Origin: a virus
Taxonomy: Duplodnaviria > Caudoviricetes
Length of the DNA stretch: 47,029 nt
Reading direction: 5' to 3' (one strand)
IMG/VR virus record: IMGVR_UViG_3300025875_000772
Span: 1-47,029 of that record
Positions 1 to 47,029 of the stretch are shown here, one piece after another. The position numbers were made by a program, and so were the translations under genes. The notes under the pieces are model-generated. The model ran no database searches, was not told where the DNA came from, and saw only the letters and a list, made by a program, of their open reading frames with translations. Every line of letters begins with the position of its first letter. The first letter of the stretch is position 1.

Positions 1-246
1 ACCAACTTTCGGCGTCTGGCCCTGGACTACGAATTTACCCCCACTAGCCATGCCACGTGGCTGCTCGTCGCCAACTTGACCATCTGTCTCAATCGGCTAG
101 CGTGAATTCCCCAACACCCTCTTAAATTCAATCCTTTTAATATCCTAATAGTCAGCAACTAACCTTTCTTTCCCTCCCATACGTACTAGCACTAGCCAAG
201 CTCCTTAGCAATGCGCTTGCGCATCGCTCTTTTTCTACAACACACT

Positions 247-2082
247 ATGCCTGAAACTGACCTTTCTCCCGCTCCTACTACTACGCCAGACCAACCCGTA
301 CAGCCCGGTATGGGCGCTATTTCGCACGAGCACGGTACTACCTTTCGCGTGTGGGCTCCCTCGGCCGATGCCGTTTCGCTGGTAGGCCCTTTCAACGATT
401 GGAAGCACGATTCCTACCCTCTTACCCACGAAGCCGACGGTTACTGGGCCGCCGACTTCGCTGACCTCGGCCCCGGTACTGAGTACAAATTCTGGCTGGA
501 TACGCCTACCGGCCAGCTCACCCGCAACGACCCCTACGCCCGCCAGGTAACGCACTCGGCCGGCAACTCGGTGGTACTCGACCCAAATTTTGATTGGGAA
601 GATGACCATTTCGAGATGCCAGCCTGGAATGAGCTGGTGATTTACGAGCTGCACGTGGGCACCTTCAACGCCCCCGACCCCGAGAAGCCCGGCACGTTCT
701 ACGACGTGATTGAGAAGCTGGACTACCTGCGCGATATGGGCATCAATGCCATTGAGGTGATGCCGGCCACGGAGTTTCCGGGCGGCCGCTCCTGGGGCTA
801 CAACCCCGCCCACCCCTTTGCCCTGGAAACCGACTATGGCGGACCGCAGGCCTTTAAAGAGCTGGTGAAGCAGGCCCACCGCCACGGCATTGCCATTATT
901 CTGGACGTAGTATACAACCACTTCGGTCCCGGCGACCTGGACCTGTGGCAGTTTGATGGCTGGTCGGAAAACAACGGCGGCGGCATCTACTTCTACAACG
1001 ACTGGCGCGCCGAAACGCCCTGGGGCCACAACCGCCCTGACTTCGGCCGCGACGCCGTGCGCTACTACATCCGCGACAATGCCTTGATGTGGCTGGAGGA
1101 CTACCGCGTGGATGGCCTACGCGCCGATTCCATCTCCCACATTCGCAACGTAGACGGCTCCGAGGACCCCTCCCGCGACCTACCCGACGGCTGGTCGCTG
1201 ATGAAGTGGGTGAATGAGGAAATCCGTGAGCGTATGCCATGGAAGATTACCATTGCCGAGGACTTGCTGGGCAACGACTACATCACCCGCACGCCCGAGG
1301 ACGGCGGCCAGGGCTTCTCTACCCAGTGGGATTCGGCCTTCGTCTACCCCATTCGCCACGCCATCACGGCCTACTCCGACGAGGAGCGCGATATGCACGC
1401 GGTGGCGGCAGCCATTACCAAAGTGTATAACGGCGACGCCTTCCAGCGCGTCATCTATACCGAGTCGCACGATGAGGTAGCCAACGGCAAATCGCGCGTG
1501 ACGGAAGAAATCATGCCGGGCAATGCCCACACGTGGTTTCCGAAGAAGCGGGCTACCCTGGGTGCCGCGCTGGTGTTCACGTCGCCCGGTATTCCGATGA
1601 TATTCCAAGGGCAGGCTATGCTGGCCGACGGCTTCTTCTCCGACGACCAGCCCCTGAACTGGGAGCACGCCGAGCAGCACAGCGGCCTCGTGCAGCTCTA
1701 CCGCGATATGGCGGCGCTGCGGCGCAACTTCCACGGCAACACGCGCGGCCTGATGGGGCAGTACGTGGATGTATTCCACCTCAACAACGAGAACAAAGTA
1801 CTTGCCTTTGCCCGCCGCGACCAGGGCGGCCCCGGCGACACGACTATTGTACTCGCCAATTTCGCCAATCAAGCCTACGATGCCTATGCCATCGGCCTAC
1901 CCCGCAACGGCGAATGGCACGTGCGCTTCAACTCCGACTGGGAAGGCTACGACGAAGAATTCGGCAATTTCCAGAGCACTGGCACGCACGCAGAGGAAGG
2001 AATTTACGACGACCAACCCTACTATGGCACCTTTGGCCTAGCGCCCTATTCCGTGCTGATTATCTCGCAAGACCCTCACTAA
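247..2082 (+). CDS. Host GH13 glycoside hydrolase with N-terminal CBM48 (branching-enzyme / malto-oligosyltrehalose trehalohydrolase-like)
   Basis: Motifs TFRVWAP, IYELHVGTF, SWGYNP, LDVVYNH, DGLRAD, IAED, SHDEV. Start at ATG 247 preferred over ORF-track 211. Confidence 0.93.
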   Translation: MPETDLSPAPTTTPDQPVQPGMGAISHEHGTTFRVWAPSADAVSLVGPFNDWKHDSYPLTHEADGYWAADFADLGPGTEYKFWLDTPTGQLTRNDPYARQVTHSAGNSVVLDPNFDWEDDHFEMPAWNELVIYELHVGTFNAPDPEKPGTFYDVIEKLDYLRDMGINAIEVMPATEFPGGRSWGYNPAHPFALETDYGGPQAFKELVKQAHRHGIAIILDVVYNHFGPGDLDLWQFDGWSENNGGGIYFYNDWRAETPWGHNRPDFGRDAVRYYIRDNALMWLEDYRVDGLRADSISHIRNVDGSEDPSRDLPDGWSLMKWVNEEIRERMPWKITIAEDLLGNDYITRTPEDGGQGFSTQWDSAFVYPIRHAITAYSDEERDMHAVAAAITKVYNGDAFQRVIYTESHDEVANGKSRVTEEIMPGNAHTWFPKKRATLGAALVFTSPGIPMIFQGQAMLADGFFSDDQPLNWEHAEQHSGLVQLYRDMAALRRNFHGNTRGLMGQYVDVFHLNNENKVLAFARRDQGGPGDTTIVLANFANQAYDAYAIGLPRNGEWHVRFNSDWEGYDEEFGNFQSTGTHAEEGIYDDQPYYGTFGLAPYSVLIISQDPH

Positions 2083-2108
2083 GAAGGTAACTACTTGTTT
2101 TTCTGCCC

Positions 2109-2129
2109 GGTAGCACCTAGTGCGCTACC
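2109..2129. terminator. Hairpin between convergent host gene and repressor
   Basis: GGTAGC...GCTACC stem between two stop codons. Confidence 0.4.
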
Positions 2130-2149
2130 TGTGGTAACCAATCTGGTAA

Positions 2150-2869
2150 CTACGCGGCGTGTTCCGATACCACCTTGTGCATCCGGCGCTGACGCGCGGG
2201 GGCGGTGAAGATGGGACGCACAACACAGCCTTCCTCCAATGCCTGAGCCTCGTCGATTTGTTCGGCGGGGCTCACGTGCATTACAGGGGCGAAGGTGCCA
2301 GGGGCGTACTGATTACCGCTAGACTTTCCCAGTAACAGCGAGAGCTGCTCTTGGCATACGCGGTTGGATCGCTGCGACTCTTCCAGGGCACGATATACCT
2401 TGTCGAGCTGATTGCGCAGGTTGTCCTTTTCGACCTTGTGGCCGTCTATCTCGCGTAGTAGGCCCGCAATAAATTCCTTGGCGTTGCTGGCAGCGGGTGC
2501 AGGCGCGTCGGCTGGGCGGTGCTGGGCGTCCATGTCTTCCATGTTGCCGAGGGGCAGGGCTTTTCCTAGGGCGCCTGGCTGAAGCACCGTAGCCCCCTGC
2601 TTGTTGACTTCGCCGCCGGGAACGAAGGGCGCGAGGCTGCGGCCGTCGCGGAGCATGGAGCCGGTACCCCACAGTACATAGTCTGGGTTGATGTCGGGAT
2701 ATGCTTGCTGAATCGCAAGCATAACAGCGCTACTGGGCCTAGAGCCGCGTTGCTTAATAGCCGATATAGTAGCGGGCTTTATGCCAACTGACTCCGCAAA
2801 AGCACTAGCGTTCTTTATGCTCTTAGAGGACCAGAAAAGCTCCAATCTCTGATAGGGTGTAGTTTCCAT
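2150..2869 (-). CDS. CI-like XRE HTH repressor with coiled-coil C-terminus; no S24 peptidase domain seen
   Basis: ASAFAESVGIKPATISAIK...INPDYVLWGTGSM HTH signature; divergent from the early operon. Confidence 0.85.
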   Translation of the reverse strand: METTPYQRLELFWSSKSIKNASAFAESVGIKPATISAIKQRGSRPSSAVMLAIQQAYPDINPDYVLWGTGSMLRDGRSLAPFVPGGEVNKQGATVLQPGALGKALPLGNMEDMDAQHRPADAPAPAASNAKEFIAGLLREIDGHKVEKDNLRNQLDKVYRALEESQRSNRVCQEQLSLLLGKSSGNQYAPGTFAPVMHVSPAEQIDEAQALEEGCVVRPIFTAPARQRRMHKVVSEHAA

Positions 2870-2886
2870 ATTTTTGTGTGCAAATG

Positions 2887-2983
2887 TTGAATATTCAAAA
2901 CTTGTGTAGTACATTTACTGTACAACCTGTGGCATATAATACATATGCATGGTGCAATATTACGAATACATTTGAAATTTCAA
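2887..2983. promoter_or_regulatory. Lysis/lysogeny switch: two 12-bp palindromic operators and a TACATTTG -7 box
   Basis: TTGAATATTCAA 2887-2898, TTGAAATTTCAA 2972-2983, TACATTTG 2967-2974. Confidence 0.65.
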
Positions 2984-2998
2984 CAAACGAACGAAAAA

Positions 2999-3229
2999 AT
3001 GGCAAACAAAAAAGTGCCCCGTCGTGATGAATTTGAGACAGAGATTGATCTTCTCGTCCCGAACCTGCCACGTAACTATGCTGGTATTGTGCGTCATTAC
3101 CGCCCAGACCTGCCAAAGCGCCGGATTTATGACACTCGACACAAGAAGGTTGTTGATTTTGAAATTCTAAATGAGTTGAAGCGCGTGGCCCGCGAGTCAA
3201 AGTCTGCCCAGCAACTTGTAAACGCCTAA
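2999..3229 (+). CDS. Cro-position small DNA-binding protein
   Basis: First gene divergent from the repressor, basic; start MANKKV lies just after the promoter. Confidence 0.65.
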   Translation: MANKKVPRRDEFETEIDLLVPNLPRNYAGIVRHYRPDLPKRRIYDTRHKKVVDFEILNELKRVARESKSAQQLVNA

Positions 3230-3232
3230 GTC

Positions 3233-3958
3233 ATGCAAGAGCTAATCCCAATTAACAAAAGCGCGGGCGGTAAGGACATCGTATCGGGTCGGCTGCTGCA
3301 CGAGTTCCTTGAATCAAAACAGGATTTTACGGACTGGATTAAGGCCCGTATTGCTAAGTATGATTTTCTAGAAGGCTCCGACTTCTCCATAATTTTAGGG
3401 AGGAGTGATGCTAATCGTCAAACAACTGAGTATGTGCTTACTCTGGACATGGCAAAGGAACTGGCAATGGTAGAGGGCAATGATAAAGGCAAGCAGGCGC
3501 GGCGTTATTTCATCGCCTGCGAGAAGAAGCTGCGCGCCATAGCTGAGGCTCCGCGCCCATCTCTACCGACATCCTACAAAGAAGCGTTGGCCGCATTGCT
3601 CATAGAGGTCGAACAAAAAGAGAAACTAGAGCAAGAACTTGCGCTGGCAGCGCCAGCCGTAGCATTCAAGCAGATTATATCTGATTCAAAAGACCTGCTT
3701 TCGATTGGTGAGCTGGCAAAGACACTGAATATTCCGAAGGTTGGCCGCACCATATTCTTTCGCTGGCTACGTCGTGATGGCTATTTGATGCGCAACAACC
3801 AGCCTTATCAGAAGCACATTGAAAAAGGCCTTTTCGTGGTGAAGCAGCGGGTTTTAGAGCAGCGTAGCGAGAACAATAATTTGCAATCTCAGACGATGCT
3901 TACCGGCAAAGGAGTAATCGAGCTTACTAACCGCTACAAGCCCACTCCTTCTTTGTGA
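3233..3958 (+). CDS. Antirepressor (AntA/AntB N-terminus plus ANT/KilAC C-terminus)
   Basis: VSGRLLHEFL...FTDWIK...LDMAKELAM...ARRYFI; LPTSYKEAL; GRTIFFRWLR...PYQKHI...TGKG. Confidence 0.92.
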   Translation: MQELIPINKSAGGKDIVSGRLLHEFLESKQDFTDWIKARIAKYDFLEGSDFSIILGRSDANRQTTEYVLTLDMAKELAMVEGNDKGKQARRYFIACEKKLRAIAEAPRPSLPTSYKEALAALLIEVEQKEKLEQELALAAPAVAFKQIISDSKDLLSIGELAKTLNIPKVGRTIFFRWLRRDGYLMRNNQPYQKHIEKGLFVVKQRVLEQRSENNNLQSQTMLTGKGVIELTNRYKPTPSL

Positions 3959-4046
3959 CCATACTTTCAAAACTTGTTGATAAATAGTTTTTATAATTCA
4001 ACAAGCGTTGTATATTTGATTCAACAAACGCCATACTCCCTCTCCC

Positions 4047-4256
4047 ATGAAAAAGAAGAATCGCGCTGCGGGGCGCTTAGCCCGCCAAGAGGCCTTGATT
4101 CAGCGCATCGCTACTGCGGTGTGGGCGTCTCAGCCGAAGGTGGATTATCAATCTCTCCACGGCGGTGCGCCTCTAATAGTTCAGCTACCCGATTCGTCTC
4201 ATCCTTCGCTACCTGCTGAAGCTCTGTCTGAATATCGGCGGGCTCGCCTTTCGTGA
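4047..4256 (+). CDS. Hypothetical protein
   Basis: ATG shortly after TATATTTG (4011-4018); overlaps a minus-strand ORF, so uncertain. Confidence 0.4.
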   Translation: MKKKNRAAGRLARQEALIQRIATAVWASQPKVDYQSLHGGAPLIVQLPDSSHPSLPAEALSEYRRARLS

Positions 4257-4353
4257 GGTGCGCCAAAATGCGGCTTTGCGCAACAAGCTGCGCGTGAAGT
4301 AAGCCCGATTGAACCTGCATCTCGATGAGCAAAAGCTCTAGTGGTGAATCCAT
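4111..4353 (-). CDS. Hypothetical helical protein antisense to the early operon
   Basis: MDSPLELLLIEMQ..., amphipathic helical composition. Confidence 0.45.
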   Translation of the reverse strand: MDSPLELLLIEMQVQSGLLHAQLVAQSRILAHLTKGEPADIQTELQQVAKDETNRVAELLEAHRRGEIDNPPSAETPTPQ

Positions 4354-4411
4354 CTGATTTGAATTGCTAGTGCTCTGCAAGATAACGGCACATCAACAAA
4401 CACCCCACCCC

Positions 4412-4591
4412 ATGGAACGCCTCACCTATCCCTGCGACACCGATACCCCACTTCCAGACTCAGAGCTGATGTTTCCCTCGCCTGAGCCTGACAACGGCCC
4501 CAAGATGCTGGGCTTAGTCTTCGTGCTGCTGCCTATCGGTGCCGCTATGTGGGGTATCCTCTACTGCCTGTTCCGCTACTTCCATGGCTAG
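4412..4591 (+). CDS. Small membrane protein
   Basis: C-terminal hydrophobic stretch MLGLVFVLLPIGAAMWGILYCLF. Confidence 0.6.
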   Translation: MERLTYPCDTDTPLPDSELMFPSPEPDNGPKMLGLVFVLLPIGAAMWGILYCLFRYFHG

Positions 4592-4757
4592 CATCCGAGC
4601 AAATGGCAGCCCCCGGGTGGTAGCCGCCCGCACGGTGTTTCTCAGCGCCTACAACGCCTGGGATAAGGAGCCAACCCACGCCACTGCCGAACGCCTACGA
4701 GAGGCTGAGCGCCAGATGCAAACCGCGCTGCGCTACCCGATTGGCGACCCTGAATAA
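4584..4757 (+). CDS. Hypothetical protein
   Basis: ATG overlaps the end of the upstream gene; co-oriented with the operon. Confidence 0.55.
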   Translation: MASIRANGSPRVVAARTVFLSAYNAWDKEPTHATAERLREAERQMQTALRYPIGDPE

Positions 4758-4787
4758 GCTACCTCTTACCTCTTCATTCTCAACACT

Positions 4788-5162
4788 ATGGCAACTAAAA
4801 ACAAGTATCGCCAAGGCAAGATCACCAACTACCCAATGCCCTACCATTTCAATGAGGCAGAAATGCTTCAGCTGGGGCAAGACCTTCCAGCGCAACTGAA
4901 AGAAGTGCGAGAGAAGCAGGCGCAGGCCAAGAAAGTAGCCAAGGCTTGGAAAGATGAAATCGAAATGGCGCAGGGCATCGCCTACATGACAGAGCATAAG
5001 CTAGAAGCGGGCATGGAGTTTCGGCCTGTAGCGGCACGTCTCATTGTCAATTTCCAAGATGGTGTGCGAGAATACTACGCTGTAGACGGAGATGATCTAC
5101 TCGGTACTGAGCCAATGCAGCCAGGAGATGAGCAGCTCACAATCAACGATTTCGAAGACTAG
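4788..5162 (+). CDS. Hypothetical phage protein
   Basis: 124-aa ORF in the early operon with a coiled-coil centre. Confidence 0.75.
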   Translation: MATKNKYRQGKITNYPMPYHFNEAEMLQLGQDLPAQLKEVREKQAQAKKVAKAWKDEIEMAQGIAYMTEHKLEAGMEFRPVAARLIVNFQDGVREYYAVDGDDLLGTEPMQPGDEQLTINDFED

Positions 5163-5204
5163 TCCTACCACCTTCAATCTCTTACCTCTTCATTCTCAAC
5201 AGCC

Positions 5205-5402
5205 ATGCAAGAAGACCGCAAAGCTTCTGCTTTCCAAAAGCGCAAGGCGCGCAACCTGCTCAGTAACGCCAAGATTTCTGAAACCGAGCGCCGCGAATGG
5301 GGCCTGCTGGTATCGGTCATGTCGAGCGAAGGCATTGAGCGCACCATTGCCCATTGCCAGCAACTGATTCAGCAACGCGGTGGCATCCTGGCGCATGCAT
5401 AA
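5205..5402 (+). CDS. Small protein resembling the helical repeat in the Bet C-terminus
   Basis: ASAFQKRKARNLLSNAKISETER...MSSEGIERTI pattern. Confidence 0.6.
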   Translation: MQEDRKASAFQKRKARNLLSNAKISETERREWGLLVSVMSSEGIERTIAHCQQLIQQRGGILAHA

Positions 5403-5552
5403 GCAAATGGCCCCTGTATTCACGTGCCGCATGTCGCTGGCGCAGTTGCTCACCGAGTTACGCGCCCTCTCCCGGCTCCGCTAAAAGCGAAGGGGCCGCA
5501 CTCTGACACAGCGCGGCCCCTTCCAATACTTCATTATCAACCCTGCAAAGTT

Positions 5553-6080
5553 ATGCAAGAAATCTGGAAAGATATCGCAGGAGCCGAAGGCTTCTACGAA
5601 ACCAGTAACCTAGGAAAGGTCCGCAGCAAGGACCGGATAGTTATAGGCCGGCGCTACGTCGGCAAGGAGTTAGCCGCCATCATTACGAATAATGGCTATG
5701 TGCGTGCTGGTCTATCCGGCAAAGGAGGTGTGCAATACGTGCACCGCCTCGTAGCGCAGGCTTTTCTTCCTAACCCGTCTGGCTTTACGCAAGTCAATCA
5801 CATCAACGGTGATAAGACGGATAACCGTGCTGTGAACCTGGAATGGTGTAATAACGGCCAAAACCAGCAGCACGCTTACGATCATCTTGGCAAGTCTCGG
5901 AAGGGCCGCATAAGCGGCGAGGCGCATTATAACAGCCGCTTTTCTGACGCTGAAATAATCGCAATACGCGACCAAAAAGGATCCGCTCCTACCCATGTAG
6001 TCGCTGCTCAATTCAACACCAGCAGTGCCAATGTCAGCCTTATCTGGAATAACAAAACGCGCAAGTCATGTCTAATCTAA
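5553..6080 (+). CDS. NUMOD4-HNH homing endonuclease
   Basis: EIWKDI...YETSNLGKVRS (NUMOD4); VHRLVAQAF...VNHINGDKTDNRAVNLEWC (HNH_3). Confidence 0.92.
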   Translation: MQEIWKDIAGAEGFYETSNLGKVRSKDRIVIGRRYVGKELAAIITNNGYVRAGLSGKGGVQYVHRLVAQAFLPNPSGFTQVNHINGDKTDNRAVNLEWCNNGQNQQHAYDHLGKSRKGRISGEAHYNSRFSDAEIIAIRDQKGSAPTHVVAAQFNTSSANVSLIWNNKTRKSCLI

Positions 6081-7789
6081 GCATCCAAACTACTGCCGTC
6101 GCTGCCCACTCTTTAGAATACAATAAAGAGCAAATTGAACTTATTAAGAATACAGTAGCGAAAGGTGCGACAGACAATGAGTTAGCGCTGTTTCTGCACA
6201 TCGCAAAAACTTATGGACTGGACCCTTTTATAAAAGAGGTGTGGTGCATTAAGTATCGCACCACCGACGCGGCCACCATCATGACCAGCCGGGACGGCTA
6301 CCTGAAGATTGCCAACCTGCACCCCAAGATGGATAGTCTGGTGTCGGACACCGTGTGTGAGCAGGACGAGGTAGAGAAGCAGCAAGACGGTTCGGTAGTC
6401 GTGCGCTACGGCCGGCCGCGGGGCATCGTGATTGGTGCCTACGCGCTGGTGTACCGCACCGACCGCAGCCGCCCAGTGTATGCCTACGCGCCGCTCTCGG
6501 AGTACAAAGGCGGCTCCCCTATCTGGCAGAAATACCCCTCGGCCATGATTCTAAAGGTAGCTGAGTCGATGGCCCTGAAACGGGCGTTCTCCATCTCGGG
6601 CCTCGTGACCCAGGAGGAAATCGATATGCAGGCGCCGGCCGAGGCGGGCACCAGTGCCACCGTGGTAGAAGAAGCAAAGCAGGCCGTGGCCTCCATTGAC
6701 TACGCCACCCCGCACCAGCTGGACGAAATCTGCGGGCTACTGAACCACCCCACCATTACGGTGCAGGAGAAGACCAAGATGCTCCTGAACATCAACCGTC
6801 TGGATACCGAGCGCGCTGCACAGGCTATCGTAAAGTTGCGCCAGGCCATTGAAGACCGTTCGGCTGAGGGCACCGAGCCCGACACGGAGTATACCGTTGT
6901 TGCCAGTGCCGAGGTAGTAGAGCAGCCCACAGAGGCCGCTCCCGAGCCCGCCCCGCGTAAGCGTCAGATGATGAGCGACGAGCAGAATGCGACGCTTACC
7001 GCCGTGTTGCAACACGAGTTGCTGAAGCCCCACGAAAAGAACGGCCTCACCATTTCAATGAAGTCGTTCACCTTCAAACAGGCGCAGGATTCTATTGAGA
7101 AGTGGGAGAAAGAGATTCCGAAGCGTGAAGCGAAAGCGGCTGCACAAGCTAGCGGCCCAACCCCAGAGCAGATAGAGCAGGCCGAGACCGAGCAAAAGGC
7201 TGCCGTAGGTGCGTTGTATGATTTCGTGATAGAGCACGACAACGTGCTGGCTATCGAAGACTACCGCCGCTTTACGAGCCTGCTGGACTCTAATGTTGAT
7301 AAGCTGGTACCAGCCAAGAAGCTACGTGATGCCCTGGCAGAAGCTCAGGCACTGGTAGCAAAAAAGGCCGAGCCGGCCGAAGCACCGACCGCCGCGCCAG
7401 CTTCCGCAACGCCGGCTCCCTCCGCTGGACCAGAGCTAAGCAATACCCCAGCCCCTTCCCAGGAAGAAGCTAGAGAGGCTAAGCTGAAGCAGATTATCCA
7501 ACTGCTCACCAGCCATCATGTCACGGAAGGTGAACGGTCAAAGATGCTGCTGAACCTGAACAAGCTCTCGCTAGAAAGAGCAGACGAATCTATTGCCAAG
7601 CTAGACCTCACGATTGCGCGCCGGGCATTCTGCGCCTACGCCAACGAGCATGCTGCTGTGATTGGTGAAGCGGAGCACCAACGTGCCATGAAGCGCTGCG
7701 AGTCGCTGACGGCTGCCGCCTTTGAGTTCGAAGAGGAACTGGACTGGCTGAAAGAATTCGTGCAATCCAAAGGCAAGCAAGCGGCTTAA
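6068..7789 (+). CDS. bet: Bet/RecT-family ssDNA-annealing recombinase with long repetitive C-terminal extension
   Basis: AKGATDNELALFLHIAKTYGLDPF, SRDGYLKIA, W...PSAMILKVAESMALKRAF. Confidence 0.9.
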   Translation: MSNLSIQTTAVAAHSLEYNKEQIELIKNTVAKGATDNELALFLHIAKTYGLDPFIKEVWCIKYRTTDAATIMTSRDGYLKIANLHPKMDSLVSDTVCEQDEVEKQQDGSVVVRYGRPRGIVIGAYALVYRTDRSRPVYAYAPLSEYKGGSPIWQKYPSAMILKVAESMALKRAFSISGLVTQEEIDMQAPAEAGTSATVVEEAKQAVASIDYATPHQLDEICGLLNHPTITVQEKTKMLLNINRLDTERAAQAIVKLRQAIEDRSAEGTEPDTEYTVVASAEVVEQPTEAAPEPAPRKRQMMSDEQNATLTAVLQHELLKPHEKNGLTISMKSFTFKQAQDSIEKWEKEIPKREAKAAAQASGPTPEQIEQAETEQKAAVGALYDFVIEHDNVLAIEDYRRFTSLLDSNVDKLVPAKKLRDALAEAQALVAKKAEPAEAPTAAPASATPAPSAGPELSNTPAPSQEEAREAKLKQIIQLLTSHHVTEGERSKMLLNLNKLSLERADESIAKLDLTIARRAFCAYANEHAAVIGEAEHQRAMKRCESLTAAAFEFEEELDWLKEFVQSKGKQAA

Positions 7790-7793
7790 GAAC

Positions 7794-8396
7794 ATGGAAG
7801 CACTACGCGACATCACCGTGTTCGATTTCGAAACGACTGGCACCTGCCCCCGCCGTAACCGCGTCCTGGAAGTAGCAGCTATCCGCTACAAGGATTTCCA
7901 GCCGGTGGCCCTGTTCAACACCTTCGTTCGCTTCGAAGAAGGTGTGCCCGCCTCCATCACCAACATTACCGGCATCACGTCGGAGCAGGTGGCAGATGCC
8001 ATGCCCGAGCGCACGGCCCTGGCGGTGCTGCGCAACCTGGCCGCTGGCTCTACACTGGTAGCCCACAACGCTGGCTTTGACCTGAGCTTCCTGCACTTTG
8101 CTGGTGAACGCCTCGGCGCGAAGGAAGGGATTAACAACCCTTTCCTGTGCACGATGACCATCGCACGGCAGCGCTACCCCTACCCACATAAGCTAGGTGT
8201 CTGCTGTGAGCGGCTGGGCATTAAGGCTGATGGAGCGCACCGTGCGCTGGCTGACGTGGAGATGTGCTTTCAGTTGCTGAAGGCCATGCACGAAGCGGCG
8301 CCCGTGCAGCCTGAGCTGCTGAACACGCTGGGCTATATCAAGCGCTACGGTGGCCCAGAGTGGCACCCGCACTACGCGAAGCTCCTGCCCCAATAA
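7794..8396 (+). CDS. DEDDh 3'-5' exonuclease (DnaQ-like)
   Basis: DFETTG, AHNAGFD, HRALADV. Confidence 0.92.
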   Translation: MEALRDITVFDFETTGTCPRRNRVLEVAAIRYKDFQPVALFNTFVRFEEGVPASITNITGITSEQVADAMPERTALAVLRNLAAGSTLVAHNAGFDLSFLHFAGERLGAKEGINNPFLCTMTIARQRYPYPHKLGVCCERLGIKADGAHRALADVEMCFQLLKAMHEAAPVQPELLNTLGYIKRYGGPEWHPHYAKLLPQ

Positions 8397-8404
8397 GCCC
8401 GACT

Positions 8405-8431
8405 ACCCCGCGCCGTGGGTGCGGGGTCTTT
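8405..8431 (+). terminator. Possible intrinsic terminator
   Basis: ACCCCGCGCC-gtg-GGTGCGGGGT followed by CTTT. Confidence 0.5.
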
Positions 8432-8481
8432 CGGTGCCTTTCCTAACGCATTGTACAATAACTATCTAACATCATTTCGCT

Positions 8482-9453
8482 ATGTCGAGCTACTTCCTTC
8501 TGCATACTGGCTTATGCCGGGACATCGAAGACGGTGCCAGCAAGAAAAAGAAGTGTACATGGAAGCAGGAACACTTCTATTTGGAAGCTGGTAAGCTGGC
8601 CTCTATCTCCGAGTACGAAGACGGACTTATCTACCGCAGTGCAGCCGGCCCGTTCACGGTGCCCGTAGGTGCCCAGCTCAGCACGGCGGAGGTATACGAG
8701 GCGGCGCTAGCCCGCTGGCAGGTAATAGAGGATGCCCGCTTGGCTAAGGAAACCCAAGAGAAGGAGATGAAGAAGCTCCTCAAGAAAGGCATGACGGTAC
8801 ATGCTCATGCCTCGGCAGAAGCCGGCGCTGCTGAGTCTGTGCCTACCCTCTCGGCCTCGGTTACCGTGAAAGAGCGCCCGCACTTCCTGGCCGACATTAC
8901 GGTGCTGGATTTCGAAGCCACGGGCAACGATCCGCTGGAGCTAGCGGCCGTGCGCTACCAGAACTTCGAACCCGTTGCCGAGCTGCAATCCTTTATTCGG
9001 TTCATGGGTCCGGTGCCCAGCTTCATTACTGGCCTCACCGGCATTACGTCGGCCGACGTGCGCTACGCTCCGGACGCAAGGGAAGTTCTTAGCCAGTTCA
9101 AGGCATTAGCCGGCGACTCGCTGCTAGTGGCGCACAACGCCCAATACGATCTGCGTATTCTGGAGACTACTCGCACGAAGCTGGGTGCCGCTACCAAGCT
9201 GCCAAACGATTTCCTATGCACGCTTCAGGTGGCGAAAGACCGCTACGAGGGGCCGCATAAGCTAGGCGAGTTGTGCCAACGCTTTGGCATTGCTAACGCC
9301 GGTGCACACCGGGCTATGAACGACGTGCGCATGTGCTTCAACCTATTACGCCACATGCATGAGGACTACGATGTAGCGGCCTCTTTGATGAATGTAGCCA
9401 ACCTCACCAAGGCGAAGCGCAAACCTGCGCAGCCTACTCTTTTCGCTGCTTAG
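8482..9453 (+). CDS. Second DEDDh 3'-5' exonuclease with unknown N-terminal domain
   Basis: DFEATG, AHNAQYD, HRAMNDV; about 130 aa of extra N-terminus. Confidence 0.9.
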   Translation: MSSYFLLHTGLCRDIEDGASKKKKCTWKQEHFYLEAGKLASISEYEDGLIYRSAAGPFTVPVGAQLSTAEVYEAALARWQVIEDARLAKETQEKEMKKLLKKGMTVHAHASAEAGAAESVPTLSASVTVKERPHFLADITVLDFEATGNDPLELAAVRYQNFEPVAELQSFIRFMGPVPSFITGLTGITSADVRYAPDAREVLSQFKALAGDSLLVAHNAQYDLRILETTRTKLGAATKLPNDFLCTLQVAKDRYEGPHKLGELCQRFGIANAGAHRAMNDVRMCFNLLRHMHEDYDVAASLMNVANLTKAKRKPAQPTLFAA

Positions 9454-9455
9454 CT

Positions 9456-10523
9456 ATGACAGCCCACGCCCAACGCTTCCTGCACTCCGAGAGTGCCGGC
9501 GGTGCCCACCCTACGCTTACCACCCGCAAAATGCTTCCCATCCGTCAGAACCTAAACCGGCTTACCTCAATCAACCGCACCCTGCGTGCCGTGTTGATTG
9601 AGGTAGTAGAGCTTGCGGAGAACGGCAAGCATGGAGCCTTTACCGCCGGCAACGACTTCCTGAGCGACCGGATAGGCGGCACCATTCGCACCATTACCCG
9701 CACGCTGGCTGAGCTACAGCGCCTCGGTTTAGTAGTCGCTACAGGCGCTACCAAGCTACGTCGCATCAAGCCAACAGCGCCGCTTCAGGCCTGCTATAAC
9801 GGCACCGAGGCAGAACAGTTTGCCGCCGTGGAAGAGCTGAATACCCAGCTTGAAAACTTGAAAGAATGCAAAATGTCTATAGACATTTTGCCCACTGAAG
9901 AGGCTGTGTCTATAGACATTCAGGGTAGTGTCTATAGACATTCAGGGTCAGTGTCTATAGACAACGGTGGTAGTGTCTATAGACATTCAGGGTCTGTATA
10001 TAAGGAAACGACCAATACGAACAATAAGACGACCAATGAAGGTGGAGGAGTCGCCCGCATGGCTTCCGCCCTCGCCGCCGCCGAAAAAAAAATACAAGAG
10101 TTGGAAGCGGAAAAAACCGCGCTGCAAGCCGAGGTCGAAAAAGTTACTACCCAACGGGACCAGCTCCGCAACAGCCTAGCGGCCCAACGCCCGGCTTCGC
10201 ACACTGGAGGGGCGGGGCGCCGGCTGCACTTCGTCGATTCGCCCTACGCTACGGCCGACGGCTTCCGGGAGCTGGCTGGCAAGATCAACGCCGGCCAAGC
10301 CTGCGCCGCCTACTACCTGCCCGACATGCTCACCAAGGCCGAGGGCATGGAGCAGCGCGACGACGCCGGCTGGAAGAATTGGGTAATGAGCTGGCTGAAG
10401 CGCGAACGGGATACCACCGGCGTGGTATCGAAGCTGCCCACCGGCGGCAAAGTAGGTCAGGTAGACAAACGCATGAGTGCCATTGAGCAAGCCATGGCAC
10501 TCGATAACGGTCAACAATACTAG
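9456..10523 (+). CDS. Replication initiator (winged HTH, internal iterons)
   Basis: GNDFLSDRIGGTIRTITRTLAELQRLGLV HTH; central VSID/VYRH repeats. Confidence 0.8.
   Translation: MTAHAQRFLHSESAGGAHPTLTTRKMLPIRQNLNRLTSINRTLRAVLIEVVELAENGKHGAFTAGNDFLSDRIGGTIRTITRTLAELQRLGLVVATGATKLRRIKPTAPLQACYNGTEAEQFAAVEELNTQLENLKECKMSIDILPTEEAVSIDIQGSVYRHSGSVSIDNGGSVYRHSGSVYKETTNTNNKTTNEGGGVARMASALAAAEKKIQELEAEKTALQAEVEKVTTQRDQLRNSLAAQRPASHTGGAGRRLHFVDSPYATADGFRELAGKINAGQACAAYYLPDMLTKAEGMEQRDDAGWKNWVMSWLKRERDTTGVVSKLPTGGKVGQVDKRMSAIEQAMALDNGQQY
9868..10003. repeat. Iteron array (probable phage origin)
   Basis: Palindrome TGTCTATAGACA at 9874, 9907, 9929, 9952 and 9974, plus a degenerate copy at about 9995, followed by an A-rich tract. 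Confidence 0.85.
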
Positions 10524-10525
10524 CC

Positions 10526-11410
10526 ATGAGCACCGCCTTAGCCCTGCGGTCGGAGTTTCGACACAAGCTCCCCGCTACCCTCTCTCCCCAAATCCGCAAC
10601 GCTGCCGAGCTTCTGCTAAGCCAGGAGCCAACGGCCAAGAGCTACACGGCGCTCGATCTACGCACCGAGCTATACCGCCCCATGAGTGCCGTTGCGATGC
10701 TCCTCGGGCACAGCAACAGCCTAGCCGAGGGGAAAGACTTGCAGATGATGGGTACGGCCCTGGCTGCCGTCATTCACCGCCGGTTCCCCTCATTCCGGAT
10801 GCCCGAGATTACCGAGGCCCTGGTGCGGGGTGCGTCGGGCGAGTGGCCCCTACCCAACGGCTTCCTGGCCCCTACCCTGCCCAACTTCACGCACTGGCTG
10901 GTATGCTACCAACAGCAATGCCGCTCGGAGGCCCTGAAGGCATTGCAAAAGGTGGCCGAGCATGAGCAGCAACTACGCCTGCCCAAGCCCAACTACGAAG
11001 CGGACTTGCCGGCGGCGGTGGCTGAGCTGGCCGAGCATGTACGCCACTGCGGCAGCTTCCCTACCCCGCTCGACGGCGGTAACCTGGCTTACGACTGGCT
11101 GAAGCGCATAGGGGCCTTCTCGGGCTTCAAAACGGCCAATCAGTATGCCGACATGATGCGCAAGGAATCTATTGCCCTGACGCGCACCCGGCCGTCGGAC
11201 CAATCCAAGCGCAAGCAAGTAGCCTCCTTCGCCGTGCTGCTTCGGCAGGGCTGGCCAGCTCAGCACCCGATGGCGATTACCGTCGCCAACAACTGTAAGA
11301 AGCGCTTGCTACGTGAGTGGGTACGCTACCACGTGGCCCGCAAAACCGACCTGCACACCTGGCTAACGGAGTTGGCGGCGGCGGTTCACCCTCAATCTAA
11401 AGCCGCATGA
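10526..11410 (+). CDS. Hypothetical protein, possibly replication accessory (helicase-loader position)
   Basis: Follows the initiator directly; no P-loop seen. Confidence 0.7.
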   Translation: MSTALALRSEFRHKLPATLSPQIRNAAELLLSQEPTAKSYTALDLRTELYRPMSAVAMLLGHSNSLAEGKDLQMMGTALAAVIHRRFPSFRMPEITEALVRGASGEWPLPNGFLAPTLPNFTHWLVCYQQQCRSEALKALQKVAEHEQQLRLPKPNYEADLPAAVAELAEHVRHCGSFPTPLDGGNLAYDWLKRIGAFSGFKTANQYADMMRKESIALTRTRPSDQSKRKQVASFAVLLRQGWPAQHPMAITVANNCKKRLLREWVRYHVARKTDLHTWLTELAAAVHPQSKAA

Positions 11411-11649
11411 GCCTCTGTCAATGCTGCCTTGCTCGTGTCATGGATGGAGACGAGCATGATAAGGTTCGGGCTGCCGTCGTGCGGTGGCTGCTCACGGAGC
11501 GCGGCCACCTTGACCATAGCCAGAAGTCGGACGCCCACCTGCTGAAAACCAACGACGCCGAACCTCAACAGGCCCGACTTGATGCCGACAACTTCCTGGC
11601 GTTGCTGGCCCACGTCGGCAAGGAACCACCACAAGACCCGCCTTTCTGA
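11407..11649 (+). CDS. Hypothetical protein
   Basis: ATGA coupling with upstream gene. Confidence 0.55.
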   Translation: MSLCQCCLARVMDGDEHDKVRAAVVRWLLTERGHLDHSQKSDAHLLKTNDAEPQQARLDADNFLALLAHVGKEPPQDPPF

Positions 11650-11861
11650 TGAAGTGCCACTGGGCCACTGACGACGACGGCACCCGGTTCTGGCTGCCGG
11701 GGTGTATGGGGTCGGCGGCAATAGGCCCACATGCCTGCACTTGCCGCCCTGCTAGGCCTCCGAAAGCACCGGACCCCAAAGATCAGCTTATCAAAGAATT
11801 AGAAGCCGATAACGCCCGACTTAATCGGCTCCTCTACAACCTACTCAAACGCTCCAAATGA
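11649..11861 (+). CDS. Cys/His-rich small protein with coiled-coil tail
   Basis: TGATG coupling; PGC...CTC motif. Confidence 0.6.
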   Translation: MKCHWATDDDGTRFWLPGCMGSAAIGPHACTCRPARPPKAPDPKDQLIKELEADNARLNRLLYNLLKRSK

Positions 11862-12334
11862 AAGCCTTATCCCTTATTCAGCCCTACGCCACGCTCATCA
11901 TGCTTGGCTACAAACAGTACGAAACCCGCTCCTGGGACACGAAGCACCGCGGCCCTTTGGCGATTCACGCCAGCGTCGGGAAACCTGCCTGGGCGCGCGA
12001 AGTAGCGGCTACCTGCCCCGAAATCTCGGCTATCCTGAAACGGCACGGCCTCACCTTCGACACGCTACCCCGCGGCGTAGTGCTCGGTGCTTGCGACGTG
12101 AAAGAAACTCTACTCATCATGCACGGCGCGCCACGAGACAAAGAAGGCTGGTTAGACCCCTCATTAATCAGTGCTACAGAGGAAGCCTGTGGCGACTACA
12201 CACCCGGCCGCTATGCGTGGCGCCTGACGCAGGTAATGGCGACGGGTATACCTATCCCCTGCAAAGGGGCACTGAGCCTGTGGCAGGTGCCGGACGAGGT
12301 GTACAATCAACTCCCCCAGGTAATGCAGGCATGA
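11858..12334 (+). CDS. ASCH-domain protein
   Basis: MKALSLIQPYATLIMLGYKQYETRSW...RGPLAIHA...KGALSLW. Confidence 0.9.
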   Translation: MKALSLIQPYATLIMLGYKQYETRSWDTKHRGPLAIHASVGKPAWAREVAATCPEISAILKRHGLTFDTLPRGVVLGACDVKETLLIMHGAPRDKEGWLDPSLISATEEACGDYTPGRYAWRLTQVMATGIPIPCKGALSLWQVPDEVYNQLPQVMQA

Positions 12335-12498
12335 GCACACGGACCAAGATTTTACAACGCCTCGCCGGTACCGATGAGGCCGAGCTACAGCGCCTGCGCC
12401 GGCTCTACGCCAACGACCGCGAAGCGCTAAAGGCCATTGAAGACAAGTTGAACCCACCACCCACCAAACGCGCTGCCCAGCGCACAATGAGCAAGTAA
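12331..12498 (+). CDS. Hypothetical protein
   Basis: ATGA overlap, MSTRTKILQ.... Confidence 0.55.
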   Translation: MSTRTKILQRLAGTDEAELQRLRRLYANDREALKAIEDKLNPPPTKRAAQRTMSK

Positions 12499-12499
12499 A

Positions 12500-12868
12500 A
12501 TGGAAATAGGTATCCCAGCATTCGTTTCTACAATCTGCGACAAGGCGACGGGGTTACCCTGGCGCGTATCGGCCGGCACGTCGGTTGTCGGTGCCGGCGT
12601 ATGGGCGCAGCCAGACCCGAAGAAAAACACCATGGCTATCGGCATGGGCATGACGGCGGATAATGCCACGTTCGCTATGACGGCCCGCACGTGGCTGCCG
12701 AAAGCAATAGCGCAGGTATCGGAGCTACAGCGGCGGCAGGCGGCGGCGCTGGCTATTCTTGACGAGGCAGCCACGTTCGACGACAGCCGCTCGGATGAGT
12801 TGCACTTACGCGTACTGGCGGCGGTGGCAGAGCTACGGCCTACGGAGGAAGGAGGTGAGGGGAAATGA
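12500..12868 (+). CDS. Hypothetical protein
   Basis: Tightly packed in the operon; ADNATFAMTARTWLP resembles the phage Ead/Ea22-like motif. Confidence 0.65.
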   Translation: MEIGIPAFVSTICDKATGLPWRVSAGTSVVGAGVWAQPDPKKNTMAIGMGMTADNATFAMTARTWLPKAIAQVSELQRRQAAALAILDEAATFDDSRSDELHLRVLAAVAELRPTEEGGEGK

Positions 12869-13086
12869 GACCATACTTCACCGTCTGGAAAGAGCCTAAA
12901 ACCCACGGCTGGCGCTTCACTCTTTGGGGTGCCAACGGTGCCTGTCTCTTCCATAGCCTGCGAGAATACACGACCAAGCGTGGGGCAAAGAAGGGCTGTG
13001 AAAGCATCATGCTTTGTTTCTCTGCCTGCTCTGGTGGCGCGCACAAAGATGTATTCGACGTGGAAGGGAAGCTACTCAACGGATGA
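12865..13086 (+). CDS. Small protein, DUF1508/YegP-like
   Basis: WRFTLWGANG...S..EYTTKRGAKKGCESI resembles the YegP repeat consensus. Confidence 0.6.
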   Translation: MRPYFTVWKEPKTHGWRFTLWGANGACLFHSLREYTTKRGAKKGCESIMLCFSACSGGAHKDVFDVEGKLLNG

Positions 13087-13337
13087 CCGCAGCCGAATAC
13101 AAGGCCCTCAACGCACCCAAAGCCACCGGCAAGGCAACCACGCCAGCCGGTGGCCGAAGTGCTCCCCAGCGCCAAAAACTACCGCAAGAACAGCCGCCCA
13201 CGCTACGCCCCGCCTACTGCGTCGTGCCCTGGCCCGATAGTCCTGCCTTTCGCTTCGTGTGCCACGGCATCAGCGAGGCCCAGGTAGAGATGCTGCGCCA
13301 AGCCTGCGACGCCGCTGGTATTCCCCAACAGAACTAA
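13083..13337 (+). CDS. Hypothetical protein
   Basis: ATGA overlap, MTAAEYKAL. Confidence 0.55.
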   Translation: MTAAEYKALNAPKATGKATTPAGGRSAPQRQKLPQEQPPTLRPAYCVVPWPDSPAFRFVCHGISEAQVEMLRQACDAAGIPQQN

Positions 13338-13348
13338 TACTACCCCTC

Positions 13349-13654
13349 ATGCCCCAGACTCCCGCACCCCTCTCGCCAGAGCGCTTGCAGCAGATACGCC
13401 AACTGCAAGGTGAATGGTTGATTGCCACCGCTGGCAAGCCGCATCGTCATCAGCCGCAGTTAGCGACCACCTACGCTGGCGAATTACTCTCGCATATAGA
13501 AGCCCGCGACGCCCAGGTGCGCGAGCAGCTACAACGCTTGCTCTACCCCGAAGCCTTCCTGGCTCACTTGGAAGGCGACGACCGCATTCGGTGCCGCGCC
13601 CACAACATGTACGTGCGCCTGGCCGCCCAGCGCCTCGGCCTCTCCCTCGACTAA
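13349..13654 (+). CDS. Hypothetical protein
   Basis: ATG after a C-rich leader, co-oriented with the operon. Confidence 0.55.
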   Translation: MPQTPAPLSPERLQQIRQLQGEWLIATAGKPHRHQPQLATTYAGELLSHIEARDAQVREQLQRLLYPEAFLAHLEGDDRIRCRAHNMYVRLAAQRLGLSLD

Positions 13655-13727
13655 CACCCCGCCCATGCCCCTGATTCAACACGTGCCCCTGCTGACTGTC
13701 TAATCGCCTACTCTATCCCATCCCGCT

Positions 13728-13988
13728 ATGCGTCCCGCTCTCACCGCTATTATCCTCCCCATCACCTGCCAAGCGCCCGCCCCGCAGCCTGGCTCCCGTA
13801 CGTTCCTCATCTCCGAGATGACCACCGCCGCCCGCCGGGTAGCCGACATCAGCCGCAAGCACCCCTCCTGGCCCCAGGCCCGAGTCCGCAGCACCGTGGC
13901 GCGGGAGCTGGCCATCAGCACCGTGCAGCTGCGCTACCTGCTACGCAAAGCGTCCGAGCAAGAGGAGTTGGCCCGAAACGCGAATTGA
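13728..13988 (+). CDS. HTH-like protein, candidate late-gene regulator
   Basis: VRSTVARELAISTVQLRYLLRK; last gene before terS. Confidence 0.6.
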   Translation: MRPALTAIILPITCQAPAPQPGSRTFLISEMTTAARRVADISRKHPSWPQARVRSTVARELAISTVQLRYLLRKASEQEELARNAN

Positions 13989-14062
13989 GTTACGCTTTTT
14001 GCAGCCGAGTTACGCTTTTGGATGGTGGCGTTTTGTCGGCAGTCTACGGAGTAGGAAGTTCG
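13980..14062 (+). promoter_or_regulatory. Candidate late promoter of the terminase/tail operon
   Basis: GAGTTACGCTTTT at 13987 and 14007; TAGGAAGTTCG at 14052. Confidence 0.65.
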
Positions 14063-14066
14063 GGAA

Positions 14067-14906
14067 ATGGCTTCCCACCCGAAAGACGCAGCCCGTATTG
14101 CACTGGAAAAATTAACGCCTCAGCGACGCAAATTCGTTGAGGCTTACTGTGCGTCGTTCAATGCCACAAAAGCGGCCCTGAAGGCAGGATATAGCAAGAA
14201 AACGGCCCGCACCCAGGGAAGTCACCTATTGACAATAGTTGACATAAAATCGGCAATCAAAGAAATGCTCAGCACGGCTGGCATGGACCCCGAAGAGATT
14301 GCCGCCCGTTGGGACCGAATTGCTAAAGCGGACCTGTCCGACTTCTACACGAAGCAGCAGGTAGAATACACCCCGCGTATTGCCAAGCCGCTGGCCCAGG
14401 TGGTGGAGGAGTTCCGGCGTGATGTAGAGTTTGAGCAGGAGCTAGCTATGCGGGCTGAGGCGCTGATCTCTGACAAGAAGAAACGGGAGAACTTTCGCAA
14501 GAAAGCGCAGGCGGCTCAGGTGCTAAGAGAGTTCGATCTGCTGCGGCTGGAGATGGAGTTGGAGCGCGCTCCTAATGCTGTGCGCTGGGTTGATGGCCCG
14601 AAGGAGTGGCGTTACGAAATGCGTCTCGACCTCGTGAAGGCGGAAGAGTTAGGCATGCTGGACCTAGTGAAGTCAATTACCGAGGGTCGCAACGGCACGT
14701 CGTTCAGCCTACGTGACCCCGACGCGGCCCTGGACAACCTAGCCAAGTGGCGCGGCATGCTCACCACGAAGGTAGACATCACCAGCGGTGGCGAACCCGT
14801 AGCGGCCCCGCCGTTGCTGGGCGTGCTCAGCCTGGAGCAGAAGAAAGAGCTACTCGAAAAGCGGAAGCAGCTTCGGGCGCAGCAGGAGGGCGCGGCCAAT
14901 GAGTGA
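14067..14906 (+). CDS. terS: Terminase small subunit
   Basis: LTPQRRKFVEAY...NATKAALKAGYSKKTARTQGSHLL (Terminase_2); KVDITSGGEPV. Confidence 0.92.
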   Translation: MASHPKDAARIALEKLTPQRRKFVEAYCASFNATKAALKAGYSKKTARTQGSHLLTIVDIKSAIKEMLSTAGMDPEEIAARWDRIAKADLSDFYTKQQVEYTPRIAKPLAQVVEEFRRDVEFEQELAMRAEALISDKKKRENFRKKAQAAQVLREFDLLRLEMELERAPNAVRWVDGPKEWRYEMRLDLVKAEELGMLDLVKSITEGRNGTSFSLRDPDAALDNLAKWRGMLTTKVDITSGGEPVAAPPLLGVLSLEQKKELLEKRKQLRAQQEGAANE

Positions 14907-16431
14907 GTACACCACCGAGGAGCTGGCGCTGGAAGCTGAGCTAGCCGAGATTACCGATGCCCAACTCGAAGCCGATATCTGCAAGGAGTCGTTCTTCGAG
15001 TTCTTCTGCGTGTTCTGGCACACCATTGAAGCCGTTGAGCTGAAGCTGAACTGGCACATTGAGTACCTGTGCCATGAATTGCAGGACGTGTACGAGAAGT
15101 GGGAGCGTAAGGAAGTGCAGCCCGATGTGCTGATTAATGTACCTCCTGGTACGTCCAAGAGCACGACGGTAACGCAGCTGTTCCCCGCCTGGCTATGGCT
15201 GAAGAAGCCGAGCATTCGCCTCATCAGCAGCTCGTTTAACGCGCCTCTGTCGATCAGTCACTCAACCAAGACGCGCCTGTGCCTGAAGTCGCCTAAGTTT
15301 CAGCAGCTCTTCCCTGGTCACATCGAATTTCAGGATGACCAGGATGGTAAGACCGACTACCGCAACACCAAGCTAGGGCAGCGCTACAGCACCTCCACCA
15401 CCGGCGGCCCAACCGGTAACCACGCCGACTTCATCATCATCGACGATCCGCTCAACCCGCAGAAGGCAGCCAGTGAAGCGGCGCTGGTGTCGGCCTCGGA
15501 GCACTTGAAGACGCTGGCCACGCGGACCACCGACCCCGAGCGCACCATCAAAATCATGGTGATGCAGCGCATTTCGGAGAAAGACCCCGCCGGCGAGTGG
15601 CTGGCGTCGGGCCGTGCCTTACGGCATATCTGCCTACCCGGTGAGCTAACGGCTGACAAGCAAACCGGCGAGGTAGGGAAGCAGGTGCGGCCGCAGGCCT
15701 TGAAGGCCCGCTATATCGATAACCTACTTGACCCAGTGCGCCGCCCCCGGCTGGTACTGGAAGGGCTGAAGGTGGCGCTGGGTTCCTACGCCTACGCTGG
15801 TCAGGTCCAGCAGCTGCCCGCTCCGGACGAAGGCGGCATCCTGAAGAAGGTGTGGTTTAGCGCCATTACCTGGGCTGCCTTCCTGCAAACGGTGCCCGGT
15901 GCCGCTGCTGCTATCTGGGATGGTGACGCTGACACCGCCTACACTGACAACCAGAAGAACGACCCTAGCGCCCTACTGGTGAGCAGCTATATCGGGCAGA
16001 CGCTGTACGTGCGCTTCGTGGCTGAAATGTGGCTGGAGATGCCGCAGCTGAAGCTCAAGCTCCCTGCGCTTCTCAAAGACTACGACGCGGCCACCAACCG
16101 CAGCAAGCTCTACGTAGAGCCCAAAGCCAGCGGTAAAAGCGTGGTGCAGGAAATCCGCAATATCAGCCAGCTCAACGTCGTGGAAGCGCCCACCCCAGAT
16201 GGCGACAAGCGCAGCCGCGTCAACACCGCTAGCCCCTTCATTGAGGCCGGCCGCGTCGTGCTCATCGATGGCAGTTGGAATGAAGCCTTTGTCAATCAGT
16301 GCGCGGCCTTCCCGACGGCCGCCCACGATGATATGCTGGACTGCTTAACGCAAGCCATTCGCCGGTACACCGAGCCCGCACCTACCCCTATCCGTCACTC
16401 CCAATCCTTCGGCGCCGTGCGCCGCCGTTAG
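14899..16431 (+). CDS. terL: Terminase large subunit
   Basis: INVPPGTSKS Walker A, IIIDDP, VMQR, DTAY, EPKASG, FPTAAHDDMLD. Confidence 0.95.
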   Translation: MSEYTTEELALEAELAEITDAQLEADICKESFFEFFCVFWHTIEAVELKLNWHIEYLCHELQDVYEKWERKEVQPDVLINVPPGTSKSTTVTQLFPAWLWLKKPSIRLISSSFNAPLSISHSTKTRLCLKSPKFQQLFPGHIEFQDDQDGKTDYRNTKLGQRYSTSTTGGPTGNHADFIIIDDPLNPQKAASEAALVSASEHLKTLATRTTDPERTIKIMVMQRISEKDPAGEWLASGRALRHICLPGELTADKQTGEVGKQVRPQALKARYIDNLLDPVRRPRLVLEGLKVALGSYAYAGQVQQLPAPDEGGILKKVWFSAITWAAFLQTVPGAAAAIWDGDADTAYTDNQKNDPSALLVSSYIGQTLYVRFVAEMWLEMPQLKLKLPALLKDYDAATNRSKLYVEPKASGKSVVQEIRNISQLNVVEAPTPDGDKRSRVNTASPFIEAGRVVLIDGSWNEAFVNQCAAFPTAAHDDMLDCLTQAIRRYTEPAPTPIRHSQSFGAVRRR

Positions 16432-16434
16432 TCT

Positions 16435-17237
16435 ATGCCCTACGCCTTCGAATCACCTCTCACCAACAGCCTGTTCATCCTACCCGACCGCTGGCAGGAC
16501 GTGACGCTGACCCAGGCCGACGCCCTCCGTACTGGTACGGACCTCTACGACTACCTGGCGCTGCTCTGTGGCGTCGCTCCGGAGCACGTGATGCAGTGGC
16601 CTTCCTCGGTGCTGACGCCTGAGCTGGTCGACTGCCTGCGCTTCCTGCAAGAGCCCGCGCCCGAATGGCTCACCACGCTACCCGTGCCGAGTTACCTGAT
16701 TCTACCCGGTCCCGGCCCGCTCGGCTGGGTGTCGCTGCCCGTACCCCAGGACATCAGCGCGAAGACCTTCGGGCAATCAGCCGACTTGGCCGCTGTGCTC
16801 ACCGATAACAGCCTCACAGCCTATCAGCAGCGGGCACGGGTACTGGCCATCTACTTCTACTCGGCCTACTACCGGTGTGCCTACGACAGTGACGGCATTG
16901 AGGCCTTTGCCGATATCTGTGCCCAGGCCACGCTAGCCGAGGCGCTGCCGCTGACCGCTTTTTTTTTGGGCAGTACGAACGCATCCGACGCGCCCATGCC
17001 CAGCAGCTTAAGAAGATTCCGCTCCGCCCTGAGGAGAAAGCGGCAGGCCTGGACAAGCTGGTGGCCGAGTGGGACGTGGTGGCCGTCGTGGACGCGCTCA
17101 GTGGTGGCGACAAGACCCGCTGGCCCTACTTCTTCCGCCTCAGCTGGGCCGAGGTGAACGTGATGATCGAGTACGAAAACCATCAGGCGCACGTCCGCTA
17201 TCGGCTGCGCCAGCAACAGGAGAAACAGAGGAAATAA
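16435..17237 (+). CDS. Tail-assembly-chaperone-like gene with predicted -1 frameshift at a T9 run
   Basis: The 0 frame ends at 17157. The -1 frame from T9 (16959-16967) is open to TAA 17235-17237, which overlaps the next ATG. Confidence 0.7.
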
Positions 17238-17635
17238 TGAATCTACCGCAACCGCAACCATCTGGGCTGAAGCCTGGCAGTGTCAGCTTCACGCAACTAT
17301 TGAGCGTGATAGAAGACAAAACGAAGATGACTTATCTGGCTCTGCTAGACGGCAAGCCGATAGCTCAGGCTGATGTGAGTGATTGGGATAAGGCCGGAGG
17401 CTGGATTAACTGGGTGTTTGTAACGGGCGAGTGGCAGCGGCACGGCGTAGGGCGCGCCTTGCTCCAATACATCATGCAGCAGGCGGTAGAGGCAGGTAAG
17501 GAGGGGCTTGGACTAAGCGTAAAGTTTGAAAATGAGCCCGCTATGCAACTCTATCGGTCGCTGGGCTTTCGTCCGCTGTACAGTTATGATGAGACCTTCT
17601 GCGCTATGGGTGTGCAGCTAAATATCTGTAAATGA
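17237..17635 (+). CDS. GNAT acetyltransferase
   Basis: INWVFVTGEWQRHGVGRALL, NEPAMQLYRSLGF. Confidence 0.9.
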   Translation: MNLPQPQPSGLKPGSVSFTQLLSVIEDKTKMTYLALLDGKPIAQADVSDWDKAGGWINWVFVTGEWQRHGVGRALLQYIMQQAVEAGKEGLGLSVKFENEPAMQLYRSLGFRPLYSYDETFCAMGVQLNICK

Positions 17636-18096
17636 ACCTACCCCACGCCCTCATCCAAGCCGCGGCCACCGCTGTGCTGCCCGGCTGCTTCTGGCTACAC
17701 GGTGAGCAGGAGCTGGCCAACATCCAACTTGATGACACCAGCAGCACCGACCGCATCGTGTTCCTCGACGATAAGATGCCCTATCAGTTCGTCATCAACA
17801 AGTTTCAGCAGCTGACGGGCGTGCGCTATTCGTGCTTGCTCATGCTGCTGGTGCCCTCCGACCTGAACGACCTGCCCGCCGTGCGCCTACCCCGTGTGGC
17901 GGCCATGGTCGACGTGTCTGCCCGGCTCATTGCGGCCCTGGCTCCGCAGGTGCAGGCCGTGCGCCAGGTGCGGCCCGCCGAAGTGGTGAACATCGGCCCG
18001 TTTGACCGGCCTGTGGATGGGGTAGTGCTCTACCTCGAGGTGACGCTGAAAGGCAGCGTGAATATGTGCCTACCCTTAGATCAGAGTCAGGTATGA
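17632..18096 (+). CDS. Putative tail terminator / neck protein
   Basis: Size and position in the structural operon; ATGA overlaps at both ends. Confidence 0.55.
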   Translation: MNLPHALIQAAATAVLPGCFWLHGEQELANIQLDDTSSTDRIVFLDDKMPYQFVINKFQQLTGVRYSCLLMLLVPSDLNDLPAVRLPRVAAMVDVSARLIAALAPQVQAVRQVRPAEVVNIGPFDRPVDGVVLYLEVTLKGSVNMCLPLDQSQV

Positions 18097-18542
18097 GCGA
18101 CTTCAGCGAAATCCTCAGCCGTGAGCTGCTACGCCTCAAACAGGACGTAGGCGACCAGATGGCGGCCAATGACCAGATCGCCACCGGCAAAACCCTGGCC
18201 CGCGTGCGCGAAGTGGTAGCCCCCAACCTGGGCCTGCTACTCGGCCCCAGCCACGTGCGCTACCTGCGTGACGGCCGCGGCCCCGGCGGCGTGTCGGTGC
18301 AGGCGATTCGGGAGTGGATCCAGGCCAAGCGGCTCAAGCTAAACCCCTTCGCCGTTGCCAAGCGCATCAGTGAGCTTGGTACTCTGCTCTACCGCGGCGA
18401 AGATCCACGCTTCCAAAAGCCCACCGACACGTTCCAGGCGCCCATTACAGCCGCTTTGCCCCGCCTACGCGCCGCGCTCACGGAGGCTGCCCGCACTGGG
18501 TTGAAAAGTGAGATTGCCACCACCTTACCCCGTAAACTCTGA
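18093..18542 (+). CDS. Putative tail-completion protein (HK97 gp10-like)
   Basis: ATGKTL...GRGPG...IREWIQAK...FAVAKRISELGT pattern. Confidence 0.65.
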   Translation: MSDFSEILSRELLRLKQDVGDQMAANDQIATGKTLARVREVVAPNLGLLLGPSHVRYLRDGRGPGGVSVQAIREWIQAKRLKLNPFAVAKRISELGTLLYRGEDPRFQKPTDTFQAPITAALPRLRAALTEAARTGLKSEIATTLPRKL

Positions 18543-19672
18543 TGGCCTGTGACCTGACCTTACTGGAATTCGATGTGGTGCAAGCCAGCGCCGCCGGCCT
18601 GGGTAGCGTATCGGCGCGTTTCAGCAGCAGCGCGGGCGGCATCACGGCCCGCCTGTGGCGTGACCTCACCGACCCGAACTTCGTGTACCGCCCCGTTGAT
18701 GGCGGCGGCCGCATCAGCTGGCATAACCTGCCCGAGGGTCGCTACCTGCTGGAGGTCAATGATGCCGCTAATTGTGGTATCTCCGAGCGCTACGTGACCA
18801 TGGAGCGCTATGAGGTGCGCGGCTGCACCAATCCGTTTGCCAGCAACTGGAACCCGGCTGCCACTACTGACGATGGTAGCTGCCAGTTGCCTGCCTCGCA
18901 GTGGTTCGCTGTCGGAGGGCTGTACCCGCCCGCAGCAGCCTTGGCGACGCCCGTGGCCTCGCTGCTTACACTCAATCAGACCCTGCGCCAAGGCCTGCAT
19001 GTAGAGGTAGAGCTAACCCGCCTCGGTGCGGCTACCCCCTTCGCGACACTACGCCAGACCGTGCGCAGCCAGTTTGTCAGCGTCAATGCCGAGCCCTACC
19101 TGCGCAGCCAGCTGGACACTGAGGCCGTTCCCGTGCGCGTCGACGCCTACATGGATGAGACAGCCACCGTGGCCTTTACCTACCGCTACCGGGAAATAGA
19201 CAGCCTGAGCGTAGGCCCATGGCGTCAGCACCCGGCCACCCACTACGCCGTGCTCAGTGCGCCCGAGAGCAGCTTGCGGCCTTACGTGGCGGGTGCTGAT
19301 GCCCTATCACTCACCGCCTTTGCCCAGCCTACTCAATTCGTTGGCTACCCGCTGGAAGTGTCCGCTGTGCTACCTGCTGACCGCACGGGCACTTGGTACG
19401 CCCAGTGGCGCTACCTCGATAATGCTGGCCAGCAGGTGGAAGTAAAGGCAGTGCCGCTGCCCGCTGACTTGCCCGCTGGCGTGGTGCGCCTACGGGTGCC
19501 CCCCTTGCCGCCGGTGTGCGCCGACGTGGTAGAGCTGACGCTGACCGACATCAACCGCGCCAGCGCTGCGAACTGTGCGCCGGTGGTGATTACGCCACCC
19601 GTGACGCAGCCAGGCAAGGTAGAGGCGCGCGACTTCAACTCATTCGATTTCAATACTTCAGATTACCGCTAA
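18542..19672 (+). CDS. Virion structural / tail-tip protein
   Basis: SprB-like repeat (NLPEGRYLLEVNDAANC), GCTNPFASNWNPAATTDDGSC motif, beta-rich. Confidence 0.65.
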   Translation: MACDLTLLEFDVVQASAAGLGSVSARFSSSAGGITARLWRDLTDPNFVYRPVDGGGRISWHNLPEGRYLLEVNDAANCGISERYVTMERYEVRGCTNPFASNWNPAATTDDGSCQLPASQWFAVGGLYPPAAALATPVASLLTLNQTLRQGLHVEVELTRLGAATPFATLRQTVRSQFVSVNAEPYLRSQLDTEAVPVRVDAYMDETATVAFTYRYREIDSLSVGPWRQHPATHYAVLSAPESSLRPYVAGADALSLTAFAQPTQFVGYPLEVSAVLPADRTGTWYAQWRYLDNAGQQVEVKAVPLPADLPAGVVRLRVPPLPPVCADVVELTLTDINRASAANCAPVVITPPVTQPGKVEARDFNSFDFNTSDYR

Positions 19673-22600
19673 ATGGCTACGCAACAGCAGTACGATCAAC
19701 TTATTGCCGCCTTCGAAGATGGTGGGTACAACACCGCGGCCGAGATGCGGGCCGTCCTGGGCGTCATGGCCAGCGACATCATTGCGCTGCGGTCTGGTGG
19801 CACGCCCTCCGTGCCGCGTTTTGGCGCGGGGCTGCCCGCCAACTCGCTCGGTAAGAACTACGACACGTACACCGACACCAATACGGGTCGCGTCTACCAG
19901 CGCCTGAATGGCGTCTATGAGTTCCAGTACATTGCCAAGGGGGAAGATGGGGGCAAGCCGGTAGCGGGAGTAGACTATCAGGCGCCTAAAAGTGGCGAAG
20001 ACGGCAACGATGGCAACCGCATCCACGACAAGAACTACGCGCCCCGAGCAGCCGACAATACCAGCATAGGCGGGCAAGCCAATTTGGAAGGCGACCAGTG
20101 GTTTTACACGATCAGCCTGAGCAGCTACGAGCGCTACTCCTTCATCGGCGGGCAGTGGACACTGGTTTTTCGGAAAGCTGAGGGGACGACGGTTACGCCC
20201 CCAGCCGCTACCGACACGACCGCGCCAAACCTGACCTTTACCGCGCCCGCGTCGGGCGCTATCGTGAATCCTGGCCAGCAGCTCACGCTCACCTCGATTG
20301 CTACGGACAACGTGGCTGTGACGCAGGTGGTCTACCTGAACGGCACTACGGGAGCGATGCTGGGCACAGCCAACAAGAACGGCAACACCTATACATTGCC
20401 GTTTGTCGTGCCGCAGGCGCTTGGGGCGCTGACGTTGCAAGCGCAGGCCTCCGACGCGGCTGGTAATGTACAAGTGGCCTCGGTGACGCTAACAGTGCAG
20501 GCTGCCACACTGCCCAAGCTCAGCACCCCCACCGGCTACCAGGCATCGGCCACGTCGGCCAACACCATCAGCACGGCGCTAAGCGCTGTTGCCAATGCCT
20601 CGGCCTACGTGTTCGAACTAGCCACCGACAGCGGCTTCTCGCAGAACGTGCAGGCTGCGACGCAGAGCGGCACGACCAAAGCATGGTCAGGACTGACGGC
20701 CAACACGACGTACTATACCCGCGTCAAGGCGCAGGCCTCGGGCTACCAGGATTCGGACTACGCCACGTCCACGGCTACCACACAAGCGGGCGCAGCAACG
20801 CTGGCGGCTGGTCTGACCTTGCCGAACGGCAACAGCACGGTCGTTGGCACCGCTATTCCCTACCAGGCCACAGCCAACGGGGGCACAGCGCCCTACACGC
20901 AGAAGGTAGTAGCAGAAAACACCGCTACGGGTGTGCCTACTACGATCTATGAGGGGAACGGTGCTACCTATTCTAGTAGCTGGACACCGAGCGCGGCGGG
21001 TAGTTTTGCGCTTACCAACACAGTAACGGATGCAGCCGGCACTAGCAAAATTTCCGCGGTGCGTAGTGTTACGGTGAATACAGCAGGGGTAGAAACCACT
21101 AACTACCGCATGTTCACTTTTGATGGCAGCACCACCAACATGGCTAGCCGCCACTGGCTGGCGGGCACATCTACCACGAACTACACCAAGGAAATACCCT
21201 ACTCCTACACGCCACCAGCGGGAACGATGCTTTCGGATGCGTGTCTATGGAACGCCAACGGGATGGTGTATGGCGCGCATAGTGGATACGTCAGCGGGCC
21301 GGATTACTTCTCTAATTCGCTAGTAATATTCCGCGCCTACGTGTCGGCCGATCTGACGAAAACCACCGTATTCGAGGTGGTGCATAAAATTGATATGTCG
21401 GTAGCGGGACGTATCCCAGCAGGTATTGGCGGGTATAGTGGTATTGGCCCTAGTCCAATCGTTTCCTCGCCTGAGTACGTGGCGCGGCCTAACGGGCGTG
21501 TGGGGTTGATTTTCATGTACCAGCCAAACGGGATTATGACGAGCAATAGTTACATTCTCTACATCGAGAGCACAGATGCTACCTGCACGAGCTGGGGTAA
21601 TGCGGCGCTCCTAAGTGGTACCGCAATGCCGTACGACAACGGAGGCGGCAATATTGCGGGGAGTTACATAGACCCGGCTTATTTCTATTACAACGACAAG
21701 CATATGTTGTTGCTGCGCTGCTTCACCACTGGCAACGGAGAGTCAACCGGCATCGGGCAGCGGGTGGTTTCCTCGGCCAACCTGCTAGGGCCCTACAACA
21801 CGGTAGAAAGTGACCTGCGCACACTTACCAATGGCGGCACCAATACGTATGTAAACCGACGCATGGAAGGCCAGTGGATGGAGGTGTTGCCTTCCGGTGG
21901 CCTCCGCTGGCATACGGATGATTACGGTGCGGGGGGAATGCTCTACGCAGACTCTCCTACTGGTTCTCTGTCTCCTACTGCTTTTGGCGCGTTTCAGGTC
22001 GTCGGCAAGCCAAGCACGGCAGGCTATACGTTGCGTCACGCCACGCCTGTACTGGTTACAACCTTTTCAGATAATGTGCTAACGCCTGTCACGCCGCCAA
22101 CCGGTACGCCTACCTTCTCGCTTCGTACGTGGCCGATTGCCGCTGATGGATCGACTTTTGGCTATGAGGTTACGACCCCTGTAGCGCCCGCTACGGCCAT
22201 AAAAATACCAGTGCAGATTTCGAAGACTGCCTCCACAGTAATTGGCTCTGTTGATGTTCCAGCCAATCAGGTAAGAGTTGCCGGCACAGGCACTTCAGAG
22301 CGCGGCCCTAACTCCTACACGAACACGCAAACGCTCTTACCAAGCACCACAGCGGGCGCGGTAGGAGTCTATAATCTAGGCACTGCTTCCTCTTCCTTCA
22401 CCGTTCTCGGAACGCAGGCTGAAAAGACAGGGCCTCCGGTTGTCACGCTACTACTTGGCGAGAAAACGCTGGAAGCAGATCGGGTCAGTTTCCCGGCGTT
22501 GTTTTCAGTAGACCGAATATTGACCCAGCCGCTACGTGTCTACACCAACGTAGACAAAGGCGGCATCGTAGAACAGGTGTTCAACGATATTGCAGTCGGG

Positions 22601-23173
22601 AAAAGCTCCGAAGCCTTTTATGGGTATTCGGAACGCCGCGCAGCGACCTACACCAATGCGCAGGCGTTGGTGGCTAACGCTGCCTATAGCACCGGCAGTC
22701 CGAGTGGTGGCAGCTTTGAGGTGCCTGGACTCGGAGGCTCTACCCCACCACCACCAACGAACGGCGTGCGGCTAGAAATGCCAGTTAGCGGCATGACGTT
22801 TACGCCCGCCCTCAACGCTGCAAACAGTTATCAGGTTGTGAGCGATAACCCAACCAAATATAGCGGGGGCAGCATGGTGTACATGGCTCCCTTCCTTGAT
22901 GGCCGCATAGATAATATGCCTGCGTTCACTGGCGATTCTATCCGCTTCTTAAGTGTCTTGTTCGGCGGTAACCAAGTCGCGTTTGATGTGGTGATAGATG
23001 GGGTGCGCCGCACAGTAGATTATGGGCATCAGTCAACTGCTGACCAGCCGTTTGGCGTTCGATACGAGATAACAGGATTAGGCAGCGGTGTACATAACTG
23101 GCATATAGAATCAAAAGCCGATTATAAAACACCGACTTTTTTGGACGTGGTTGAAGTAGAGGCTTGGGCGTAA
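19673..23173 (+). CDS. Tail fibre / receptor-binding protein with Ig (Big), FN3 and GH43-like beta-propeller domains
   Basis: GAGLPANSLG..YDTY.DTNTGRVY; DTTAP...ATDNVAV; WSGLTANTTYYTRVKAQ; SPEY, IDPAY, MEGQW and RHATP propeller motifs. Confidence 0.75.
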   Translation: MATQQQYDQLIAAFEDGGYNTAAEMRAVLGVMASDIIALRSGGTPSVPRFGAGLPANSLGKNYDTYTDTNTGRVYQRLNGVYEFQYIAKGEDGGKPVAGVDYQAPKSGEDGNDGNRIHDKNYAPRAADNTSIGGQANLEGDQWFYTISLSSYERYSFIGGQWTLVFRKAEGTTVTPPAATDTTAPNLTFTAPASGAIVNPGQQLTLTSIATDNVAVTQVVYLNGTTGAMLGTANKNGNTYTLPFVVPQALGALTLQAQASDAAGNVQVASVTLTVQAATLPKLSTPTGYQASATSANTISTALSAVANASAYVFELATDSGFSQNVQAATQSGTTKAWSGLTANTTYYTRVKAQASGYQDSDYATSTATTQAGAATLAAGLTLPNGNSTVVGTAIPYQATANGGTAPYTQKVVAENTATGVPTTIYEGNGATYSSSWTPSAAGSFALTNTVTDAAGTSKISAVRSVTVNTAGVETTNYRMFTFDGSTTNMASRHWLAGTSTTNYTKEIPYSYTPPAGTMLSDACLWNANGMVYGAHSGYVSGPDYFSNSLVIFRAYVSADLTKTTVFEVVHKIDMSVAGRIPAGIGGYSGIGPSPIVSSPEYVARPNGRVGLIFMYQPNGIMTSNSYILYIESTDATCTSWGNAALLSGTAMPYDNGGGNIAGSYIDPAYFYYNDKHMLLLRCFTTGNGESTGIGQRVVSSANLLGPYNTVESDLRTLTNGGTNTYVNRRMEGQWMEVLPSGGLRWHTDDYGAGGMLYADSPTGSLSPTAFGAFQVVGKPSTAGYTLRHATPVLVTTFSDNVLTPVTPPTGTPTFSLRTWPIAADGSTFGYEVTTPVAPATAIKIPVQISKTASTVIGSVDVPANQVRVAGTGTSERGPNSYTNTQTLLPSTTAGAVGVYNLGTASSSFTVLGTQAEKTGPPVVTLLLGEKTLEADRVSFPALFSVDRILTQPLRVYTNVDKGGIVEQVFNDIAVGKSSEAFYGYSERRAATYTNAQALVANAAYSTGSPSGGSFEVPGLGGSTPPPPTNGVRLEMPVSGMTFTPALNAANSYQVVSDNPTKYSGGSMVYMAPFLDGRIDNMPAFTGDSIRFLSVLFGGNQVAFDVVIDGVRRTVDYGHQSTADQPFGVRYEITGLGSGVHNWHIESKADYKTPTFLDVVEVEAWA

Positions 23174-23183
23174 GGGATGAAAT

Positions 23184-23222
23184 AAAAAGAGTCCTGACCT
23201 ACACAGGCCAGGACTCTTTTTA
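23184..23222 (+). terminator. Intrinsic terminator (bidirectional-type)
   Basis: AAAAAGAGTCCTG...CAGGACTCTTTTT. Confidence 0.85.
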
Positions 23223-23299
23223 AAGAAGTTTGGGATAAGAAGCTACCTTGCCCTTTGTTATACATTTGAGCAAAACTCTATACTGCAAACTTTGAAAGC

Positions 23300-24412
23300 A
23301 TGGTTGACCCGGAAGCACGGAAGCAAATACTAGCCGAGTTTGATGCTCAGTCAAACATTTACGAAAGGCTGGCTGAAAAAATAAGAACTTTGCTTCAGGA
23401 ATTATTAGAATCTCATGGCATATCAGTACATGCGATAACTAGTCGCATAAAAACCAGGAAGAGTTTAGAGAAGAAAATACATAAATTAGGCACAGTTTAT
23501 AAGCAGCTTTCTGATATAACAGATATTGCTGGTGTACGAATTATTACTTATCTGGCTAAGGATGTAGATAGAATAAAGCCAATTTTAGAAGAAGAGTTTG
23601 ATATAGATGTTAGTAATTCATCCGATAAGCGTCACCCTGCCACTGAAAATCAGTTTGGCTATTCATCCTTGCATCATGTCTTATCGCTTAACGCAGCCCG
23701 TGCTGACACACGAGAAAACAACCGTTTTCAAGCATTAAAATTAGAAGTGCAAACGCGTTCTATTTTACAGCATGCCTGGGCTGAAATAGAGCATGATTCA
23801 GGTTACAAGAGTGATGTAGAGGTTAATGCGCGTACATCTAGGCGATTTGCGCGTATTGCGAGCTTGTTAGAATTGGCAGACGAAGAGTTTGATGGTATTG
23901 ATGAAGAAATAAATAATCAGGTACGGGCTAAAGCTATTGCTATAGAGCAGCATCCAGAAAAAGTTGCGTTAGATGCGATATCACTTAAGGCATTTATTGC
24001 GAATGATCCGGAAATAAGGAATTTAGAGCATGAAATGCTTCGGGATAAAACACCACATGGGCAACTTCCAGATGCTAATATGGTAATATACATAAATTGC
24101 ATACAGGAGCTAGGTGTTACAAATTTTGAAGAGATAAAAGATTTGTTTAGAAAGAACCGTGAACTTCTAATCGCTTTTACGGACTTCTGGCTTGATGGAC
24201 CAAAGCATTATGCTATAGCTATGGGAATAAGTATTTATTATTTATGGCTGATTAAGGTAGTATCTAAAGGCAAAAACCTTGTGCACTTTTCTGTTTCGAA
24301 AGAACCTTTTCCCGCTATATTAGGCGACCTTAATAATTACAGTAAAACTTTGGCTCAATTGCAACAGAACGTTAACGCTGCTGAGAGAAGGGTTGATGAA
24401 GCTTCTAAATGA
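23300..24412 (+). CDS. RelA/SpoT-domain small alarmone synthetase-like moron
   Basis: SRIKTRKSLEKK, DIAGVRII, FGYSSLH, EVQTRSILQHAWAEIEHD..YK; own TACATTTG promoter at 23261; AT-rich. Confidence 0.88.
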   Translation: MVDPEARKQILAEFDAQSNIYERLAEKIRTLLQELLESHGISVHAITSRIKTRKSLEKKIHKLGTVYKQLSDITDIAGVRIITYLAKDVDRIKPILEEEFDIDVSNSSDKRHPATENQFGYSSLHHVLSLNAARADTRENNRFQALKLEVQTRSILQHAWAEIEHDSGYKSDVEVNARTSRRFARIASLLELADEEFDGIDEEINNQVRAKAIAIEQHPEKVALDAISLKAFIANDPEIRNLEHEMLRDKTPHGQLPDANMVIYINCIQELGVTNFEEIKDLFRKNRELLIAFTDFWLDGPKHYAIAMGISIYYLWLIKVVSKGKNLVHFSVSKEPFPAILGDLNNYSKTLAQLQQNVNAAERRVDEASK

Positions 24413-24463
24413 ATTCTAAGCATTTCCAGCCTTAGTTTCTTTATTAATAGTTCCCCTCATCCC

Positions 24464-24489
24464 AGCCGCCTGCCACCCGCAGGCGGCTT
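24464..24489 (+). repeat. 26-bp direct repeat copy 1 (terminator hairpin; candidate att site)
   Basis: AGCCGCCTGCCACCCGCAGGCGGCTT, identical to 31215-31240. Confidence 0.9.
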
Positions 24490-24492
24490 AGG

Positions 24493-25794
24493 TTATACAG
24501 GAAAGCAAGCTAGTATTTCGTCGCATTCAGAAAAGCACTCCGTTTTTCCGGCAAAATATTTTTTGGGCTTGTAGGCTAAATGCGCAAAGGTTTCCAGTAT
24601 GCTTTGTTCCCAATCCCATACTGCTGCTGCATGAGTTGACTCATGAAGGGCAAGCACCTCATATTGATAAGCAGCGAGATCTCGCTTAGAATATCTTTTC
24701 TCGATTGAACGAAATGTTATACCAACCTTATAAAACACCTCTTCTTCCGAAAATATCTTTATGAAATACAGAACACTTTTTTTGCCTTTCGCCTGCTCAA
24801 TCCAGTCCAAACGCTTGTTGCCCTGCGCGCAAGTAGGACAGCCTTGCCCGCTCAAGTGGGAATTGGGTTTCTGCCTAAATGCTCCATGTATAGGGCATTT
24901 GATTTCTACCTTAGTCTTGCTTGTGCGGTAACTCACCTGTGAATAGTTGTACGTGTCACCGTGCCGTGTGCGAGCGAGGTCTATAAACCTCTCTTTGGAA
25001 TGCGTCATGTATTTATGTGCGCAAGTCGGGCACCCGGCACCCCGAAAATGCGCATGCGCATACTGTTTAAACTGCCCATGAATGGGACAAATAATGTTGA
25101 CTACGCTACTCGCTCCTGCGTATGCAATCTGTGAGTAGTCGTACTTATTGCCATGAACAACGCGAGCCTTCTCCACGAATTTATCTGCTTTAGGTGAACG
25201 TTTGACGGTCCAGCAGGCAGCGCACCCTCTGCCTTTTATATGGGTATTAGGCGTTTGCTCAAACGCGCCATGTTCAGGGCAGATGATCCTAACTTTATCA
25301 GTTGACCGACTGTACAATACCTGAGAATAATCGTATTTATTACCGTGTATGCCTTGAGATTTAATAACGAATGAGCATGTGTTATCTGTTCGGCTTATAA
25401 CTGCACACGCTTGACACCCCCTGCCTGCCATATGTGATTTAGGGGTTTGTTCAAATGCGCCATGTTCCGAACAAAGTATAGTAACTTTCTTGTAACTGGT
25501 TGTGTAGGATACCTGTGAGTAATCATACTTGTTCCCATGCGCATTTTTAGCCCTGCATAGAAATTCATCCAAAGGCAAAATACGCTTAGTAGTATTCTTG
25601 ATAACTCCACAGGTAGAGCAACCTTGTCCGCCTATATGACTAGCAGGCGCTTGTTTGAACACTCCATGTTCAGGACAAAGGATAGCGACCTTAATGTTGC
25701 TACCCTTGTACACTGCCTGCGAGTAATCGTACCGATCACCATGCACTGCTTTGGCCTTTTCAATAAAATCTTCTGTCGTTAATTTCTTAGGCAT
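24493..25794 (-). CDS. Endonuclease with five DUF723-like Zn-binding repeats and a C-terminal GIY-YIG-like domain
   Basis: Five copies of HG.KYDYSQ..Y.....KV.I.CP.HG.F.Q.P..H..G.GC..C; LYFI...FYKVGIT...IEKRY...WEQSIL...GKTECF. Confidence 0.85.
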   Translation of the reverse strand: MPKKLTTEDFIEKAKAVHGDRYDYSQAVYKGSNIKVAILCPEHGVFKQAPASHIGGQGCSTCGVIKNTTKRILPLDEFLCRAKNAHGNKYDYSQVSYTTSYKKVTILCSEHGAFEQTPKSHMAGRGCQACAVISRTDNTCSFVIKSQGIHGNKYDYSQVLYSRSTDKVRIICPEHGAFEQTPNTHIKGRGCAACWTVKRSPKADKFVEKARVVHGNKYDYSQIAYAGASSVVNIICPIHGQFKQYAHAHFRGAGCPTCAHKYMTHSKERFIDLARTRHGDTYNYSQVSYRTSKTKVEIKCPIHGAFRQKPNSHLSGQGCPTCAQGNKRLDWIEQAKGKKSVLYFIKIFSEEEVFYKVGITFRSIEKRYSKRDLAAYQYEVLALHESTHAAAVWDWEQSILETFAHLAYKPKKYFAGKTECFSECDEILACFPV

Positions 25795-25797
25795 ATT

Positions 25798-26205
25798 CTA
25801 TTCCTCCTTTCTAACATGCCGCAGCACAAACACCCCTTGGGGCAGTGCTGCCAGCACCGATTCAAATTCCGAAAAACATTCCGAAGCGCCCGCGAAGGGC
25901 AGTAAGGGCGTATAGCCCAAGTGGGCGAACTTGCGCAAAATCTTCGCTTCTAGGTCGTATACTCTTCCCGCACTATACGAACTATACCGCGCCAGCGTGC
26001 GCACCGTGTAGGGCATATTCAGCCGCGAAAACCGGGAGGAAAAGCAGAAGGTAATACCCACCTTGTAGAAGGTTTCCCCGTTGCCCGTGAGGCGAATGAG
26101 GTACAGCGTAGCTTTCCTGCCCTGTTGCTGCCCGACCCACGCGGCCCGCGTCCAACCACCCCGGCCACATACAGCCGGGGTGGGAATCGTGATAACGCTG
26201 CCCAT
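25798..26205 (-). CDS. Stand-alone GIY-YIG-like domain, paralog of the neighbour's C-terminus
   Basis: LYLIRL....ETFYKVGIT...DLEAKIL..FAHLGY.P...FAGASECFSE. Confidence 0.8.
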   Translation of the reverse strand: MGSVITIPTPAVCGRGGWTRAAWVGQQQGRKATLYLIRLTGNGETFYKVGITFCFSSRFSRLNMPYTVRTLARYSSYSAGRVYDLEAKILRKFAHLGYTPLLPFAGASECFSEFESVLAALPQGVFVLRHVRKEE

Positions 26206-26206
26206 G

Positions 26207-27460
26207 CTAGTTGTGCGTGAGTACGGCCCCTAATACAGTCAACTGCTCGACAATGCGCTTCGGACTGGTGGAAGAGTAGTTACTATTCATGACCTCCTGA
26301 CTGTGGCCCGCCATACCCGCCGCCAATTCTCCGCCGAATTTATCCCGCATCAGTTGGGAAAAAGTCGAACGGGCATCTTTGTGCTTGAGGTCTTGCAGGT
26401 GAAAACCCTGCGCAGTCAGTTCTTGCGCTACGAGCTTGAGCGTGCGTGAGACGAACGAACTGACGTAGGTCGGTAATTGGTAGTCGTACTGGGCAAGCAA
26501 TTCAGCCGCCTTAGGAAACAACGGTACCCAAAAGGATTTATCCTTGCGCAGCATCTTTTGCCGCTGCATACAGATGCCGAGTACGCCTTCCTCACACTGC
26601 AAAAAGGTGTGCGGGGCTTGGGCAAAGCGGGTATAGTCCACGAAGGAGAGGCCCGTATAGCAACAGAACAAAAACAGGTCCGCCACGCGCTGCACATTCT
26701 CCTTACCGAAGCGGCGCGCTTCTAAGTGAGCTAGTTCCTCCGTGGTTAGATGCCGCTTGGCTTTGCGTTCTGACTCCGATAGGTACACGTAGCGCTCCAC
26801 TAAGCTCGTCTCAATCAGGCCCTCATCAGCAGCAAAGCCTACTACGCGACGTAGTACACTCACGTACCAGCGCACGGTGTCAGCCTGCCAGCCTTGTCCC
26901 ATGCACCAGCGTTCGTAGGTGCGGCACCACGCCCGGTTAATGTCTTGGGCGAGTACGCCCGCCTTACGAATGTGCTGGCAATACAGCGTGAGCTTATCCA
27001 GCGCCTGCCGCACGGAGCGCAGCGTGTTGGGGCGGCGCTTTTTGCCGGGCTGGGCGAGCTCTTCCAAGAACCGTTCGCCTACCGTCAGCAGACGGGCCTC
27101 GTTGTCATCAGGGCTACGCTTACCACGCAGGACTTCGCGTAGTTCCATTGGAGAGGGGTTACCTCCTTGCACTTTGTAGGCGGTGTAGGTTTGATCCACT
27201 CGTAGCAGCCACTTACTCAGGGTCTGATTATCCCGTTTCACGCAGTGTTGCGCAAGTTCGTCGGCACCCTTTTGCACCCGTAGGCGCTGGGTGGGCGCGT
27301 GCCACTCGGCGGCGGTGGCTTGCACGCCGGTGGAGAGTTCGGCCCGGTCAAAGCCGGGTACTTCAATGCGCAGGTAGATCGGGGCCTTGCCCGTTGCGGC
27401 ATGGGCGCGATTCTCCCGCCGCCACAGGTAGGCGGTGAGTTGATGTTCGTACGTGATCAT
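26207..27460 (-). CDS. int: Bacteroidota-type tyrosine recombinase/integrase
   Basis: Arm-binding N-terminus GKAPIYLRI...ELSTG; ADLFLFCCYTGLSFVD, RQK, ARSTF, AGHS, catalytic Tyr in NSNY. Confidence 0.9.
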   Translation of the reverse strand: MITYEHQLTAYLWRRENRAHAATGKAPIYLRIEVPGFDRAELSTGVQATAAEWHAPTQRLRVQKGADELAQHCVKRDNQTLSKWLLRVDQTYTAYKVQGGNPSPMELREVLRGKRSPDDNEARLLTVGERFLEELAQPGKKRRPNTLRSVRQALDKLTLYCQHIRKAGVLAQDINRAWCRTYERWCMGQGWQADTVRWYVSVLRRVVGFAADEGLIETSLVERYVYLSESERKAKRHLTTEELAHLEARRFGKENVQRVADLFLFCCYTGLSFVDYTRFAQAPHTFLQCEEGVLGICMQRQKMLRKDKSFWVPLFPKAAELLAQYDYQLPTYVSSFVSRTLKLVAQELTAQGFHLQDLKHKDARSTFSQLMRDKFGGELAAGMAGHSQEVMNSNYSSTSPKRIVEQLTVLGAVLTHN

Positions 27461-27472
27461 CGGCGTACGCGC

Positions 27473-27973
27473 TTAAGCAGTCAGCAAGTGACGGTGGGCA
27501 ATGCCGGTGGCGTCGAGCCAATCCGTTAACTGCACCAGGTGGGTAGGGCGTACCGTGCTCCTGTCCCAAATAGCCTGCACCAAAGTTTCGATTACGGCCT
27601 CGGCTTCGTCTTCGTCAACAAGGTTGATTCGCAGGAGCGCCTTTGTCTTTTCTTGAGGCGTAATCACTTTGTTGCCGCACAGGCGTACGATTTCCTCCTT
27701 TTGAGCATTGGTAGCGTAGGCCGTAGAGGCTGGGGAGGTGGCTTGTGCCACTTCCCGCTCCAACTCCACGCGGCACACATTCTTGTGCCACAAAGCGAGT
27801 TGGGCTAGGTCTTCGCACTGATACACGCTATCGTTGGCCCGCAGGCGCTCGCCGGCGGTAAAGACGGCGCTGTTCATGCGGTGCATGATGAGGCGTCGGG
27901 TGGTGGAGAGAATGAGGTGGTGGGCTTGGGGAGCAAGCGTTGTCGCACTTGCGGAGGTGGTTGCGGTTTGCAT
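27473..27973 (-). CDS. Hypothetical protein sharing a domain with the prophage Bet C-terminus
   Basis: YATNAQKEEIVRL...ITPQEKTKALLRIN...QAIWDRS vs Bet YATPHQLDEICGL...ITVQEKTKMLLNIN...QAIEDRS. Confidence 0.75.
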   Translation of the reverse strand: MQTATTSASATTLAPQAHHLILSTTRRLIMHRMNSAVFTAGERLRANDSVYQCEDLAQLALWHKNVCRVELEREVAQATSPASTAYATNAQKEEIVRLCGNKVITPQEKTKALLRINLVDEDEAEAVIETLVQAIWDRSTVRPTHLVQLTDWLDATGIAHRHLLTA

Positions 27974-27984
27974 ACCTTTGGGGT

Positions 27985-28067
27985 TAGATAGATGAAAGAA
28001 TCGGGGTTGTCGCCCCGGCTCTGAATCGGGAGGTCACTCGTTGTCGCGGGTGGCCTCTTTCTCTTTC
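27985..28067 (+). ncRNA. Predicted antisense small RNA to the integrase-operon leader
   Basis: TACCTTTG at 27973-27980; two hairpins with loop TTGTCG (28002-28017, 28030-28057), then a T-rich tail. Confidence 0.45.
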
Positions 28068-28076
28068 AGAACATTA

Positions 28077-28183
28077 CAAAGATAAGGACTTTTCTTACGT
28101 AACAAAATACTTAACTAAATATTTTCTTACTTATTTTCTTACTTATTTTCTTATGCTGATATATTAAAAAAATGCTACCTTTG
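28077..28183. promoter_or_regulatory. Divergent promoters separated by tandem 12-bp repeats
   Basis: TATCTTTG on minus (28077-28084), TACCTTTG on plus (28176-28183); TATTTTCTTACT at 28120 and 28132, partial copies at 28144 and 28090. Confidence 0.6.
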
Positions 28184-28190
28184 TTCCACT

Positions 28191-28376
28191 ATGGAAGAGA
28201 AACCAAAACGCACTGGCCGCCCAACAAAAGACCGCGCCCGCCTCAAGAAAGGACGCACTTTGTCTTTCACCGATGCGGAGTATGAGAAACTGGTAGAGCT
28301 GGCAGGGGCCGCAGGTGTTGGGGTAAGCGAGTACGTTATCCTAAAGTGCGGCCTTACGCAGACACCGACTCTTTAA
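28191..28376 (+). CDS. Ribbon-helix-helix (MobC/CopG-like) regulator
   Basis: TGRP...RTLSFTDAEYEKLVELAGAAGVGVSEYV. Confidence 0.8.
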   Translation: MEEKPKRTGRPTKDRARLKKGRTLSFTDAEYEKLVELAGAAGVGVSEYVILKCGLTQTPTL

Positions 28377-28430
28377 AAAGCCCTTGCGCCTGCGCTACGC
28401 GTCAGGATTCGCGGCTAGCGAGCTAGCCTA

Positions 28431-28514
28431 ACTGAGTATGAAAAGCTGGCAGAGCAGGCGAACAGAGGGATAAGTGAACTAGTGATTGAGAAATTTGAGC
28501 TTAATCAGCCCTAA
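28431..28514 (+). pseudogene. Startless relic of a second RHH gene
   Basis: Translates TEYEKLAEQANRGISELVIEKFELNQP*; upstream in-frame stop and no ATG. Confidence 0.6.
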
Positions 28515-28652
28515 AAGGCGGGTTAACACTAGTTAATAGATTGTGTTAGCTGAACCCTCGAAAAAATTATTGCGTTAACTAAATAAGCCGGTTATATTTG
28601 TCACATATATAACCGGCGGTTACATCATATATCGCTCTAAAGACCACAAAAC

Positions 28653-28814
28653 ATGTCATCTGACTTCAACACCCAGCAAGCTAATGAGCCTGTTGCCCGT
28701 GGTGCGAATGTCATCAGCACCATCTTGAAAATGAAGAAAGCCGCCGATGCAGCTATTCGTAATGGCCAAGTAGACAAGCTGAAAGAGGCAGGTTTTAATT
28801 TTATTGTTTCGTAA
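28653..28814 (+). CDS. 53-aa protein missed by the ORF track
   Basis: MSSDFNTQQ...ILKMKKAADAAIRNGQ...GFNFIVS*; downstream of a TATATTTG box at about 28593. Confidence 0.65.
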   Translation: MSSDFNTQQANEPVARGANVISTILKMKKAADAAIRNGQVDKLKEAGFNFIVS

Positions 28815-28866
28815 ACTTGCTTACAAAGGCTGTAGTAGACTACTGTTGCTAGTCGATTAGTATCCG

Positions 28867-29376
28867 ATGTTTGATCCTTACTCAGTAACAGTAGAAAACG
28901 ATTCCCTTTTTTCTTTTGTAACTCGAAACTCTGTACAATATCAAGCCTACTTTTTAGGTGTTCCAACTTCGGAAGCCCCTGAAATAGATGGCTTGATATT
29001 TACGTTTTCGTTCATAGCTAACTACGAAGCTTGTAGTACGTTGCCTCCTGCTGATTATTCTATTAAAGCCACTATTAGGCAGATAATCCGACAGTTTCTA
29101 GAGAAGGATCAAAGCCGTGTGTTGTGCTTTACTTGTGATTCGGGGGACAATAAACATCACAAAAGGCAAATAGCTTTTGAGCGTTGGCATAAGGAAGATG
29201 ATCCGCAACAGCAATACTATTATTGGCCTTTTGCTATTCCAGCACCTTTAGAGGATGATTATCCCACTTTAGGCGGTTATTTTGTCCACAAAGACCACTA
29301 TATGCGAGGCGTCATACAAGAACACTTCGTTGAGTCAGTGATGATGTTCACTAATATTAAGACAATCGCAGCATAG
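28867..29376 (+). CDS. DUF6169-like protein
   Basis: FVT....Y...F; D..IKATI..II..F; LCFTCDSGDNKHHKRQIAFERW. Confidence 0.7.
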   Translation: MFDPYSVTVENDSLFSFVTRNSVQYQAYFLGVPTSEAPEIDGLIFTFSFIANYEACSTLPPADYSIKATIRQIIRQFLEKDQSRVLCFTCDSGDNKHHKRQIAFERWHKEDDPQQQYYYWPFAIPAPLEDDYPTLGGYFVHKDHYMRGVIQEHFVESVMMFTNIKTIAA

Positions 29377-29416
29377 CATGAAAAAGCCCCAACTCACCTG
29401 CTGGGGTTTTTTCATG
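29377..29416 (+). terminator. Intrinsic terminator
   Basis: CATGAAAAAGCCCCA...TGGGGTTTTTTCATG. Confidence 0.8.
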
Positions 29417-29648
29417 GCCTAAACTTTTGTTGCACAGCAGATCAAGTATAGAATAGTTGCCGAAAAAACCACCACCAGGGGGTGGTGAATATATAGGTTA
29501 TGTATCTTACTGTCAATAATTTATATTGATAGTAGTTGTGTATAAATACGTGTTACTTATAGATAATAATGTCTGAACTTGCGGCTACCCGCTGGGGCTT
29601 TTTTGCTACCTTAAGCCCATTCTTAAACCCCTTTATCTCGCAAAGCTT

Positions 29649-29885
29649 ATGGCGTTTCAACAAGGACAAACAGTAATGATGAAAAGCGGTAGTCCTATTA
29701 TGATAGTAGGAAATCTAAAAGACGGTCAATATTGGTGTAACTGGTGGAGCCCTATAGAAAACCAAGTTGCTGGTGCGTTTTTTTCTGAGCACTTGCTAAT
29801 GGCCGTTCATGGACCCAGTGTAGACGACGCCCTGAAATATCAAATTCAGTATGTTGCTGCTTACAAAGGTGGTAGCATCAAATAA
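29649..29885 (+). CDS. YodC/DUF2158-like small protein
   Basis: FQQGQTVMMKSGSPIMIV...CNWW...F....L. Confidence 0.8.
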   Translation: MAFQQGQTVMMKSGSPIMIVGNLKDGQYWCNWWSPIENQVAGAFFSEHLLMAVHGPSVDDALKYQIQYVAAYKGGSIK

Positions 29886-29918
29886 GAAAGGCCCGCTGTG
29901 TAGCGGGCCTTTCTTATT
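29881..29918. terminator. Bidirectional terminator
   Basis: Perfect 17-bp stem AATAAGAAAGGCCCGCT-gtgt-AGCGGGCCTTTCTTATT between convergent genes. Confidence 0.88.
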
Positions 29919-30279
29919 CTGGCGGAATACAACGGCGAATCTCTTCGGCCCGTTTCGCTGCTTCCAAGCCAGTGCAATAACTAATCTTGTTATAGACAAC
30001 CTCATCGTCTCCAATAGTCGTGGTCCAGGGCTTCATATACACCACTGTGTAACCTGGCAGATCAGGCTTCCAGTCCAGATAAAACACACAGGTTCCGTCC
30101 GTATAGTCCACTCGCATCAGCCGTTCGGCGTAGATTTCCAGTCCCAGCATAGCTACCGTCGGGAAGTCCTTCCACATGGCCTCTTCCAGGGTCTTCTGCG
30201 TCATGCTAGGGCCGCCATCTTCGTACGACGGGAGTGTGCCATCTTGGGCCGCATCAAGAACAGGCAGATCGACAGGCAT
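29914..30279 (-). CDS. Hypothetical acidic protein
   Basis: ATG just after TATCTTCG; ends at the terminator. Confidence 0.65.
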   Translation of the reverse strand: MPVDLPVLDAAQDGTLPSYEDGGPSMTQKTLEEAMWKDFPTVAMLGLEIYAERLMRVDYTDGTCVFYLDWKPDLPGYTVVYMKPWTTTIGDDEVVYNKISYCTGLEAAKRAEEIRRCIPPE

Positions 30280-30364
30280 AGGCGAAGATACTACCCCTAC
30301 TCCGACAACCGCAGGATGTATTCAATGACAAGTTAATATATAGATGATTAAGCATTGCTCTATG

Positions 30365-31165
30365 TTAAAGAACTTTTCTGTTGCGAACTTTTTCTATTGC
30401 CGCTACGACCTCGGCTACTACAAGAAGCCCTCCGCAAGCTTTACATGGTAAAGCGCGGTCATGCGGGCATGGTCGAAATCCATTTCCAAGCGGAGTATGT
30501 GCAATAAATTGAAATTGTATGCGATTAGGTGCTTTGCATTTAGGGCAAGGGAATTCTAACAAGATAGCTGGGTCGGTAGGAACTAGTTGTTTTAATAACT
30601 GCTCTAGTTCAGGCCCCGCAGGTATAATGAACCCTTGATTAAAATCTAATGGCTTATTCCAATCAGGCTTTAAAGTACTGAGAATAAGCGCGCGAACAGA
30701 CATCCTGATTGAATGAGTTGAATAGACGGTGGGCATCTTTGCGTTTTGCATACCAAACGCGTAACGAAACCCCTCGAATGCACTATCATTATCTTGTAGA
30801 ATCAAATCAATTTCCTCTTCAATACTTAGCGGACTTTGCCGTAATACCCGCTCGTGTAAAACCATTGAATCTGTTTGAGAAATAGCTTGAAAGAAAAACT
30901 CAATGATTTTTTTATGTTGTGGTTCTACGTCTGAATAGAGTGTATGCAGGTTATGAATTGCAGGAAATTCATTTTTAGGACTTTGGATACTTAATAGACA
31001 CTTTAAGTAGAGCTCTAAAGAGAAAGAACCACATGTAGCAATGGGTATTATTAAGTACGGCTTTTGACTTTTTTCAGGTCCTAATACTTTACAAGCTTCG
31101 TTAAAGTACTCTGCCTGAAGAAAGATCTCGTGAGGATCAGCGGAAAAGTATGTGATTTTTTTCAT
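30365..31165 (-). CDS. HEPN-like domain protein with C-terminal Zn ribbon
   Basis: SFSLELYLKCLL...IHNLHTLY...FEGFRY; CPKC...CKAC. Confidence 0.7.
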   Translation of the reverse strand: MKKITYFSADPHEIFLQAEYFNEACKVLGPEKSQKPYLIIPIATCGSFSLELYLKCLLSIQSPKNEFPAIHNLHTLYSDVEPQHKKIIEFFFQAISQTDSMVLHERVLRQSPLSIEEEIDLILQDNDSAFEGFRYAFGMQNAKMPTVYSTHSIRMSVRALILSTLKPDWNKPLDFNQGFIIPAGPELEQLLKQLVPTDPAILLEFPCPKCKAPNRIQFQFIAHTPLGNGFRPCPHDRALPCKACGGLLVVAEVVAAIEKVRNRKVL

Positions 31166-31214
31166 GGGACTTAATATAGAAATATATCATTCTATCTCAG
31201 TGTCAATAATCCCA

Positions 31215-31244
31215 AGCCGCCTGCCACCCGCAGGCGGCTTTTTT
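31215..31244 (+). repeat. 26-bp direct repeat copy 2 (complete terminator with T-tail)
   Basis: AGCCGCCTGCCACCCGCAGGCGGCTT followed by TTTT. Confidence 0.9.
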
Positions 31245-31261
31245 GCGTCCTATGCAAAACG

Positions 31262-31316
31262 GAGTTACGCTTTCGGCAAGTTCTTTTGCACTGGCTGCGA
31301 GGCAGTAGGATATTTA
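31262..31316 (+). promoter_or_regulatory. Candidate late promoter of the minor tail genes
   Basis: GAGTTACGCTTT at 31262; TAGGATATTTA at 31306. Confidence 0.6.
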
Positions 31317-31320
31317 CCTC

Positions 31321-31737
31321 ATGCCCTACACCGCGCCCCTGCTCATCCGCATCGACCTCTGCCCGCCCGCCGGCACCCACCTGCGCTGGCTGAGCCCGCT
31401 GGGTAACCTGGAAGGCTTCCTCTTCACTGGCGACGATGACCAGAAAATTGACGTGCGCAACGCCACCCGCTGGCAACCCGCTGGCACGCGGCGCACCGTA
31501 GCTGTGCGCCGCCCCGGCTACACCACACAGGTGCTCTATGCTGGCAATCTCGACACGTTGCAAGTGCAGGCGCTGACCACGCTACTGGACTCGCCCGCTG
31601 TCTACCTACAGGACTACAGCGGTAAGCTGACGCCCGTCTACCTGGTGCCCGGCTCTGCCCAGTTCACGCCCCGTGACGGTCGGCACGAGCTGAGCTTCGA
31701 ACTGGAACTGCCCGCCCGTAACGCCCTGACCAACTAG
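31321..31737 (+). CDS. Putative distal-tail-type structural protein
   Basis: LRWLSPLGNLEGFLF...LLDSPAVY motif; precedes the large minor tail gene. Confidence 0.65.
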   Translation: MPYTAPLLIRIDLCPPAGTHLRWLSPLGNLEGFLFTGDDDQKIDVRNATRWQPAGTRRTVAVRRPGYTTQVLYAGNLDTLQVQALTTLLDSPAVYLQDYSGKLTPVYLVPGSAQFTPRDGRHELSFELELPARNALTN

Positions 31738-31739
31738 CC

Positions 31740-33761
31740 GTGAACGAACTTCATCTCCCCGAGTCCGACGCCACATTCCTGGTGAACCGTGTGGCCTACA
31801 CTCGCTGCGACAACGACCTGACGCAACCCGACAGCGTGCAGTCGGACTACTCGACTACCATCAACCTGCCCGATGCCGCGCCCGTGCGCCGCGCCCTGGG
31901 CCACGCGGAGCAAGGCACGAGCACCACGCAGTTACCCTACCGCCAACTGGCCGCCGTGCTGCGCCTGGGGGGTGTAGAGGTGGTGCCCCGTGGGCAACTG
32001 CTCACCTGGAGCCACACCCGCCACGAAGGTTTCGAAGTGCAGGTGTTTGGTGGTAACGTGGACCTGTACACGGCCCTCGGAGATAAGAAGCTGCGCGAGT
32101 TAGACCTGAGCACCTATAACCACGCCTGGACCCTGCCCAACATCGTGGCAGGCGCCCGGCGCGCCAGCGGCTACCGCTACGACCTCTACGACCGCGGCCA
32201 GGGTGCTCCGGTAGCCGACACGGCGCTGAACGTGTTCGAGGCGGGGCTGTGGCCCACGGCCTACGTGCGCGCTGTCTGGGAACAGATTTTCAAGGAAGCG
32301 GGCGTGCAGTGGGGAGGCAACCTGCCGGCGGCGTTCGACCAGCTGGTAATGCCCGCCACGGAGCCCTTTGGGTACGGGGAAGAGATTCGCAAGGCCCATA
32401 CCAGCGCGGCGCTTCGGGCCGGCGGACTGGGCACGGCTGGCCGGGTGCTCAAAACCAGCGAGTTTACGCATACACTGGTGTACGACTCGGTAGCGGCGCC
32501 GCGCTACGTAGACCCGGCTGGGGGCTACAACACTGCCACGGGTGTACGGACTATTCAGCTAGCGGGCTACTACCGCCTGAAAGCAGGTCTGCGACTGTTT
32601 GCCAGAGCTAGCGTAGGCCGCGCCACTGGCCGGCTTGAATTGCTGGTGAACGGCAAGCCGGTAGCAGACGACTACATGAGCACGGGCAGCGGCACAGTGG
32701 CCCTGTCTGCTCAGATGGAGAAGGTGCTGTTGCAGGCTGGCGACACAGTAAGCGTGCGGCTGACAGGCAAACAGCGCAATACCATTACGCTGGGCGAGCG
32801 CTGGGAGTACGGCAACAGCCCCATGGATGAAGCCGACATCTTTGAAGTAGAGTTACTGGAAGAGTTTCCTCCCGGCGGCCTGGTGCGCTTGCAGGACTGG
32901 CTACCCGACCTGAGCCAAAAGGACTTCGTGAAATCCATTATCAGCCTATACGGACTGACACAGCGCACCGACCCCTACTCAGGCGCTGTGGTGTTCACGC
33001 CCACCGCGAACGTGATGCAGCAGCTCAGCAGCGCGGCTGATTGGTTGGGCCGCGTGGATGGGAGTCAGGCCAGTAGCCGTAGCTGGCGGGTAGGCGACTA
33101 CGCGCAACTGAACTGGTGGCGCTGGAAGGAAGACAGCACCAACCCTGCTACCGCTCCACGCCTGGGGCATGGTAGCCTCTCGTGCCCGAATACCACGCTG
33201 GATGCCACCAAGGACGTGCTGACGCTGCCCTTTGCCGCCACGGCTACGGGCGCGGGCGGGTTGCCCTTGGTGGCCTACTGGAAGAAAAAGGAGGCGGTTG
33301 ACGCGGCGAAGCTAGCCGAGCAAAAGGCTATTGCGGCCGACACGAAGAAAAGCAAGCTGGAGCGCGAAGCGGCCCGGCGGGAGGCAACGGCCCTGCAATA
33401 CGACACGCAGAGCCCCCAGCCGCGCCTGCTTTATGCCGCTGCCAACACCCGGCCGGTGGACCTGACGGATGGCACTGCTACCCGTGACGATGTGGCGCTG
33501 CCCGTGGCCACGTTTACGGGGTTGGACTTTGCTTCCGTGCTACTACCTACGTACTACCCACACTTGGCATCCGTGTTGCGTCGGCCGCTGGCGCTGACGC
33601 TCTCCGTGCGGCTCAGTGCAGCGGAGGTGGTGGCGTTTGACCAGACGGCGATGCCGGTATGGCTGGAGGGGGAAGGGTCGTTCTTCTGGGTGAATAAGAT
33701 CAGCCAGTTCGAAGCGGATCAGCCCAGTTGTGAGGTGGAGCTGTTGCGGTTGTCGGAGTAG
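31740..33761 (+). CDS. Minor tail / tail-tip hub protein
   Basis: SDYSTTINLP, LPDLSQKDFVKSI, FWVNKISQF...CEVELLRL, as recalled for Bacteroidota siphophage tail proteins. Confidence 0.75.
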   Translation: MNELHLPESDATFLVNRVAYTRCDNDLTQPDSVQSDYSTTINLPDAAPVRRALGHAEQGTSTTQLPYRQLAAVLRLGGVEVVPRGQLLTWSHTRHEGFEVQVFGGNVDLYTALGDKKLRELDLSTYNHAWTLPNIVAGARRASGYRYDLYDRGQGAPVADTALNVFEAGLWPTAYVRAVWEQIFKEAGVQWGGNLPAAFDQLVMPATEPFGYGEEIRKAHTSAALRAGGLGTAGRVLKTSEFTHTLVYDSVAAPRYVDPAGGYNTATGVRTIQLAGYYRLKAGLRLFARASVGRATGRLELLVNGKPVADDYMSTGSGTVALSAQMEKVLLQAGDTVSVRLTGKQRNTITLGERWEYGNSPMDEADIFEVELLEEFPPGGLVRLQDWLPDLSQKDFVKSIISLYGLTQRTDPYSGAVVFTPTANVMQQLSSAADWLGRVDGSQASSRSWRVGDYAQLNWWRWKEDSTNPATAPRLGHGSLSCPNTTLDATKDVLTLPFAATATGAGGLPLVAYWKKKEAVDAAKLAEQKAIAADTKKSKLEREAARREATALQYDTQSPQPRLLYAAANTRPVDLTDGTATRDDVALPVATFTGLDFASVLLPTYYPHLASVLRRPLALTLSVRLSAAEVVAFDQTAMPVWLEGEGSFFWVNKISQFEADQPSCEVELLRLSE

Positions 33762-33763
33762 CC

Positions 33764-34012
33764 TCACACATCCTGCTCCATTTCCCGCATGGCCCGGTAG
33801 ACGGTTTCTTTCGAGACGCCGCACTGCCGGGCCGTTTCTTCTACCGCCTGCGTTACGTGGTCCACGTAGCGCGGAGTGCTGCGCAGGGCCTGGTAGTACA
33901 GGTACACATCGCGGTAGTTGTAGGTCTTTAGGTTCACGACGCCGGCAGCGTAGAGCGTCCCGAGCTGGCCGGACTCGGCTAGGGTGTTGAGCATCGAAAT
34001 GAGCGTGGCCAT
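33764..34012 (-). CDS. Small HTH protein
   Basis: AVEETARQCGVSKETVYRAMREM; TAATG-coupled to the tape measure gene. Confidence 0.8.
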   Translation of the reverse strand: MATLISMLNTLAESGQLGTLYAAGVVNLKTYNYRDVYLYYQALRSTPRYVDHVTQAVEETARQCGVSKETVYRAMREMEQDV

Positions 34013-37000
34013 TAGTTGTTGCTTTTAAGTTGGGTGCGACGCTCGTTGTCAGCCACTCGGTTAAACTCAGTGGGGCGCACGGTTGGCGCGGGTAGGGCTT
34101 GGGCACCGGCTACGAAGGCAGGCGTAAGCTGCTGGGCTAACGTGGCGGCCAATCGTTCGTAGTCGATAGACTGCTGTTGTATACTTCCTGCCTGCCCCGC
34201 CCGCATCGGGTCCATCGTCGCCGGGTCGTAGCGTACAATTCCTCCTTCAGCGTAGTGACGCGGAATAGCTATCATCTGCTGTAGGCCCTGCGCAAACGAC
34301 TTGCCGCCGGCGGCCACGTTCAGCGCTGAGGCTGCGGCCCGTAGCGCGGGTGTGCGGTACACGTTGCGTGTGAGGATGATTTCCTCGCCTTCCATTTCGC
34401 CGACGTAGCGCCCCGAACGGTGGTACATCGGTATGCCGCCCTGCGCGTGGCTCGGACCATGTACAACCCCGCCTTGAGCAAACTGCTTCGGGCTGGACTT
34501 GGTGAGCGAAGCTTTCAGGCCGGCCGTAGCGGCCGTCAGGCCAGCGATGATGAGGCCCGCCTTTACGAAGCCTGCCACGCCGAACGTGGCAACGGATTCG
34601 GGCGAGGCCAGCGCCTCGGTGATGATCTTCACCTGAGCAGCAATAACGGCCTTGCTGATGGTGTCAAGGATGAGCACCAGCGCCTTCGCGGCGAAGTCCT
34701 GCAACTGCGCGCCCGTCTCGCTCATGGTGTCAGCGAATAGTTGCCCCAGCTGCGCGCCGAAGTCAATGGCGGTTTGTAGTTGCTGCTGTTTGGCGGCCCT
34801 GTCCTTTGCGTTCACTTCGTTGATGTGCCCAATGCGCAGGTCGAATAATTGCTGCTCAATAGCAGCCGTGTCCTGCCCGTAGCGCTTGGCTACCTCCAAT
34901 TGCGCCGACAGGCTGCCGAGCTGCTGCTGGTAAAGCGCATCGTTGTACTGCTGTTCTGTTACCAGGCCGCCGGCCCGCGCTTCTTCCAAGGCGTTGCGCT
35001 CTGTCTGGTAGAAGTCAGTGACGGCCTTCGTTCGGTTCTGGTAGATGAGGTCGGTTTGCTGTGACTCGGCCTGGGCATTAATCAGCCGCTCCTGAGCCGC
35101 ACGGTCGTCGGCACTGGCCCGCTCACTGATAGCAGCCAACTGCTGCTGACGCTGCTTCTCAATGGCCTGCTGTTGGAGTTGTAGTTCCAGCTCACTACCG
35201 CGCTGCACAGCCACCAGGCGGGCGGCAATGTTGTTGGCCTCTTCCTGTAAGGCCAGATTGATGCGCTTGCGGCTCTGCTCTACCACGAGTGCGTCCCGGT
35301 CGGCCTCGTACTTGGCATCAATAATTTTCTTCTGTCCGATGGTAAGGTCTTTCGCGGCTAGCTCAATCTGCCGCTGTTTGGCAAGCTTCTTTTCCAGTAG
35401 TGCCAACTCCTCATCACTCCCCTCAGCGCTCAGCTTTAGTTGCTGCTCCAGCGCTACCAATTCCAACTGATAGCCCTCGCGTTGGGCCTGCAAGCGTTTC
35501 TCTAGCGCTTTTTGCGCCAGATCAGCCGCGGCTTTGGCTTTTGCTGCGGTATCGGCTGCGGCGCTTTTACGAATCTCATTGATCTTATTTTGTAGCTCCG
35601 TTTGCCGCGTAAGGCTGCCTTCCTCTAACTCCGCCAGTTTCACCCGCTCTTCCGCCAGAGCGTCATTGTCTGCGGTCAGGTTGTTGGTCAGTGCCTGTTC
35701 CCGCTCAATGTTCTTAATCCGGTCCCGTTGGTTTTGCAGCTGAGCCGAGATAGTCTTCTGTTCCAAGTCAAAGGCTTGTTGAGCGGCGGTTACGCGAGCC
35801 TGCGTTGATTTCGTTTGATCTTCCGCTAGCAGCTTCAGGGCCTCAATATCCTTTTTGCCTTGCGCCCGCTCCACATTTACAGCCCGCTCCGAATCCCGAA
35901 TGCGCTGATTTTCGGCGGCAATCTGTTCCCCGGCCGCCGCCGCGTTTTTCAGCTCCTGGGTGAAGGCCTGCGCCTTGTTGGTGGCGTCGGCAATGCCGGT
36001 GCCGGCCTGAATGAAGCCGTCTGCAATCTTGCGCGGGTCCAGGTTTACGATACCCTCAACGATTACCCCGAATGACTTCAAACGGTTGAGCAGGTTCTCG
36101 CCGATAAAATCCACCAAATCGGAAATAGCCTGCTTCGGGTTGTCGAATGCCTTAAACAGCACTTCACCTACTGCGCTGACCTTATCCGTCAGCACTCCCA
36201 CAACGACCCCGAGCGCTTTGGTTTTGCGCTCCACAAAGTCAATCCCGGTTTGCGTCTTCGTTAGGAAGGTTACCAGTGTACCCAAGGCCAGCACGAGAAG
36301 GCCGATACCGGTGGCGGCCAGCGCAATTTTAAGCAACCCCAGCGCCCCGACCTCGGCTAGCGTAGCTGCCTTGGCCACGTTTGTAACGGCGGTAAGCTTC
36401 GCCTTGGCATCGCTGTAGCGCTGCGTAACACCGCCCAGCACGCCCGTTGTATCTGCCGCCTCGGCCAAGGCCTCGCTCACCTTCTTCGTTTCGGCGGGCA
36501 CTTCACTGAGTTGCTTATCCAGCGCCGCAATCTGGAAGCCGATCTTGCGGTAGCCCTCCGAGCCTTCTTCGATCTTCTCCTGCTCCTGCTCCAGGCGCAC
36601 CAGGTTTTCGACGACTGGCTGAATTTGCTTGCCGTAGTCCTGAATCTTGGCCTCGGCCTGCTCAAAGCTAAGGCCCGCCTGCGCCCCTGCCCGGACGGCG
36701 GCTGTCTGGAATCCCACGGCGCGCCGCTCCAGCGTCTGAAAGCTCTCACTATCCTTATCAAGGCCCTGTTGTTGCGCCCGCACCTTCGCCAGCTCTACTA
36801 CCAGCGGCTCCAGGCCTGCTTTGAAAGAGGCCGTATAGTTGCCCACGTTGCGGCGAAAGTCGCCCACCTCTGCCCCGCCGGCTTTCAGCGCCTCGTTTAC
36901 CTGGTTGAGTTCGGCGGTCAGCGCTTTGCCTTCGTCGGTGTTCTTGCGCTCGGCCTCGCTCATCAGGTTGTACTGCGTGGTGAGTTCAGCCGAGCGGGCT

Positions 37001-37311
37001 TTGAGCTGGTCGATGCTGCCAGCGGCGCTGTTGTAGGTCTTCTCCAGCGTTTCCAGGCCCTTCGTCAGCTCCCGTTGGTCGGCCTGCTGCCCACGTAGCT
37101 GCTGGCGCAGCTCTACCGAGCGCTTGGCGTAGGCATCGGAGTTAATGGTGCCTGCCTTATACTCTTCCCCGAGCTGCTTTTGCGCGGCTTTTGTCTTGTC
37201 AATATCCAGCACCAGCGACGCCAGCGACTCGCGGATGAGTTTGGTTTCCTGCTTATACTGCTCATTATCCAAGCGGATTTCAAAGAGCACCTTTTCGGTC
37301 TGGTCAGACAT
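34012..37311 (-). CDS. Tape measure protein
   Basis: FRRNVGNY, ALAATGIGLLVLALG, long coiled coils, FAQGGVVHGPSHAQGGI...EGEE. Confidence 0.92.
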   Translation of the reverse strand: MSDQTEKVLFEIRLDNEQYKQETKLIRESLASLVLDIDKTKAAQKQLGEEYKAGTINSDAYAKRSVELRQQLRGQQADQRELTKGLETLEKTYNSAAGSIDQLKARSAELTTQYNLMSEAERKNTDEGKALTAELNQVNEALKAGGAEVGDFRRNVGNYTASFKAGLEPLVVELAKVRAQQQGLDKDSESFQTLERRAVGFQTAAVRAGAQAGLSFEQAEAKIQDYGKQIQPVVENLVRLEQEQEKIEEGSEGYRKIGFQIAALDKQLSEVPAETKKVSEALAEAADTTGVLGGVTQRYSDAKAKLTAVTNVAKAATLAEVGALGLLKIALAATGIGLLVLALGTLVTFLTKTQTGIDFVERKTKALGVVVGVLTDKVSAVGEVLFKAFDNPKQAISDLVDFIGENLLNRLKSFGVIVEGIVNLDPRKIADGFIQAGTGIADATNKAQAFTQELKNAAAAGEQIAAENQRIRDSERAVNVERAQGKKDIEALKLLAEDQTKSTQARVTAAQQAFDLEQKTISAQLQNQRDRIKNIEREQALTNNLTADNDALAEERVKLAELEEGSLTRQTELQNKINEIRKSAAADTAAKAKAAADLAQKALEKRLQAQREGYQLELVALEQQLKLSAEGSDEELALLEKKLAKQRQIELAAKDLTIGQKKIIDAKYEADRDALVVEQSRKRINLALQEEANNIAARLVAVQRGSELELQLQQQAIEKQRQQQLAAISERASADDRAAQERLINAQAESQQTDLIYQNRTKAVTDFYQTERNALEEARAGGLVTEQQYNDALYQQQLGSLSAQLEVAKRYGQDTAAIEQQLFDLRIGHINEVNAKDRAAKQQQLQTAIDFGAQLGQLFADTMSETGAQLQDFAAKALVLILDTISKAVIAAQVKIITEALASPESVATFGVAGFVKAGLIIAGLTAATAGLKASLTKSSPKQFAQGGVVHGPSHAQGGIPMYHRSGRYVGEMEGEEIILTRNVYRTPALRAAASALNVAAGGKSFAQGLQQMIAIPRHYAEGGIVRYDPATMDPMRAGQAGSIQQQSIDYERLAATLAQQLTPAFVAGAQALPAPTVRPTEFNRVADNERRTQLKSNN

Positions 37312-37333
37312 GTGAGTCGGGGTGAATACAGCC

Positions 37334-37416
37334 CGAAACTCCGCCAATACAGCCCCGCTAGCAAACGATCAGCTCCAAAAGCGTAACGGAGTTGCCAAAA
37401 GCGTAACTCGATTCGC
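37334..37416 (-). promoter_or_regulatory. Candidate late promoter of the tape measure operon
   Basis: Minus-strand GAGTTACGCTTTT (37409) and CCGTTACGCTTTT (37389); GCGGAGTTTCG at 37344. Confidence 0.6.
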
Positions 37417-37420
37417 TACG

Positions 37421-37476
37421 CTGTCAGATTCCTGACAGAAAAGCCCTATTACCAGCCCCTCTCCATAGGAATTTTG
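37421..37476 (+). promoter_or_regulatory. Palindromic site and promoter element of the head operon
   Basis: CTGTCAG-attc-CTGACAG 37421-37438; TAGGAATTTTG at 37466. Confidence 0.55.
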
Positions 37477-37480
37477 GGGT

Positions 37481-38680
37481 ATGGCAGAGGCTAAAGTCTA
37501 TATCTCGGGTCCGATTGTCGCCAACAGCAGTGAGGCGGGCAACGCCTTCCCTTACACGATGCTGGAAGATGTGACCATGCAGCTCGATTGGCAGAAGCCC
37601 TTCGACTCGGTGCGCGTCATCATCAACTCGCCCGGTGGGCGGGTCGACGTGGGCATGGGTATTTACGATAGCCTCCGCGCCCTGGGTGGGGTAGAAGTGA
37701 CGACGGTAGCCGTGGGCCAATGCAGTAGCATTGCCACGGCTATCTTCCTTGCCGGCTCCAAGCGCATGATTCATGAGCATACTGAATGCCTGATTCACCT
37801 CCCCTCGGGCGGGTGCATTGGCACGGCGGAGCAGATTCAGGCCTACGCGGATGAGATGGCCCGTTGTCAGCAGGATATCATCGACCTGTACGTAGAGCGG
37901 GCAGGCGTAGACGCCACGATCATCACCGAAAAGATGGGCGCCGAAACCATGATGACGGCGGCTGAAATGCTCTCCTTCGGCTTCGCCACCCAGATAGTAC
38001 AGCCCATTACGGCGCTGGCCACCCTACCCCCTGTGGGCGCTACTCCTCCTGCTTCCAATCCCGAACAAATGCCCAGCTGGGCGCACCAACTTATGTCCAA
38101 ATTCAACGCTGGGCTGGACGCCCTGAAGCTGGCTATGGCCAGCGCCACCAACAAACCCGCCACGGCGCAGGCCTCGACCGCTGCTGACGATGACAACGAT
38201 GCGCCCACGGCGCTGGCTGTCACCACGGACGGCGGCGATTCGCTCACCATTGACACCGGCGACCGGGACACCTACGAGGTAGGTGACAGCGTGACGGATG
38301 CAGATGGCAATGCTGTGGCTGATGCGGACTACGTGCTGAGTGATGGCAACACCATCACGACGGTAGGCGGCGCCATTACCGTCATCACGCCCGCTGCCAC
38401 CGACGAAGACCCCGCCAGCGCCTCGGCGGAAAACGATGAGGTGCTAACCCAACTGGTAGGCGCCGTAACGGCGCTGGCCAAGGAGGTTGCCGGCATCAAA
38501 ACGGCTAACGCTGCTACGAGCAAAACGGTCAACCGCATTGCCGCCGCCACCGGTAGCCAGGGCGTAGCGCCCCGCGCTGCGGCCCCTAATGCCAGCGGCA
38601 AAGAAGAGGAGAAAGACCCGATCAAGGCAGCCGCTGAAGCCCGCTCGGCCCGTCGCGCCAACCGCTTCAAACAGAGCTAG
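37481..38680 (+). CDS. ClpP-like prohead protease fused to scaffold-like C-terminus
   Basis: INSPGG.V..G..IYD, CSSIATAIFLAG, LIHLP, ETMMTAAE...GFAT. Confidence 0.92.
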   Translation: MAEAKVYISGPIVANSSEAGNAFPYTMLEDVTMQLDWQKPFDSVRVIINSPGGRVDVGMGIYDSLRALGGVEVTTVAVGQCSSIATAIFLAGSKRMIHEHTECLIHLPSGGCIGTAEQIQAYADEMARCQQDIIDLYVERAGVDATIITEKMGAETMMTAAEMLSFGFATQIVQPITALATLPPVGATPPASNPEQMPSWAHQLMSKFNAGLDALKLAMASATNKPATAQASTAADDDNDAPTALAVTTDGGDSLTIDTGDRDTYEVGDSVTDADGNAVADADYVLSDGNTITTVGGAITVITPAATDEDPASASAENDEVLTQLVGAVTALAKEVAGIKTANAATSKTVNRIAAATGSQGVAPRAAAPNASGKEEEKDPIKAAAEARSARRANRFKQS

Positions 38681-38735
38681 GCGGGCGCACGACTGGCTTT
38701 CAATCCCTACGCAACTTCTTATTTTCTCTTAGACC

Positions 38736-39833
38736 ATGGCAACAATTGTAGCCGCCGCAGCCGCCTCACTGGGCCTGCTTTATGGGCCTGATCAGTTCCG
38801 CGAATTGATTTTGGAGCCTACCATCAACTCGCCTGATCTGACGCAGCTGCTCACTATCACGGACGACATCAAGGCGAAGAAAGACATCATCTTCGCCAAG
38901 CGCTTCCGGAAGGTGACGCACCTGGATACGGGTTGCGGCACGGTACCGAACACGCCCGGTATGGACGTGGAGAAGCTGACGTGGGACCCCGTTCCCATGG
39001 AGGCCTGGATTGCGGAGTGCGGCGCTGACTTTGAAGGCACGTTCATGGCCTGGGGCCTGGGCGTAGGCTACAAGCGTCACGACTTGCAGGAAGCCACCAT
39101 TAAACTGGCTAATGGCATCTCGGACACCGCTCAGCTGCGCAACTACTGGAATGAGTTCGTGCAGGATACCATGGAGCAAGCTATTCGGGACGACATCTTC
39201 CGCATTGGCTACTTCGGGGACCCCGCCATCACCGCTGCTCAGTTAACGGGCGGCGAAGCGGATGTAAAGAACTACAACCTGATTCGTGGCCTGTGGCCCC
39301 AGATCATTGCCTTGGCTACGCAGTACGCCAAGGTGCGCGCCTACACGATTGCAGCCAATCAAACGGCTGATCAGGAGCTAGAGGACGGTGAGTCTCGGGC
39401 CATCTTCCGTTCACTATTGGTCGGTGCCGACCGCCGGCTATTGAGCGGCGCGTTTGGTACGCCTATCATCCAGTGCACGCAATCTATCCTGGACAACTGG
39501 GCAGACTACCGCGAAAGCAAGAACCTGGAAACCAGCTTCAAGCTGGAAGAAATCGGCTTAGTTGGCCCGAAGTACCGCAACGTGGTGGTACGTCCGGTGC
39601 CCGAGTGGGATGAGATTCTACAGGAAGACTTTGTCATTGATGATAAAGTAAACCTGCCTCACCGCGCCGTGCTGACGACCAACGCCAACCTGCAACTGGG
39701 CTTTGACAGCTACGACGCGGCCACCAAAACCGAAGGCTGGTTCAACCGCGAAACCAAGTTCACGCACCGCCGCGGCAACTGGAAGATGGACGCCAAGGTA
39801 ATGCGCCCCTTCCTGACGCGCGCCGCCTTCTAG
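38736..39833 (+). CDS. Major capsid protein
   Basis: 365 aa immediately after the protease and followed by a strong terminator. Confidence 0.8.
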   Translation: MATIVAAAAASLGLLYGPDQFRELILEPTINSPDLTQLLTITDDIKAKKDIIFAKRFRKVTHLDTGCGTVPNTPGMDVEKLTWDPVPMEAWIAECGADFEGTFMAWGLGVGYKRHDLQEATIKLANGISDTAQLRNYWNEFVQDTMEQAIRDDIFRIGYFGDPAITAAQLTGGEADVKNYNLIRGLWPQIIALATQYAKVRAYTIAANQTADQELEDGESRAIFRSLLVGADRRLLSGAFGTPIIQCTQSILDNWADYRESKNLETSFKLEEIGLVGPKYRNVVVRPVPEWDEILQEDFVIDDKVNLPHRAVLTTNANLQLGFDSYDAATKTEGWFNRETKFTHRRGNWKMDAKVMRPFLTRAAF

Positions 39834-39855
39834 GCCCGCCCTTTCAGACTGAATC

Positions 39856-39890
39856 AAGGCCCGCCCCGGTGGGCGGGCCTTTTCTTTTTT
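39856..39890 (+). terminator. Intrinsic terminator
   Basis: AAGGCCCGCCC-cggt-GGGCGGGCCTT followed by a T-tract. Confidence 0.85.
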
Positions 39891-39915
39891 CAACGCGTTT
39901 CATTTTTCTACAACT

Positions 39916-40494
39916 ATGGCTCTATCCTGTGGCCAACTCAAGCGCGGCTTGCCGCCCCTTTGCGAACCCGCTGCCGGCGGTCTAAGCACCAACCTGGTTC
40001 TAATCCGCAAGGATGACATTGTAGCGGCCGTCCGCAACGCCACCGTGCGCAAGGGCGTGTCCTTGTCATTGGTAGCCGGCAAAAAAGGCTTTCTATTCAA
40101 TGGCCTAGCCGATAGCAACACGGCCCGCACCACGCTGACGCCGGGCAAGTATGGCCCGCGCTACCAGCACGAAATCGACTTTGCCACCTTCGCCAACACG
40201 CCCGAAAACGTGGAGACGATTGAGGATTTGGCGAAGGACAAGGTGGTCGGTGTTATCCTGGCCAACGATGGCTATTACAAAATCTACGGCCTCGGTGCCG
40301 GCCTGGGCCTGAGCAAGGACACCAGCGACACCAGCAACGAAGATTTGGGCGCCGGCTCGGAGCAGACGCTTTCCTCGACAAAAGAAGGTGGCCGCGAAGA
40401 CTTCCTGATGGTGTTCGACGATCAAGGTAACTACGACCCAGTGGCTACAAAGGTGCTGTTCGACAGCTTCTACGACGCACCAGCTGCGGCCTAA
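39916..40494 (+). CDS. Putative major tail (tube) protein
   Basis: C......C....GG N-terminus, YKIYG...GL motif; position and size. Confidence 0.65.
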   Translation: MALSCGQLKRGLPPLCEPAAGGLSTNLVLIRKDDIVAAVRNATVRKGVSLSLVAGKKGFLFNGLADSNTARTTLTPGKYGPRYQHEIDFATFANTPENVETIEDLAKDKVVGVILANDGYYKIYGLGAGLGLSKDTSDTSNEDLGAGSEQTLSSTKEGGREDFLMVFDDQGNYDPVATKVLFDSFYDAPAAA

Positions 40495-40503
40495 TTAGGC
40501 CTA

Positions 40504-41196
40504 TTGCTAGTGACTTATTCGAGTGACTTGGAAGGGTGGTACGAGCGCGCCGGTCGGCTGAAGCAGGCCGGCGCGTATCGTCTCGACACGGCCGAGCTGG
40601 TGGCCGTCTACAACGCCCTCTTCCCTGGGCAGCCGCTGAGCTGCGAGACCTGTCGCGGCGTGCTCCTGCAAGCCTACCAGCGCATTCTGCGCGCCCTGCG
40701 CGAACATACTTCCGCTACCACACCCCTTACCACCATGGATAATCAAGCTGCCCGCTTCAAAAGCGACGACACTATCTACTTCCCGCACGGCCTGGGCGTG
40801 GCCTACTCCAACGCGAACATCACCGATAAGATGGCCCGCTACATTCTGGCGAAAGACCCAGAGGCTGCCAAGTATTTCGAGGTATTGCCCGGTGAGGAGC
40901 AGCCCGAAGCGCCCGCATCCACGCTGGCCGACGTGCTGACTGGTGCCGTGCATGTGCCTGGTTACTTCACTCCGGCCGCCTCGCATGAAAGCCACACGGG
41001 CGAATCTGAAGAGGATGCCGATGATGACAGCGATGAGGCCAAGCCCATGCGCCTGTCACGCGCCAATCAGGAGCAGCTACGCACCTACTACCGGGAGGAG
41101 TTAGGCCAGGAACCTGCCGAAGATGCCACCAACCGCGAGCTACGCCAGGCCATTCAGGCCCACCGCAGCCTGCACGCCACCGATAGCGCTGAGTAA
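40504..41196 (+). CDS. Hypothetical structural-region protein (CxxC; C-terminal HeH-like)
   Basis: SCETC, SNANITD..A, NQEQLR.YY...ATNRELRQAI. Confidence 0.6.
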   Translation: MLVTYSSDLEGWYERAGRLKQAGAYRLDTAELVAVYNALFPGQPLSCETCRGVLLQAYQRILRALREHTSATTPLTTMDNQAARFKSDDTIYFPHGLGVAYSNANITDKMARYILAKDPEAAKYFEVLPGEEQPEAPASTLADVLTGAVHVPGYFTPAASHESHTGESEEDADDDSDEAKPMRLSRANQEQLRTYYREELGQEPAEDATNRELRQAIQAHRSLHATDSAE

Positions 41197-41216
41197 TTTC
41201 TAACCTGCCCGTACCC

Positions 41217-42551
41217 GTGACCAAGCAAGTCATCAAAGCTGAAGCCGCCACCCCGCGCAAGCGTCGCATCATCGACACGAAGGAATTCGTGCGCTGGGGC
41301 GATGACGACAACCGGCCGCAGGAGCTACTCGACTTGCTGGCTGCCTCGGGTACGGGCAAGGTATGCGTTACCACCAAGGCCAAATTCATTGAAGGCAATG
41401 GGTTCAAGGACCTGACCTTTTACAAGGCCGTCATCAATGAGCGGGGCCAGACGTTGGACCAGCTGCTGAAGCTGACAGCCGACCGTCAGGCCCGGCTGAC
41501 CGGCTACGGCATGCTGGTCAACATCAACCTGCTGGGCAATCCGTGCGGGGTATACCACATTCCGACTGAGCACATTCGCTTGGGAGAGCCCGATGAGCGG
41601 GATGAGGTGCACTACATCTTCGTCAAGCACCCGAAGGCGCCGGGCATGAAAGGCCGGGAGCCTAAGCCCACGAAGCACCTGGTGTTTGATCCGCTGGAGC
41701 CGGCTGAGGCCCGCGCGGAACGGGTCGCCACCTGGGAAGGCGGTATTGCGGCCTATCCGGGAGAGGTCTATTATGACTTCGGCACCACCGGTGGCTACTA
41801 CCCCGAGCAAGTGTATGAGGCCGTTGAGGTCGACATGGACACGGAGGCCCGCCTGAAGCGCAGCCGGCGTACGGACGTGAGCAGTGGCTACTCAGCTCAG
41901 ACCATGATTACCGAGTTCGGTATCACAGACCCAGATCAGGCCAAGCTTGATGCCGATGCTGAGAAATACGGTGCGTTTGTCGGGGAAGAAGGGGCCCGCC
42001 TACTGCTGCAATACGCGGCTGACAAGGATACCAAGCCGCAGGTCGACACGCTGCAAGCCCCCGACGCCAGCAAGCGCTACCAGACGGATGGCGAGGTACT
42101 GAAGGCTGATATCCGCGCCGTGTTTCAGATTCCAACCCTGCTCTACGGTGAGGCCACCGCCGGCAAGCTGGGCACGCAGCAGGAGTTTGACGACGCGACC
42201 AAGTACGTGCAGAACATGGTCGTCAATACCGACCAGCGGGCGCTGGAGCGCGGCTACGAGGCCGTGTTTCGCAGCTTCCAATACCCGGATGGCAGCCAGC
42301 CCTTCTTAAACCTGAAGGATTTCTCGGTGCAAAACCTGTCGCTGACGCCCGTGGCGGAAGTGACGGTACCAACGGAGTCCGAAAAGACCTTGCAAGCGCT
42401 GAATACCCTCTCGCCACTGGTTGCCAACAAGGTGCTGGAGTCAATGAATCCCGACGAAATCCGCGGGCTGATCGGGCTGAAGCCCGGCGGCGCGCCCCAA
42501 CCCACCACGACACCCGCCCCCGCCGATGGATCAGCACCTACTCCTAGCTAA
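41217..42551 (+). CDS. Portal protein
   Basis: WGDDDNRPQ...KAKFIEGNGF, IRAVFQIPTLLYG....GKLG; 444 aa. Confidence 0.8.
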   Translation: MTKQVIKAEAATPRKRRIIDTKEFVRWGDDDNRPQELLDLLAASGTGKVCVTTKAKFIEGNGFKDLTFYKAVINERGQTLDQLLKLTADRQARLTGYGMLVNINLLGNPCGVYHIPTEHIRLGEPDERDEVHYIFVKHPKAPGMKGREPKPTKHLVFDPLEPAEARAERVATWEGGIAAYPGEVYYDFGTTGGYYPEQVYEAVEVDMDTEARLKRSRRTDVSSGYSAQTMITEFGITDPDQAKLDADAEKYGAFVGEEGARLLLQYAADKDTKPQVDTLQAPDASKRYQTDGEVLKADIRAVFQIPTLLYGEATAGKLGTQQEFDDATKYVQNMVVNTDQRALERGYEAVFRSFQYPDGSQPFLNLKDFSVQNLSLTPVAEVTVPTESEKTLQALNTLSPLVANKVLESMNPDEIRGLIGLKPGGAPQPTTTPAPADGSAPTPS

Positions 42552-43062
42552 GGAAGACTACGCGGGCTACGCGGGCTACGCGGACATGCCCGAGTCGCTG
42601 GAAATGAAGCGGCTAACCCCGCACATTCTGGCGGTGCAGCGTAGCCGGTTGCGGCCCCTACTCACTGAGAAGCTGTACGCTGAGCTGGCGCGGCTGCATA
42701 AGGCCGGCGAACTGACCGAGCCCTACCTAACGCTACTGCAAAAGGTGGTGCCGGTGCTGGCCACGGCCTCGCTGGCCCGCTACATGCCATTTGCCCCGCA
42801 TACGCTCACCAGCAATGGTATCCGCATCAAGAACAGCCAGTACAGTGAAGGCTCGGACAGCCGCGACATTGCCCGCATGGCCTCGATCTACGACGGCGAG
42901 GCGCTGAGCTACGAAGTGGAGCTGACGGCCTGGCTGCTGGCCAACGCCAAAAGCTTCGGCGATTTCTACCCGCACAATACCTGTGGCTGTGGCACGCATA
43001 CGCCTAGTCGCACGCCCTCGGTGGTAGTGCAACCCATTCGCCGCCCTGGCTACCGCCGCTAA
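42526..43062 (+). CDS. Head-tail adaptor-like protein
   Basis: PHILAVQ...LRPLL..KLY; LARY......LTSNGI; follows the portal gene. Confidence 0.65.
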   Translation: MDQHLLLAKEDYAGYAGYADMPESLEMKRLTPHILAVQRSRLRPLLTEKLYAELARLHKAGELTEPYLTLLQKVVPVLATASLARYMPFAPHTLTSNGIRIKNSQYSEGSDSRDIARMASIYDGEALSYEVELTAWLLANAKSFGDFYPHNTCGCGTHTPSRTPSVVVQPIRRPGYRR

Positions 43063-43094
43063 TTCAACCCTTACGCTGCTACCCCTACCCACCC

Positions 43095-43673
43095 GTGCCC
43101 TTTTTACGCGAAACCTTCAAACTGCTGGGCTTCACCGGAGCCAAAGACCTGCTGGGCTCGGCCTTCGGGCTGAAGGCGTACACGTGGCCGCTGCTCAAAA
43201 TTCAGGTGTCGGGCACGCTGCTGGCCGTGCTGCTCACCTTCCTGACGCGCTGGGTGTGGGACCCGCCGGGGGCGCTGCTGGTGCTCATTGCCCTGGACCT
43301 ACTCAATGCCCGCTATGGCTTTCTGGTGGCCAAGAAGCTCAAGGGCGAGGGCTTCAAGTGGGAGGAGTTTCAACGCACGTTTGGCAAGGTCACCAGCACA
43401 CTGATTCTGCTGGCCCTGCTCAAGAACACCATCAACGCCTACCCTTACTACAGCTACGCCGCTGACGGCCTGTTTGCTTGGCTCTTCACCTATAAGATGC
43501 GCAAACTGGCAGCCAAGATGGTCGCGCTGAAAGTGCAGGAAGGCGGGCTCCCCAAAATCCTACTGGGCCTGCTTAGCAGCAAGTACGCGCCCTACGTGGT
43601 GGATTCGCTCCAGAAGAAAGAAGAAGAGGAGGCTGCCGCGCCGGCCGCCGACACCCAACCCGTCACCCCCTAA
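43095..43673 (+). CDS. Holin-like membrane protein
   Basis: Three to four transmembrane segments, LLVLIALDLL..G motif, immediately upstream of the endolysin. Confidence 0.75.
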   Translation: MPFLRETFKLLGFTGAKDLLGSAFGLKAYTWPLLKIQVSGTLLAVLLTFLTRWVWDPPGALLVLIALDLLNARYGFLVAKKLKGEGFKWEEFQRTFGKVTSTLILLALLKNTINAYPYYSYAADGLFAWLFTYKMRKLAAKMVALKVQEGGLPKILLGLLSSKYAPYVVDSLQKKEEEEAAAPAADTQPVTP

Positions 43674-43676
43674 ATC

Positions 43677-44087
43677 ATGCGCAAGATTACACACCTGGTG
43701 GTGCACTGCACCGCTACCTCTCAACTGGCTACCGTTGCCAGCATTCTACAATACTGGAAACGCGAACTAGGCTGGAAGAATCCTGGCTACCATATCCTGA
43801 TTCCCCCAGATGGCCACAGCGTGCGTCTGCTGGACGATAGCTTGGTGAGTAACGGCGTGGCAGGGCACAATTCCACGTCCCTGCACGTGAGCTACATCGG
43901 CGGCATTGACGCCCACGGACGCCCCATGGATACGCGCACAGTGGCTCAGAAAGTGGAGTTGATGCGCATTCTCGTGCGTTGGAAACAGGCCCACCCCAAC
44001 GCCATTATTCAGGGCCACAAAGACTTCCCCGGCGTGAAGAAAGCCTGCCCCAGCTTCGAGGCCAAGGCTGAATACGCGCATTTGTAA
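43677..44087 (+). CDS. Endolysin, N-acetylmuramoyl-L-alanine amidase (T7-lysozyme-like)
   Basis: LVVHCTA, GWKNPGYH, GHNSTSLHVSYIGG, GHKDF..VKKACPSF. Confidence 0.95.
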   Translation: MRKITHLVVHCTATSQLATVASILQYWKRELGWKNPGYHILIPPDGHSVRLLDDSLVSNGVAGHNSTSLHVSYIGGIDAHGRPMDTRTVAQKVELMRILVRWKQAHPNAIIQGHKDFPGVKKACPSFEAKAEYAHL

Positions 44088-44118
44088 TTCACCACTTCAC
44101 CATCTCATCCCTTACACT

Positions 44119-44298
44119 ATGTTGCTCTGGCTCAAAAAATACTGGTACGTAGCCGTGTTGCTAGGTTACGCGCTGCTGTCTGCTCTCATCGGCATTAGCG
44201 ATGTGGCACGCAACAACGACTACTCGTCGTTCATTTTCGCTGCTATCGCCGCCGTGCTGGCGCTGGTGGCTTATGTCTTAGGTAAACGGTTCGGGTAG
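44119..44298 (+). CDS. 59-aa two-TM membrane protein missed by the ORF track
   Basis: MLLWLKKYWYVAVLLGYALL...FIFAAIAAVLALVAYVLGKRFG*. Confidence 0.7.
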   Translation: MLLWLKKYWYVAVLLGYALLSALIGISDVARNNDYSSFIFAAIAAVLALVAYVLGKRFG

Positions 44299-44299
44299 T

Positions 44300-44761
44300 A
44301 TGCTCTGGCTACTCGCTAATCTGTGGGCCGCAGCCGATGGCTTTTGCGACTCACTCTACTACGGCATGCTCGGTGCCGAGTCATTCAAGTGGAATGAACA
44401 CCAGGCGCTAGTGACCCGCCGCGCCCTGGTACTAGCCATGGCTATTGGCGCTGGCCTTGATGTGTTCTTGGTCGACGGTGGTAACGTGGTAGGCCTGCCC
44501 GTGTGGCTGCTCTGGCTGACTTGGGAAATGGCAGCCGTGGCGCTGTCGTTCAGCCTGTTCCACAATGAGGCATACAACTTTGGCCGGCTCTGGATCAAGG
44601 TGCAGGACTTCGCGCAAGCCCTCCGCGAATTCAAATTCAACTATCAAAGCCCTACTACTACGGCCCGCTGGGACTTCGACGGCCCGGTGCGCTGGTACAT
44701 GGCCGGCGGGGCCGTGCTGCTGCTGGTGATAGGAATGGTCTTACTCGCTCGACTTCACTAA
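44300..44761 (+). CDS. Multi-TM membrane protein
   Basis: Several hydrophobic helices; tightly packed in the lysis cluster. Confidence 0.7.
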   Translation: MLWLLANLWAAADGFCDSLYYGMLGAESFKWNEHQALVTRRALVLAMAIGAGLDVFLVDGGNVVGLPVWLLWLTWEMAAVALSFSLFHNEAYNFGRLWIKVQDFAQALREFKFNYQSPTTTARWDFDGPVRWYMAGGAVLLLVIGMVLLARLH

Positions 44762-44762
44762 A

Positions 44763-45371
44763 ATGAAATCTTATCTACTCCTTTTCTTCGGCCTGCTGAC
44801 CTGCTTTTGCATGGCTCTGGCCGGCTGCCAACGCGACTTGTCGCCTACCACCACCACGCTTGATCAGCAGCGGGAGCTAGCCAGCGTGCAGCTGGGTCAG
44901 CAGCAAGCAGCTGACACGCCGGCTGGCAAAAAAAATGTATCGATACAGCAGCCAGAAAGCGGCAATACCGGCTTATTGAGCGCTATTGTGAACGTTTTCC
45001 AAAAACCGGAGAACAAAAAAAATGTATCGATACATCAACAGAAATCGGGAAAGCAGAAGCTCAAAAACGTCACGATCAACCAAGTGGTAGGTGATGGCAA
45101 CAACTTGAGCAATGCCGGCAAGAAGTCGGACGGACCCACAGCTCAGGCCGCGCCAGCGGCTACCGTGCAGCAGGCCACGAGCGAGAAAGCCCCCGCAGCC
45201 GCGGCAGGCAACGACCTGCAACAGACTGTACCCGTGCAGGAAGCGACTGGCTGGAAAGCTGTGCTGGCGAAGTACTGGTCTACCGTGCTGTTGGTGATTG
45301 TCATAGGGGGCTTATGCTACCTAGGCTACAACCGCTGGCAGGCTAACCAAGTCAAAAAGCTGCTGGGCTGA
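44763..45371 (+). CDS. Lipoprotein with C-terminal TM helix (unimolecular spanin candidate)
   Basis: Lipobox LAGC; C-terminal WSTVLLVIVIGGLCYLGY. Confidence 0.7.
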   Translation: MKSYLLLFFGLLTCFCMALAGCQRDLSPTTTTLDQQRELASVQLGQQQAADTPAGKKNVSIQQPESGNTGLLSAIVNVFQKPENKKNVSIHQQKSGKQKLKNVTINQVVGDGNNLSNAGKKSDGPTAQAAPAATVQQATSEKAPAAAAGNDLQQTVPVQEATGWKAVLAKYWSTVLLVIVIGGLCYLGYNRWQANQVKKLLG

Positions 45372-47029
45372 TGCGCTACCTCTACACGCTTCTGCTATGG
45401 CTGCTGGTGGTGTGCAGCCTATCTGCACAGGTGCCAGCCGTCAGCTTCTCCGCGCCCATCACCATCACCAAGGGCGGCGTCTACACGGGCAACTACCGCA
45501 GCCTGGACAGCCGCACCCCTGCCGTGACGGTGGCCACCTCGGAGCCGGTAGTGCTCAGTCGCTGCGTGCTGGCCGGCGCTGGCGACCTGATCAAGTCCTT
45601 TGGCTTCGCCAACCTGACCATCATCAATTGCAGCGGCTACGGCCTGTCCCCGAGCATCGACAACGTACCACGTGGGCGCTTCCTGAATGCCTACAATGCC
45701 CGGCGCCTGATTGTACAGCACAATTATATGGAGGCCACCAGCGGCATGCTGGTAGACCGGTGGTCGGGTAATGACATTCCGGCCCAGCAACAATTGCTGA
45801 TCCAGTACAACAAGGGCCTGAACTGCGACAAGCGGTACCGCAACGGGGGCTTTGGTGACCACCGCGCGTTCCTGATGCTCAATACGGTGCGGTCGGTACC
45901 GGATGTGGATATCAGCTACAACGAGTTCATCAACCGACCCAATGAGAGTTTGGTTGAAGACAACATCAATATTTTCAAGTCGTCGGGTACACGTACAAGC
46001 CCGCTTCGGATTCACGACAATTACGTGCAGGGCGCCTACCCCGTGCCCGCCACGGCCTCTTCCTATACAGGCAGTGGGCTAACGTTCGACGGAGAAAGTC
46101 GGGAGGATGGCCGCCCTGCTACGGCTGCCACGGTACCCGCCTATGCAGCGGCCTACCAGAATCAGTTCGTGAGCACCTGCAATGCGGCCATGAACATTGC
46201 CAACGGTCACGATATTCACATTTACGATAACCGAGTAGTGACCAGCGGGCTGTTGCCGGATGGTAGTCAGCTACGCAGCACCTTTGCAGCGTGCTGTATT
46301 TTCAACGGCAGCAACCTGGGCAGTGATGTGTTTTTCGGCAACACCATCGGCAACAACCTAATCGGCTTCACACGTCGTGGTTATAAGTGGCCTTATGTAG
46401 ACCGCCACGATCAGGACGTAGTGACGGGCAAGAATCTGATGCCGTTGAATACCAACCGGCATTTCCCTGATGCGCCAATTACGCTGGCCGACGAACGGCA
46501 TGAATGGGAGCTGTGGCAGGCCAAGCTGAAGGCCGCGGGCATCACCGTTGGAGTTGAGCCTAGTAAGCCGTTACCCGTAGAGCTGACCTGCTTCGTGGGT
46601 CAGGTGGTGCGGAAGCAGGTGCTCATTAGCTGGCAGACAGCGACGGAGCGCAACAGCCACTACTTCGAAGTACAACAGGCCGGCGAGGACGGGGTATTCA
46701 CGCCCGCCATTACCATACCCGCCGCCGGTACCAGTCAGGCCCCGCGCGCCTACGAGGTAGCGGTGCCCCTGCCGGAGCAGGATAGCTACTGGCGCCTGAA
46801 GATGGTGGACCTAGATAGGAGTGTTGCCTACAGCCAGGTGGTGGCCGTTCAGTTGGTGCCGCAGGCTAAGCCCGTGCAACAGCAGTTATGGACGGTGTTG
46901 GGGCAACGGCTGTGGGTGCGGCCGTGGCAGGACACGGCGGACCTAGTAGGGGTAGCGCCGGGTCTGTACGTGTTGGTGAGCGTGTATGTGGATGGGAGGC
47001 GGGTTACGGAAAAAATAGCAGTCCGCTAA
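45371..47029 (+). CDS. Secreted right-handed beta-helix protein with LPVEL domain and T9SS-like C-terminal sorting domain
   Basis: Signal peptide; Asn-rich beta-helix repeats; PLPVELTCF...WQTATERNSHYFEV...MVDLD...YS; C-terminal LGQ...GLYVL...TEKIAVR. Confidence 0.8.
   Translation: MRYLYTLLLWLLVVCSLSAQVPAVSFSAPITITKGGVYTGNYRSLDSRTPAVTVATSEPVVLSRCVLAGAGDLIKSFGFANLTIINCSGYGLSPSIDNVPRGRFLNAYNARRLIVQHNYMEATSGMLVDRWSGNDIPAQQQLLIQYNKGLNCDKRYRNGGFGDHRAFLMLNTVRSVPDVDISYNEFINRPNESLVEDNINIFKSSGTRTSPLRIHDNYVQGAYPVPATASSYTGSGLTFDGESREDGRPATAATVPAYAAAYQNQFVSTCNAAMNIANGHDIHIYDNRVVTSGLLPDGSQLRSTFAACCIFNGSNLGSDVFFGNTIGNNLIGFTRRGYKWPYVDRHDQDVVTGKNLMPLNTNRHFPDAPITLADERHEWELWQAKLKAAGITVGVEPSKPLPVELTCFVGQVVRKQVLISWQTATERNSHYFEVQQAGEDGVFTPAITIPAAGTSQAPRAYEVAVPLPEQDSYWRLKMVDLDRSVAYSQVVAVQLVPQAKPVQQQLWTVLGQRLWVRPWQDTADLVGVAPGLYVLVSVYVDGRRVTEKIAVR

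Follow-up and report, generated by a model that had tools for sequence, protein, structure and literature searches.

A segment of about 6.75 kb in the late region of a temperate Hymenobacteraceae prophage may be a regulator-nuclease cassette that does not replicate, rides inside the phage and was inserted at a phage terminator by its own phage-derived integrase, a reading for and against which we hold the balance to be about even. The window, i.e. the whole stretch of DNA analyzed here, comprises 47,029 nt of the IMG/VR record IMGVR_UViG_3300025875_000772 (Duplodnaviria; Caudoviricetes). That the segment is a passenger element is likely, given a sister prophage with a single copy of the flanking repeat and the recurrence of related blocks among the virion genes of Hymenobacteraceae. 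The original prediction had proposed a hyperparasite or satellite using the terminator as its att site: the insertion at the terminator and an integrase other than that of the prophage stood up, but use of the repeat by this integrase was not borne out, as the ends display no arm-type doublet, no recombination joint was recovered from contigs and most related cassettes are devoid of an integrase. Nor is it a satellite in the strict sense, since no replication or packaging gene was found: scans of the segment with Pfam, PHROGs and NCBIfam recovered no primase or replication zone, and it holds no unexplained ORF of sufficient length.

The segment is bracketed by a direct repeat exact over 26 bp, whose copies are spaced by 6751 bp (Table 1); allowing one gap, 31 of 32 aligned positions match, in line with the predicted extent of about 31 bp. 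This is far above chance expectation: 50 random 47-kb sequences of similar composition had maximal exact repeats of 14-17 bp. Terminator scoring showed that the right copy together with its T-run constitutes a terminator and that the left copy is devoid of the T-run, which bears out both the predicted asymmetry of the T-tail and the placement of the segment at the phage's terminator. The site is intergenic, the main operon of the element is opposed to late transcription, and the stop codon of the 433-aa nuclease gene lies 3 bp from the left repeat. Beyond the right copy, a GAGTTACGCTTT motif, which also precedes the terminase gene and the tape-measure/protease pair, lies ahead of the gene at 31321; from its position it is likely to be the late promoter. 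The nine segment ORFs scanned with PHROGs returned no match to a virion family, as had been anticipated. By eye, 8 bp of the repeat also match the prophage att on its host side, a similarity we discarded for its shortness.

The original prediction had cautioned that the integrase in the segment could be the prophage's own, and had called for a second one to be sought past the right end of the window. Such an integrase is indeed present there on the parent contig, along with the att partner site; the nested integrase is hence an extra one, being neither the only integrase of this prophage nor located beside its att. The two enzymes are 63% identical and sisters in a quick tree search, the prophage's own being the closest relative found for the nested one; 66% of their four-fold sites differ, as do 30% of first and 21% of second codon positions. 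This kinship, along with the position of the clade at prophage ends in 7 of the 8 genomes with a strong match, would fit a segment that is the remnant of a second prophage, integrated at the terminator and afterwards largely lost, or else serves the prophage itself as its integration module. However, the prophage is already equipped with an integrase, an att core and an arm doublet of its own, and the genes flanking the nested integrase match the cassette family rather than a phage end. Furthermore, a nested remnant would be expected to retain an integrase at 200-330 bp from one att and a doublet at 44-64 bp from the other, and neither arrangement is seen here. We regard both readings as very improbable. 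The distance of 1.7 kb between the nested integrase and the closest repeat copy, and the lack of an att-side flank upstream of it, also speak against insertion by this enzyme.

The search for an empty site was partly successful. A sister prophage in the genome G015 contains one exact repeat copy with its T-tail, the late-promoter motif and the tail gene without any insert, and its DNA is 79% identical from this site through the tail gene, which supports the segment being an insert relative to it. Its left flank, however, is non-homologous: similarity ends within the fibre gene at about 21084, and G015 has no RelA gene at the equivalent site, so there is no exact empty site by which the left end could be set. 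Between the fibre and tail genes, 10 of 11 sister regions gave no match to any segment protein. A second, unrelated prophage of G015 has a 29-bp identical, tail-less hairpin standing alone after its fibre gene, and identical hairpin copies are thus possible with no element between them. As for the predicted 6.75-kb circle, contigs of one run that may be the source of the window, contigs being prone to drop rare variants, contained neither a circle nor an excision or empty-site joint. The graph of the Logan contigs is broken at the right repeat, with pieces ending at 31243 and starting at 31223 and a loose end starting at 31214, as might arise if unrelated DNA had been wrongly joined at a repeated hairpin during assembly. 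Against such an artefact, a single Logan contig with zero differences covers 20153-31243 through the left repeat at flat depth, the same cassette type occupies the same slot in G001:C8 and in the viral contig L269, and the continuity from hairpin to tail gene is retained in G015; we give it scarcely any credence.

Table 1. Features of the segment and related features of the window
Feature	Position	Strand	Remarks
Prophage left att	2055..2151	.	core in 3' end of gene 211-2082; arm-type doublet 2133-2151; partner and integrase outside window
Phage RecT	6068..7789	+	agent of the short-homology alternative
RelA/SpoT-domain accessory gene	23300..24412	+	left of segment; GC 0.38; missing from G015 at equivalent site
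Left hairpin repeat copy, 26 bp	24464..24489	.	no T-run; candidate att site
433-aa nuclease	24493..25794	-	zinc-finger repeats (DUF723/DUF4379); C-terminal domain 43% identical to 135-aa nuclease
135-aa T5orf172/GIY-YIG-type nuclease domain protein	25798..26205	-	cassette-family marker
Tyrosine integrase, 417 aa, intact	26207..27460	-	Hymenobacter prophage-end clade; PHROG integrase, Phage_int_SAM_5
166-aa gene, first in leftward operon	27473..27973	-	C-terminal half resembles phage RecT
Twin-hairpin leader	27953..28077	-	conserved; covarying stems; no Rfam match at gathering level
AT-rich divergent switch region	28078..28190	.	22-bp tandem repeat at 28120/28132
61-aa RHH-like regulator	28191..28376	+	homologues in related cassettes 55-85% identical
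29-nt conserved non-coding motif	28397..28425	+	occurs near ends of related cassettes
53-aa gene and DUF6169 gene	28653..29376	+	pair also with cassettes of G001:C8 and G164
Convergent cargo genes, 78-aa (+) and 121-aa (-), around hairpin	29649..30279	.
266-aa cargo gene	30365..31165	-	weak structural lead to HEPN-containing cluster
Right hairpin repeat copy	31215..31240	+	T-run; phage terminator; same sequence as single G015 copy; candidate att site
Late-promoter candidate motif	31262..31273	+	common to regions ahead of terminase and tape-measure/protease genes; unbroken by insertion

The predicted integrase operon is present, running leftward with intergenic gaps of just 12, 1 and 3 bp. Aligned over 58 aa, the C-terminal half of the 166-aa protein at its head is 52% identical to the phage RecT (residues 208-265). 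The claim of two GIY-YIG-like nucleases holds insofar as both genes match phrog_681, but the T5orf172 domain (PF10544), recovered with E<=0.01 in 11 of 15 family members, is matched weakly by the 135-aa protein of the window (E=0.045). Examination of the alignment revealed candidate Y, R and E columns, which we take to be the catalytic ones of T5orf172-type nucleases, invariant in all 15 aligned members. Likewise, the RHH-like gene is where the regulator was expected, but its NikA-like match falls below the cut-off; the tandem repeats of the adjacent switch region are likely to be operators. For the leader, whose alignment was prepared after 3 of 17 pattern matches had been removed by eye as spurious, Rfam returned sub-threshold, terminator-like matches only. 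The suggestion of defence-like cargo fared poorly: PADLOC matched 0 of the 9 segment ORFs scanned, and the structural lead of the 266-aa ORF is to a cluster with 19% HEPN members. The RelA gene, which matches PADLOC PDC-S33, lies outside the segment.

The nested integrase retains the invariant residues of its family, and its relatives carry Arm-DNA-bind_5 and Phage_int_SAM_5 domains. Three of the seven mapped att sites of this family lie in terminator hairpins (26 bp in G001, 23 bp in G268 and 16 bp in G174), where one hybrid copy loses the tail or arm, and the identical cores of the clade measure 12-26 bp. This use of terminators speaks for insertion by the nested integrase, of which the present terminator is a candidate att site. 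An arm-type doublet is found near all seven mapped sites and is missing at both ends of the element. Scored with a matrix derived from the doublets of 6 other prophages, the doublet of the window's own prophage comes 1st of 102,802 positions at 33.6 bits, whereas the inner flanks of the element reach 3.5 and 0.9 bits (background median 2.0). The one arm half-site near an end, at 24588, compares with an expectation of 0.4 per 400 bp, and a de novo search for tandem 6-mers was negative within the left end and gave a single case within the right, equal to the background rate.

The element ends without arm sites, taken with the lone hairpin in the unrelated G015 prophage, make short-homology exchange a strong rival. 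Here RecT-type annealing would have moved the cassette, perhaps with the fibre C-terminus and the RelA gene, at a hairpin common to Hymenobacter phages; the integrase would be a passenger or act in trans, and the repeat would be no att pair. The phage encodes a RecT, whose domain the 166-aa gene shares, and given that similarity to G015 stops at about 21084 the exchanged block may extend over 21.1-31.2 kb. In the genomes G087 and G125, integrase-less cassettes adjoin diverged duplications of phage genes. The 26-bp repeat is within the minimal Red-beta pairing segment of 23-27 bp given in the relevant part of PMC3945230, and helper-embedded PICIs are described, in the part of PMC10111431 drawn on here, as picking up extra helper-type integrase genes. 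On the other hand, this process needs a coincidence, the sole cassette with an integrase of this clade being also the sole one with a clade-style exact terminator repeat, and the integrase gene is undamaged and forms a coupled part of the operon. We consider RecT-driven exchange less likely than insertion by the integrase, though well worth keeping in view.

To place the segment among related loci we used the nuclease marker, which identifies the cassette family in 18 of 274 Hymenobacteraceae genomes; in 15 of these it lies among virion genes. An order-wide sample added none, its 2 hits in 401 genomes being already in the set. The 166-aa gene is unusable as a marker because it matches 269 of the 274 genomes (a tally that includes the unpublished G126 and G127, which support none of our claims), mostly via a conserved chromosomal gene. 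The cassette core comprises the RHH regulator, the divergent 166-aa gene, a variable slot and two T5orf172-type nucleases, and such cassettes occupy several late-region slots in unrelated phage types. Only 3 of the 18 genomes have an integrase in the slot, from a different clade than the nested one, and the loci examined in the other 15 have none. No second copy of an element with an integrase of the nested clade was found in the 274 genomes or in viral and metagenome scans: on viral contigs the integrase and its alignment gave matches of 21-39% only, and the 138-aa tail gene and the repeat 26-mer none. Likewise, 50,697 phage records contained no relative of the clade above 25% identity. Related cassettes checked for flanking repeats showed no exact terminator repeat of 26-bp length, the longest exact match being 23 bp within a duplicated gene. 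Matches of 14-15 bp around the G064 and G125 cassettes proved on alignment to be generic terminator stems, and those of 18 bp (G058) and 19 bp (G057) did not extend.

That the nucleases and not the integrase are the constant part of these cassettes, mostly among virion genes, and that their candidate catalytic residues are invariant, would also suit a homing-type spread. The nucleases would then cut a cassette-free sister phage near late-region boundaries and repair would copy the cassette, with regulator, cargo and integrase hitchhiking. Homing copies DNA without duplicating its target, so homing alone leaves the exact 26-bp repeat unexplained, and the dispersal of cassettes over different slots of unrelated phages also speaks against it. 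Although PMC10448857, in the part that concerns them, presents T5orf172 genes carrying DUF723/CapR repeats as homing nucleases located at the boundaries of exchange, we think spread by homing improbable.

Under the favored reading of an integrase-made passenger, a prophage-type integrase would have been captured into the variable slot and would have recombined a hairpin-bearing cassette circle with the phage terminator. Of the two resulting copies, one would have the T-run and the other would lack it. The terminator and late promoter would be preserved, so that the phage would not be crippled. In the lysogen the RHH protein might keep the leftward operon (166-aa gene, integrase and two nucleases) off; upon induction it would be expressed, and the nucleases might favor cassette-bearing over cassette-free phage DNA. 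Spread would be mainly within the packaged 47.2-kb composite (40.5 kb without the element), and excision may now be rare or lost, since the ends have no arm-type sites.

More tentatively, the segment could represent, in its most complete form, a hitherto undescribed class of Bacteroidota elements that are minimal, embedded in prophages and unable to replicate. These would settle at the late-region boundaries of temperate phages that are unrelated to one another, exchange integrases from different clades in one slot and combine an RHH switch with a twin-hairpin RNA bearing an element-specific loop, their T5orf172 nucleases and RecT-like domain driving spread through phage populations while late gene expression is unharmed. 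The open-licence literature, which leaves most subscription papers outside its scope, yielded no paper describing this cassette family. With constant nucleases and an optional integrase in several phage types, such a family would bridge homing endonucleases, accessory modules and satellites and show how these interconvert, and the system lends itself to asking directly which of integrase, RecT and nuclease is responsible for moving the cassette.

Of the described systems, the helper-embedded PICIs (HE-PICIs; Tommasini, Mageeney, Williams 2023, PMC10111431), in the sections of that paper considered here, are likewise small, integrase-bearing and repeat-flanked elements of prophage late regions, with homing-nuclease-like DNA-binding genes and at times helper-type integrase genes. 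However, they belong to Enterobacterales, interrupt and co-orient with a late gene, place int adjoining att and have AlpA and a primase; here the integrase has an internal position, and no Phage_AlpA match was recovered when the ORFs of the segment were scanned with Pfam. The element hence resembles a helper-embedded satellite and falls outside the HE-PICIs by its intergenic site and lack of AlpA and primase. With the T5orf172 homing endonuclease genes and HEG islands (Barth, Dunham, Seed 2023, PMC10448857, in the portions used) it shares a T5orf172-type nuclease joined to repeated DUF723-type zinc fingers beside essential phage genes, but its nucleases end a regulated operon with a divergent RHH gene, structured leader, optional integrase and cargo in temperate prophages. 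The accessory modules exchanged by Rad52-like recombinases (De Paepe et al. 2014, PMC3945230, as excerpted) are comparable in the low-GC block, short common boundary and RecT-encoding phage, and differ from the cassettes in the latter's conserved internal organization across unrelated phages and intact integrase.

The integrases themselves define a prophage clade with a clear arm motif and frequent use of terminators as att sites, for whose profile no related solved structure was found. The Ser-for-Arg motif of the nested integrase presumably resembles that of IntDOT. As in this arm-binding integrase of Bacteroidota, treated in the consulted part of PMC2817482, there are three domains with core- and arm-type sites, and the nested enzyme differs in belonging to a distinct Hymenobacter prophage clade with identical cores of the lengths given above. 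A further relative of the nested integrase, P0003, which is encoded on a 53.8-kb contig, is 54% identical to it.

The direct repeat that the original prediction had placed around the 6.75-kb segment is exact over 26 bp, against a longest exact repeat of 14-17 bp in 50 random 47-kb sequences, and its right copy indeed carries a T-run and a terminator call, with no T-run at the left copy. The parent contig found in a metagenome scan (51,445 bp) has the same sequence as the window where compared. We consider the flanked segment a real feature, and an artefact is scarcely credible. The contigs of one run, a possible source of the window, break at the right repeat. A contig of run X1 has the window's sequence from 31214 on, with other DNA before it, and may represent a second phage variant lacking the cassette. 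The predicted gene content was likewise recovered: a leftward operon codes for a 166-aa protein, an integrase and nucleases of 135 and 433 aa (gaps of 12, 1 and 3 bp); an RHH-like gene pointing the other way and five small cargo genes lie beside it. As anticipated, none of nine segment ORFs scanned matched a PHROGs virion family. Nor did any of nine scanned with PADLOC match a defence family, and the supposed defence-like cargo is weakly supported. The low-GC RelA/SpoT-domain gene to the left, which matches PADLOC PDC-S33, may serve the prophage as a defence gene of alarmone type.

Coordinates of features (window positions unless a locus or genome is named)
Feature	Position	Strand	Remark
Flanked segment	24464-31240		
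Repeat copies	24464-24489; 31215-31240		
Nested integrase	26207-27460	-	417 aa
166-aa gene	27473-27973		
Twin-hairpin leader	27953-28077	-	
29-nt motif	28397-28425		
29-nt motif, genome G063	L265 13256, 18633		inverted orientation
RelA/SpoT-domain gene	23300-24412	+	
Late motif	31262-31273	+	putative late promoter
Host gene	211-2082		
28-bp match	2055-2082		end of host gene
Window prophage's own doublet	2133-2151		matrix rank 1st of 102,802 positions
Doublets in other prophages	L237, L239, L242, L245, L249, L251		
RecT gene	6068-7789		
Exact repeat	4763-5201		23 bp, early region
Iteron-like repeats	9899-10010		within 355-aa gene
Tape-measure gene	34012-37347		
Repeat in 202-aa late gene	44927-45037		21 bp
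tRNA-like phrases	L083 4050-4350		past window's right end
Lone hairpin, genome G015	C1:2036555-2036580 (L198-L200)		

To look for an unoccupied site we used the 673-aa tail gene, which has relatives in 33 of the 274 Hymenobacteraceae-level genomes around G001. At the closest (82%), in the sister prophage genome G015, there is a single 26-mer copy, with a T-run, the late motif and a 138-aa tail gene after it and no part of the segment. Of the order expected after removal of the segment, the part from the terminator rightwards is seen in G015; the RelA gene is absent there. As the fibre C-terminus also differs and DNA similarity ends at about window position 21084, the segment's left end is placed from the repeat only. 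Eleven sister prophages, drawn from 9 of the 33 genomes, were compared in this region: 10 have no match to any segment protein, and one (G001:C8) has a related cassette without an integrase in the same slot. A hairpin with a T-run was recognized by eye at the corresponding position in 8 of the 11, which indicates that the insertion site is a native terminator.

The original prediction had cautioned that, with no other integrase in the window, the nested enzyme could be the prophage's own. This is settled by a second integrase, 63% identical, past the window's right end; about 200 bp upstream of it lies a 28-bp match (82%) to the end of a host gene in the window. The prophage, spanning ~47.2 kb, is thus equipped with an integrase and att sites of its own. 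Within the window, a virus record, it encodes a repressor-like protein, antirepressor, RecT, terminase, tape measure, protease, portal and amidase, and those relatives of the nested integrase with organism names come from Hymenobacter. The names glgB (left host gene), glycogen synthase (right host gene) and hemA (locus L014) were read from Pfam hits or sequence rather than database names.

The nested integrase is intact, preserving the columns that are invariant across a 16-member alignment. A quick tree (33 rows) groups it as sister to the enzyme of the prophage (support 84; 99 with P0003, a 54% identical relative), within a clade of prophage-end integrases; the two are 70% and 79% identical at first and second codon positions and differ at 83 of 126 four-fold sites. 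Strong matches occur in 8 of the 274 genomes, at a prophage end in 7 as we interpret the neighbours. That the segment is a prophage remnant appears very improbable. We mapped att repeats in all six prophages tried, which with the window's own gave seven sites: three terminator hairpins, two tRNA-Arg ends, one gene end and one intergenic site. The terminator cores, of which one hybrid copy is broken, measure 26, 23 and 16 bp and match the nested repeat in style; this likeness is the chief argument for an origin through an integrase. All seven prophages also have a doublet, RGTTACC-N5-RGTTACC, on the far side of the core and 44-64 bp away from it (two with 1-2 mismatches), first noticed by eye and then captured in a matrix built from the six other prophages. 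Its position, together with the arm/core organization that PMC2817482 gives for integrases of this kind, leads us to infer an arm-type site.

There is about an even chance, in our view, that a nuclease cassette gained a prophage-type integrase and integrated at the terminator. The cassette would have captured an enzyme whose preferred target resembled the window terminator, and inserted at that site without disrupting either the terminator or the late promoter. Lacking replication and packaging genes, the segment would be replicated and packaged along with the phage it sits in; the RHH protein might regulate it, with induction alongside the prophage and the nucleases acting as a drive. Against an integrase-made insertion, scores of the doublet matrix within the element ends stay at background level, and no excision or circle joint was seen in the contigs of the one run. 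In addition, G015 has a second hairpin, 29 bp identical and without a T-run, after a fibre gene of an unrelated prophage; at up to 3 mismatches the hairpin occurs in only 5 of the 274 genomes, in the other four of them in chromosomal context. The main rival, RecT-type exchange at a common 26-bp hairpin with the integrase as passenger, is a lesser though tangible possibility; 26 bp falls within the 23-27 bp given for Red-beta in PMC3945230. Next to the lone G015 hairpin is a short stretch that reads as a fragment of an accessory gene.

Relatives of the 135-aa nuclease occur in 18 of the 274 genomes, with at least one copy among virion genes in 15; in G022 and G026 no virion neighbours are seen, and the G151 copy lies on a short contig. 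The common order is regulator, divergent 166-like gene, variable genes, small nuclease and repeat-rich nuclease, retained only in part in some copies; the slot varies, as do the carrier phages, one of which has a tail sheath. In G053, G063 and G151 an integrase fills the slot, 22-24% identical to the window's and of a separate clade. Six viral contigs matched the cassette, one with it in the window's slot (four duplicate loci already found in genomes), and a wider sample gave 2 of 401 genomes, both already known. The nucleases are similar to T5orf172 homing nucleases (PMC10448857); homing as the origin of the segment is unlikely. In position the segment behaves like a helper-embedded satellite, but it is not an HE-PICI: compared with their description (PMC10111431), it interrupts no gene, has the opposite orientation and lacks AlpA and primase. 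Titles and abstract beginnings in the literature searched held no description of such cassettes in Hymenobacteraceae.

Prophages G087:C64 (L173/L174) and G125:C10 (L175/L176) have two cassette copies apiece, those of G087 adjoined by several diverged tail-gene copies. A 58-aa domain is common to the 166-aa protein, the phage RecT and a chromosomal gene with matches in most of the 274 genomes; the 166-aa protein may mimic or bind RecT.

A twin-hairpin leader is present at 14 loci, the window's and 13 related ones, with double changes in 9 of 15 pairs. Its covariation score was reached by none of 500 shuffles, which do not control for relatedness, and slid controls scored far lower. The two loops are similar within most elements and unlike between elements, and no Rfam family matches at gathering level; the leader is a candidate new regulatory RNA motif. 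The 29-nt motif recurs at 14 other places. It lies near cassette ends, and in G063 it marks both ends of the cassette core.

Elsewhere in the prophage, the iteron-like repeats likely mark the replication origin, and further short repeats lie in the early region and a late gene. Past the window's right end, tRNA-like phrases and then a hairpin follow the last late gene, where ARAGORN calls no tRNA. The tape-measure gene and the protease-capsid operon diverge around a late motif that is doubled, the former being on the opposite strand, an arrangement also seen in G015.
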